This document shows, in pieces, positions 1 to 46,702 of a stretch of DNA of 46,702 bases. A model generated the notes under the pieces. It was not told the DNA's origin and did no database searches. It worked only from the letters and a program-made list of their open reading frames with translations. This stretch comes from a virus (lineage: Duplodnaviria; Caudoviricetes). The position numbers and the translations under genes are program-made. The first letter of the stretch is position 1, and every line of letters begins with the position of its first letter. Location of the stretch: positions 1 through 46,702 of the IMG/VR virus record IMGVR_UViG_3300035135_000709. The stretch is one strand, 5' to 3'.

Positions 1-1110
1 ACGTGTGTTGGTTCAGAAGCCAATGGTGGTGATGTCTTCAATACAACCGAAGTTTTCTTTGCAGGTCTCTCTGCATCCGTAGACGTGGATACAGTAACTA
101 CATCATCGGGTGGATCAGAGAAAGAATCTCTTGCGTCGATCAAGAAGAACGCACCTCGCGCATTCGTCGCACAGAATCGTCTTGTCACTGCAGACGATTA
201 CCGTTCATTGATTCTAAACAACTACGATGCGTATATCAGAGACGCTGCATCATGGGGTGGTAACGACAACGAACCACCACAGTATGGTAAGGTGTTCGTC
301 AGTCTAAACTACGTTGACGGATTGAGCGAGTCTGCACAGAATCAAGTAAAGACATTGATTCATGAACAGTTGACATCGAACCTATCGATCATGTCTATTG
401 ACACTGTGTTCGTTGAACCAGAGTTCACTCGACTAGAACTACAGACAACGTTCCAGATCGACGCGACCAAGAACATCTCTACCCTAGAGACTCTACAGAC
501 ACAAGTCAATGCACTTGTCAAGTCTTACGTAGATACACAACTAAACAAGTTCGGCGGTACGTTCCGTCGTTCTAATCTACTTGCACAGATCGATTCGTTG
601 TCTCCAGCGATCATGAACTCACGTATGTCTGTACGTATGCAACAGAACATCGACGTGAATGCGATGATGCTTGCGTTGAACACGAACCTAACTGCCGCAG
701 GTCTACCGGCCACTGATCACCTAGATCAGGACTTCACCATTAACTTCCCGTCGCAGTTGGCGAATCCGGACAATGACGAACACACTATCACGTCATCGGT
801 ATTCGTATCAGGTACAAAGAACGTGGTCATTAAAAACCTACTAGGTTCAACCCGTTTGCAGTTGCTTGACTTGAACGGTGTATTGGTTACGGATAACATC
901 GGATACTACGATCCGGCGAAGGGTCTTGTGAAGTTGAGTGCACTGCGTATCGAATCAACTGGGTTCTCTGGTGCGAACATTCGTATCAGCGGTACACCAG
1001 CTAACCAAAGTACTGTACGCCCACTTAGAAATTACATCCTTACACTGGATGATACAATCTCTGTGTCGCGTGGTGAACTAGACACAGGTGAGATTAAGGT
1101 TCTTCTATAA
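1..1110 (+). CDS. gp6: Baseplate wedge subunit, T4 gp6-like (C-terminal part; 5' end lies upstream of the window)
   Basis: Frame is open from base 1. Contains GGSEKESLASIKKNAP..AQNRLVTADDY and WGGNDNEPPQYGKVFVS, typical of gp6/baseplate-J family; lies upstream of gp7-like and gp8 genes. Confidence 0.9.
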   Translation, partial: TCVGSEANGGDVFNTTEVFFAGLSASVDVDTVTTSSGGSEKESLASIKKNAPRAFVAQNRLVTADDYRSLILNNYDAYIRDAASWGGNDNEPPQYGKVFVSLNYVDGLSESAQNQVKTLIHEQLTSNLSIMSIDTVFVEPEFTRLELQTTFQIDATKNISTLETLQTQVNALVKSYVDTQLNKFGGTFRRSNLLAQIDSLSPAIMNSRMSVRMQQNIDVNAMMLALNTNLTAAGLPATDHLDQDFTINFPSQLANPDNDEHTITSSVFVSGTKNVVIKNLLGSTRLQLLDLNGVLVTDNIGYYDPAKGLVKLSALRIESTGFSGANIRISGTPANQSTVRPLRNYILTLDDTISVSRGELDTGEIKVLL

Positions 1111-2072
1111 TGACTGATACACTTGTAGGTAAAGACGTTTATCGACCGAGCTTTCATACCGCACAGGTAAAAGCGGTCCTACCTGAATTCTTTCAGGATC
1201 AGTATCCAAAACTCATTGAGTTCTTGGAGGCGTACTATGCCTACGAGGAAGAGAACGGTCGTACGTTCAGTGAACAGATCCACGAGTTATTCCATATCCG
1301 TGACATCACTGCGGCCGACCTAAGTGTTCTTGATCAGATACTAGATGAGATCAGTGACAACCTTGAGGTCTCATCGTTCCATCCAAACCGTGATCCAAAA
1401 CTTATGGCACGTCTCTTGGCAAAGTTCTACCGCGCCAAGGGTACACAGATGTCTATCGAGGAGTTCTTCACTGCGTTCTTTGACGAACCAGTTGAGATCA
1501 CCTACCCGAAGAAACAAATATTCCTATTGAACGACCGTCCATCTAGGTTAGGTCCGTCGTCAATGAAGTTCTTGCAGGACGATCGTAAGTTCCAGATCTT
1601 CTCAGTTCTTTTGAAAACAGGTATGTCTCTATCTGAGTACGAACCACTGTATAAGAAGATGGTTCACCCAGCGGGATGGTATCTGGCTGCAGAACTAGAG
1701 ACACAGAGTGAGGCGCATCTTAACCTGAAGGCAGGTGAGACTGTCGATCCTCTGGAAGTACCTAACTATCCGGTTATCCTTGAGTCGAATGTAATCGACC
1801 ACTTGAAACCGACTTACTCTCTACTGGTCATGGAAGAGAACGATCCGGTGGATGCACGTACACAGGCTGAGAAAGACGCCGGCGAAGGTATCATCATTAG
1901 TTCGCTCGAGACACTTGACAAGTACGAGACTATCACATTGCAACAGATCGTTGATGACTTCAACGACAGTATTGCAGAGTGGGTTAGCGTAAAGTCACCG
2001 ACACTAGATGACGGTGTACTAGATATGTCACAAGACTATGAAACTCTCGACGGCGGTGATGGTACTGGTTAA
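1110..2072 (+). CDS. Baseplate wedge protein, short gp7-like
   Basis: LPEFFQDQYPKLIEFLEAYY, FYRAKGT..SIEEFF and MVHPAG motifs as in gp7-like wedge initiators of marine T4-like phages; start overlaps gp6 stop (TAATG). Confidence 0.7.
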   Translation: MTDTLVGKDVYRPSFHTAQVKAVLPEFFQDQYPKLIEFLEAYYAYEEENGRTFSEQIHELFHIRDITAADLSVLDQILDEISDNLEVSSFHPNRDPKLMARLLAKFYRAKGTQMSIEEFFTAFFDEPVEITYPKKQIFLLNDRPSRLGPSSMKFLQDDRKFQIFSVLLKTGMSLSEYEPLYKKMVHPAGWYLAAELETQSEAHLNLKAGETVDPLEVPNYPVILESNVIDHLKPTYSLLVMEENDPVDARTQAEKDAGEGIIISSLETLDKYETITLQQIVDDFNDSIAEWVSVKSPTLDDGVLDMSQDYETLDGGDGTG

Positions 2073-3538
2073 TGGAATACTTAGATTCTGACGACGCATT
2101 AATCGTCACGAAGATCGACGGGACGGAAATCAACCCGTTAGAGTCTGCGTTCAACGTTATCAATACAAACTTCGCTTCGCTGACCGGAGGGACTGGCGAG
2201 CTCGGTAGTATCACCAACCAGAACGTCAACGGTCTACCGATCAAGATGTGGACGGGTTCGCAGACAGAGTATGACGCACTGACACCAGATAGCGATACAC
2301 TGTACTTTATCGTACCCGCAGAAGAGACCACAACCGATACTGGCGGTCCGGCACCGGACGGTACAACTGATCCAGATCCAGACTCACCGTTCAATCCGGG
2401 CGAGGACCCGAACCAACCGGGCGGGGGAGAACCGGAACCTGAGCCAGAACCAGAACCGGAACCTGAGCCTGTCGTTCTTCCGACAGGATTCCCGAACACC
2501 ACCCAAGTGCAGGACGTAACAGTCACGGGTGGATTCAGGACGCTGACTGCGTTCAACAAAGACAATGACTTTCGCATCCCTGGCCACCCGTACTGGATTG
2601 CGTACATGCCACGCAAACTCGATGTCGATACGAAGTTCAATCCAGACGGTACGTTCGAGACAGTCATATCCGATCGCAACCTTGGTGTTGATGGTCCTAT
2701 GGTTGTCGAACAGACATTGTTCACGGGTAACTGGTTGTCTCGTGCAGTCGCTGCAGGAGAGACCTATACGTGTGGGGTCGAGTTGTTACAGTTAAATGGT
2801 GTACCAGTATCGTACGTTGATCAGAGACGTTTGGGGGTTATCACTAATCCAGAACTGCAAGATGTCAACGGAGTTGACGTTACTGTGTGGCAAGGGGGTA
2901 CAATCACAAGCGTTGAGGTAGGTGAGACATCTAACTGGGGTGCGATCGGTGTATTCTTCGAAGAACACTCTGACGATCCAGATCCTCTGGTTGACACCAT
3001 GCACCTAGACCCATCGGTACCTCTCACGGGTACTGCAAGACTACGACTGTTCGTCGAAGGTCAGGGTGCACCAACGAATCAATCGGTTGAGTTCAACGTA
3101 TCCTACACACTAGAGGCTGGTCTGCTCAAGAACCTTGCACCAGAATCTCCGCTTGTATCGTTTGCGACACTGGATGGGTTTGCGAACGATCCCGACGACC
3201 GACTTCAGTTTTACTCATTCGACATATGTAAACCAAAGATGTTCCACAGTACATCGGTCTACAACGACGAAACTCTTCTGACTGCCCCTGGCCAGTCCAT
3301 CGAGTTCTACTATCAACTTGCGAGTAGTATCGGTTATCAAGCAGAGATTGAGTTTGGTACAGGTTGGGACGAAGCAGGTACCACAGTACCTATTACTCGT
3401 GGTTCATCTATATTCGGTACCATCGCCGCAGGCCATATCGGATTCGCGCAGGTCACTATCCGCGTAACCCTTGATGGGGTTCTATTCGAAAAATCACCGT
3501 TAGTATGGGCGGTCTTCATTCCACCAACAGGGATCTAA
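2072..3538 (+). CDS. Putative virion structural/fibre-associated protein with acidic Pro-rich linker
   Basis: 488-aa ORF coupled to the previous gene. WTGSQTEYDALTPDSDTLYFI resembles a motif common in phage tail-fibre/minor tail proteins, followed by an (EP)7 linker and a beta-rich C-terminal region. Confidence 0.55.
   Translation: MEYLDSDDALIVTKIDGTEINPLESAFNVINTNFASLTGGTGELGSITNQNVNGLPIKMWTGSQTEYDALTPDSDTLYFIVPAEETTTDTGGPAPDGTTDPDPDSPFNPGEDPNQPGGGEPEPEPEPEPEPEPVVLPTGFPNTTQVQDVTVTGGFRTLTAFNKDNDFRIPGHPYWIAYMPRKLDVDTKFNPDGTFETVISDRNLGVDGPMVVEQTLFTGNWLSRAVAAGETYTCGVELLQLNGVPVSYVDQRRLGVITNPELQDVNGVDVTVWQGGTITSVEVGETSNWGAIGVFFEEHSDDPDPLVDTMHLDPSVPLTGTARLRLFVEGQGAPTNQSVEFNVSYTLEAGLLKNLAPESPLVSFATLDGFANDPDDRLQFYSFDICKPKMFHSTSVYNDETLLTAPGQSIEFYYQLASSIGYQAEIEFGTGWDEAGTTVPITRGSSIFGTIAAGHIGFAQVTIRVTLDGVLFEKSPLVWAVFIPPTGI
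2429..2470 (+). repeat. (Glu-Pro)7 coding repeat
   Basis: gaaccggaacctgagccagaaccagaaccggaacctgagcct = EPEPEPEPEPEPEP with varied synonymous codons. Confidence 0.9.
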
Positions 3539-3540
3539 TG

Positions 3541-3548
3541 TATAAATA
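3541..3548 (+). promoter_or_regulatory. T4-type late promoter
   Basis: Exact TATAAATA in the intergenic gap about 45 nt before the collagen-like gene. Confidence 0.85.
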
Positions 3549-3591
3549 GAGTCATCCTTACTTTAACTTCAGTTTAGAGCGTAATAAAAAA

Positions 3592-6500
3592 ATGACTCGA
3601 CAGACTCTTAACACTGGTAGCGCCGTCAATGACGGAACAGGAGATACACTCCGTCAGGCCAGTGAAAAAATCAATGCGAACTTTCAAGAGCTGTACTCTC
3701 TAGTTGATATCAGTGGTTCGGGTGGTGTAACCGCTGAGTATTTAAGTGATTATGTTGATAGTGCAGTCGCAGCAGCATTCGTTGATGTAGACCTAGATGG
3801 TGTCATCGCAAACGCGCAGGCACTCAACCTACTAGACGCTCGTGTAACGCAACACGACTCAATTCTACAAACTCACGGAACCGATATCACTGCGATCCAA
3901 ACTATCATCGACGAAGGTGGTGGTAACGTAGGTCCGCAGGGACCAGCAGGTATTCAGGGTGGTCAAGGTATTCAAGGACCAGCGGGTCCTATTGGACCTC
4001 AAGGTGCACAGGGTGCGCAGGGTATCCAAGGCGGTACCGGAAACATAGGCCCACTAGGACCACAAGGTCCACAAGGGGTTCAGGGTATCCAAGGTGGTAC
4101 CGGAAACATTGGACCATTAGGTCCTCAAGGACCACAAGGCTCACAAGGAATACAGGGTGGCACTGGTAACATTGGACCATTAGGTCCACAGGGACCACAA
4201 GGTTCTCAAGGTATCCAAGGTGGTACAGGTAATATTGGACCTCTAGGACCTCAAGGTCCGCAGGGAAGCCAAGGTATTCAGGGTGGTACCGGAAACATAG
4301 GTCCTTTGGGACCGCAGGGACCGCAGGGTAATCAAGGTCTGCAGGGTGCCCAAGGTAACATCGGACCACTGGGACCTCAAGGACCGCAGGGTTCTCAGGG
4401 TATCCAAGGTGGACAAGGTAACATTGGACCATTAGGTCCTCAAGGACCACAAGGTTCTCAAGGTATCCAAGGGGGTCAGGGTAACATCGGACCACTGGGT
4501 CCACAAGGTGCTGCAGGTCCACAAGGTGTTCAGGGGGGTCAAGGTAATATCGGACCACTTGGACCGCAGGGACCTCAAGGTATTCAAGGAACTCAGGGTG
4601 GACAGGGTAACATCGGTCCATTGGGACCTCAAGGTTCTGCCGGCGCGACAGGTGCGCAAGGTCAACAGGGTAACATAGGTCCACTAGGCCCGCAGGGTCC
4701 ACAGGGATCGCAGGGTAGCCAAGGTGGTCAAGGTAACATTGGTCCGGTAGGTCCACAGGGTGCAACTGGTATAGCAGGTATTCAAGGTGCGACAGGTAAC
4801 GTCGGACCATTGGGACCACAGGGTCCACAAGGTGCACAGGGTCTAACTGGTAATCAGGGATCGGTTGGTGCACCTGGCCCACAAGGTCCACAAGGTATTC
4901 AGGGTCAAACAGGTCCAGAAGGTCCTAGTGGTGCAACAGGTGAGCCAGGGCCACAGGGTCCAGCAGGAACTACGCCAGGGCCACAAGGACCAACGGGTAA
5001 TACAGGTGAGCCAGGACCACAAGGTCCGGCGGGAACTACTCCTGGCCCTCAAGGTCCTCAAGGTGCGACCGGAGATCCAGGCCCTCAAGGTGCAGACGGA
5101 CCAGCGGGACCACAAGGCTCTCAGGGTCCACAAGGTATTCAAGGTACTCAGGGTGATGTAGGTAACCAAGGTCCAGACGGACCAGATGGTGCACAAGGAC
5201 CACAGGGTGCTCAGGGTTTCCGTGGATTGCAAGGTGCTGATGGTCCAGACGGACCACAGGGTCCTACTGGTGCTCAGGGTTTCCGTGGTGTACAAGGAAC
5301 TACAGGTTCTACTGGTGCACAAGGACCACAGGGTACGCAGGGGGATATCGGTAACCAAGGTCCAGACGGACCAGACGGTCCACAAGGTCCTCAAGGAACT
5401 CAAGGTAACATTGGTAACCAAGGTCCAGACGGACCAGATGGACCTCAAGGTCCTCAAGGGACTCAGGGTAACATCGGTAATCAAGGACCGGATGGCCCAG
5501 ATGGTCCTCAAGGTCCACAGGGTACTCAAGGTAATATTGGTAATCAGGGACCAGACGGTCCAGATGGACCACAGGGTCCACAAGGTACACAGGGATTCCG
5601 TGGTATTCAAGGTCCAGACGGTCCAACGGGTGCACAAGGTCCGCAGGGTGTTCAAGGTGATATTGGTAACCAAGGTCCAGACGGTCCGGACGGACCTCAA
5701 GGACCACAAGGTACCCAAGGTAATCGTGGATTGCAGGGTCCAGATGGTCCCGACGGTCCGCAAGGACCACAAGGTACCCAAGGGAATAGAGGTAATCAGG
5801 GACCAGATGGTCCAGATGGTCCGCAAGGTCCTCAAGGAACGCAGGGTTTCCGTGGTATCCAAGGTCCAGATGGGCCGGACGGACCTCAAGGTCCACAAGG
5901 TACACAGGGATTCCGTGGTAATCAGGGACCGGATGGACCGGATGGCCCACAGGGACCACAAGGGGTTCAAGGTTTCCGTGGTATCCAAGGCCCAGATGGA
6001 CCAACGGGTGCGCAAGGTCCTCAAGGTGCGCAGGGTATTCAGGGACAACAGGGTCCAGATGGACCGGATGGTCCACAGGGTGCACAAGGACCTCAAGGTA
6101 TCCAAGGTATCCAAGGTGCGACGGGTGTAACTGGTACTACTGGTACTACTGGTGCGCAGGGTGCACAAGGTGTGCAGGGTGTTCAGGGTGCAACTGGTAC
6201 AACGGGTTCTCAGGGTCCACAAGGTGCTCAGGGTATTCAAGGACAACAGGGTCCAGATGGACCGGACGGTCCTCAAGGACCTCAAGGTGTTGCGGGTCTT
6301 ACTGGTTCGCAAGGTCCAGTTGGTGGTTCAGGTAACGCAGTTATTTTCAATACGTCTACCAACCTACCTTCGAATATTGATGCAACTGCGTCTGCCGAGA
6401 TTCGTACATTCCGTGGATCTGACAATGTATTCACGGGTGACGTATGGTGGCACATTAACACTGGACGTATTTACCGTTCAACGGTTGATAGACTTGACAC

Positions 6501-6687
6501 TACTACAAATGCGACATTCACTGAGATAACCAACGGTACACGTACCACAGGCTCTACTGAAGGTGGTATTATCGATCTTAGTGGCATCCTAAATACTGCA
6601 GACAGTGGAGATCGTATTGAGTTCTCTCCAACTCGAATCGATATCTACGAAGGCAGTTCCCGACGTGTGAGGTTGGGTGAGTTGTAA
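3592..6687 (+). CDS. Collagen-like fibre protein with gp9/gp10-type N-terminal attachment motif
   Basis: N-terminus [35 protein letters not shown] matches the T4 gp9/gp10 N-terminal motif; about 800 aa of Gly-X-Y; short C-terminal domain ending RRVRLGEL. Confidence 0.9.
3922..6339 (+). repeat. Gly-X-Y collagen repeat (about 268 triplets) with 63-nt/21-aa super-repeats
   Basis: [21 protein letters not shown] units, then [21 protein letters not shown] units; two GTTPG interruptions near the middle. Confidence 0.95.
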
Positions 6688-6710
6688 CACTTACATAATA
6701 TAGGTATATA

Positions 6711-7265
6711 ATGTTCACAATCGTTGATGATTTTTATGCGGACCCCGACGCAGTTCGGGGTTACGCTCTCCAACAAGAATTTAACATCTCTGGTAACTAT
6801 CCTGGCCTACGTACAGAACCATGCACAAATGCAGGTGGGTACGTGGATTCGATCAAGGGTGCACTAGAGAAAGCCATCGGTAAAAAGATCACGTACTTTC
6901 CACTTGATCAGTACAACACCGCATTCCAAATTACAACCGAAGACGCGAAGACGTGGATTCACCATGACTCCACTAAGTTTGCGGGTCTGGTATATCTTAC
7001 ACCGGACGCACCATTGGATGCAGGTACCGCGATCTACAAACACCGTCCTACAGGTATCATGAAACACAGTGGTAAGGTACCACTAGATCTGAATGACTTT
7101 CAGACAGATCCGAATGATTGGGATATCGTTGCCGAGGCGAAAAATATTTACAATAGACTTGTAATCTATGATGGTATGTATTATCATAGGAGTGTAGTCC
7201 CTGGCTTTGGTAAAGGTGTAACAGACGGTCGATTATTCCAGACCTTCTTCTTTGACGCGGACTAA
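6711..7265 (+). CDS. 2OG-Fe(II) oxygenase-like protein (DUF6445-like)
   Basis: IVDDFYADPDAVR start, YPGLRT, WIHHD (HxD), AGLVYLTP..GT, YNRLVIYDG..YHRS (distal His), GRLFQTFF (2OG-binding Arg). Confidence 0.75.
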   Translation: MFTIVDDFYADPDAVRGYALQQEFNISGNYPGLRTEPCTNAGGYVDSIKGALEKAIGKKITYFPLDQYNTAFQITTEDAKTWIHHDSTKFAGLVYLTPDAPLDAGTAIYKHRPTGIMKHSGKVPLDLNDFQTDPNDWDIVAEAKNIYNRLVIYDGMYYHRSVVPGFGKGVTDGRLFQTFFFDAD

Positions 7266-7267
7266 CT

Positions 7268-8158
7268 ATGAAGTTGATGACGACACTGTTGACATCTAAT
7301 GATGTCCCGAAGTTGGCCCGACTCATTCGATCCGCACAGGAAGTTGTAAAGATCACACCGATCGAATGGGAAGTCGTGGTCGTAGTTAATAGTACTCGCG
7401 AAGGGTACTACGAAGAAGTGTGTGCACTTGACCAACCGTTTCGTGTAGTCAACAGTGAGAGTAACGGGAAGCCAGGCAAAGGTAAGAACGCATGTCTCGA
7501 TGTGTTTCTACAGAGTGATGCAGACTTTGTATCGCAGATTGACGGTGACGACTTTTTGTACCCGTCCTATCTACAGTCACTCTACAATCATATTCGACAC
7601 CACCCGAGCATAGATGTCTTGGGTGTCGTTCCATGTGACTCTATTACATCATGGGAGTTGCACGGGGGTCATCGGTGGGTAGTCAATGACAAATATCATG
7701 CGAGTGTGTGGGGTACGTCTATGTGTCCACCCAATTCCAACATGGGACCACAGAAGAGTCACCTCTTCATCGACGAACGTCCCGTGTCGATTGACTTCAT
7801 TATGTTGCAGAGTCGCAAGTCTGCACAGTTTAAGATGAACGAGGACATCGGGAATGGTGAGGATCACGCCTACACTTATAAGCTGTTAGGTCAACACCAG
7901 AAGGGTAATATATCATACTTTTTGACAATGTCAAGTGATATGTACTGCATCGACAGAACGACCGAAGGGAGTGCACAGAAGGTTCATTCGTATGACGATT
8001 ACCTTGAACCAATGCGTGAAGAGGCCCGACGACATGTACCGGAGTGGCGCAGTAGTCCCTACGAGTTACCCGTAATATACAAAGAACTGCTCATGAACCA
8101 CACACAAAAAGAGATTTGGATTAACGATTTTTTAAATCGCCCCGAGCAATCCGTATAA
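7268..8158 (+). CDS. Glycosyltransferase, GT-A fold (GT2-like)
   Basis: EVVVVVNS, GKGKNACLD, QIDGDDFL (DxD) and GED motifs. Confidence 0.75.
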   Translation: MKLMTTLLTSNDVPKLARLIRSAQEVVKITPIEWEVVVVVNSTREGYYEEVCALDQPFRVVNSESNGKPGKGKNACLDVFLQSDADFVSQIDGDDFLYPSYLQSLYNHIRHHPSIDVLGVVPCDSITSWELHGGHRWVVNDKYHASVWGTSMCPPNSNMGPQKSHLFIDERPVSIDFIMLQSRKSAQFKMNEDIGNGEDHAYTYKLLGQHQKGNISYFLTMSSDMYCIDRTTEGSAQKVHSYDDYLEPMREEARRHVPEWRSSPYELPVIYKELLMNHTQKEIWINDFLNRPEQSV

Positions 8159-8161
8159 ATA
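8154..8161 (+). promoter_or_regulatory. T4-type late promoter
   Basis: TATAAATA overlapping the upstream stop codon, about 30 nt before gp8. Confidence 0.8.
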
Positions 8162-8192
8162 ATCAATATTATTTCTAACAGGAACAGATATA

Positions 8193-9593
8193 ATGCCAGC
8201 AATAGTACGACAACCAATGAGTAGAAGTCTGGCGAATGACCTATTACAAGATTTGTTGTACTCCGATAATGAGTATTACATAGGCATCGCGAAGTCGGAT
8301 ACTTTCAATGAACTGGACACCGTGGTTGATCCGATCGACTCTCCGCGTGAAGAGCGAGAGTTTAGAAACAACTTGCAGTCTATCAAAAGAATCGAAGACG
8401 CGACCATCGTTGCGAAGCGAGTTGATTGGTCATCCGGTACAGTTTACTCAGGATGGACTGACAACGCTCCATCGGACATCGTTGAGCCATGGACTCCTTG
8501 GTATGTCTTGAACGACGCCAAGGAAGTATATGTCTGTATGGTTGCAGCAACCGATCAGAACGGTGCACCTCTACCATCAACGATTGAACCGAACTATGGT
8601 CTACATGCACCGATGAGTCCGGAGACAGATCCGACTGCACCGATGTTTGGTATGCGCGAGTGGTGGAAACCGTTTACACTGGCAGACGGTTACACGTGGA
8701 AGTTCCTATACTCACTAACTCCAGAGCGCATCTATCAGTTCCTATCATCTAACCACATCCCAGTACAAGAAGCAGAACCAACTCTAGCAGGTGGTGATTC
8801 CATCGAAGATCTACAGTGGCACGTAAAGGATAAGGCCATCGGTGGTCAGATTCTATCTGTCGAGATCATCAATGCAGGTGAAGGGTTCGTTACTGCACCG
8901 ACGGTAACTATCTACGGTGACGGTGACGGTAATGCAAGTGCAACTGCAGTACTTAACGAAAATGGTCAGGTCGCGAAAATCGTGATGGACAACTTCGGTT
9001 CAGGTTACTCGTACGCACACTTCGAAGTGACTGGTGGTACAACTGATTGTGTTGCGCGTCCAGTCATTACTTCACGTCAAGGTCTGGGTTATAATCCGGT
9101 AGATGATTTAAAAACAAGTTCAGTAATGACCAACATCAAGCCAGACGGTACAGTTGACGGTACATTCATTGTACGTAATACTTTCCGTCAGATGGCGTTG
9201 ATCCGTAATCCATTATCTCTTGTTGCAGATTCATCCGGAGATCTTGTACCGTTCACAGGTCTATCTGCAAAGGTTCTACCAAGTATGACACTAACCTCTT
9301 CTGCGGGATTCCAGAAGGGTGACTTGATCACAGGATTCAACTCAGGCGCACAGGCTTGGGTCGATGACGTTGACGGTGCGGTTGTGTACTATCACCAGAA
9401 CGAGTCTACAGGTTTCCGTCCATTCCAACTAGAGCCAGTTCAGAGTCCATTAGAAACGGGTAGTATCGACTCATTGTCTCCAATGAACGAGATTGATCGA
9501 TTCTCTGGTGAGGTTCTATATATTGAGAACCGTGCACGTATTCGACGTGACGAAGAACAACAAGAAGATATTAAGATCGTAATCACTGTTTAG
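8193..9593 (+). CDS. gp8: Baseplate wedge subunit, T4 gp8-like
   Basis: YYIGIAK, RVDWSSGTVY, YVLNDAKEVYVC, DGYTWKFLY, FRQMALIRNP, and C-terminal SGEVLYIENRARIRRDEEQQEDIKIVI. Confidence 0.9.
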   Translation: MPAIVRQPMSRSLANDLLQDLLYSDNEYYIGIAKSDTFNELDTVVDPIDSPREEREFRNNLQSIKRIEDATIVAKRVDWSSGTVYSGWTDNAPSDIVEPWTPWYVLNDAKEVYVCMVAATDQNGAPLPSTIEPNYGLHAPMSPETDPTAPMFGMREWWKPFTLADGYTWKFLYSLTPERIYQFLSSNHIPVQEAEPTLAGGDSIEDLQWHVKDKAIGGQILSVEIINAGEGFVTAPTVTIYGDGDGNASATAVLNENGQVAKIVMDNFGSGYSYAHFEVTGGTTDCVARPVITSRQGLGYNPVDDLKTSSVMTNIKPDGTVDGTFIVRNTFRQMALIRNPLSLVADSSGDLVPFTGLSAKVLPSMTLTSSAGFQKGDLITGFNSGAQAWVDDVDGAVVYYHQNESTGFRPFQLEPVQSPLETGSIDSLSPMNEIDRFSGEVLYIENRARIRRDEEQQEDIKIVITV

Positions 9594-9601
9594 GATTGAT
9601 C

Positions 9602-12600
9602 ATGGCAGATTATACAAATAAAACGTTTAGAGAGACTTATCGCGATTTCTACAATCCTGAAGATGGTTACCATCGTGTCTTATATAACTCTGGACGTGCA
9701 CTTCAGGCTCGCGAACTAATCGAGGGACAGACAATCATCCAAGAGGAGATTGCACGTTTCGGTCGCAACATCTTCAAGGAAGGTGCATTAGTTAACGCAG
9801 GTGGTGCAACAGTCAACAATAAGATCGAGTACATTCGTCTTGATCCAGTAAGTGTGTTTGATCCACTCGTGAATGGTCGCGAGTTGACAAATGGTACTGT
9901 TAAGTTTAAAGTCATCGAGATGTATGACGCAACGGATACCGATCCAATCACACTATACGTACAATACACTGACACGAGCGCAGTAGTCGATACATCTGTG
10001 CCTCCACGCGTAGGTGCGGGAGACGTACTATCATATGCAGATGGTACGGGTGGTGTTGCGATGGTTGTGTCTTCGGACACAAGTGTAGCACCAGTTGCAG
10101 GTCGTGGTACCAAGGCACACTTCGCTGCAGGTGATTTCTTTGTGCAGGGTCACTTCGTATACATGAAGGGTGGCAGTGCATTCATCGATAAGTACAGCGA
10201 CAAACCAACGCTTGACTTTGGTTTCGTAGTTAAACAGGACATCGTCACAGAGAGTGATGATCCGCAACTTAACGACAACCAAGGTGAGGTTCCAGATCAC
10301 ACAGCCCCAGGCGCACACCGTTACAGAATCCAACTGATTCCAAGTTCACGTGAAGCTGCAGGAGATGACAACTTCGTATTCGTTGTTCGCATCGTAAACG
10401 GTATCGTTACTCGTGAAGTTGGTGCATTCGACGCATACAATACAATCAACGATTTACTTGCGCAACGTACTAAAGAAGAGTCAGGTGACTACGTTGTTGA
10501 AGGGTTCACTGCAGTCTTCGAAGAAAAAGACGACAACAATCTAAACCTAGATGTCACCGAAGGTATCGCATACGTTGACGGTTACCGCCTAGAGATTGGG
10601 TCGGATGATATCACTGTACCTAAGGCGAACAGTACAGCAGTAAAGTCAAACGAACAGGTGCCTGCGGTATTCGGTAACTGGTGTTACGCAGACTTGACTG
10701 ACACCAACTCTCAGGGGTTAGGACGTATTAACGTATTCGGTTACGTATCCCTAAGAAACTCTAGTGGCTCGGTCATCGGGTTCGCGAACATTCGAGGTAT
10801 TGAGAATGAAGGTGCACGTTATCGTGTGTACCTATTCAACATTCGAATGAACACAGGTCGTGCATTCAGTGACGTGGTACAAATGACTGACCCACTACAG
10901 GGTGAGACTACGACACTAGAACTAACCCTAGACTCTAACACGAGCAAGAACCTTGGTCTTTACGGTACTGCGGACAACAATCTATTATTCCCACTACCAT
11001 CTTCAAGTCCAACCACTGATAGTATCCAGACTGCAACGTACACTATCCAGAAGTACCACGTTGTACCAGCCGATGGTACAGGTACTATTTCACGTAGTGG
11101 TGTTGAGTACTCTCGTTGGATCGTTGCACAGAAAGATGGTCCAGTAGTATACCCTACATCACCTACGCCTGAGACATTGGCGACGATGAACAATGGTACT
11201 ATTACCGGACTTGATGCAACCAAGGATCACGTACTACTTACTTACGAACAGGTCACTGGTGGATTCAAGACTAAGACCCAAACAACAGGATTCAAGGTCA
11301 AGTCAGTTACCGCAGTTGATCAACAGGCGCGTCCAATCGATCTTGGAGTAGTAGACGTTACATCTATCGAGTCGGTTAAGATTCGAACCTCTTCTACCAT
11401 TGACTGGGCTCAGGCCGACGACATCACCTATCAGTTCTACCTAGACGGTGGTCAACGTGACAACTTCTATGACGTAGGTCGTGCATACATCAAAGACGGA
11501 TACGTTATACCGCACGGTGCAACCGTAGAGGTTAGAGTTGACTTCACTCACTTCGAACACTCTCAGGCTGGTCGTTTCTACTGTGCGTCATCGTACACTA
11601 ACGTAGACTATGATAAGATCCCTACGCATACATTCGCATCGGGTCAGACAGTTAATCTACGTGATGTCCTAGACTTCCGTCCAGTACGTAAGCCAGACGC
11701 ATTGAATGAGTTCACTGTATCTGAGTTACCACAGAACGCATCATCTATCAACGTGGATGAGGTTTCTTACTACCTACCACGTATCGACGTACTGGTTGCA
11801 AACTCAGTAGACAGTCGCGGTGGTGTTGGATTCGGTGAACTTCAGGTGATTCAAGGTGAACCATCTGAGTACCCACGTGAACCAGAGATCCCAACAGGAT
11901 CACTTGCACTGTATCGATTCCGATTGAATCCATTCACATTCGGTACTGGTGATGTATACTCAACCAAGATTAACAACGATCGATTCACTATGCGTGACAT
12001 TGGTCGTATCAATCAGAGAGTCACAGACCTATTCGAACTGACTTCATTGAGCCTATTGGAAGTAAGCACTAACACATTAACTGTGTTGGATGAGAACGGT
12101 CTACAGAGAACAAAGACAGGGTTCATCGCGGACAACTTCAGTTCGTTTAACTTCTCAGATCTAAACAACGCAGACTACCGTGCGTCGGTTGACAACAACG
12201 GTAATCTAAGAGCGTCATTCCGTTCGCAGTCGATTCGTCTTGAGTACGGTTCGAGCAACACTAGTTCTGCAAAGAACGGTGACGTGGTAACTCTACCATA
12301 CAATCACTCAACTATGGTATCGCAGTTACTTGCAACAGATGCAATGAACGTTAACCCGTTCGCGGTAATTACTCAACAGGGTCATATTACTCTATCGCCT
12401 GCATCGGATGAGTGGGTCGAGACTCGTACTCTACCAGCTCCAGTCCAACAGTTCATTCGTCCTTGGGACGATCTATGGATAGGTAACGACGGAGAACCAG
12501 AGCGTAACTGGGTGACTGTAAACGCAGCCATGACATGGGGTGAGGCGTGGATGCCTATCCAAGACATGTTGGGTCAACGTGTTCAAGAGGTAGAGATCAT

Positions 12601-14500
12601 TCCGTTTATGCGTTCACGTCGTATCTTCTTCTCTGCAAAAGGTCTACGTCCGAACGCACAGATGTTCGCATACTTTGACGGACGTGACATGAGTGCATGG
12701 GTACGTCAAGAACAAGGTCCAACAAACTTCTCTGACAATCCGGCAGAGTTTAGTAGTCAGTACGCAAACGCAACGGAGTATCCGGCTGCATTGGGTGGTA
12801 AGAGTGAGTTGATGACTGACTCGAAGGGTGAACTATTCGGTTCGTTCTTCCTACCTAACACAGACGCGATCCAGTTCAGAACGGGTGCACAAGAGTTTAA
12901 GTTACTTGACGTGAGTTCAGGTAACGACGATGACGCATTGACATTTGCAAACAGTATGTACGTCTCAAGTGGACGTATCGAGACTCGTTTCGAACCACCG
13001 TTCAGACAGTTCGATCCACTTGCACAGTCATTCTTTATTGATCAGGTAGAGAACCCGAATGGTATCTTCCTAACTCGCGCACGTGTATTCATGGCGTCGA
13101 AGGACAGTGCGATTCCTCTACAGGTACAGGTACGTCGTGTAGAGAACGGTGTACCTACCGAACGCGCACTACCTGGCTCGGTTAAGTTCATCGATCCAGC
13201 GGATGTTGTGGTAACTCCATTTGCGGACGACACAGACATCGAAGACATCAAGTTGGCACCAACCGTAGTCGAGTTCGACGAACCAATCTACTTGGCACCG
13301 TCGCAGTCCTACGCATTGGTTCTACTTGCGGAGTCGGTTGACTATAACGCATACACTGCACAGACCTATCAGTTTGTTCTAGGTCCAAGCCGAGATACAT
13401 TGGTATCGAAGCAACCAACTCTAGGATCATTATTCCTATCGCAGAACGGTACTACTTGGACACCAGATCAAACACGTGATCTTATGTTCGAACTAGATCG
13501 TGCAGAATTCGCACTGTCAGGTACAGTACAACTAGAGAATGGTGTTCTACCTAGAGTCATGTTGGGTGCAGATCCACTAGAGACCACTCAAGGATCAGGT
13601 CGTGTATTCGTCAACCATCAAGGTCACGGATTCACTTCGGGTGACTTTGTACAACTAGAAGGTATCGTAGACGGTATCGGTGGTATCACTATATCCGACG
13701 GTTTCTATGCAGTAGTTGAGCCATCATGGGATGGTTACTACATCGAAGGGTTCCCGATCGCAACAGGTTCGTCTGTTGGTGGTGGGTCCTCTGTAGTTGC
13801 ATCACAACAGGTCATGTATGATCAGTTTGTACCGCAGATTCAGAGCATCATACCACGTTCGACATCTATCACCACGACTGCACGTCAGAGTGAAGGTTCA
13901 TCGTATGGTAACGGACGTTCGGACACTGCATGTTCGTACACTACCAAGACATCGACTGCGTTCCTAAATGATCTAAACATCAACGACACTCCGAAGGTTG
14001 TCGCATCGGTTGACAACGTGAATGGTGCACGTACGTTACGCCTAGATCTGAATCTATCGACGACAGACACCAAGGTCTCTCCGATCATTGATCTACAACG
14101 TGTTTCGGTTCTTGCACTTGAAAACGTTATCGATATGGCTGACGCAGCGCAACACATCACTACACCAATCGCGATCGATGAGTCGTCGGTAGGTCTAAAG
14201 GTAATCTTTGGTGCCAACCGTCCATCGGGTGCAGACTTCGAGGTATACATCCGTACTGCGATTGATGAGGATGCATTGGGTGCGGTTGACGCAAACGGTG
14301 ATCCACTTGTTGATTGGGTACAGGGTGCGATAGATACTACTATGCCTGCAGACGATAACCCAAATACATTCCGTGATTACGAGTACACCTTCGAGGTTGA
14401 TCCGTTCTCAGTATTCCAGATCAAGGTGGTAATGAAGTCCACTAACTCTTCACGAGTTCCGGTGATCAGGGATCTACGCGGTATCGCATTGGTAGTATAA
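9602..14500 (+). CDS. Large virion structural protein, DUF4815/VrlC-like
   Basis: YRDFYNPEDGYHRVLYNSGRALQARELIEGQTIIQ, APGAHRY, LAQRTKEESGDY, AYVDGY, YYLPRID, KTGFIADNF, DPLAQSFF; usual position after gp8. ATG at 9602 preferred (AGGA upstream). Confidence 0.85.
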   Translation: MADYTNKTFRETYRDFYNPEDGYHRVLYNSGRALQARELIEGQTIIQEEIARFGRNIFKEGALVNAGGATVNNKIEYIRLDPVSVFDPLVNGRELTNGTVKFKVIEMYDATDTDPITLYVQYTDTSAVVDTSVPPRVGAGDVLSYADGTGGVAMVVSSDTSVAPVAGRGTKAHFAAGDFFVQGHFVYMKGGSAFIDKYSDKPTLDFGFVVKQDIVTESDDPQLNDNQGEVPDHTAPGAHRYRIQLIPSSREAAGDDNFVFVVRIVNGIVTREVGAFDAYNTINDLLAQRTKEESGDYVVEGFTAVFEEKDDNNLNLDVTEGIAYVDGYRLEIGSDDITVPKANSTAVKSNEQVPAVFGNWCYADLTDTNSQGLGRINVFGYVSLRNSSGSVIGFANIRGIENEGARYRVYLFNIRMNTGRAFSDVVQMTDPLQGETTTLELTLDSNTSKNLGLYGTADNNLLFPLPSSSPTTDSIQTATYTIQKYHVVPADGTGTISRSGVEYSRWIVAQKDGPVVYPTSPTPETLATMNNGTITGLDATKDHVLLTYEQVTGGFKTKTQTTGFKVKSVTAVDQQARPIDLGVVDVTSIESVKIRTSSTIDWAQADDITYQFYLDGGQRDNFYDVGRAYIKDGYVIPHGATVEVRVDFTHFEHSQAGRFYCASSYTNVDYDKIPTHTFASGQTVNLRDVLDFRPVRKPDALNEFTVSELPQNASSINVDEVSYYLPRIDVLVANSVDSRGGVGFGELQVIQGEPSEYPREPEIPTGSLALYRFRLNPFTFGTGDVYSTKINNDRFTMRDIGRINQRVTDLFELTSLSLLEVSTNTLTVLDENGLQRTKTGFIADNFSSFNFSDLNNADYRASVDNNGNLRASFRSQSIRLEYGSSNTSSAKNGDVVTLPYNHSTMVSQLLATDAMNVNPFAVITQQGHITLSPASDEWVETRTLPAPVQQFIRPWDDLWIGNDGEPERNWVTVNAAMTWGEAWMPIQDMLGQRVQEVEIIPFMRSRRIFFSAKGLRPNAQMFAYFDGRDMSAWVRQEQGPTNFSDNPAEFSSQYANATEYPAALGGKSELMTDSKGELFGSFFLPNTDAIQFRTGAQEFKLLDVSSGNDDDALTFANSMYVSSGRIETRFEPPFRQFDPLAQSFFIDQVENPNGIFLTRARVFMASKDSAIPLQVQVRRVENGVPTERALPGSVKFIDPADVVVTPFADDTDIEDIKLAPTVVEFDEPIYLAPSQSYALVLLAESVDYNAYTAQTYQFVLGPSRDTLVSKQPTLGSLFLSQNGTTWTPDQTRDLMFELDRAEFALSGTVQLENGVLPRVMLGADPLETTQGSGRVFVNHQGHGFTSGDFVQLEGIVDGIGGITISDGFYAVVEPSWDGYYIEGFPIATGSSVGGGSSVVASQQVMYDQFVPQIQSIIPRSTSITTTARQSEGSSYGNGRSDTACSYTTKTSTAFLNDLNINDTPKVVASVDNVNGARTLRLDLNLSTTDTKVSPIIDLQRVSVLALENVIDMADAAQHITTPIAIDESSVGLKVIFGANRPSGADFEVYIRTAIDEDALGAVDANGDPLVDWVQGAIDTTMPADDNPNTFRDYEYTFEVDPFSVFQIKVVMKSTNSSRVPVIRDLRGIALVV

Positions 14501-14730
14501 TGAAAAGACTGAAGGTCGAAGGATATAATAACTTAGTAAGGGATGGTCGCACAGGGGCCATCCTCAATACCAACAGAATCGAAATAGAAAGGGCAAAAAA
14601 ACAGAAACAAGCAGAACAACAAAAACGAGATCATATTGAAACCCTTACTGCAGAGGTAAAGACTCTCAAGGAAGATATGTCTCAAATAAAAGACTTGCTT
14701 TTTCGTTTAGTAGAGGGTAAAGATGACTAG
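14500..14730 (+). CDS. Small coiled-coil hypothetical protein
   Basis: KVEGYNNLVRDGRTGAILNTN plus C-terminal heptads; similar small genes follow DUF4815 genes in T4-like phages; coupled to both neighbours. Confidence 0.75.
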   Translation: MKRLKVEGYNNLVRDGRTGAILNTNRIEIERAKKQKQAEQQKRDHIETLTAEVKTLKEDMSQIKDLLFRLVEGKDD

Positions 14731-16477
14731 TCCAGTTTTACAAGAAATACATCTTGCGGATAATATAAACGCAGCGATATTAAAGATTAATCAGAACTTC
14801 GATGAGATCGAAGCTGGTAACATCAATATTAATATCGACTCTGCAGATATTACTAATATCGTTAATAATATATTAGACTCAGATTATTTCCTAAGTGTAA
14901 TCGACTCTGATTATATTCAGCAGTTGTTATTGAATATGGAGTTGAACTTTGATGACTCTCAGGTTCAAGCCAATGCGACAAATATATTAGAGTTATACAA
15001 CCGCATCGATATTACTGACTCAGATGTTCTTGTACTTGCAAGTCAAATACAACAGGTAGAAGCGGACCTTGCAAACTTAACACTTGACGGTATCGATTCT
15101 GCGTTTTTAGAATCTGCAGTTGCGGGTGCGATGTCATCATTGACTGCTAGAATAGATGTTAATAGCGATGGACTAACAATACTTGGTGAGGCTGTAGATT
15201 CAGTCAGTGCGTCATTAGTTCTTATCGATAGTGAATTGGGCGGTTTAGATGGTCGCATTACTGGAAACGCAAATGCAATTTCTACACTAACCTCTCGTAT
15301 CAATATCAACTCAGACCAGATTGATATACTGGGTCAGTCAGTAGATTCTATTCGTACAGACCTAAACAATATTGTATTGGATGCAATCGACTCTGACTTA
15401 ATTATAGATGCAGTTGCAGAAGCCCAGAACGCATTAAGTGCACGAATCACTGTAAATAGTGATGGCATCACTTCCTTGGGTTCACAGATAACTACCCTTA
15501 ATGCAAACCTTAGTGCGATCAACTCCGACACTAACGAAAGAATTGATCTAAACGCAAGTGCAATCTCTTCAGTAATCGCACGAGTCAATATAAACTCAGA
15601 TGAACTGTCAGCGATAGCGACTGCGACGGATTCTTTGAGTGTTAGTCTGGATCAGATCCTTGATTCTAATGGTAACGTAATCATTTCACCTGCCGACGTT
15701 GAGGCTGCGGCAGCAGATGCGTTCAGTCAAGTGTATGCACGAATAGAAGCAGACAGCGCACGTTTAACGATAATGAGTGGTCGAGTCGATAGTTTTGAAA
15801 CCGAATTACTTGCCACTCAGGGTGATTTAGACGCAGAGATACTAGCGACTGGCCTTGCACGTCAACAACTTGATAATCGAATTTCAATCAACAGTGATAC
15901 AATCTCTAACGTTAGTTCTTTGGTCACTGAACTAGATAGTACTCTTTTGGTTCGTGACGCACAAGGTAATGTGACAAGCACTGCATACGCAGGTGCGGTA
16001 CAAGACCTAAGAACTGAGGTGGTTGCAGAAGACGGACTGATCCAGAGTGCACTATCGAGTTTTGAAACTACAATCGAAGCGATGATTGATAGTTCTAGGG
16101 CTGCGATCACTACAGACTACCAAACTTATGTAGATAATGCAACTGGTAATACTACCGCAACATGGCGTTTAAACGTAGAGGCAGGTGACACAACTGACCC
16201 TTACGTTGCGGGTATCGAGTTGTCGAACAACGCTCAGGTTGCAGACCTAGTCATCACTGCAGATACGTTTAAGTTGGTAACCCCGACTGCGACAGATGGT
16301 TCTGGTGGTATCAGTCCATTTAGTGTAGACGCAACTGGAGTGAAACTATCTAACGCAACAGTTACCGGAGGAATAGATATTGGTACAGATCAGACGGGTG
16401 ATCGCATGGAGATCACCAATGATAGGATTGATATCTTCGAAGGATCTTCACGTAGGGTTCGATTAGGAATGTTATAA
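14723..16477 (+). CDS. Coiled-coil fibre protein with tail-tip (gpJ/DUF1983-like) C-terminus
   Basis: Heptad-rich acidic body with many DSD/NSD motifs; C-terminal [39 protein letters not shown] resembles the end of lambdoid central fibre proteins. Confidence 0.6.
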   Translation: MTSPVLQEIHLADNINAAILKINQNFDEIEAGNININIDSADITNIVNNILDSDYFLSVIDSDYIQQLLLNMELNFDDSQVQANATNILELYNRIDITDSDVLVLASQIQQVEADLANLTLDGIDSAFLESAVAGAMSSLTARIDVNSDGLTILGEAVDSVSASLVLIDSELGGLDGRITGNANAISTLTSRININSDQIDILGQSVDSIRTDLNNIVLDAIDSDLIIDAVAEAQNALSARITVNSDGITSLGSQITTLNANLSAINSDTNERIDLNASAISSVIARVNINSDELSAIATATDSLSVSLDQILDSNGNVIISPADVEAAAADAFSQVYARIEADSARLTIMSGRVDSFETELLATQGDLDAEILATGLARQQLDNRISINSDTISNVSSLVTELDSTLLVRDAQGNVTSTAYAGAVQDLRTEVVAEDGLIQSALSSFETTIEAMIDSSRAAITTDYQTYVDNATGNTTATWRLNVEAGDTTDPYVAGIELSNNAQVADLVITADTFKLVTPTATDGSGGISPFSVDATGVKLSNATVTGGIDIGTDQTGDRMEITNDRIDIFEGSSRRVRLGML

Positions 16478-16480
16478 TAT

Positions 16481-17377
16481 ATGTTTTATGTTTTATCTAG
16501 CCACAACATTTATGCACTCAAGCGACAGTTTAAAACACTACCAATAGATAAGACGACAGTAATAATAAATACGACTCACATTGAGTTTCGACAACAGGCG
16601 ATATCTTACTGTGAGGAAAATAAAGTTCGTTATTTTGTAACAGAGAGTGACGGCACTGCGGCCACAGGAAAGAATAGTTTCCTTGACAGGTTCGAGGAAG
16701 ATGGTGTACCATATGCAGTGTTGATAGACGGTGATGATTACCTCACTAAACGTGGGGTGGTCATGTATCAACGTTTGGTAGAACAGAAAGACGCACCGGA
16801 TGCGTTAGTGTTATTTAATCAGGTCAACATCACTGCACAGAACCATCATCTTGCAGAAAGAAGTCAAGACCCGATCAGACCACACGAAGATCCAAATACA
16901 CTGACCTCTCGATACGTCCAACAATCAGTAGTAGAAGATTGGGACAAACTAGCGGATGGACGGTTAGTGGCCGAGAATGTACCGGACATTACTGTAGAAG
17001 AAGTAGAGATGTTTAAAAAATATATCTCAACTCTTCAACATTCAATGGGTATAGATGAGTTAAGTACTCGACTTGTGTTTATGTCAAGAAAGGTCTTGCC
17101 CTATAGATTTAAAAGTTTAACGGTAGGAGAGGATACTCTTCAATACCTTGAACTGAAAGATGCGCACGAACGCGGTGAATTAAAGTTGGTTGCGCACGAT
17201 GAGAAGTTCCCGACGTACATGTATGATGTACGTATATCGGGTATTGCATTAAAAGAAAGTCAAAAGGATCAGGGTAAAGGCTTCATTGAGTGGATGCAGA
17301 TCCTTTTGTCAGAGATGGAAAGTTTAAAAGAGAATAATAAGTTACATGATACACGTGTACCTATATGGGAGTTTTAA
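16481..17377 (+). CDS. Glycosyltransferase, GT-A fold; paralog of 7268..8158
   Basis: TESDGTAATGKNSFLDRF, VLIDGDDYL and VGEDTL align with the motifs of the 7268 gene. Confidence 0.7.
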   Translation: MFYVLSSHNIYALKRQFKTLPIDKTTVIINTTHIEFRQQAISYCEENKVRYFVTESDGTAATGKNSFLDRFEEDGVPYAVLIDGDDYLTKRGVVMYQRLVEQKDAPDALVLFNQVNITAQNHHLAERSQDPIRPHEDPNTLTSRYVQQSVVEDWDKLADGRLVAENVPDITVEEVEMFKKYISTLQHSMGIDELSTRLVFMSRKVLPYRFKSLTVGEDTLQYLELKDAHERGELKLVAHDEKFPTYMYDVRISGIALKESQKDQGKGFIEWMQILLSEMESLKENNKLHDTRVPIWEF

Positions 17378-17680
17378 ATGTCTGACTATGGATTGAAAAT
17401 ATGGACACCGGCTGGATATGTCTCGTTTGATTCTAGGGACATGCCTTCCTATGTCAAGGTGGTATCTTCAGGTGTTGTTACCGTTAACGGGAGTAGTTCA
17501 TCTACTGTTTCAATACCAGAAGGTTATGGATATGTTTATGTCAATGGACCATCGGGTCCATATGAATATCCATTTGAGGCAACCAGAACGGGTTTCTCTG
17601 GTGGATTATACTACAGTTTTTTACTAGAAAACAACACACCTTCTAGTGAAAACTTTGGATACGTGTGCATTAGGTTGTAG
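17378..17680 (+). CDS. Small putative fibre-tip accessory protein
   Basis: 100 aa, beta-rich; starts MSDYGLKIWTPAGYVSFDSR, paralogous to the N-terminus of the next gene. Confidence 0.55.
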   Translation: MSDYGLKIWTPAGYVSFDSRDMPSYVKVVSSGVVTVNGSSSSTVSIPEGYGYVYVNGPSGPYEYPFEATRTGFSGGLYYSFLLENNTPSSENFGYVCIRL

Positions 17681-17689
17681 GAAAGTATT

Positions 17690-18553
17690 ATGGCGGATTA
17701 TGGATTACAGGTAACAAACAGAGCAGGTCGTACTCTATTCGACAGTCGTGAGGCTGGTCGTGGTACTTTCCAATACTCGAAAGGTACTATCAACCCTGGC
17801 CAGTCGTTATCGACGTTGGTATCCGATTTAGTATTGGTTAACATCGACCGTCCATCTGGAGGTGGTCAGTTCTTATTGTGTGGTACACGAGTTGTCTCTG
17901 GCACAACCCTTACGTGGACTTTTGAATATCAACAAGCGACCATATCCAACCATCCTATTAACTACGTTATTCTACGAGACGCAGCTAACGCAACGTTGAC
18001 GGGAGATTATGGACTGCAGTGTAATGATCCACTGGGAGCGTATACTGGTCCGGTTACCTTTGATAGTCGTATGTTTAAATCAACCGAAGGTGAGATCACA
18101 TTAAACCCAAGCGAAGTATATGGTAGTGAGTTCGGTCATGGTACATACGTATCAAGTACAGCTAATATAGGTGGTACTTTAATGACGGGTTGGAATGGAC
18201 CTAATGGCACCGACTACTATAACGCAGGTGTTTGTGAGTTCACTACTGTTACGAGTTACGTTAGAACGTTTGGTCTACTATGGAGCAGTTCTACGACATC
18301 CGGTCAAACTTTGTATTTTCGACAGAGTGGTCCATATGGTAACCCAGCATACTCACCAATAGGTGCATCTTATATTAATGTAACTTCTCTCGCAAAATCT
18401 ACTGCACCGAGCCCAGGCGCAGTGTATTCATTTAGTGAGGTACACTCTGCTGGATTTGGTTTTGAAAACAACTATTATCCTCACGCATTACAACCGATGT
18501 ATGTTGGTAGACCAGACCCGACGTTGGGTTTGTATGAACCAACCAACATATAA
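17690..18553 (+). CDS. Putative receptor-binding/fibre-tip protein
   Basis: Two DYGLQ...FDSR modules (MADYGLQVTNRAGRTLFDSR; GDYGLQCNDPLG..VTFDSR) followed by a G/S/T/Y-rich domain. Confidence 0.5.
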   Translation: MADYGLQVTNRAGRTLFDSREAGRGTFQYSKGTINPGQSLSTLVSDLVLVNIDRPSGGGQFLLCGTRVVSGTTLTWTFEYQQATISNHPINYVILRDAANATLTGDYGLQCNDPLGAYTGPVTFDSRMFKSTEGEITLNPSEVYGSEFGHGTYVSSTANIGGTLMTGWNGPNGTDYYNAGVCEFTTVTSYVRTFGLLWSSSTTSGQTLYFRQSGPYGNPAYSPIGASYINVTSLAKSTAPSPGAVYSFSEVHSAGFGFENNYYPHALQPMYVGRPDPTLGLYEPTNI

Positions 18554-18556
18554 ATA
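18549..18556 (+). promoter_or_regulatory. T4-type late promoter
   Basis: TATAAATA overlapping the stop codon, followed by GGAG (18567) and ATG (18580). Confidence 0.75.
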
Positions 18557-18579
18557 AATTTTATTTGGAGATTTATAAA

Positions 18580-19053
18580 ATGCATCCTAAAGTCGCCTTG
18601 ATCAACGAAAATGGCGTAATTGAAAGAACTGACATGGACAATGGTCGCTGGCCAGAAGACGGTGAGTCGTTAGACGGTCGCCGTGTTCAACGTATCTATG
18701 ACCTAGAGGGTCTGGAAGTTAGTGACTATATCTCAACCCGTGTGTGGTCAGATGACGCGTACGCGTTTGTTGCGGTCGATCGTCGTCCAAATATGTACGC
18801 AGATTTTGACTGGTCTACAGAACAATGGGTATGGGACACTGAACTTATTCTTAACGAGATTCGAACTGAACGTGACCGTCGTCTTATGCAGACTGACTGG
18901 GCACTAATGGTTGACACACCTCTCTCTGACGAACAACAGGCAGAGATGAAATTGTATCGTCAAGCCCTTAGAGATTTTCCATCCACTCTTGATATGACTC
19001 AAGTGATGAGTCTGCAAGATGTCGAAGATTGGCCTGTACACCCTTCGATCTAA
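18580..19053 (+). CDS. Tail fibre assembly chaperone-like protein
   Basis: C-terminal IRTERDRRLMQTDWALMVDTPLSDEQQAEMKLYRQALRDFP...WP is the typical tail-assembly-chaperone motif; ATG at 18580 has a GGAG Shine-Dalgarno. Confidence 0.8.
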   Translation: MHPKVALINENGVIERTDMDNGRWPEDGESLDGRRVQRIYDLEGLEVSDYISTRVWSDDAYAFVAVDRRPNMYADFDWSTEQWVWDTELILNEIRTERDRRLMQTDWALMVDTPLSDEQQAEMKLYRQALRDFPSTLDMTQVMSLQDVEDWPVHPSI

Positions 19054-19056
19054 GTA

Positions 19057-19064
19057 TATAAATA
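19057..19064 (+). promoter_or_regulatory. T4-type late promoter (first of two)
   Basis: Exact TATAAATA, intergenic. Confidence 0.7.
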
Positions 19065-19115
19065 GGAGTATTGATTGGTGGTGCGCAGATAGTGGATTTC
19101 TGCGCGTCAATTTAT

Positions 19116-19123
19116 TATAAATA
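19116..19123 (+). promoter_or_regulatory. T4-type late promoter (second of two)
   Basis: Exact TATAAATA about 50 nt before the GTG start at 19171. Confidence 0.8.
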
Positions 19124-19170
19124 AAACCATCGTAAAACCCTTTTTTCATTCACTATAGAGAGCGATAATT

Positions 19171-22100
19171 GTGTCAGCATCGAGCATTCCACTAAAAATT
19201 AAGAATTCGAATGGTGACCTACAGGAATTCACTCCGACGGAAGAAAACTATCTTGCGTTCGCAGTGGGACAAGCATTGGCGTCTGCAGCGTCCAATGATG
19301 TCGGTAACATAAGTTTAACAGGTAATGTGAACATTGGTTCTTTCGTTGACACATTCTACAACGAGGCGACAGGAACCCACCCAGCTTCACAGATCACTTC
19401 ATCCACAACTACAACCACCCTTACTCAGGTCGGTGGTAGCGCAGATGAATCCGGCGCAAACTTTGTTCGTCCTATAGGATACTATGACGGTACTAATCCT
19501 GGCTTCTACGAAATGGTAGACCCAGATGTAACCGCACTTGCCAATCGTGTTCTAAGTAATCTTGCACAAAACGATTACGTCGGGACATTTAAACTCGCAT
19601 CAACCAGCCCAGGCGCGGACTATACTCTGTTCATCGCAGGTGTATTCCAAGATACGCGTGGTGATGGGTCATCTACTGTTTACAACATCTATCTACGCAA
19701 CAACATGTCTGCAATCGCCGCAGTACGTCCTGTTGCAACGAAATACGATGTTAACGGAGACTTCGACGGTTTCCAAGAGATGACTGATGCTCAGATCCAA
19801 TATACTATTGGTCAACGTATTAAAACATTACGTGCAACTGCAGGGAACATTGGTTCATACCAGTTACGTTCATCTGCACAAGGTGCACCTACAGCCCCAG
19901 GCACTTGGAGATCTGTAGGTTCTGCGATCAACACTACTAGACAGATCACAGACGTATCTTACTCACGTATCCGTAACTCGGCCTACGTTCGTACACGCGT
20001 TTCTGCATACACCCGCGACAGAACTTCGACTTATACTCGTGTTTCTACTCGCACTAGTACTCGTGACTTTGCAGGAAACTACGTAGGTAACTACACTCGC
20101 GATTTCGCCGGTAACTATTCACGCAACTTTGCAGGTGAATATGTCGGTGATTTCATTGGAGAGTACACACGTACTCGCCCGTCTGCATATACTCGCGATC
20201 GTGTAACTAACTTCTCACGCACGTTTACTGGCGAATACATTCTAAACCGTCAGTCAACTTATACTCGTGTACGTCTACAGGCGTTCACTGGTGCGTTCAC
20301 TGGTTACTACACTCGCGCACGTGTTTCTGTATACACTCGCAATCGTATCACTGACTTCACTGGCACTTACACTCGTACTCGTACTTCGACGTACGCTCGT
20401 GGCCGTGTGTCTACTTACACTGGTACGTATTCACGTAACCGTGTATCTGCGTATGCAGGAACTTATTCACGTACTCGTGTTTCCTCTTATAGCGGCACTT
20501 ACGCACGTAACCGTATCTCTGCATATATTGGAACTTACTCACGTTCGTTCTCTGGTCAGTACACTCGTTCTTTCCAAGGTAACTACACAGGTGAGTTTAC
20601 ACGTACTCGTACGTCATCTTACTCAGGTACTTACGCTCGCACTCGTACTTCAGCGTACGCAGGAACTTACGGTCGCAACTTCGTAGGAAACTACAGCCGT
20701 GGGTTTGCAGGTAACTACGTTGGTGAGTTTACACGTACTCGTACTTCGACATTTGCAGGGACCTATTCTCGTGAGCGTATCAGTACTTACACTGGTACTT
20801 ACGCACGTGATTTCGTAGGTAACTATACTCGCAACTTTGCAGGAAACTACTCACGTAACTTTACTCGTGGTCGCGTTAGTTCATTCTCTGGTACTTACAC
20901 ACGTAACCGTGTATCAACGTACTCAGGTACTTACTCACGTAACTTCACTGGTAACTACGCTAGAAACTTCGTAGGAAACTACTCGCGCAACTATGCACGT
21001 ACTCGCGTATCGTCTTACGCTGGAACTTATGCGCGTACTCGTGTTTCTGCGTACTCTGGAACTTACTCACGTACTCGCGTATCAGCTTACGCAGGTACTT
21101 ACTCACGCACACGTGTCTCTGCATATGCGGCTGACTATACTCGTGTTCGTGCGACTAACTATACTCGCGATCGCGTTACTAACTTCGCTGGCATCTTCTC
21201 ACGTGCACGTGTATCTACTTACACTCGCAACCGTGTGACTAACTTTGCTGGTAACTTTGTTGGTAACTACGCTCGCAACTTTGTTGGAAACTACTCACGT
21301 AACTTCGTGGGTAACTATTCTCGTGCATTCGCAGGGAACTATGTTGGTAACTACGCACGTACTTCTACTCGTACGTCTACCCGTACTCGTTACTCAGCTT
21401 ACGCACGTACCTCAACTAGAACTCGCTCATCTGCATACACTCGTGATCGCGTAACTAACTTTGCCGGTAACTTCATCGGTAACTACGCACGTGATTTCGT
21501 CGGAGACTTCGTAGGAAACTATTCACGAACTTTCGCTGGTAACTTTGCAGGTGACTTCGTAGGTAATTATACAACTACCTTCACTGGTAACTTTGTCGGT
21601 AACTACGCTCGTAACTTTGTTGGAAACTTTGCTGGTGACTTCGTCGGAAACTACGCAACCACATTTACTGGAGACTTCGTGGGTAACTATGCTCGCGGTT
21701 TCGTTGGTAACTATGGCCGTAACTTCGTCGGTAACTACACCAGAAACTTTGCAGGTAACTTCGTAGGTAACTACGCACGTGGCTTCGTAGGAAACTATGC
21801 AGGTAACTTCGTTGGTGATTATGCGCGTACTCGTGCAACCAACTACACTCGTAACCGTGTCTCTGCGTACTCACGTACTCGTGCGACTAACTATACTCGT
21901 ACTCGTAACTCCGCTTATTCACGTACTTCAGTTCGTACTCGTTACTCTGCGTATGCACGTACTTCGACTCGTACGTCAACTCGTACTTTAAGTTACACTC
22001 GTACATTGTACTACACTGGTAACTACGCTCGTGCGTTTACTCGTGATCGTACTCAGACATTCACTGCAACTGGTACCTATACTCGTACTCTATACTACGC

Positions 22101-24906
22101 GGGTGACTTTACTGGTAATTATACCCGTAATGTTACTTACACTGGTAACTATACCCGTACATTGACTTACACTGGCGACTTCGTAGGTAACTACACTCGT
22201 GGTGTTACTTACACTGGTAACTATACTCGTGGTGGACCAGTAACATATATTGGTGACTATGTTCGTTACCAGAACCCGTACGATACTGTAAACTACTATG
22301 TTGGTAACTACGTAGCTGGCGCTAACTTTACTGGCGACTTCGTAGGTAACTACGCGGGCGGTGGTGCATCGACTCGTGTATCTGCATACTCTCGTATGTA
22401 CAACTTCAACGTATACTTCTATACTCGTACGTTGTCGTTCGGTACTACTACTTACTTTACTCGTACATCGACTCGTACTTCAGTAGGTACAGGTACGGCT
22501 TACACTCGTGTGTCTACTCGTTCAGCTGCAGTGTACTACGCTGGTAACTATATCGGTACTGTTACTGAGACTTACACTCGTAACCGTGCAGCGACATTAG
22601 ACTACACTCGTACTCGTGTCACTAACTACACTGCAACAGGTACGTATACTCGTAACCGTGCGGCGACACTAGACTACACTCGTAACAGTACTCGTACTTC
22701 AACCAATACTGGTTACTACACACGTACATTGTACTATGTCGGCAACTTCGTAGGTAACTATGCGCGTAACTACGCCGCAGACTACACTCGTACTGGTTAC
22801 TACACACGTACTGGATACTACGCAGGCGACTTCGTAGGTAACTATGCGCGTGGGTTCGTCGGTGATTACGTAGGTAACTATGCTCGTTCATTCGTGGGTG
22901 ATTACGTAGGAAACTTCGTAGGAAACTACGCACGTACGTTTGTTGGTGATTACGTTGGTAACTTTGTGGGTAACTACACTCGCACATCAACCCGCACATC
23001 AACTCGTACTCGTAACTCTGCATACTCACGTACTCGTGTGACTAACTACGCTGGTGCATACACAAGATCACGTGCATCCGCATATTCACGTACTCGTTAC
23101 TCAGCTTACGCACGTACTCGTATCACTAACTACGTTGGCGACTTTACTCGTACATCAACTCGTACTTCTACTCGCAACCGTTACAGTGCATACGCTCGTA
23201 CTCGTGTTACTGACTACGTTGGTAATTTTACTCGTACTTCTACTCGTACATCAACCCGTTCACGTGGTTCTGCGTACGCACGTACACGAGTAACTAACTA
23301 CGTCGGTAACTTTACTAGAGATCGCGTAACTCAGTTCGCTGGTAACTTCGTAGGTAACTACAGCCGTAACTTCGCAGGTGACTTTGTAGGAAACTACGCT
23401 CGCGCATTTGCAGGAGACTTTGCAGGTAACTTCGTTGGTGAGTACACTCGTACTTCTACTAGAACTCGTTACAGTGCATACGCTCGTACTCGTGTATCTG
23501 CATACAGCCGTACTCGTGGTTCCGCATACACTCGTGACCGTGTAACTAACTTCGCGGGAGACTTTGTTGGAAACTATGCACGTACATTCGCTGGAAACTA
23601 CTCACGCAACTTTGCGGGTAACTTCGTTGGCGATTACGTCGGTAACTTTGCAGGAAACTACGTTGGAAACTACACTCGTGACTTCTCTGGTCAGTACGTA
23701 GGTAACTACACACGTAACTTCTCTGGTCAGTACACTGGTACTTACAACCGCAACTTTGTCGGTGAGTACACTGGTACTTACAACCGTAACTTCGTAGGTA
23801 ACTATGCACGTGCATTTACTCGCACTCGCGCATCTGCCTACTCTCGTGTACGTCCATCATCATATGCGGGAACTTACTCTCGTACATTCGTTGGTGAGTA
23901 CACTGGAACTTATAACGCAACTTACACTGGTAACTACGCTCGAGCGTATACTAGAACACGTGTATCAGCTTACTCACGTGCGCGTAACTCAACGTTCACA
24001 GGAACTTACTCACGTTCATTCTCTGGTCAATACACTGGAACGTATGCACGTGATTACGTAGGTAACTATGCGACTGACTTTACACGCAACCGTAATTCTG
24101 CATACACTCGTACTCGACTATCAACTTACGCGGGTAACTACAGCCGTGACTTCGTTGGTGAGTACACTGGTGCATACACTCGTGACTTTGCGGGCAACTA
24201 CTCTCGCAACTTCGTAAGAACTCGTGTTGAAACTTACTCACGCGACCGTGTCTCAACTTACACAGGAACCTACAACCGTGGATTCGCTGGTGAGTACACT
24301 GGAGCGTATACTCGCGACTTCTCTGGTCAGTATGTCGGTAACTACACTCGCGGCTTTGCGGGAGAGTACACTGGCACTTACAACCGTACGTTCGCAGGTG
24401 AGTACACTCGTGACTTCACTGGAAACTACACTAGACAGTTTGCAGGTGACTTCGCTGGTAACTACACTCGCACGTTCGCTGGAGAATACGCAGGAACTTA
24501 TAACCGCGACTTCGTAGGCGACTTTACTGGTAACTATGCACGTACGTTTGCAGGTAACTACATCCGCAACCGTGTCTCTGCATACGCTGGTAACTTCGTA
24601 GGTAACTACACTCGTGACTTCATCGGTAACTACTCGCGTAACTCAGTAGACACATTTGCACGTACTCGTGTATCTGCATACTCACGTCTACGTACATCTG
24701 CTTACTCAGATGTTTACGGACGTACTCGTGTCTCTACTTACGCAGGTAACTACACTGGTGACTACGCTCGTGACTTCACTGGTAACTACTCACGTGATTT
24801 CACTGGTAACTACAGTCGCGCATTTGTCGGTAACTATGTTGGTGCAACTATCCAGCCAGCGTTGCAGACAATCGAGTCATATACATTATACGTAAGGGTT
24901 GCATAA
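19171..24906 (+). CDS. Giant R/T/Y/G/N/F/S-rich tetrapeptide-repeat protein with antiparallel self-complementary arms (putative extended beta-hairpin fibre)
   Basis: 1911-aa ORF with phage-typical codons (cgt, act, ggt, tac), late promoters upstream and a terminator downstream; about 260-aa base domain followed by YxRx, RxSx, FxGx and STRT tetrads. Confidence 0.85.
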   Translation: MSASSIPLKIKNSNGDLQEFTPTEENYLAFAVGQALASAASNDVGNISLTGNVNIGSFVDTFYNEATGTHPASQITSSTTTTTLTQVGGSADESGANFVRPIGYYDGTNPGFYEMVDPDVTALANRVLSNLAQNDYVGTFKLASTSPGADYTLFIAGVFQDTRGDGSSTVYNIYLRNNMSAIAAVRPVATKYDVNGDFDGFQEMTDAQIQYTIGQRIKTLRATAGNIGSYQLRSSAQGAPTAPGTWRSVGSAINTTRQITDVSYSRIRNSAYVRTRVSAYTRDRTSTYTRVSTRTSTRDFAGNYVGNYTRDFAGNYSRNFAGEYVGDFIGEYTRTRPSAYTRDRVTNFSRTFTGEYILNRQSTYTRVRLQAFTGAFTGYYTRARVSVYTRNRITDFTGTYTRTRTSTYARGRVSTYTGTYSRNRVSAYAGTYSRTRVSSYSGTYARNRISAYIGTYSRSFSGQYTRSFQGNYTGEFTRTRTSSYSGTYARTRTSAYAGTYGRNFVGNYSRGFAGNYVGEFTRTRTSTFAGTYSRERISTYTGTYARDFVGNYTRNFAGNYSRNFTRGRVSSFSGTYTRNRVSTYSGTYSRNFTGNYARNFVGNYSRNYARTRVSSYAGTYARTRVSAYSGTYSRTRVSAYAGTYSRTRVSAYAADYTRVRATNYTRDRVTNFAGIFSRARVSTYTRNRVTNFAGNFVGNYARNFVGNYSRNFVGNYSRAFAGNYVGNYARTSTRTSTRTRYSAYARTSTRTRSSAYTRDRVTNFAGNFIGNYARDFVGDFVGNYSRTFAGNFAGDFVGNYTTTFTGNFVGNYARNFVGNFAGDFVGNYATTFTGDFVGNYARGFVGNYGRNFVGNYTRNFAGNFVGNYARGFVGNYAGNFVGDYARTRATNYTRNRVSAYSRTRATNYTRTRNSAYSRTSVRTRYSAYARTSTRTSTRTLSYTRTLYYTGNYARAFTRDRTQTFTATGTYTRTLYYAGDFTGNYTRNVTYTGNYTRTLTYTGDFVGNYTRGVTYTGNYTRGGPVTYIGDYVRYQNPYDTVNYYVGNYVAGANFTGDFVGNYAGGGASTRVSAYSRMYNFNVYFYTRTLSFGTTTYFTRTSTRTSVGTGTAYTRVSTRSAAVYYAGNYIGTVTETYTRNRAATLDYTRTRVTNYTATGTYTRNRAATLDYTRNSTRTSTNTGYYTRTLYYVGNFVGNYARNYAADYTRTGYYTRTGYYAGDFVGNYARGFVGDYVGNYARSFVGDYVGNFVGNYARTFVGDYVGNFVGNYTRTSTRTSTRTRNSAYSRTRVTNYAGAYTRSRASAYSRTRYSAYARTRITNYVGDFTRTSTRTSTRNRYSAYARTRVTDYVGNFTRTSTRTSTRSRGSAYARTRVTNYVGNFTRDRVTQFAGNFVGNYSRNFAGDFVGNYARAFAGDFAGNFVGEYTRTSTRTRYSAYARTRVSAYSRTRGSAYTRDRVTNFAGDFVGNYARTFAGNYSRNFAGNFVGDYVGNFAGNYVGNYTRDFSGQYVGNYTRNFSGQYTGTYNRNFVGEYTGTYNRNFVGNYARAFTRTRASAYSRVRPSSYAGTYSRTFVGEYTGTYNATYTGNYARAYTRTRVSAYSRARNSTFTGTYSRSFSGQYTGTYARDYVGNYATDFTRNRNSAYTRTRLSTYAGNYSRDFVGEYTGAYTRDFAGNYSRNFVRTRVETYSRDRVSTYTGTYNRGFAGEYTGAYTRDFSGQYVGNYTRGFAGEYTGTYNRTFAGEYTRDFTGNYTRQFAGDFAGNYTRTFAGEYAGTYNRDFVGDFTGNYARTFAGNYIRNRVSAYAGNFVGNYTRDFIGNYSRNSVDTFARTRVSAYSRLRTSAYSDVYGRTRVSTYAGNYTGDYARDFTGNYSRDFTGNYSRAFVGNYVGATIQPALQTIESYTLYVRVA
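19960..24846 (+). repeat. 12-nt-period coding repeat region (tetrads YTRT / RVSA / FVGN / STRT)
   Basis: Strict 4-residue periodicity at aa 264-939 and 1217-1892; the central part carries 2-residue inserts. Confidence 0.95.
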
Positions 24907-24933
24907 ACCACACCTATAGTGTATAATATGTGA

Positions 24934-24963
24934 AAGTGGGTCAGTAATGGCCCACTTATTTTT
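24934..24963 (+). terminator. Rho-independent terminator
   Basis: aagtgggtca-gtaa-tggcccactt stem-loop followed by a T-run. Confidence 0.7.
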
Positions 24964-25010
24964 GTACTATATACATTTGAATTGAAGATCTTTTTTTGGA
25001 GAATGACTTA

Positions 25011-25472
25011 ATGAGTTACAGAAGATGGATGGATAACGCGTTCTGGGAGACAGATGCAAAAGAACAACTAAACTGCATCCTAGAAATGGAAGACGATGTT
25101 GGTCGAGTTACCCGTCAGGTTATGTTATTAAACAGGTTCGATAAGGAAGGTAATCCTAACGAACTTTTTGATGAGGTGGTATCATCACTAGGTGAGGATG
25201 TCATCGACAAAGAAACCGAAGATCGTACCGTTCGCAAGAAGGCCGAAGCGGAAGAAGAAAAACAACGCGACTTAGAACATAGGAAGGCGCGTAAACTAGA
25301 GAAACTGTTCAACTATAAGTTGGAAGCGTTCGAGGTCGATGAGATCAAGAACTCTAAGAACCGCAAGTTGAAAGGTAAGTTACGTCGTGCGAAGTCTCGC
25401 ATCGAAGTTGACTTATACTCTATTATGATTCTTCAGGAAGTGCTAGAGGCGGAAGAGAATGGAACAGAGTAA
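25011..25472 (+). CDS. Charged, helical hypothetical protein
   Basis: GGAG at 24998 before ATG 25011; E/K/R-rich; overlaps the start of the next gene. Confidence 0.7.
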   Translation: MSYRRWMDNAFWETDAKEQLNCILEMEDDVGRVTRQVMLLNRFDKEGNPNELFDEVVSSLGEDVIDKETEDRTVRKKAEAEEEKQRDLEHRKARKLEKLFNYKLEAFEVDEIKNSKNRKLKGKLRRAKSRIEVDLYSIMILQEVLEAEENGTE

Positions 25473-26193
25473 AGGTTTTGTAATCGTCGCGTCACAGAAA
25501 CATAATTTTTATCTGTACGCGATTAACTTGGCGGAATCAATTCGAGACTTCTATGAGCCAGAAGACGAATGTAAGATCTGTCTAGTTACAGAAGAAAGGT
25601 TTTTAGACGACCGTGGTCGTGAAGTTGCAGACGATATTCTTTTATGTGACGACCACTATCGTGCAAAGTTGTGGGGTATGGCCAAGTCACCTTACGACTT
25701 GACAATGTATATTGACGCTGACATGGAATGTGAGCACGAAGACATCGTCAAATGTTGGGATGAGATGAAGGACCACGATGTGGTATTCTCTGCACTCACA
25801 GACGATCGTTCTTACATCTACGCAGAGCGAGACTTTGATACACCAGAAGGTCCTCAGAAGTTCTCTTTATGCGGTGGGGTATGTTTATATGATATGTCTA
25901 AGCCGATCGTGCGAGAGTTTATGCAAGATTGGTGGGACTTAACGTTCAGACAGATGAACGACACTTGGTGGCCTAAGGGGTATGCGGACAGTCTCAAGTC
26001 TTGGGATCAGTTCTCACTCTGGTGGTTGACTGAGAGAGAAGAAAAATATAAAGACCTCAAGGTCGGTATCTTTGATGACGATTTGAGGTGGAACTATTAC
26101 AACGCCTTTAATTGGGCAATAACACAACCCGAAGGACCTGTGATCTTACGTCACTTCTCTGCAGGGTTAAATAAGGACACACCAATCGTATGA
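25459..26193 (+). CDS. Glycosyltransferase-like protein (nucleotide-diphospho-sugar transferase, GT-A)
   Basis: KGFVIVAS, RAKLWGMAKSPYDLTMYIDAD (DxD), CGGVCLY, WDQFSLW, RWNY, ILRHFS. Confidence 0.7.
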   Translation: MEQSKGFVIVASQKHNFYLYAINLAESIRDFYEPEDECKICLVTEERFLDDRGREVADDILLCDDHYRAKLWGMAKSPYDLTMYIDADMECEHEDIVKCWDEMKDHDVVFSALTDDRSYIYAERDFDTPEGPQKFSLCGGVCLYDMSKPIVREFMQDWWDLTFRQMNDTWWPKGYADSLKSWDQFSLWWLTEREEKYKDLKVGIFDDDLRWNYYNAFNWAITQPEGPVILRHFSAGLNKDTPIV

Positions 26194-26900
26194 CACAGGT
26201 AAATGATCAATATCTGAAGCATATCGAAGTCAACAATCCAGAACTTCTGGATATTCTTGATGAGTATGCGAAGTTGCACAAGTGGGATGGGTTTCTAAAG
26301 AACGCACACTGCACTGCAAAGGAACACGCACGTCAACGTCCTTATTACGTTGGCGAAAAGTACATGAAGGAAATCATGGCGATGGGTACTGGGCACGATG
26401 GCTTCCCAGAACATCTGCTTGGTTATAACTTCAAGATCTCTGATCGTGGTCACTTAATGTTTGAGAAAGACGCAGACCCACTATTCCGTCGCGACTTTAC
26501 TCATCACCTATCTGACCTAAACGATCGCATGATGAACTTCTTGTCTACTAAACACAATGCATTGTGTGCAGTATATCCACCAGAAGGTTTCATCTCGTGG
26601 CATAACAACCAGAACGCACCTGGCTTCAATCTAATCTTCTCGTACTCAGAGGATGGTCAGGGTTGGTTCGATTATGTTCATCCAGAGACAAAGGAAGTGA
26701 TCCGTTGTCAAGATGAGCCAGGGAAGTGGACATGTAAGGCTGCTTACTTTGGTTCGTTCGAGGAACCAGACAAGAGACTATACCATGCGGCATCGTCAGG
26801 TGGCGAGTGGAGAACTACTGTTTCTTATATCTTTGATTGGACTGACGCGGGTGCAGACCTACGCGAGATGGTCCTAGAAGACATTTCTGCAAAATATTAA
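26190..26900 (+). CDS. 2OG-Fe(II) oxygenase/DSBH-like protein
   Basis: YPPEGFISWHNN (HxN rather than HxD), LIFSYS, LYHAA (distal His), WRTTVSY (conserved Arg). Confidence 0.55.
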   Translation: MTQVNDQYLKHIEVNNPELLDILDEYAKLHKWDGFLKNAHCTAKEHARQRPYYVGEKYMKEIMAMGTGHDGFPEHLLGYNFKISDRGHLMFEKDADPLFRRDFTHHLSDLNDRMMNFLSTKHNALCAVYPPEGFISWHNNQNAPGFNLIFSYSEDGQGWFDYVHPETKEVIRCQDEPGKWTCKAAYFGSFEEPDKRLYHAASSGGEWRTTVSYIFDWTDAGADLREMVLEDISAKY

Positions 26901-26919
26901 ATCCTAAGTCCCTAAGTCG

Positions 26920-26927
26920 TATAAATA
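26920..26927 (+). promoter_or_regulatory. T4-type late promoter inside an inverted repeat
   Basis: Exact TATAAATA within the stem-loop 26910..26952. Confidence 0.85.
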
Positions 26928-26963
26928 GAGGAAAACGTTTATACACTTAGGGTCTTTAAGACG

Positions 26964-27320
26964 ATGGCACATTACGAAGATTTTACAATCGACCAAGGCG
27001 CGGATCTAGCTCTACAACTAGAGTTAGTGAATCCAGACGGGTCAACGAAAGATCTTAGTGGTTACTCTGCCGCAGCGAAGATGAAGAAAAACTTCAACAG
27101 TCTCGCGGCAGATACCCTTGACTTTACTGCAGTCGTCAGTGACCCACCATCCGCTGGTGTAGTTACATTATCTCTCACTAATCTCCAGACCGATGAACTA
27201 TCTACACGCGGTCGTTACGTTTATGATGTTGAAATCAACTACACCGATAGTGATGGTAACAACATTGTTGAACGCGTACTTGAAGGTAAGATAAAAGTTA
27301 ACCCTTCAGTGACAAGGTAA
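26964..27320 (+). CDS. Small virion structural protein (BppU N-terminal-like adaptor)
   Basis: FTIDQGADL, DLSGYSAAAKMKK, GVVTLSLT..QT, GRYVYDVEI, RVLEGKIKVNPSVT; type widespread in marine T4-like phages. Confidence 0.7.
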   Translation: MAHYEDFTIDQGADLALQLELVNPDGSTKDLSGYSAAAKMKKNFNSLAADTLDFTAVVSDPPSAGVVTLSLTNLQTDELSTRGRYVYDVEINYTDSDGNNIVERVLEGKIKVNPSVTR

Positions 27321-27324
27321 TAGT

Positions 27325-28203
27325 ATGCCTATACGCAGGGTTTCTACAGCCGGTCCAGATACATACGTCAAGAAGATTGGCGGTATTCGCACTGGTACAA
27401 CTAAAGTACGAAAGATTACGATCGGCAGACCTGTAAGTCACGCCGTACAAAATCTATCATCTAATATTAAGACATTTGATGGTCTGGGAGATATACCAGG
27501 CATCGATGAGTTGAAACTAGGTGAGATTGGTATTAATACACAAGATGGTCGTTTGTATATCAAGCGAGCATATGACGGTGTAGAGACGATTGTCGAGATC
27601 GGTGCAGCTGGTGGTGGTGGTGATTTAAATGCGACCACAACGTTTAATGCATACATATACACGTCGGACGGGACGTTGCAGACAGTCGAGGGTGCGGATG
27701 ATGCGGGTAACGTATTACAGTATGATCCAGACCCTAACACTCCGTCAAGGATTCAAGTTTATTTGAACGGTGTCTTACTCCACCAAGGAATAGACTACGT
27801 TGCAAACGATGGGGCAAGTATTGTCCTAACTCACCTTGTTGGTGAGGAGCAGGTGGTTCAGGTAGCCGCCTATAACTCTACCGGAGTTTCCCTAAACAAT
27901 GACTTGATCGTAGACGATCATTTCTCATTGACATTAGGTACAAACGAAGAAACCCGCCTTTATCATAATGGAACTGACACTGTCATCAAACACTTAGGTT
28001 TCAATGACAGTCAATTCAAGATGCAATATCAGAATAACGACAAGTTCATTATGGATAATGCAGGCGTCCAACTAATTGGGTCATACAAACTCAACGGTGC
28101 GGATGTCGCCACTCAAACTGACATTGATCAGATTAACAACAGACTTGATGCGCTAGACAGTGATGTCCAAGAGATCAAGGCCCTACTGGCGCAATTAACC
28201 TAA
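27325..28203 (+). CDS. Putative fibre-associated structural protein
   Basis: LKLGEIGINTQDGRLYIK (T4 long-tail-fibre-type motif), IQVYLNGVLL..GIDY, and a C-terminal coiled coil. Confidence 0.6.
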   Translation: MPIRRVSTAGPDTYVKKIGGIRTGTTKVRKITIGRPVSHAVQNLSSNIKTFDGLGDIPGIDELKLGEIGINTQDGRLYIKRAYDGVETIVEIGAAGGGGDLNATTTFNAYIYTSDGTLQTVEGADDAGNVLQYDPDPNTPSRIQVYLNGVLLHQGIDYVANDGASIVLTHLVGEEQVVQVAAYNSTGVSLNNDLIVDDHFSLTLGTNEETRLYHNGTDTVIKHLGFNDSQFKMQYQNNDKFIMDNAGVQLIGSYKLNGADVATQTDIDQINNRLDALDSDVQEIKALLAQLT

Positions 28204-28231
28204 GTTATAGTCCAGTTAAACTCGTTTTTAA

Positions 28232-28239
28232 TATAAATA
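28232..28239 (+). promoter_or_regulatory. T4-type late promoter
   Basis: Exact TATAAATA, intergenic. Confidence 0.8.
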
Positions 28240-28275
28240 AAATCAGTATATTAACTGACCCTAGTATTCGAAGGT

Positions 28276-28635
28276 ATGATCAATAATAAGTCCTTTAACA
28301 GGGTACTTGCGGAGAGTCTATTCAATCTTGCAAAACAAAAGCAAGATGAGGTTTCTGCAACACCCGGCCAAGAAACTGCGTTATTCGATTATATCGAAGG
28401 TACCTCTTCATCGACGAATGATCGAACTGTAATACCTGAGGCGCAATCGATCACGGCCCCAGGCGACACTGCAGTATTCACTTTGAACGGTACTCCATCT
28501 CGCGATGACTTAATTGATGTTTGGGTGAATGATGTTCTTCAACACCCTGAAGAAATATATGAAACTATTGGTAATACTATTCATTTTTTTGTGATCCCTC
28601 CGCAAGGAACGGACATCTACATTAAATTTCGTTAG
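28276..28635 (+). CDS. Small structural protein
   Basis: GDTAVFTL...IDVWVNDVLQHP...NTIHFFVIPPQG, the same small beta-domain motif seen in 27325 and near the C-terminus of 28683. Confidence 0.6.
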   Translation: MINNKSFNRVLAESLFNLAKQKQDEVSATPGQETALFDYIEGTSSSTNDRTVIPEAQSITAPGDTAVFTLNGTPSRDDLIDVWVNDVLQHPEEIYETIGNTIHFFVIPPQGTDIYIKFR

Positions 28636-28682
28636 TATATTATTAAACGTTTAATTTCAACCTAACTCTAGGAGATTCACAG

Positions 28683-31600
28683 ATGTCATTTAGACAGATT
28701 AAATCACCTGCTCTAGCCGATAAGGCTGTCATCAACACCAAACTTGACGAAAGTGCGGTACAAGGACAGAGCACCCTAACGGGGATGACCTCAACGGACC
28801 AGTGTTTTACACTGTTGTACGATGTAGGTTCGGACTCGTTGAAGAAAATCGCAGCTGACGATTTCTTCGGTTCATTTACAACAGATGATTTAGTAGAAGG
28901 TTCTAGCCAATTATACTTCACTGACACACGTGCAAAGACTGCCGTCGCTCAGGATATCGCAGACGCAGTTGCAGTTGAGGAAACTCGTGCACTTGCGGCA
29001 GAAGGCGTACTACAAGCTGCAATCGATGCAGAGGTTGTACGTGCAACTGCAGCTGAACAAGCAAATGCTCTTGCAATTTCAAATGAAGTAACACGTGCAG
29101 TAACCCGCGAAGACGCAATCGAAGCCGCTTTCCAAGCTGCAGACGCTGCGTTGTCAGTACGTATCGATAACATCCTATCGAACACTGACGAAGTCGCACT
29201 AAACTCTCTAGCAGAAATCGTAACTGCGTTCCAAGACGCGGATGACGTACTAACTGCATCAACTATCGCAAACTCTAACGCAATCGCAACTGAAGTTGCA
29301 CGTGCAACTGCTGCAGAGCAGGCAAACGCAACTGCGATCGCAACTGAGACTACTCGTGCAACTACTGCAGAAGCTGATCTACAATCACAGATCACTACTG
29401 AAGTTGCAGCTCGTGTTGCAGGCGACAATGCGCTAGACGCACGTTTGACTACTGAAGAAGGTAATGTAGATCAACTACAAACTGACCTTGCAGCAGAAGT
29501 CTCACGCGCAACTGCCGCTGAGGCAGTCATCGCACAAGACCTTGCAGACGAAGTTACTCGTGCAACTGCGGCGGAAGCTGCGAACGCACAAGCGATCACT
29601 GACGAAATCAACGCACGTGCAGTAGCGGATACTCAAGTCCGTACTGACATGACTGCATTGATCAACTCTGGTGACGCTGCAACTCTACTATCAGCGAAGG
29701 CAAACGACGATCTATTGATTGGCGACGCTACTGTTGACGGTACTGCAGGCAACACTGTAACTGATCGCATCGCAACTGCTAAGGCAGAGGCGGTCGCAAG
29801 TGCATCTACTGACGCAACTTCTAAAGTCGCTTCAGAGACCGCTGCACGTCAGGCTGCAGATTCAGACCTACAGGCACAGATCGTTTCTAACGACGGTGAG
29901 ATCGCAACTCTACAATCAGAGATGGATGCGGTTGAAGTACGTGCCACTGATCTTGAATCTCGTGCGACTGTAGTTGAAGGTCGCGTCGATGATATCATCG
30001 GCACTTCACCAGAAACACTAGACACTTTGCAAGAGATCGTCGCTGCATTTGAAGCATCCGACTCAGACATCTCTGCACTTGTCAACTCTAACACTACTGC
30101 AATCACTAACGAAGCAACTGCTCGCTCATCTGCAGATACTATCCTACAGGGTAATATCGACGCAGAGGCTGCAACTCGTGCAGCTGCAGACGTTACTTTG
30201 CAGAACAACATTGACGCAATCGAACTTGACTACATCGAACGTGACGCGGTAGTTGCTGCAAACGCAGCCGCTGACGCAACTGCGAAGGCAGACGCTGCAG
30301 AAGCTGACGCAATCGCACACGCAGATGCACAAGACGCGGCACTAATCGGTGACGCATCTGTTGACGGTACTGCAGGCAACACTGTTACTGCACGTATTGC
30401 AACTGCTAAGTCAGAAGCGACTGCATACACCGATGCACAGGTAGCGGCAGAAGCTGGTATCCGTCAGTCGGCAGACGACGCACTATCTCTACGTACTACT
30501 TCACTAGAAGGTCGTATGGATACTGCAGAGGCAGACATCACTGCACTAGAAGGTGATCTGGCTACTGAAGTCGCTGCACGTACATCCGGTGACACAACTC
30601 TACAGGGTAACATCGACGCAGAAGCGACTACTCGTGCAGCTGCTGATACTACTCTACAACAAAACATCGACGCAGAAGAAACTGCACGTATCGCTGGTGA
30701 TGCAAGTCTACAGACTCAAATCACTGCGGAAGTTACTCGTGCAACTGGTGTCGAAGCGGGTCTACGTACTGACGTTGACGCAAACACTGTGGGTGTTGCA
30801 ACTAACGCAACTAACCTATCAAACGAGATCACTCGTGCACAGTCTGCGGAAGCGGGTCTACAGACTCAAATCACTAACGAAGTCAACCGTGCAACATCTG
30901 CAGAGGCAGCCCTTGCGGCAGCTGATTCAGACGAGCAGGCTGCACGTATCGCAGGTGACGCGGCACTACGTTCAGACGTAGATGTTAACACTGCAGACAT
31001 CGCAGGTCTTGATTCAGACCTATCTGCAGAAATTGCACGTGCACAGGCAGCAGAACTAGTACTAACTCAAGACCTAGCGGCAGAGGTAACTCGTGCAACT
31101 GGTATTGAGGCAGGTCTACGTACTGACGTTGACTCAGTAACTACTCGTGTTGACAACATCATCGGCACTTCACCAGAGACTTTAGATACTCTACAAGAAA
31201 TCGTTGCTGCATTCGAAGACGCAGACTCAGACCTACAAGCAGTTATCTCTGCAAACTCAGGTCGTTTGACTGTCAACGAAGGCGACATCGACGCTCTTGA
31301 AGTACGCGCAACTGACCTTGAGTCACGTGCAACTCTAGTCGAAGGTCGTGCAACTGCACTAGAAACTGAGCAGTTGGCACAAGGTAGCCGTCTAACTGTT
31401 AACGAAGGCGACATCGACGACCTAGAAGCGAAGGTTGGTACTGCAACACTAGACACCACTGCAACTGATCTATCAGCTGCAATCAACGAACTACACGGTG
31501 AACTAGACGTAGAAGCAGGTCATGTAGACGTATTGCAATCAGAAATGGATGCAGTTGAACTACGTGCAACTACACTAGAAGGTCGTGTTGATGGTATCGA

Positions 31601-33722
31601 TTCTGATCAGGTTGTTCAGAATACTCGCCTAACTAACGCTGAATCTGCTATCACTTCAATCGAAAGTAAGGTAGGTACTGGTACATTCGACACTACTGCA
31701 CAAGACACTGTCGGTGCGGTTAACGAAGTACACGGTGAACTAGACGCGGCAGTAGCTCGCATCGACGGTCACGATTCAGACGTATCATCACTACAAGCAC
31801 AGATCACTGCAGAAGTTAACCGTGCAACTACAGAAGAAGGTCTAATCCGTTCTGAGTTCGCAACAGAAGACACTGCAATCCGTTCTGAGTTCGCTGCGGC
31901 AGACGCAGTTGTTGCGGCTAACGCTGCGGCAGACGCGACTTCTAAGGCAAACGACGCAGAAGCGAATGCGAAAGTATACGCAGACGGAATCGTTGCAACT
32001 GAAGCAACTGATCGTGCAAACGCAGACGCAGTACTACAGTCTGCAATCGACGCAGAAGTAACTCGCGCAACATCTGCAGAAGCAGCATTGTCATCTCGTG
32101 CAACTGCACTAGAGACAGAAATGACTGCAACTCAGTCTGGCGCTGGTCTAACTACTGCTGGTAACTACATTACTCCAACTGGTACTAACTACATCGATCC
32201 AACTGTTTCGTTGGCAGACGCAGATCTAAAACTAGACACTGCAATCGGTGCAGAAGTAGCTCGCGCAACTGGTGTTGAGGCTGGTCTACAGACTCAGATC
32301 ACTAACGAAGTTGCAGCTCGCATTGCGGGTGATTCAGACCTACAAGGTCAGTTGGATGCGGAAATCGCACGTGCGACTGGTGTTGAGACAACTCAGGCTG
32401 GTCTAATCCAAGCGAACGCTGATGCGATCGCGGCAGAAAGTACTGCACGTCAATCCGCTGATGCAAACCTACAGTCTCAGATTGACTTCATCAAGTCAAA
32501 CACTGATTCGGCTGCACTAGACTCACTAACAGAGATTGTCAACGCATTCCAATCTGCTGACTCTACTCTAACTGGTCTAGTATCACAGAACCAAACTGAC
32601 ATCGCTGCAAACGCAACTGCAATCTCCACTGAAACTACTGCACGTATCGCTGAAGATGCGGCAATCCGTGGTGAGTTCGCAACTGCAGACGCAACCCTAC
32701 AGACTCAGATCGATGGTAAGGTAGCGAAAGCTGGTGACACTATGTCTGGTGTCTTGAACATGGGTTCAAACAAGATCTCTGGTCTTGCTGCAGGTTCAGT
32801 TGATTCAGACGCAGTCAACAAGGGTCAGATGGACGCAGGTCTTGCTGCACAGCACATCTCAGTATTCACCACTGGTGATCTTACTGAAGGATCTAACCTA
32901 TACTACACAGATGCACGTTCACGCGCTGCATTCTCTGTAACTGACGTAGATGGTGAAGGTAACGTATCTTACAACAGCACTTCAGGTGTTCTATCAGTAT
33001 CAACTGGTAAGGCATTCACTGAGTTGGAAGACGTTGCAACTGCTTCACTAGGTACTGATAAGGCTGGATTCGTTGCACGTGTTAAGACTGACGGCTCTGC
33101 GATCGAACTAGTCGATCCAGCAGAACTACAGTTCAACGACGCTAAGCGTCAAACAATCAACGGTGACGGTTCACAGACCGTATTCGCACTAGACTTCTAC
33201 ACTCAAGAAGCGAATGCAATGGTCTTCGTTGGTGGTGTTATTCAGGATCCATCTGTACACTACTCAATCGACGCTGTAAACCAGCAGATCACATTTAACA
33301 GTGCGATCCCTGTTGGTACTCAGGCGGTAATCATCGCTCAGTCTACTAACTCAGTCGGTGTCCTAGACCCAGGCTCAGTTGGCGTTGAAACTCTGGCGGA
33401 TAACGTTAAGGCGTTTATCCAAAGTAATGATGTAGTTGTGGGAACTTCTGCAACTGTGGTATCTTCGTTCAACAAGGGATCATACCGTTCTGCTAAGTAC
33501 GTTGTGACTGTCGAATTGAACGGTGAGTTCGAGACTCGTGAATGTCTAGTAACTCACGATGGTACTAATGCATACATCGTCGAGTACGGTATTGTCTTCA
33601 CTGGCGCAAGCCTACTAGGAGACACTGACGTACAGGTGAACGGTAGTTCAATCGAACTAACTTACACCGCAGTAGGCGTTGGTGCTGTTGTTAAAGTCGC
33701 TGCAGTATACGTTGACGCATAA
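28683..33722 (+). CDS. Long alpha-helical coiled-coil fibre protein
   Basis: Ala/Thr/Asp/Glu-rich EVxRATAAE repeats, four LDTLQEIVAAF-type knots, TTDDLVEGSSQLYFT motifs, C-terminal YRSAKYVV..LVTHDGTNAYIVEYG domain; GGAG Shine-Dalgarno. Confidence 0.8.
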   Translation: MSFRQIKSPALADKAVINTKLDESAVQGQSTLTGMTSTDQCFTLLYDVGSDSLKKIAADDFFGSFTTDDLVEGSSQLYFTDTRAKTAVAQDIADAVAVEETRALAAEGVLQAAIDAEVVRATAAEQANALAISNEVTRAVTREDAIEAAFQAADAALSVRIDNILSNTDEVALNSLAEIVTAFQDADDVLTASTIANSNAIATEVARATAAEQANATAIATETTRATTAEADLQSQITTEVAARVAGDNALDARLTTEEGNVDQLQTDLAAEVSRATAAEAVIAQDLADEVTRATAAEAANAQAITDEINARAVADTQVRTDMTALINSGDAATLLSAKANDDLLIGDATVDGTAGNTVTDRIATAKAEAVASASTDATSKVASETAARQAADSDLQAQIVSNDGEIATLQSEMDAVEVRATDLESRATVVEGRVDDIIGTSPETLDTLQEIVAAFEASDSDISALVNSNTTAITNEATARSSADTILQGNIDAEAATRAAADVTLQNNIDAIELDYIERDAVVAANAAADATAKADAAEADAIAHADAQDAALIGDASVDGTAGNTVTARIATAKSEATAYTDAQVAAEAGIRQSADDALSLRTTSLEGRMDTAEADITALEGDLATEVAARTSGDTTLQGNIDAEATTRAAADTTLQQNIDAEETARIAGDASLQTQITAEVTRATGVEAGLRTDVDANTVGVATNATNLSNEITRAQSAEAGLQTQITNEVNRATSAEAALAAADSDEQAARIAGDAALRSDVDVNTADIAGLDSDLSAEIARAQAAELVLTQDLAAEVTRATGIEAGLRTDVDSVTTRVDNIIGTSPETLDTLQEIVAAFEDADSDLQAVISANSGRLTVNEGDIDALEVRATDLESRATLVEGRATALETEQLAQGSRLTVNEGDIDDLEAKVGTATLDTTATDLSAAINELHGELDVEAGHVDVLQSEMDAVELRATTLEGRVDGIDSDQVVQNTRLTNAESAITSIESKVGTGTFDTTAQDTVGAVNEVHGELDAAVARIDGHDSDVSSLQAQITAEVNRATTEEGLIRSEFATEDTAIRSEFAAADAVVAANAAADATSKANDAEANAKVYADGIVATEATDRANADAVLQSAIDAEVTRATSAEAALSSRATALETEMTATQSGAGLTTAGNYITPTGTNYIDPTVSLADADLKLDTAIGAEVARATGVEAGLQTQITNEVAARIAGDSDLQGQLDAEIARATGVETTQAGLIQANADAIAAESTARQSADANLQSQIDFIKSNTDSAALDSLTEIVNAFQSADSTLTGLVSQNQTDIAANATAISTETTARIAEDAAIRGEFATADATLQTQIDGKVAKAGDTMSGVLNMGSNKISGLAAGSVDSDAVNKGQMDAGLAAQHISVFTTGDLTEGSNLYYTDARSRAAFSVTDVDGEGNVSYNSTSGVLSVSTGKAFTELEDVATASLGTDKAGFVARVKTDGSAIELVDPAELQFNDAKRQTINGDGSQTVFALDFYTQEANAMVFVGGVIQDPSVHYSIDAVNQQITFNSAIPVGTQAVIIAQSTNSVGVLDPGSVGVETLADNVKAFIQSNDVVVGTSATVVSSFNKGSYRSAKYVVTVELNGEFETRECLVTHDGTNAYIVEYGIVFTGASLLGDTDVQVNGSSIELTYTAVGVGAVVKVAAVYVDA

Positions 33723-33724
33723 TG

Positions 33725-33779
33725 AACACTGATGAGGTGGGGGACGTGCCCCACCTTATATCATACAGACATTAGTGTT
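33725..33779 (+). terminator. Intergenic stem-loop (terminator or RNA processing/stability element)
   Basis: Inner stem aggtgggg/ccccacct, outer stem aacactgatg/cattagtgtt; weak U tail. Confidence 0.5.
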
Positions 33780-33803
33780 TTAACTCAACAAAGGTAAAGA
33801 AAA

Positions 33804-36800
33804 ATGAGTACAAATAAAAAGTTCAGAATACAGAACGGTCTCGATGTCACTGGTGAAGTGGTCGTCGGTGGCGTTACTGTAATTAACGCTGACGGTACCG
33901 TTGTTTCCGATGTAAGTGACCAACTTGTTCCTCTTCAGGCAGATGTTGCGGCCTTAGAAACTTCAATCGCAAACATTCTTGGTACATCGCCAGAAACTCT
34001 TGATACCCTTCAAGAGCTGGTTGCCGCATATGAAAGTGCGGATGCAGATCTGACTGTCTTGGTTACGCAAACTAGCCAAGCTGTTACAGATCTGGAAAAC
34101 TCAGTAGGTGCGGGTGCGGCATTGACTGTTACATCTCAACCTACTACTATTAACTATGAAGAGTCATTGGGTTCAGTATTCAAGATATTTGCATCTGATA
34201 ATCATGATCAGGGTATATTATACTCTTCGAATAACTATAACTCAGTTACAGTTTTCAACAGATATAATACATCTAACTCTGCACTACAAGAAGAAGGGTT
34301 CGATAAGTCTTTTGTAACTTCAGACGCATTCTTCTTGCATCATGACGACAGAGTTATCGAATATCCATTAGATGAAAATGCGATCGAGAACGATCAACGT
34401 GCAGTAGAATACGTTGGTTGGCCAGCTAACGAATATAGCAGAATGATATACGCGGATGATGACGTGGTTGCGTTAATCACCGATGATAATATGTCTTCTG
34501 CACGATTCCGTGTATGGACTCGTGGTGACGGTTATTCTGGTACAACTATTGCCATTCCAACACCTGCAGAGGATTGGAACCATTCTTGGGGTAGAACAAT
34601 CACTCGAGCTGGGGACTACTTTGTAATTGGTGGTTCTCGTGGTGGTTCGATTCATAACCTAGACGGATCTTTCGTCAAGTACTTCTATGCAAGCACATAT
34701 TTCTCAAACACTCAAGATGTTAACTTCGGTGGAGACAATAAGAAATCTGCAGTAGCATCTTACGGAAATACACTTGTTATTGGTTGTCCAAATGCCGCTC
34801 GCAGAAGTGGTATCGGTGCTACAGGTGCGATATTAATCTTCGACATGAATGATTTTAACATCATGCCGACGGTTGTATATTGTCCAACACCAGATTACCC
34901 GAATGATAAATTTGGTTATTCGGTTGATGTGACTGCTGATCGTATTTACGTTTCGGCCCCAGGCATCAACCAGACTAATGGCGACCATCCTAAAGGTCGT
35001 GCGTTCGTCTTGGAGTTAGATGGTACTTTGGTACAAGAGATAACCGATCCAAACCCTAACAGCATCTACCGTAACTTTGCGTATTTCCTTGGTGTTTCTG
35101 GAACTACTTTGGCTATCGCTGCAGAGGGTTATGATAACTCTATCGGAAGTAAAGGTGGTATCTACCTATATGACACTGAAGATTTAGCCTCAGGTCATGT
35201 TGAAGAACTAGTTTACCCAGGCACTGATTTAGATTATCCAAAGCGATTCCACGTAACTACTGCAGAGCTGTTGACACAAGCTGCATCCGACGTTATCGTT
35301 CCATCGTCAGGTGTTGTTCCTGCTATCAACTATCTTGAAGACAAGACAAATGATATGCAGACTGAGATCAATGCTCTGACAGGTCAGGACACGTCTCTAA
35401 GTACGTCTATCGATGCAAACACTGCAGCGATTACTGCTGAGACTGCACGTGCACAGGCCGCGGAGTCTGCGAACTGGAATGCAATCCAGAACGAAATCAC
35501 ACGTGCGACTGCGGTAGAAGATGCAAATACTTCTGCAATCTCAGATGAAAGTGTTGCACGTGCGGCTGGTGACTCTGCGTTACAATCACAGATTGATGCG
35601 ATTGTTGGTACGTCTCCAGAGACTTTGGATACACTACAAGAAATTGTAGCGGCATTCGAAGGTGCAGATAGTGACCTACAGGCAGTGATGACCGCAAACG
35701 CTTCTACGATCTCTGAGTTAGAGAGCGCTATTGGCTCTAATGTTTCTACCGATCCAAACCTACCTGCATCATTTAGTGTTGATGGATATGGTTCTGGTTA
35801 TCACTCAGACTTCTTCAAGACTATAAGTGGAGAGTCGTATACTATAAGTGGTAACAATAGTGGTAGTCCGTTCTATGTTCGTGTAATTGATGTAGATGGT
35901 AATCAGTTAGAAAACATTTATATGAACCCGAATGGGGTTAGTTGGTCAGGATCATTTACTGGTAACGGTTCTGTTGTAAAACTACAGTTCTACATTGACC
36001 ATGAAAACCCACAAAGCTTCAACTCTGTATCGTTCTCAGGAACTACGGGTTCTGCTGGTTTAGAGACAACAGCTACAACAGTATTTGGTGCGGTTAACGA
36101 ACTACACACCGAACTACAGACACTTGCCGGTTTAGACACTAGCATTGTGAGTGACGTGTCTGCAAACACTCAGGCGATCGCTGACGAAGTTGCCCGTGCA
36201 ACTGCGGCAGAGGCTTCACTGTCTACTTCGATTTCAAATGAGTCAACTGCACGTAACACTGCAGTAAGTGGTCTACAATCACAGGTCACTTCTAACGCAT
36301 CTGCAATCACTGCAGAAGAGTCTCGTGCACTAGCTGCAGAGGCAGGTCTTGCAACTCAAATCGCTGCAGAATCTACTGCACGTGATAGTGCAATCTCTGC
36401 TGAGGCTTCACTACGTGAGGCGGGTGACGCTGCACTACAGGCTGCAATCGACGCAAGTGTATCGACTACTGATCTAAGTGTTAGTGGTACTGCAACATTC
36501 GAGGGCGGAATCAACGTTGGTTCTAACGGTGGTTCAATCGGATACGACGACACTTCTGAAGATATTCAGATGATGTCAGATGTGGATATGCAAGGTAACT
36601 TGATCCACAATCTAGGTACTCCGGTAGACGCTACAGACGCTGCATCTAAGTCATATGTTGACGGTCGTATCAGTGATGTTATCGGTGGTTCGGTTGAGTC
36701 ACTAGACACAATCCAAGAAGTTGTTGCTGCATTCGAAAGTGCTGATAGTGATATCCAGGGCTTGATCGCGGCAAATACTGCAAACCACGCAACTAATGCA

Positions 36801-38516
36801 GCTGCAATCTCTGCAGAAAGTACTGCTCGTCAGACAGCAGATACTACTCTACAGGGTAACATTGACGCAGAGGCAAGTGCACGTTCCGCGGCTGACTCCA
36901 ATCTACAAGCGAGTATAGACGCAGAAGTTGCACGTGCAACTGCAGCAGAGGCACAAAACGCAACTGACATTGATTCACTAGAGTCAACTGTTGGTTCGGT
37001 AGATGTTCAACTACTACCTTCTTCTGTTACTGCAAATACTTATGACACATTGTATACAACAACAGTTAATACTGTTATTGGTCAACAATATACAATCTCA
37101 TTCGATTATTCTAACCCAGACAAAGGGTTTGGTTTCTATGTTTGGAGTGAAGCAGGAAACATCAATAATGCAGATATAGTAGATGAAAACTTCTCTAGTG
37201 CGGCAAACTCTTCGGGTTCAGGTAGCAGAACATATACATTTACTGCAACATCTGAAACTACTGGGATTGCGGTTAGACCAGAAAACAACAACAGCATTCC
37301 TGTACAGATCACCAACTTGAGTATGCCTTCTCCGGCTCCGACTCTAAACACGACTGCACAGGTAGTTATTCCTGCGATTAACGAAGTTCTTGCAGCAGTA
37401 AACTCTTCGTCTACTGCATCTGCAAGTGATCTTGCTGCGGAAACTGCGGCACGTATCGCGGGTGACTCTGACGTAACTGCAAGTCTTGCAGGTGAAACTG
37501 CAGCTCGTATTGCGGGTGACGGTTCACTACAGTCTCAGATCGACGCAGTCGAATCTGCAGTACAGGCAATCACTAGCGGTTCAGTTGCATCACTAGACAC
37601 TCTAGTAGAAGTTGTATCTGCATTCGAGAATGCGGACTCAGATCTACAAGCGTTGATGACTGCAAACTCATCTTCGATCTCAGGTGTTGACACTCGTGTC
37701 GGTACCCTAGAGACTGAAATGGATGCAGTTGAAGGTGTTGCGTCAGCAAATGCAAGTTTGTTGTCAACTCACTCATCATCAATCGCAGGTTTGGATAGTG
37801 ATGTTTCTTCACTACAGTCATTCACTGGTCAAGGTACTGCACTAGGTACTGCGGCAGTATCATTGGCTGCAGCGATCAACGAAATTCACAATGAGTTGAA
37901 TTCAGTTGTCGCTGATCTAGGTGTTGAAACTGCACGTGCGGCCGCGAAAGAGAACAGTCTTGATTCGGATATCGACGATGAGACTGCAGCTCGTATCGCA
38001 GGTGACGCAGGTCTACAGTCACAAATCGATTCACTATCAACGTCTCTAACTGACGAAGGTACTGGACGTGACTCAGACGTTGCAAGCCTACAGTCGCAGA
38101 TCAACTCTATCGTGTCCAATACTGATTCTGCAGCGCTAGACTCTCTAACTGAGATCGTCGCAGCGTTCCAGAGTGCAGATGGTTCACTAAGTCAGTTGAT
38201 CACTAACAACCAGACTGACATCACTTCACACAATACTCGTATTGGTGTGATTGAAGCTTGGACTACTGATAACCTTCCAGAAGGTTCAGTCAACAAGTAC
38301 TTCAACGACAGTGACGTTAAGGCATGTTTGTCAGGCGGTCTATGTATCGACTACGACGCGTCAACTGGTGTTATCGCGATTGACGAGGCAGAAGCTGCAA
38401 CTTCATTGAAGACTGCAGAATCATTCGCTTCGGATGATGCATCTAAACTAGAAGGTCAGGCAGGTTCTTACTACCGTATCGATGTCTACGACATCAACGG
38501 TTCAGTTGTGAACTAA
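33804..38516 (+). CDS. Coiled-coil fibre protein (paralog of 28683) with inserted beta-propeller-like and two small beta-rich domains
   Basis: MSTNKKFRIQNGL start; five LDTLQE-type knots; FG-GAP-like blades (LVIGCPNA, KFGYSVDV..IYVSAPG, LAIAAEG..GGIYLY). Confidence 0.8.
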   Translation: MSTNKKFRIQNGLDVTGEVVVGGVTVINADGTVVSDVSDQLVPLQADVAALETSIANILGTSPETLDTLQELVAAYESADADLTVLVTQTSQAVTDLENSVGAGAALTVTSQPTTINYEESLGSVFKIFASDNHDQGILYSSNNYNSVTVFNRYNTSNSALQEEGFDKSFVTSDAFFLHHDDRVIEYPLDENAIENDQRAVEYVGWPANEYSRMIYADDDVVALITDDNMSSARFRVWTRGDGYSGTTIAIPTPAEDWNHSWGRTITRAGDYFVIGGSRGGSIHNLDGSFVKYFYASTYFSNTQDVNFGGDNKKSAVASYGNTLVIGCPNAARRSGIGATGAILIFDMNDFNIMPTVVYCPTPDYPNDKFGYSVDVTADRIYVSAPGINQTNGDHPKGRAFVLELDGTLVQEITDPNPNSIYRNFAYFLGVSGTTLAIAAEGYDNSIGSKGGIYLYDTEDLASGHVEELVYPGTDLDYPKRFHVTTAELLTQAASDVIVPSSGVVPAINYLEDKTNDMQTEINALTGQDTSLSTSIDANTAAITAETARAQAAESANWNAIQNEITRATAVEDANTSAISDESVARAAGDSALQSQIDAIVGTSPETLDTLQEIVAAFEGADSDLQAVMTANASTISELESAIGSNVSTDPNLPASFSVDGYGSGYHSDFFKTISGESYTISGNNSGSPFYVRVIDVDGNQLENIYMNPNGVSWSGSFTGNGSVVKLQFYIDHENPQSFNSVSFSGTTGSAGLETTATTVFGAVNELHTELQTLAGLDTSIVSDVSANTQAIADEVARATAAEASLSTSISNESTARNTAVSGLQSQVTSNASAITAEESRALAAEAGLATQIAAESTARDSAISAEASLREAGDAALQAAIDASVSTTDLSVSGTATFEGGINVGSNGGSIGYDDTSEDIQMMSDVDMQGNLIHNLGTPVDATDAASKSYVDGRISDVIGGSVESLDTIQEVVAAFESADSDIQGLIAANTANHATNAAAISAESTARQTADTTLQGNIDAEASARSAADSNLQASIDAEVARATAAEAQNATDIDSLESTVGSVDVQLLPSSVTANTYDTLYTTTVNTVIGQQYTISFDYSNPDKGFGFYVWSEAGNINNADIVDENFSSAANSSGSGSRTYTFTATSETTGIAVRPENNNSIPVQITNLSMPSPAPTLNTTAQVVIPAINEVLAAVNSSSTASASDLAAETAARIAGDSDVTASLAGETAARIAGDGSLQSQIDAVESAVQAITSGSVASLDTLVEVVSAFENADSDLQALMTANSSSISGVDTRVGTLETEMDAVEGVASANASLLSTHSSSIAGLDSDVSSLQSFTGQGTALGTAAVSLAAAINEIHNELNSVVADLGVETARAAAKENSLDSDIDDETAARIAGDAGLQSQIDSLSTSLTDEGTGRDSDVASLQSQINSIVSNTDSAALDSLTEIVAAFQSADGSLSQLITNNQTDITSHNTRIGVIEAWTTDNLPEGSVNKYFNDSDVKACLSGGLCIDYDASTGVIAIDEAEAATSLKTAESFASDDASKLEGQAGSYYRIDVYDINGSVVN

Positions 38517-38534
38517 TCCACTTCAGATGAATAG

Positions 38535-38559
38535 AAAGGGGACTTCGGTCCCCTTTTTT
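38535..38559 (+). terminator. Rho-independent terminator with cUUCGg tetraloop
   Basis: aaaggggac-ttcg-gtcccctttttt. Confidence 0.95.
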
Positions 38560-38567
38560 ATTGCTAG

Positions 38568-38587
38568 TATAAATAAACGTATAAATA
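38568..38587 (+). promoter_or_regulatory. Tandem T4-type late promoters
   Basis: TATAAATA at 38568 and 38580, directly after the terminator. Confidence 0.85.
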
Positions 38588-38613
38588 GTATTATTCAACT
38601 ATGGAACCATCAA

Positions 38614-39384
38614 ATGTACGCAACTAGTAAAGACGAACTGATAGACTATTGCCTACGTGCCTTAGGGCATCCAGTAGTAGACATCAACATTGATGAAGAA
38701 CAACTAGACGATCGTATTGACGAGGCCGTCCAGTGGTTTCGTGAGTTTCACCCAGATGGTTCAAAAAGATTTTATCTGCAACACCAACTGACGCAACAAG
38801 ACATCGATAATCAGTACATTGACTTTCCGGATGATATGGATCTACTGAGCGTTGTCCGTATGATGCCTGTGTCTTACACAGGTGCGCAGACAGGGTGGTT
38901 CAGTGACGCATGGCAGTTCATGAAGTTTACTGTCAGTGATTTCGTCAACGGCCGTGGTATTCTTGGTGACCTTGCATACTACGAGCAGATGCAACAACAC
39001 TTGTCATTGATCGACATGAAGTTAAGTGGTCATCCAATAATCACATTCGATCGACAGTACAACCGTATTAATTTGCATATCAGTACATCCAAACTTGACG
39101 TAGACGACTACGTGGTGTTTGAGGTATATGGTGTGCGTAATCCAGATGACTCAGTAAATGAGTACAACAACCTTTGGAACCATCGTTTTTTAAAAGCATA
39201 TGCGACTGCATTGATTAAGAAGCAGTGGGGTCAGAACCTCATCAAGTTTGACGGTATGACACTCCCAGGCGGAGTTACCGTGAACGCTCGTCAGATCTAT
39301 GAAGATGCACTTCAGGATATTGACAAGATCATGGAGAAATTCCGTGAAGAAGATGAGGAAGGCCCAATGTTCTTTATGGGGTAA
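38614..39384 (+). CDS. gp13: Neck protein gp13
   Basis: ELIDYCLRALGHPVVDINIDEEQLDDRIDEA; LKAYATALIKKQWGQNLIKFDGMTLPGGVTVN. Start moved to ATG 38614 because the longer ORF spans the terminator and promoters. Confidence 0.92.
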   Translation: MYATSKDELIDYCLRALGHPVVDINIDEEQLDDRIDEAVQWFREFHPDGSKRFYLQHQLTQQDIDNQYIDFPDDMDLLSVVRMMPVSYTGAQTGWFSDAWQFMKFTVSDFVNGRGILGDLAYYEQMQQHLSLIDMKLSGHPIITFDRQYNRINLHISTSKLDVDDYVVFEVYGVRNPDDSVNEYNNLWNHRFLKAYATALIKKQWGQNLIKFDGMTLPGGVTVNARQIYEDALQDIDKIMEKFREEDEEGPMFFMG

Positions 39385-39387
39385 CCG

Positions 39388-40272
39388 ATGGCGACCAATC
39401 CATACATTAGTCAAGGACATAGACCTGAACAGAGTCTATACGAAGACTTGGTCATTGAGTCCATTAAATTTTATGGACAAGATGTCTATTATCTACCAAG
39501 AGAAGTGGTAGAGCGAGAAGACATCTTCCTAGACAGTATTCAGTCTCAGTTCTCTGACGCATACAAGGTTGAGGTGTTCATTGAAAACACCGACGGTTTC
39601 GAAGGTGAGGGTGACCTATTCACTAAGTTTGGTATTGAGTTACGTGACCAAGCGACGTTTGTTATCGCACGTCGTCGATGGAGAGAACTGGTAGGTGATC
39701 GACTAACTCAACACGAGTTCAGGCCACGTGAAGGTGACGTTATCTACTTGCCTCTGTCAGAATCATTATTCCAAGTGATGAAGGTAGAGACGGAATCTCC
39801 GTTCTATCAGTTGAACCAGCTACCGTTATTCCGTCTACAGTGTGAGTTGTTCGAGTACTCAGACGAAGACTTCGACACAGGTATCGAAGAGATTGATGTC
39901 GTTGAGCGTGAGGCTGCATTCCAGTATCATATTCAGATGGGTGCACCAGACTCAGACGAAGGTGGATTCTACTACATCGGTGAGAAGGTGGTTCAGACCT
40001 TCGACGACTTCACTCTTGAAGGTGAGGTCACTGCATGGAATAGTGAAACCCGTATTTTGTCCATTGCACACACAGGTGCGGACGACGGTGCGTATCACAT
40101 CTGGACAACTGACCGAATCATCGAGTCAGACTCAGGTGCGCGTTACACACCAACACAGGTGTCTGAAGACATCAATGAGATTCAACCATTGAGCCAGAAC
40201 AAGATATTCGATGATTTCGAAAACGACTTCGTGGACTTCAGTGAGAGGAATCCATTCGGAGATATATTCTAA
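39388..40272 (+). CDS. gp14: Neck protein gp14
   Basis: EQSLYEDLVIESIKFYGQDVYYLPRE, FTKFGIELRDQ, RPREGDVIY, PFYQL, CELFEYSDE, DFSERNPFG. Confidence 0.92.
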   Translation: MATNPYISQGHRPEQSLYEDLVIESIKFYGQDVYYLPREVVEREDIFLDSIQSQFSDAYKVEVFIENTDGFEGEGDLFTKFGIELRDQATFVIARRRWRELVGDRLTQHEFRPREGDVIYLPLSESLFQVMKVETESPFYQLNQLPLFRLQCELFEYSDEDFDTGIEEIDVVEREAAFQYHIQMGAPDSDEGGFYYIGEKVVQTFDDFTLEGEVTAWNSETRILSIAHTGADDGAYHIWTTDRIIESDSGARYTPTQVSEDINEIQPLSQNKIFDDFENDFVDFSERNPFGDIF

Positions 40273-41045
40273 TGTTCGGCACTTATTTTTATAACAAACG
40301 TGTACGTACCAGTGTATCGGTCTTCGGTTCACTGTTCAATAACATACATGTTTTAAGAACAGATGCGAACGGTAAAGTATTGTCGCAGGTAAAAGTACCT
40401 CTATCATATGCGCCGAAGCGTAGTTTCCTTGAAAGATTAGAGGAGATGTCGCAAGGAGAAGATGCAGAACGTAGAGTTGCAATCAAGCTCCCACGTATGT
40501 CGTTCGAGATTACTTCGATGACTTACGATGCGCAGAGACAGTTACCGAAGATCAATAGTTTTACTGCATCCACAGAAGATGAATCAGGTAACACCAGACG
40601 CAAAGTATACACTGGTGTTCCATACAGTATTAGTTTCCAGTTGAGCGTCTATGCGAAGTCACAGGATGATGCACTACAGGTCGTAGAGCAGATACTACCT
40701 TACTTCTCTCCACAATACACTCTATCTGTCAAACCATTTTCTGATCTACCAGATGTTACGGAAGATGTCCCTATTGCACTGCAAGGGGTTGATTTCCAAG
40801 ATGACTATGAGGGTCCGCTAGAACAACGTAGGACTATAATATATAATTTAAACTTTGAAATGAAAATGAACTTCTATGGGCCTGTCCAAGACGGTAAGAT
40901 TATTCGTGAAGTTAACATGAATATGCACCTAATGGACCCAGATGAATTCATCCACAACATCGAGATCACACCAGTTCCGGCTGACGTAAGTCCGGACGAT
41001 GACTATGGTTTCGGGATAGAGTATAATGACGAGAGACACACGTAA
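40272..41045 (+). CDS. gp15: Tail sheath stabilizer/terminator gp15
   Basis: MFGTYFYN, FGSLFNNI, KVPLSYAPK, LPRMSFE, QVVEQILPYFSP. Confidence 0.92.
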   Translation: MFGTYFYNKRVRTSVSVFGSLFNNIHVLRTDANGKVLSQVKVPLSYAPKRSFLERLEEMSQGEDAERRVAIKLPRMSFEITSMTYDAQRQLPKINSFTASTEDESGNTRRKVYTGVPYSISFQLSVYAKSQDDALQVVEQILPYFSPQYTLSVKPFSDLPDVTEDVPIALQGVDFQDDYEGPLEQRRTIIYNLNFEMKMNFYGPVQDGKIIREVNMNMHLMDPDEFIHNIEITPVPADVSPDDDYGFGIEYNDERHT

Positions 41046-41418
41046 ACCACCAGCGTTATTTGACGAAGAGCAGAAAAAGAACTTCGTCCACGAACAAGAC
41101 TACGAATACTCTAGGGACACTTACTATGACCTCATAGAGAAAGGTCGTGAGTCACTAGAACTTATGATTGAAGTCGCACGTGAGAGTGAGCACCCTCGTG
41201 CGTTCGAGGTATTGTCGAACATGATCAAGGGCATCGCAGATGTCAATGATAAGTTGATGGACTTGAATAAGAAACAGAAGGAACTGCAGAAAGACGATTC
41301 CGCTGTTGAAAAAACTACGACGAACAACAATCTGTTCGTTGGGTCTACTACAGAGCTACAACGCATGTTGCAGGGTCAAGATGAGAAAGTCATCGATCAC
41401 GATGACAGTGATGAATGA
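41026..41418 (+). CDS. gp16: Terminase small subunit gp16
   Basis: DYEYSRDT, ESEHPRAFEV, NNLFVGSTTELQ; lies upstream of the large subunit. Confidence 0.92.
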   Translation: MTRDTRKPPALFDEEQKKNFVHEQDYEYSRDTYYDLIEKGRESLELMIEVARESEHPRAFEVLSNMIKGIADVNDKLMDLNKKQKELQKDDSAVEKTTTNNNLFVGSTTELQRMLQGQDEKVIDHDDSDE

Positions 41419-43040
41419 GTACGTACACAAAGAACTCCTACTTAGGTAATCCAAATGTAAAGCGTGATGGTGTCTCAGAAGAATGGGACGCTAAGAAACT
41501 GCGCGAGTATAAAAAGTGCATGAACGATCCCGCGTACTTCTGTCGCAAGTACGTGAAAGTCGTGCACCTTGACAAAGGTTTGGTCCCGTTCAAACTATAT
41601 CCTTATCAGGAGGAGATGTTCGAGCACTTCAACAATAACCGATTCAATATCGTGTTGGCTTGTCGTCAGTCGGGTAAGTCGATTAGTTCGGTCGGGTATC
41701 TGTTGTGGTACGCACTGTTTCATCCAGAGAAGACTATCGCGATCCTCGCAAACAAGGGTATGACTGCACGTGAGATGTTGGCGCGTGTTACACTTATGTT
41801 GGAGAACCTACCGTTCTTTTTGCAACCTGGCTGTAAGGCACTGAACAAGGGGTCACTGGAATTCTCCAACAACTCTCGTATCATCGCAGCCGCGACATCC
41901 GGATCATCGATTCGTGGTATGTCGGTCAACCTACTATTCCTAGATGAGTTTGCGTTCGTCGAGAACGCGGCAGAGTTCTATACATCAACCTATCCGGTAA
42001 TCTCATCGGGTAAGGACACTAAGGTCATCATCACATCAACCGCAAACGGTATAGGCAATACCTACCACAAGATCTGGGAAGGTGCGGTACAGGGTGTGAA
42101 TGAATACAAACCGTTTCGTGTGGATTGGTGGGATGTCCCCGGCCGAGATGAAAAATGGAAAGAACAGACCATCGCAAACACGTCCAGTCTGCAGTTCGAT
42201 CAAGAATTCGGTAACACGTTCTTCGGTACAGGTAATACGTTGATCGAGGGTCAGGTACTTCTGGACCTACGTGCGCGTGAACCACTACAAAGACTTGAGG
42301 GTGGAGATCTTCTGGTATACGAAGAACCCGTCGCAGGACATCAATATATCATGACCGTTGACGTTTGTCAAGGGCGTGGTCAAGATTATTCTACGTTTAA
42401 TATTATCGACGTATCACAGAGACCGTTCAAACAGGTATGCGTATATCGTAATAACATGATATCACCTATCCTATACCCTAACATCATCTACAAGTACGCA
42501 ACACTGTATAACGAAGCGTACACGGTCATCGAGAACAATGACCAAGGAATGGTCGTATGCGTGGGTCTATACCAAGACCTAGAGTACGAGAACATTCACC
42601 TTGAGTCTGCGGTTAAATCCGATGCGATCGGTATTCGCATGGACCGCAAGGTCAAACGCATTGGGTGTTCACAGATCAAAGACATCATCGAGAACAACAA
42701 ACTGCATATCGTTGATGAGAACACCATCATGGAGATCTCCACGTTTGTGTCCAAGGGACAGTCGTTCGAGGCCAGCGACGGTAACCACGATGACTTGATG
42801 ATGAACCTTGTGATGTTCGGTTACTTCGTTGGTACACAGGCTTGGGGTGACATCACAGAAGTCGATATTAAACGTATGTTGTTCGATCACCGCATGAAAG
42901 AAATCGAAGATGATGTACCGCCGTTTGGTATTATCGATGACGGTAGTGATTATATTCCGCAACAGGATCTACACGATCCGTATAATATGGGGTGGCATTC
43001 GGTTGAAGGAATCGACTTCACACCAACCGAAGATTGGTGA
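41415..43040 (+). CDS. gp17: Terminase large subunit gp17
   Basis: YLGNPNVK, Walker A CRQSGKS, Walker B LLFLDEFAF, STANG motif III, nuclease residues (MTVDV..GQDYS; HDDLMM). Confidence 0.97.
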   Translation: MSTYTKNSYLGNPNVKRDGVSEEWDAKKLREYKKCMNDPAYFCRKYVKVVHLDKGLVPFKLYPYQEEMFEHFNNNRFNIVLACRQSGKSISSVGYLLWYALFHPEKTIAILANKGMTAREMLARVTLMLENLPFFLQPGCKALNKGSLEFSNNSRIIAAATSGSSIRGMSVNLLFLDEFAFVENAAEFYTSTYPVISSGKDTKVIITSTANGIGNTYHKIWEGAVQGVNEYKPFRVDWWDVPGRDEKWKEQTIANTSSLQFDQEFGNTFFGTGNTLIEGQVLLDLRAREPLQRLEGGDLLVYEEPVAGHQYIMTVDVCQGRGQDYSTFNIIDVSQRPFKQVCVYRNNMISPILYPNIIYKYATLYNEAYTVIENNDQGMVVCVGLYQDLEYENIHLESAVKSDAIGIRMDRKVKRIGCSQIKDIIENNKLHIVDENTIMEISTFVSKGQSFEASDGNHDDLMMNLVMFGYFVGTQAWGDITEVDIKRMLFDHRMKEIEDDVPPFGIIDDGSDYIPQQDLHDPYNMGWHSVEGIDFTPTEDW

Positions 43041-43052
43041 AAATCGGTAAGT

Positions 43053-43060
43053 TATAAATA
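43053..43060 (+). promoter_or_regulatory. T4-type late promoter
   Basis: Exact TATAAATA upstream of the tail sheath gene. Confidence 0.85.
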
Positions 43061-43126
43061 GATACATTGACAATTTCTCCGTATTATGTTTAACTTATTA
43101 TTCGCTACCGATTAAAGGAAAAGGTT

Positions 43127-44920
43127 ATGGCATTATCAAATCCATCTGCTTCGCCTGCCGTAACTGTACGTGAGGTTGATCTGTCTGGCGTTGCGCCAAA
43201 CGTTCAAACCACTACAGGTGCATTTGTAGGCAACTTTAGATGGGGTCCAGCAGACCAACGCGTCTTACTCTCTGGTGAGGGTGATCTTGCGTCAGTGTTC
43301 GGTACTCCGTCAAAATCAAATGCAGTAGACTTTTTGTCTGCCGCATACTTTCTAAAATATTCTAACTCACTTTTCGTTGTACGTGCAGTATCAGCTGATG
43401 CATTCAATGCGTCAACTAGTATTGATCCAAACGGTGTTCTAATCTCACCTGAAGTTCCTGCTGTCTACATGACAGACAGTGACGGTAATCAGGTACTAGA
43501 CTCAGATCAACAGCCTGTCGTTGTTACTCCTGCGGTTCCTGCAGTTTATGGACCAGAGACAGCTCGTCAAGTTAAGAACGAAGCCGAGTGGGATTCTATG
43601 GTGTGGGACGCATCACTAGGTTCATTCGTCGCTAAGTTCCCAGGCGAACTAGGTAACGCACTATCTGTACACATCTGTCCAGCGGGTGCAGACTTTGCAG
43701 GTTGGGCATACAGTGATTTCTTCACTGGTCCTGCTGCAACTTCTGATTGGGCTGCAGAACGTGGTGCATCTAACGATGAAGTACACGTAGTTGTTACTGA
43801 TCGCACAGGTGCAATCTCTGGTACTGTTGGTTCAGTATTAGAAACGTTCGCATTCGTATCAGTCGCTGACGGTGCAAAGACTCCAGAAGGTTCACCAAAC
43901 TACATCAAGGACGTAGTCGATGCACAATCTGCATACGTCTGGTTCGGTGGTTTCGGTTCTGAACTATCATGGGGATCTAACTCAGGTACAGCACCATCTG
44001 TCGATACTCCAGTAAACTACGCGGGCGGTTCATCTGCATCTGTCGCATTTACTAGCGGTACCGACGGAAGCGTTGCAACTCCAGATTACTCACTATTCTC
44101 TGACGTAGAGGAAGTGGTCGTAGATTTCTTGATCACTCCGAAGGACGGTGACGTATCTGCATTGAATGCAATCGCATCACAACGCAAGGACTGTGTAGTC
44201 GTCGCATCACCAACAGAAGCTGCAGTCGGTGACGCAGCCGCAACCGTTGCATGGGCAGACGGTCTAGGTATCAGTTCATCGTACGTAGTCGTAGACAACA
44301 ACTGGTTGAAAGTTTTCGACAAGTACAACGATCAGTACGTAAACATTCCAGCTGCATCATCCACTGCGGGTGTTATGGCTGCAACAGACGCAAGCGCAGC
44401 GCCATGGTTCTCACCAGCGGGTAACCGTCGTGGTAACTACCTAGGCGTAACTGACATTGTTGCACATCCAGACAAGGGTGACCGTGACACATTGTACAAG
44501 GCGGGCGTTAACCCTATCGCAAACATTCCTGGCCAAGGTGTTCTACTGTTCGGTGACAAGACGTTCTTGAAGCGTCCATCGGCATTTGATCGCATCAACG
44601 TACGTCGTATGTTCTTGGCAATCGAGCGTTCAATCGCTTCTGCAGGAAAGAACGTAATGTTTGAGTTCAACGATGAGTTCACTCGTGCAGAGTTTGTAAA
44701 CATCGTAGAACCACTACTACGTGAGATTCAGGGTCGTCGAGGTATCACTGACTTTAAAGTAGTCTGTGATGAAACTAACAATACTCCTGCTGTCGTTGAC
44801 CGCAACGAGTTCGTCGCATCTATCTTCATCAAGCCAGCACGTTCTATTAACTTCGTGACATTGAACTTTGTCGCAGTTCGTAGTGGTGTAGACTTCGACG
44901 AAGTAGTCGGCGTAGTATAA
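43127..44920 (+). CDS. gp18: Tail sheath protein gp18
   Basis: SPAVTVREVDL, FRWGP, PWFSPAG..RG, FGDKT..SAFDRINVRR, FIKPARSINFVTLNFVAVR. Confidence 0.97.
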   Translation: MALSNPSASPAVTVREVDLSGVAPNVQTTTGAFVGNFRWGPADQRVLLSGEGDLASVFGTPSKSNAVDFLSAAYFLKYSNSLFVVRAVSADAFNASTSIDPNGVLISPEVPAVYMTDSDGNQVLDSDQQPVVVTPAVPAVYGPETARQVKNEAEWDSMVWDASLGSFVAKFPGELGNALSVHICPAGADFAGWAYSDFFTGPAATSDWAAERGASNDEVHVVVTDRTGAISGTVGSVLETFAFVSVADGAKTPEGSPNYIKDVVDAQSAYVWFGGFGSELSWGSNSGTAPSVDTPVNYAGGSSASVAFTSGTDGSVATPDYSLFSDVEEVVVDFLITPKDGDVSALNAIASQRKDCVVVASPTEAAVGDAAATVAWADGLGISSSYVVVDNNWLKVFDKYNDQYVNIPAASSTAGVMAATDASAAPWFSPAGNRRGNYLGVTDIVAHPDKGDRDTLYKAGVNPIANIPGQGVLLFGDKTFLKRPSAFDRINVRRMFLAIERSIASAGKNVMFEFNDEFTRAEFVNIVEPLLREIQGRRGITDFKVVCDETNNTPAVVDRNEFVASIFIKPARSINFVTLNFVAVRSGVDFDEVVGVV

Positions 44921-44930
44921 GGAGATAGTC

Positions 44931-45452
44931 ATGTCACTTAGAGTCGATGATTTTAAAGCAAAACTAAAGGGCGGCGGTGCACGTTCCAACCTATTCAAGG
45001 CTACTGTAAACTTCCCTGCATACGCAGGTGGTGACGCAGAGTTAACTTCATTCATGTGTAAGGCTGCACAGTTGCCTGCATCTGTAATGAATGTTATCAG
45101 TGTACCGTTCCGTGGTCGTGAGTTAAAGATCGCGGGTGATCGTACGTTCGAAACTTGGACTGTTACTATTATTAACGACACAGGCTTCGAGGTGCGTAAC
45201 GCTATGGAACGTTGGATGAACGGTATCAATGCACACAGTGCAAACGTTGGTCTGACTAACCCTGTTACATATCAAGCGGATTTGATTGTTGAACAACTTG
45301 ACAAAGACGGATCTACCCTAAAGACATACAACTTCCGTGGATGTTTCCCAACTAACGTTGCATCCATTGACTTATCGTATGAGCAAGAAGGTATCCAAGA
45401 TTTTCAGGTTGAGTTCCAAGTTCAATACTGGGAAGCGAATACAACAAGTTAA
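44931..45452 (+). CDS. gp19: Tail tube protein gp19
   Basis: GGARSNLF, FMCKAAQLP, PFRGRELKIAGDRTFETWTVTIIND; GGAG Shine-Dalgarno. Confidence 0.97.
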   Translation: MSLRVDDFKAKLKGGGARSNLFKATVNFPAYAGGDAELTSFMCKAAQLPASVMNVISVPFRGRELKIAGDRTFETWTVTIINDTGFEVRNAMERWMNGINAHSANVGLTNPVTYQADLIVEQLDKDGSTLKTYNFRGCFPTNVASIDLSYEQEGIQDFQVEFQVQYWEANTTS

Positions 45453-45473
45453 ATATGATATACATATAGAATC

Positions 45474-45493
45474 GGTGGGGGTAAAACCCCACC
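45474..45493 (+). terminator. GC-rich hairpin between gp19 and gp20
   Basis: ggtgggg-gtaaaa-ccccacc; no clear U tail, so perhaps a partial terminator or stability element. Confidence 0.5.
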
Positions 45494-45513
45494 CATTCAT
45501 AATGTGAGGCATC

Positions 45514-46702
45514 ATGGCAGAGAACAACAACATTTTTCAGGCGTTCGGGTTCGAGTTAAAACGAGTCGCAAAACAACGAGAGGAAGATAAGAAGGCACCA
45601 TCCATCGTACCAAAGATCGATGAGGATGGGGCTGGTTACGTCACTGCATCTGGTTCCTATTTCGGTCAGTACATCGATCTTGATGGTACTGGCGCAAAAG
45701 ACAATCAAGAACTCATTCGTAAGTATCGCGTGATCGCAGAACACCCTGAGTGTGATGCAGCCATTGAAGATATCGTGAACGAGGCGATTGTCGCAGGTGA
45801 GTTGGAATCTACCATCACCGTCAATCTGGACAAAGTAGAAGCTCCAGACCGAATCAAAAAGACGATCACTGAAGAGTTCAATGACATCGTAAGTATGTTG
45901 AACTTCGAGGAGTACGGTCACGACATGTTTCGTTCGTGGTACGTAGACGGTCGCATCTATCATCACCTTGTGGTCAACGAGTCAAACTTGAAGGCGGGTA
46001 TTCAAGAGATCCGTCCTATCGATTCGACTAAGATTCGCAAGGTAAAAGAAATCCAACATAAGAAAGACCCTAAGACGGGTGCGAAACTTGTGGATAAAGT
46101 CAATGACTTTTACATCTACCAAGAACGCGCAGGCGCTAATAATGGTATCAAGTTGACCAGCGACTCCGTATCTTATGTTACTTCAGGATTGTTAGACACG
46201 TCGAAGAAGCGTGTACTATCATATATGCACAAGGCAATCAAGCCGGTCAATCAGTTGCGTATGATGGAAGACTCTCTAGTCATCTATCGTATGGCACGTG
46301 CACCAGAACGTCGTATCTTCTACATCGACGTGGGTAACCTACCGAAGGGTAAGGCAGAACAACACATCAAGGACATCATGTCGCGTTATCGCAACAAGGT
46401 AGTCTATGATGCGAACTCTGGTGAGATCAAAGATGACCGCAAACACATGTCGATGCTCGAAGACTTCTGGTTACCACGTCGTGAAGGTGGACGTGGTACT
46501 GAGATAAGTACACTGCCTGGGGGCGAGAACTTAGGTCAGATCGACGATATCCTTTATTTCCAAAAGAAGCTGTACCGTTCATTGAACGTACCATTGAATC
46601 GTCTGGAGCAAGAGGCTCAGTTCTCTCTAGGTAGATCTACAGAGATCAACCGTGACGAAGTTAAGTTCCAGAAATTTATTGACCGTCTCCGCAGAAAATT
46701 CT
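45514..46702 (+). CDS. gp20: Portal vertex protein gp20 (3' end beyond window; absent from the ORF track)
   Basis: Manual translation MAENNNIFQAFGFELKR..., HPECDAAIEDIVNEAI, WYVDGRIY, NQLRMMEDSLVIYRMARAPERRIFYIDVGNLPK, EDFWLPRREGGRGTEISTLPGGENLG. Confidence 0.97.
   Translation, partial: MAENNNIFQAFGFELKRVAKQREEDKKAPSIVPKIDEDGAGYVTASGSYFGQYIDLDGTGAKDNQELIRKYRVIAEHPECDAAIEDIVNEAIVAGELESTITVNLDKVEAPDRIKKTITEEFNDIVSMLNFEEYGHDMFRSWYVDGRIYHHLVVNESNLKAGIQEIRPIDSTKIRKVKEIQHKKDPKTGAKLVDKVNDFYIYQERAGANNGIKLTSDSVSYVTSGLLDTSKKRVLSYMHKAIKPVNQLRMMEDSLVIYRMARAPERRIFYIDVGNLPKGKAEQHIKDIMSRYRNKVVYDANSGEIKDDRKHMSMLEDFWLPRREGGRGTEISTLPGGENLGQIDDILYFQKKLYRSLNVPLNRLEQEAQFSLGRSTEINRDEVKFQKFIDRLRRKF

What the first reader, a model, noticed from the sequence alone, without database searches (positions are those of the whole stretch)
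19960..24846. Protein with 'reverse-complementary' arms: candidate giant beta-hairpin fibre governed by a residue-pairing code
Seen: I split aa 264-939 into tetrads and aligned them by hand against aa 1217-1892 in reverse tetrad order. The register is unbroken for 169 tetrads (first residues satisfy i+j=2153). All 62 Arg-initial tetrads (RVSA/RVTN type; 36 in the N arm, 26 in the C arm) sit opposite an [F/Y]xGx tetrad, 60 of them F-initial. All 16 Ser-initial tetrads (STRT type) also sit opposite [F/Y]xGx. Nearer the centre the 2-residue inserts also match (LS/GY, LY/GY, GT/LY, VT/LD, LT/GT). The symmetry axis falls at about aa 1076 (YSRMYNFNVYF, nt ~22396). The order of tetrad types along each arm is aperiodic, so the match is not a by-product of simple repetition. 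Inference: the chain folds back into one antiparallel two-stranded ribbon of about 800 residues per arm (up to roughly 270 nm if fully extended), with Arg packing against aromatic/Gly partners. The aperiodic pattern would act as a barcode enforcing a unique register, much like nucleic-acid base pairing. I know of no described phage protein with this architecture. The exact H-bond register and oligomeric state cannot be read from sequence.
Basis: partly seen in the sequence, partly recalled or inferred. Interest (0 to 1): 0.97.

Follow-up and report, generated by a model that had tools for sequence, protein, structure and literature searches.

The report
Giant self-pairing hairpin phage fibre
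A 1911-residue protein in the fibre gene cluster of an uncultured T4-like marine phage has two 756-residue repeat arms that match unit for unit in reverse order, and relatives lengthen or shorten both arms by equal amounts, so the chain most likely runs out, turns and pairs with itself all the way back, a fibre design I found in no paper at this scale.

Summary
In ORF 19171-24906 (1911 aa), all 78 Arg- or Ser-initial tetrads of aa 264-939 and 1217-1892 face an [FY]xGx tetrad in the mirror register i+j=2153. The next best offset gives 53 of 76, and 0 of 2000 Markov nulls reach 100%. The register continues ungapped to aa 1019/1134, through the mirrored 2-residue inserts. It is not a DNA palindrome.

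Independent support for a fold-back:
- The last 11 residues align to the strand that closes the hairpin of base-domain repeat 2, so the arms replace a 2-3-residue turn.
- An AlphaFold model of a 436-aa relative places the C-terminus confidently in the base domain.
- In 15 of 22 distinct relatives (834-2282 aa) the anchors alone predict a register with 98-100% compliance.
- Net arm-length differences from the window protein are equal in 4 of 4 relatives (176/176, 176/176, 118/118, 140/140).
- A 3347-aa homologue keeps the N arm contiguous and carries globular inserts only in the C arm.

Not shown: the 3D structure, the oligomeric state, the length, the function. The closest known topology is the T4 gp37 needle, about 12 times shorter per arm and unrelated in sequence. 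This scan has noted the same family eight times on other DNA. My searches found no paper describing it.

The parts
19171..24906 (+). Whole gene, 1911 aa plus stop (GTG start)
   Evidence: dN/dS against three relatives is 0.11-0.15 in the arms and 0.06-0.13 in the base. An identical protein lies on a second viral contig, L004.
19171..19959 (+). Base domain, aa 1-263: three internal repeats, each strand-strand-helix followed by two or three strands. The third repeat lacks its last strand.
   Evidence: 349 cluster representatives match this domain at E<=0.001. hhalign of repeat 2 against repeat 3 gives probability 94%, E 9e-8. In the AF2 model of relative P0069 the base has pLDDT >90. VIA-align: Z 7.1/6.6/5.8/5.2 to four chains, one titled an MABP domain and three MACPF/perforin-type.
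19960..22227 (+). Outgoing (N) arm, aa 264-1019: 756 residues of four-residue units ([FY]x[RG]x, RxSx, STRT), with six 2-residue inserts near the tip
22228..22569 (+). Turn / apex, aa 1020-1133: about 114 residues, not self-complementary at any register within +/-12 of S=2153
   Evidence: Mean log-odds is -1.1 to -2.5. Relatives carry variable inserts here, e.g. 92 aa in L017 compared with L016.
22570..24846 (+). Returning (C) arm, aa 1134-1892: complementary to the N arm in reverse order, i+j=2153 for first residues of units
24847..24903 (+). C-terminal clasp, aa 1893-1911 (TIQPALQTIESYTLYVRVA), likely the missing last strand of base repeat 3
   Evidence: The motif is conserved in 90 of 154 stored family proteins. 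The tail aligns to SSTVYNIYLRN of repeat 2, directly after its DTR-GDG turn, E 0.003. The C-terminal 16 residues of the P0069 model have pLDDT 91-97 and form strand E408-434.
18565..19053 (+). Upstream 162-aa ORF with a phage tail assembly chaperone domain. A possible folding helper for this or the preceding fibre gene (link not tested).
   Evidence: PF16778 E 1.7e-16; phrog_4912. The same gene order occurs in phage C48C1.

Best explanation
The 1911-residue product of ORF 19171-24906 is most likely a fold-back fibre. The chain leaves a small three-repeat base domain and runs out for 756 residues as a strand of four-residue units. It turns in a roughly 114-residue apex and returns antiparallel, so that residue i lies next to residue about 2153-i. 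Its last 11-19 residues would then complete the base domain.

Shown by the sequence and by calls:
- The mirror complementarity of the arms.
- Its conservation as a constant register in relatives of many lengths.
- Equal and mirror-ordered length changes in the two arms.
- The homology of the C-terminal tail to the closing strand of base repeat 2.

Inferred:
- The arms are in physical beta-type contact.
- Each rung combines one bulky residue with a fitting partner. Arg at unit position 3 faces Gly or Ser. An aromatic at position 1 faces an aromatic or Arg. Arg never faces Arg.
- The irregular order of unit types makes one register far better than any other.

The oligomeric state is open. It could be a single two-stranded ladder or several hairpins packed into a tube.

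The function is inferred from context. The gene sits in a fibre and chaperone cluster between baseplate-wedge and neck genes of a T4-like phage. Relatives carry variable apex inserts, and LamG and FG-GAP modules inserted in the base domain. The protein is therefore most likely a long, thin host-contact fibre whose variable tip and side domains do the binding.
For: Pairing rule in the window protein:
- 78 of 78 R/S tetrads lie opposite [FY]xGx at register 0. Other offsets reach at most 53 of 76, and the Markov null gives 0 of 2000.
- The untrained centre aligns ungapped at the same S.
- There is no DNA inverted repeat: reverse-complement identity near the register is 0.29-0.36, the same as at all in-phase offsets.
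- Pair tables at S=2153: position 1 gives Y-Y 66, R-F/F-R 60 and R-R 0. Position 3 gives R-G/G-R 84, S-R/R-S 45, G-G 14 and R-R 2.

Base closure:
- hhalign of repeat 2 against repeat 3 gives probability 94%, ending at the DTR / NTTR turn.
- The tail TIESYTLYVRV aligns to SSTVYNIYLRN just after that turn.
- AF2 model of the 436-aa relative P0069 (36-sequence alignment): pTM 0.68, base and C-terminus pLDDT >90, long strands E260-284 and E408-434.

Relatives:
- 22 distinct complete viral-contig relatives had usable anchors.
- 14 show 100% compliance at the anchor-predicted S: 61/61 (L004, identical to the window protein), 46/46 x2, 77/77, 51/51 x3, 48/48 x2, 43/43, 41/41 x2, 28/28, 11/11. One more shows 44/45.
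- L019 and L025 align ungapped over 608 and 600 residues.
- Net arm differences from the window protein: L007 +176/+176, L005 -176/-176, L009 118/118, L016 140/140.
- L020 against L023: inserts of 12, 2, 10 aa in the N arm and 10, 2, 12 aa in the C arm.
- C48C1 (3347 aa): the N arm 267-1253 is contiguous and the C arm is interrupted by six inserts of 42-277 aa. The alignment score is 837 reversed, 243 direct, and 475 +/- 16 and 592 +/- 18 for block shuffles. 91 of 99 R/S tetrads lie opposite G.
- 80 more distant homologues: the reversed score beats the direct score in 70 of 80, and z>3 in 41 of 80.
- Anchor-based pairing in 85 homologues: 175 of 330 at offset 0, against 22-38% at eight other offsets.

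Selection and context:
- dN/dS in the arms is 0.11-0.15, while the DNA repeats are only 60-84% alike.
- The gene lies in a fibre module.
Against: - No structure of the arms exists. AF2 on the window's own aa 860-1293 without an alignment failed (pLDDT 35.7, pTM 0.20). In the P0069 model the arms beyond about 15 residues from the base have pLDDT below 50.
- The tools give no coordinates, so the contact between strands 260-284 and 408-434 is inferred from their being long DSSP strands, not seen.
- No point covariation: 0 R|G <-> G|R swaps in 718 homologous tetrad pairs. The coupling rests on paired indels and on rule compliance.
- Exceptions to the constant register:
  - L011 scores 31 of 51, because of a single 24-aa deletion in the C arm only.
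  - L027 scores 43/54, L030 and L038 29/38, L035 29/37, L040 28/35 and L039 2/25.
  - Some of these are explained by one-arm inserts or local shifts, but not all were resolved.
- The tail-to-repeat-2 alignment alone is weak (E 0.003, 11 columns).
- The repeat 1 to repeat 2 similarity is weak (probability 12%).
- The fold match of the base is middling (Z 5.2-7.1), and Foldseek found nothing.
- Presence in virions, oligomeric state, length and function are untested.
Confidence: 0.85

Rival explanations
1. The same antiparallel pairing occurs between chains. The N arm of one chain pairs with the C arm of another (a domain-swapped dimer or a cyclic oligomer), and each base domain is completed by a neighbour's C-terminus. 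The result would be a rod up to twice as long, or a swapped bundle.
For: Sequence complementarity, equal arms and base closure cannot tell pairing within a chain from pairing between chains. Phage fibres are usually oligomers (general knowledge; the abstract and passages of PMC12143355 call tail fibres trimeric).
Against: The roughly 114-residue apex is not self-complementary at any nearby register. Relatives carry unpaired apex inserts of 92 aa on one side, which fits a loop or knob better than a continuous duplex. The arms grow out of two strands that are neighbours in one hairpin of repeat 2, and the monomer model places the chain's own C-terminus in the base with pLDDT >90.
Confidence: 0.07
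2. The arms do not touch. Each forms its own local beta-solenoid or other repeat fold, and the mirror pattern reflects some other constraint or a shared repeat grammar.
For: Tetrad repeats with an aromatic residue every fourth position could in principle build a local repeat fold. AF2 gave no confident hairpin for the window's centre.
Against: A local fold does not explain any of the following:
- a 78 of 78 rule at one mirror offset only;
- equal net length changes of the two arms in 4 of 4 relatives;
- mirror-ordered inserts of 12, 2, 10 against 10, 2, 12;
- the much lower direct-order scores (243 against 837; 70 of 80).
Confidence: 0.03
3. The pattern is a by-product of the DNA: an inverted repeat read in frame, or recent tandem duplication. 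The ORF need not encode a folded protein.
For: The region is highly repetitive (11 direct-repeat families), and both GC and AT skew are unusual here.
Against: - Reverse-complement identity at and around the register is no higher than at other offsets.
- Skew has the same sign in both arms.
- DNA repeat copies are only 60-84% alike.
- dN/dS is 0.11-0.15 over 1272-1625 aligned codons.
- The ORF is kept open at 834-3347 aa in dozens of relatives.
Confidence: 0.01

Closest known systems
Receptor-binding tip of the T4 long tail fibre protein gp37 (collar D10 plus needle D11)
   Same: Out-and-back topology. D10 is made of residues 811-881 and 1010-1026, and the elongated D11 of the residues between them, 882-1009. 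A stem Gly is needed because any larger side chain would clash with a facing Phe (passages of PMC6957217). Both are T4-like phage fibre components.
   Different: - The gp37 needle has about 64 residues per arm, against 756 here.
- It is an intertwined trimer holding seven iron ions on His motifs. The arms here contain 0 His.
- No sequence match to any PDB chain.
- No tetrad repeat or unit-pairing rule is described for gp37 in the passages read.
- The base here is a single-chain three-repeat domain, not a three-chain collar.
Four solved chains that match the base model: the MABP domain of MVB12B (3tow), Plu-MACPF (2qp2), Mp2Ba1 (8b6v) and the perforin-2 P2 domain (6sb1)
   Same: The model of the base domain of relative P0069, including its C-terminal strand, aligns to these four chains at Z 5.8, 6.6, 7.1 and 5.2 (116-120 residues, rmsd 3.5-4.7). 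They stand clear of the next hit at Z 3.0. The base has three internal repeats. That the four chains share one three-fold beta-prism fold comes from earlier scan notes and recall; the call shows only their titles.
   Different: - Sequence identity is 7-10% and no Pfam family is matched.
- Z is in the range the tool calls middling.
- None of the four entry titles mentions a phage or a fibre. I know of none that carries a long insert in a hairpin turn (recalled, not checked).
Nucleic-acid stem-loop (analogy only)
   Same: Two arms are read in opposite directions. A pairing rule between unit types applies. A unique register is set by an irregular sequence, there is a loop at the turn, and both arms change length together.
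   Different: The units are four residues of a protein. The rule is permissive: G-type faces R-, S-, Y- or G-type units. No compensatory swaps were seen (0 of 718), whereas RNA stems show them.
Other repeat shafts of phage and virus fibres (collagen-like fibre in this same window, triple beta-helix and triple beta-spiral shafts)
   Same: A long, low-complexity repeat shaft in a fibre gene cluster. ORF 3592-6687 of this window matches collagen-like tail-fibre families.
   Different: Those shafts are parallel trimers in which the chain runs one way (recalled textbook knowledge). The protein here matches no PHROG or Pfam fibre family, and its two halves are mirror-complementary.

Membership tests
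Unnamed family of this protein (three-repeat base + mirror arms + ETYTLYVR tail) | N-terminal base domain homologous across members | tested here: met
   349 representatives at E<=0.001 and 157 at E<=1e-30; 40 viral-contig loci; phage C48C1 at 67.8% identity.
Unnamed family of this protein (three-repeat base + mirror arms + ETYTLYVR tail) | Conserved C-terminal tail ...ETYTLYVRxx | tested here: met
   The window protein ends in IESYTLYVRVA. 90 of 154 stored proteins end with the motif; the others were not checked for completeness.
Unnamed family of this protein (three-repeat base + mirror arms + ETYTLYVR tail) | Arms mirror-complementary at a register fixed by the two anchors | tested here: met
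   78 of 78 in the window. 14 of 22 distinct relatives at 100% and one at 44/45. Reversed score above direct score in 70 of 80.
T4 gp37 needle / collar (D10-D11) | A domain formed by two distant chain segments that flank an out-and-back elongated part | tested here: met
   The base is completed by the C-terminal tail. This is a resemblance in topology only.
T4 gp37 needle / collar (D10-D11) | Sequence or fold relation to gp37 D10 / gp12 / gp10 / gp11 collar domains | tested here: inconclusive
   phmmer against all PDB chains gave 0 hits at E<=10 for the base and 0 at E<=1 for the whole protein. VIA-align lists T4 gp11 only at Z 2.9 over 49 residues.
T4 gp37 needle / collar (D10-D11) | His motifs coordinating iron along the needle | tested here: not met
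   0 His among the 1629 residues of aa 264-1892. The feature is taken from passages of PMC6957217.
T4 gp37 needle / collar (D10-D11) | Homotrimer with intertwined chains | not testable with these tools
   Complex prediction never ran because its queue was full.
MABP beta-prism domain | Three-fold internal repeat forming one domain | tested here: met
   hhalign of repeat 2 against repeat 3: probability 94%, E 9e-8. Repeat 1 against repeat 2 is weak (probability 12%). The secondary-structure pattern repeats three times in the model. The three-fold-prism definition of the family comes from earlier scan notes and recall, not from a call.
MABP beta-prism domain | Structural superposition on solved MABP / MACPF-associated beta-prisms | tested here: inconclusive
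   Z 7.1, 6.6, 5.8 and 5.2 with 116-120 aligned residues. These are the top four of 48,161 chains, but in the range the tool calls middling. Foldseek found nothing.
MABP beta-prism domain | Match to a Pfam profile of the family | tested here: not met
   0 Pfam families at E<=0.01 for the base or the whole protein.
Described phage tail-fibre families (PHROGs, Pfam) | Profile match | tested here: not met
   0 PHROG families and 0 Pfam families for the 1911-aa protein.

The most novel reading that the evidence does not exclude
One polypeptide chain builds a quarter-micrometre protein 'stem-loop'. This would be a two-stranded antiparallel ladder of about 190 four-residue rungs that grows out of a single hairpin turn of a single-chain, pseudo-threefold base. 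Its register would be written in the order of a few unit types, much as base pairing writes the register of an RNA hairpin. The fibre's length would be tuned in nature by adding or removing equal modules in both arms.
Probability: 0.35. Interest if true: 0.95.

Novelty: categorically new. Interest (0 to 1): 0.88.

Why it matters
Known phage fibres are parallel trimers whose chains run one way. The only out-and-back part I could document is the roughly 64-residue-per-arm needle of T4 gp37.

This is a widespread family: 349 clusters at 50% identity, with lengths from 404 to 3347 aa. The whole shaft appears to be one chain paired with itself in a register that can be read from the sequence. If confirmed, three things follow:
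- A new principle for building long thin protein rods, with a simple and apparently modular pairing rule that protein designers could test and reuse.
- A natural system in which the two halves of a protein must change length together. That raises a directly testable question about how paired insertions arise. One-arm intermediates such as L011 may be snapshots of the process.
- A candidate host-recognition fibre, with variable tip and side domains, for abundant uncultured marine T4-like phages.

Tried and rejected
- DNA palindrome: rejected.
- Mirror autocorrelation of aromatic positions alone: not discriminating. Even the window protein peaked at the wrong S.
- Family-wide mutual-information scan: biased towards the edges of the S range. 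Only 9 of 81 proteins (8 of 80 without the window protein) peak within +/-4 of the anchor S. I kept it as weak support only.
- Side-chain volume anticorrelation: the minimum lies at S=2156 (-0.27), but similar values occur elsewhere. It does not fix the residue register.
- AF2 of window aa 860-1293 without an alignment: pLDDT 35.7, uninformative.
- Foldseek against PDB (best E 0.34) and BFVD (best E 0.58): nothing.
- ESM Atlas: best score 0.77, unnamed viral clusters, no model.
- Pfam on C48C1's inserts: 0 families.
- Point covariation: 0 swaps in 718 pairs.
- Complex prediction (N-arm 656-803 with C-arm 1353-1500): never ran, queue full. No verdict of any kind.
- Literature: five searches found no description of this family or architecture, and 'C48C1' is in no phage paper. 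Subscription journals and supplements were not seen.
- A tail-fibre structure atlas (PMC12143355, passages only) has 0 occurrences of 'hairpin', 'antiparallel' or 'fold back'.
Full report
WHAT IS THERE

The window is a whole IMG/VR viral record of 46.7 kb, estimated 26% complete. It carries T4-type structural genes on the + strand:
- Upstream: baseplate wedge subunits.
- In the middle: a run of fibre-like and chaperone-like genes.
- Downstream: head-tail adaptor, head closure, sheath stabiliser, small and large terminase, tail sheath and tail tube.

Its only relative in the phage-record collection is phage C48C1, classed in Kyanoviridae. The terminase region is 83% identical in DNA. The finding lies in ORF 19171-24906, 1911 aa. 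That ORF matches no PHROG family, no Pfam family and no PDB chain.

- All 36 + 26 Arg-initial and all 8 + 8 Ser-initial tetrads face an [FY]xGx tetrad: 78 of 78.
- Sliding the arms gives at most 53 of 76 in mirror order and 40 of 53 in direct order.
- None of 2000 second-order Markov simulations reaches 100% at any of 121 offsets; the maximum is 84%.
- Mutual information between residues i and S-i peaks at S=2153.

I trained a pair matrix on aa 264-939 only and applied it to the untrained centre. It aligns 948-1019 with 1205-1134 without a gap at the same S, through the mirrored 2-residue inserts. The score is 47.1, against 18.1 for the direct order and 21.7 +/- 3.4 for shuffles.

Complementarity ends at about 1019/1134. 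The 114 residues between are not self-complementary. The paired part is therefore 756 residues per arm.

IT IS A PROPERTY OF THE PROTEIN, NOT OF THE DNA

- The reverse complement of the C-arm DNA is no more like the N-arm DNA at the register than at other offsets.
- Base skews have the same sign in both arms.
- DNA repeat copies are only 60-84% alike.
- dN/dS against three relatives is 0.11-0.15 in the arms.

THE ENDS MEET

The first 263 residues contain three repeats.
- hhalign of family alignments matches repeat 2 to repeat 3 with probability 94% (E 9e-8), up to the turn DTR-GDG of repeat 2 and NTTR of repeat 3.
- The C-terminal tail TIESYTLYVRV aligns to SSTVYNIYLRN, the strand that follows that turn in repeat 2. 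On its own this is weak: E 0.003 over 11 columns.
- The arms therefore replace a 2-3-residue hairpin turn.

An AlphaFold2 model of the 436-aa relative P0069 (36-sequence alignment A1) has pTM 0.68.
- pLDDT is above 90 for the base and for the last 16 residues.
- The secondary-structure pattern of strands and one helix occurs three times.
- Two long strands, 260-284 and 408-434, lead into and out of the arms.
- The arms themselves are below pLDDT 50.

VIA-align places the model, up to its last residue, on four solved chains at Z 7.1, 6.6, 5.8 and 5.2. One is titled the MABP domain of MVB12B; the other three are MACPF/perforin-type entries. The next hit is at Z 3.0, and Foldseek found nothing. 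Earlier notes of this scan on other genomes proposed the same base architecture. I treated them as leads and re-tested them here.

RELATIVES KEEP THE REGISTER AND CHANGE BOTH ARMS TOGETHER

The base domain finds 349 cluster representatives. 90 of the 154 proteins stored carry the C-terminal motif, at lengths of 404-2503 aa.

A scan of viral contigs gave 40 loci.
- 29 hold a complete ORF and 11 run off the locus.
- Five of the complete ORFs are exact duplicates and were dropped.
- Two (L019, L025) lacked my N anchor.
- That leaves 22 distinct proteins.

For each, the mirror register was predicted from the two anchors alone.
- 14 of the 22 give 100% compliance for canonical RxS/T units. One of them, L004, is identical to the window protein (61/61). 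The others are 46/46 twice, 77/77, 51/51 three times, 48/48 twice, 43/43, 41/41 twice, 28/28 and 11/11.
- One gives 44/45.
- Seven give less: L011 31/51, L027 43/54, L030 and L038 29/38, L035 29/37, L040 28/35, L039 2/25.
- L019 and L025, analysed by alignment, pair ungapped over 608 and 600 residues.
- L030 has a 221-aa insert in the C arm only.
- L027 and L040 drift locally and return to the same register.

Aligned to the window protein, the net length differences of the N and C arms are equal in 4 of 4 relatives: +176/+176 (L007), -176/-176 (L005), 118/118 (L009) and 140/140 (L016).

Between L020 and L023, inserts of 12, 2 and 10 aa in the N arm are mirrored by 10, 2 and 12 aa in the C arm.

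The 3347-aa C48C1 protein aligns with its N arm (267-1253) contiguous, and its C arm interrupted by six inserts of 42-277 aa.
- Score: 837 reversed, 243 direct, 475 +/- 16 for 12-aa block shuffles and 592 +/- 18 for 48-aa block shuffles.
- 91 of 99 R/S units lie opposite G units.

More distant members have different chemistry but show the same trend.
- Reversed order beats direct order in 70 of 80, with z>3 in 41 of 80.
- Anchor-based pairing gives 175 of 330 at offset 0, against 22-38% at other offsets.

RESULTS AGAINST, OR NOT HELPING

- No compensatory unit swaps were seen: 0 in 718 homologous unit pairs. 674 were unchanged, 42 changed on one side and 2 changed on both sides in other ways. 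A further 258 pairs were set aside because the partners did not align to each other.
- L011 differs from L009 (99.9% identical) by one unpaired 24-aa deletion inside a 12-aa tandem repeat. This is either an assembly collapse or a tolerated bulge.
- AF2 on the window's own centre failed.
- The multimer test could not be run.
- I never saw coordinates, so strand-to-strand contact is inferred.

HOW IT MOST LIKELY WORKS

Shown: the mirror rule, its uniqueness, its conservation, the coupled arm lengths, and the tail's homology to a closing strand.

Inferred: the two arms are the greatly extended strands of one beta-hairpin of base repeat 3, and they lie side by side over their whole length.
- At S=2153, position-1 residues pair Y-Y (66), R-F (60) and never R-R. 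Position-3 residues pair R-G (84), R-S (45) and G-G (14), with R-R only twice.
- At S=2155 the pairs are Y-R, R-G and F-S.
- Either way, each rung combines a bulky residue with a fitting partner. The sequence cannot say which register is real.
- Positions 2 and 4 are small or polar (T, V, A, S / N, T, D, A), as expected for the other face of a strand.

The arms carry 225 Arg, no Lys, His, Cys or Trp, and 70 acidic residues. One homologue is acidic instead, so charge is not the conserved feature.

Length: 756 residues at the textbook strand rise of about 0.33 nm (recalled) would give about 250 nm if straight. This is untested.

Oligomeric state is open. A single-chain, three-repeat base argues that no trimer is needed. 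Fibres are usually trimers, and a narrow multi-hairpin tube would also explain a bulky-versus-small rule, as in gp37. In gp37 a stem Gly faces a Phe of another subunit (passages of PMC6957217).

Function is inferred from context: a fibre and chaperone cluster, variable apex inserts, side domains in the returning arm, and LamG plus FG-GAP modules in the base of one relative.

COMPARISON AND NOVELTY

The closest documented topology is the gp37 tip. There, D10 is formed by residues 811-881 and 1010-1026, around the needle D11 of residues 882-1009, a trimer with seven iron ions. The present protein shares the out-and-back idea. It differs as follows:
- It has no His.
- It has no sequence or clear fold relation to gp37.
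- Its base is of a different kind.
- Its arms are about 12 times longer.
- It has a unit-pairing rule.

Five literature searches and passages of a fibre structure atlas gave no description of it. Papers outside the held library were not seen.

The scan itself has met this family eight times on other genomes, so it is not new to the scan. It appears to be new to the literature.

Noticed in passing
window 3592-6687 (+): A 1031-aa ORF with GC 0.57 that matches many collagen-like tail-fibre PHROGs (best E 2.6e-224). Long ORFs on the opposite strand (e.g. 4843-6312, 489 aa) overlap it and are probably by-products of the repeat.
   Followed up: no
window 28683-33722 (+) and 33804-38516 (+): Two further giant ORFs (1679 and 1570 aa) with almost no family matches. 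The first is 19% Ala with 'AAEQANA'-type repeats, suggesting a coiled-coil fibre. The phage seems to carry several very long fibre proteins of different designs.
   Followed up: no
L011 versus L009 (viral contigs), C arm around aa 1439-1462 of L009: Proteins 99.9% identical except for one 24-aa deletion inside a 12-aa tandem repeat, in the C arm only. Rule compliance drops from 51/51 to 31/51. This is either an assembly collapse or a natural one-arm intermediate.
   Followed up: partly
L005, window, L007 (1566 / 1911 / 2282 aa): Three closely related proteins (84-90% identity) differ by a 176-aa (44-unit) module that is present or absent in both arms at mirror positions. How two separate DNA segments change together is unexplained.
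   Followed up: partly
L002 612-10655 (phage C48C1, 3347 aa); L030 aa 1167-1391: Globular inserts of 42-277 aa sit only in the returning (C) arm, never in the outgoing arm. None matches Pfam. In C48C1 one 46-aa stretch next to an insert is duplicated.
   Followed up: partly
P0002 (metagenome protein, 1798 aa, incomplete): A Laminin_G_3 domain (E 2.5e-23) and eight FG-GAP repeats (E 3.6e-90) are inserted in the base domain between repeats 2 and 3. Binding modules can apparently be grafted onto the base as well.
   Followed up: no
window 19960-24846 (arms): Extreme composition: 13.8% Arg (225 residues), no Lys, His, Cys or Trp, net charge about +155. Homologue P0005 uses Asp/Glu-rich units instead, with the same aromatic residue every fourth position.
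   Followed up: partly
window 16481-17377, 25459-26193, 26190-26900 (+): Three ORFs (298, 244 and 236 aa) of ordinary, non-repetitive composition and with no PHROG or Pfam match sit inside the fibre cluster on either side of the giant gene. Their role, for example fibre modification, is unknown.
   Followed up: no
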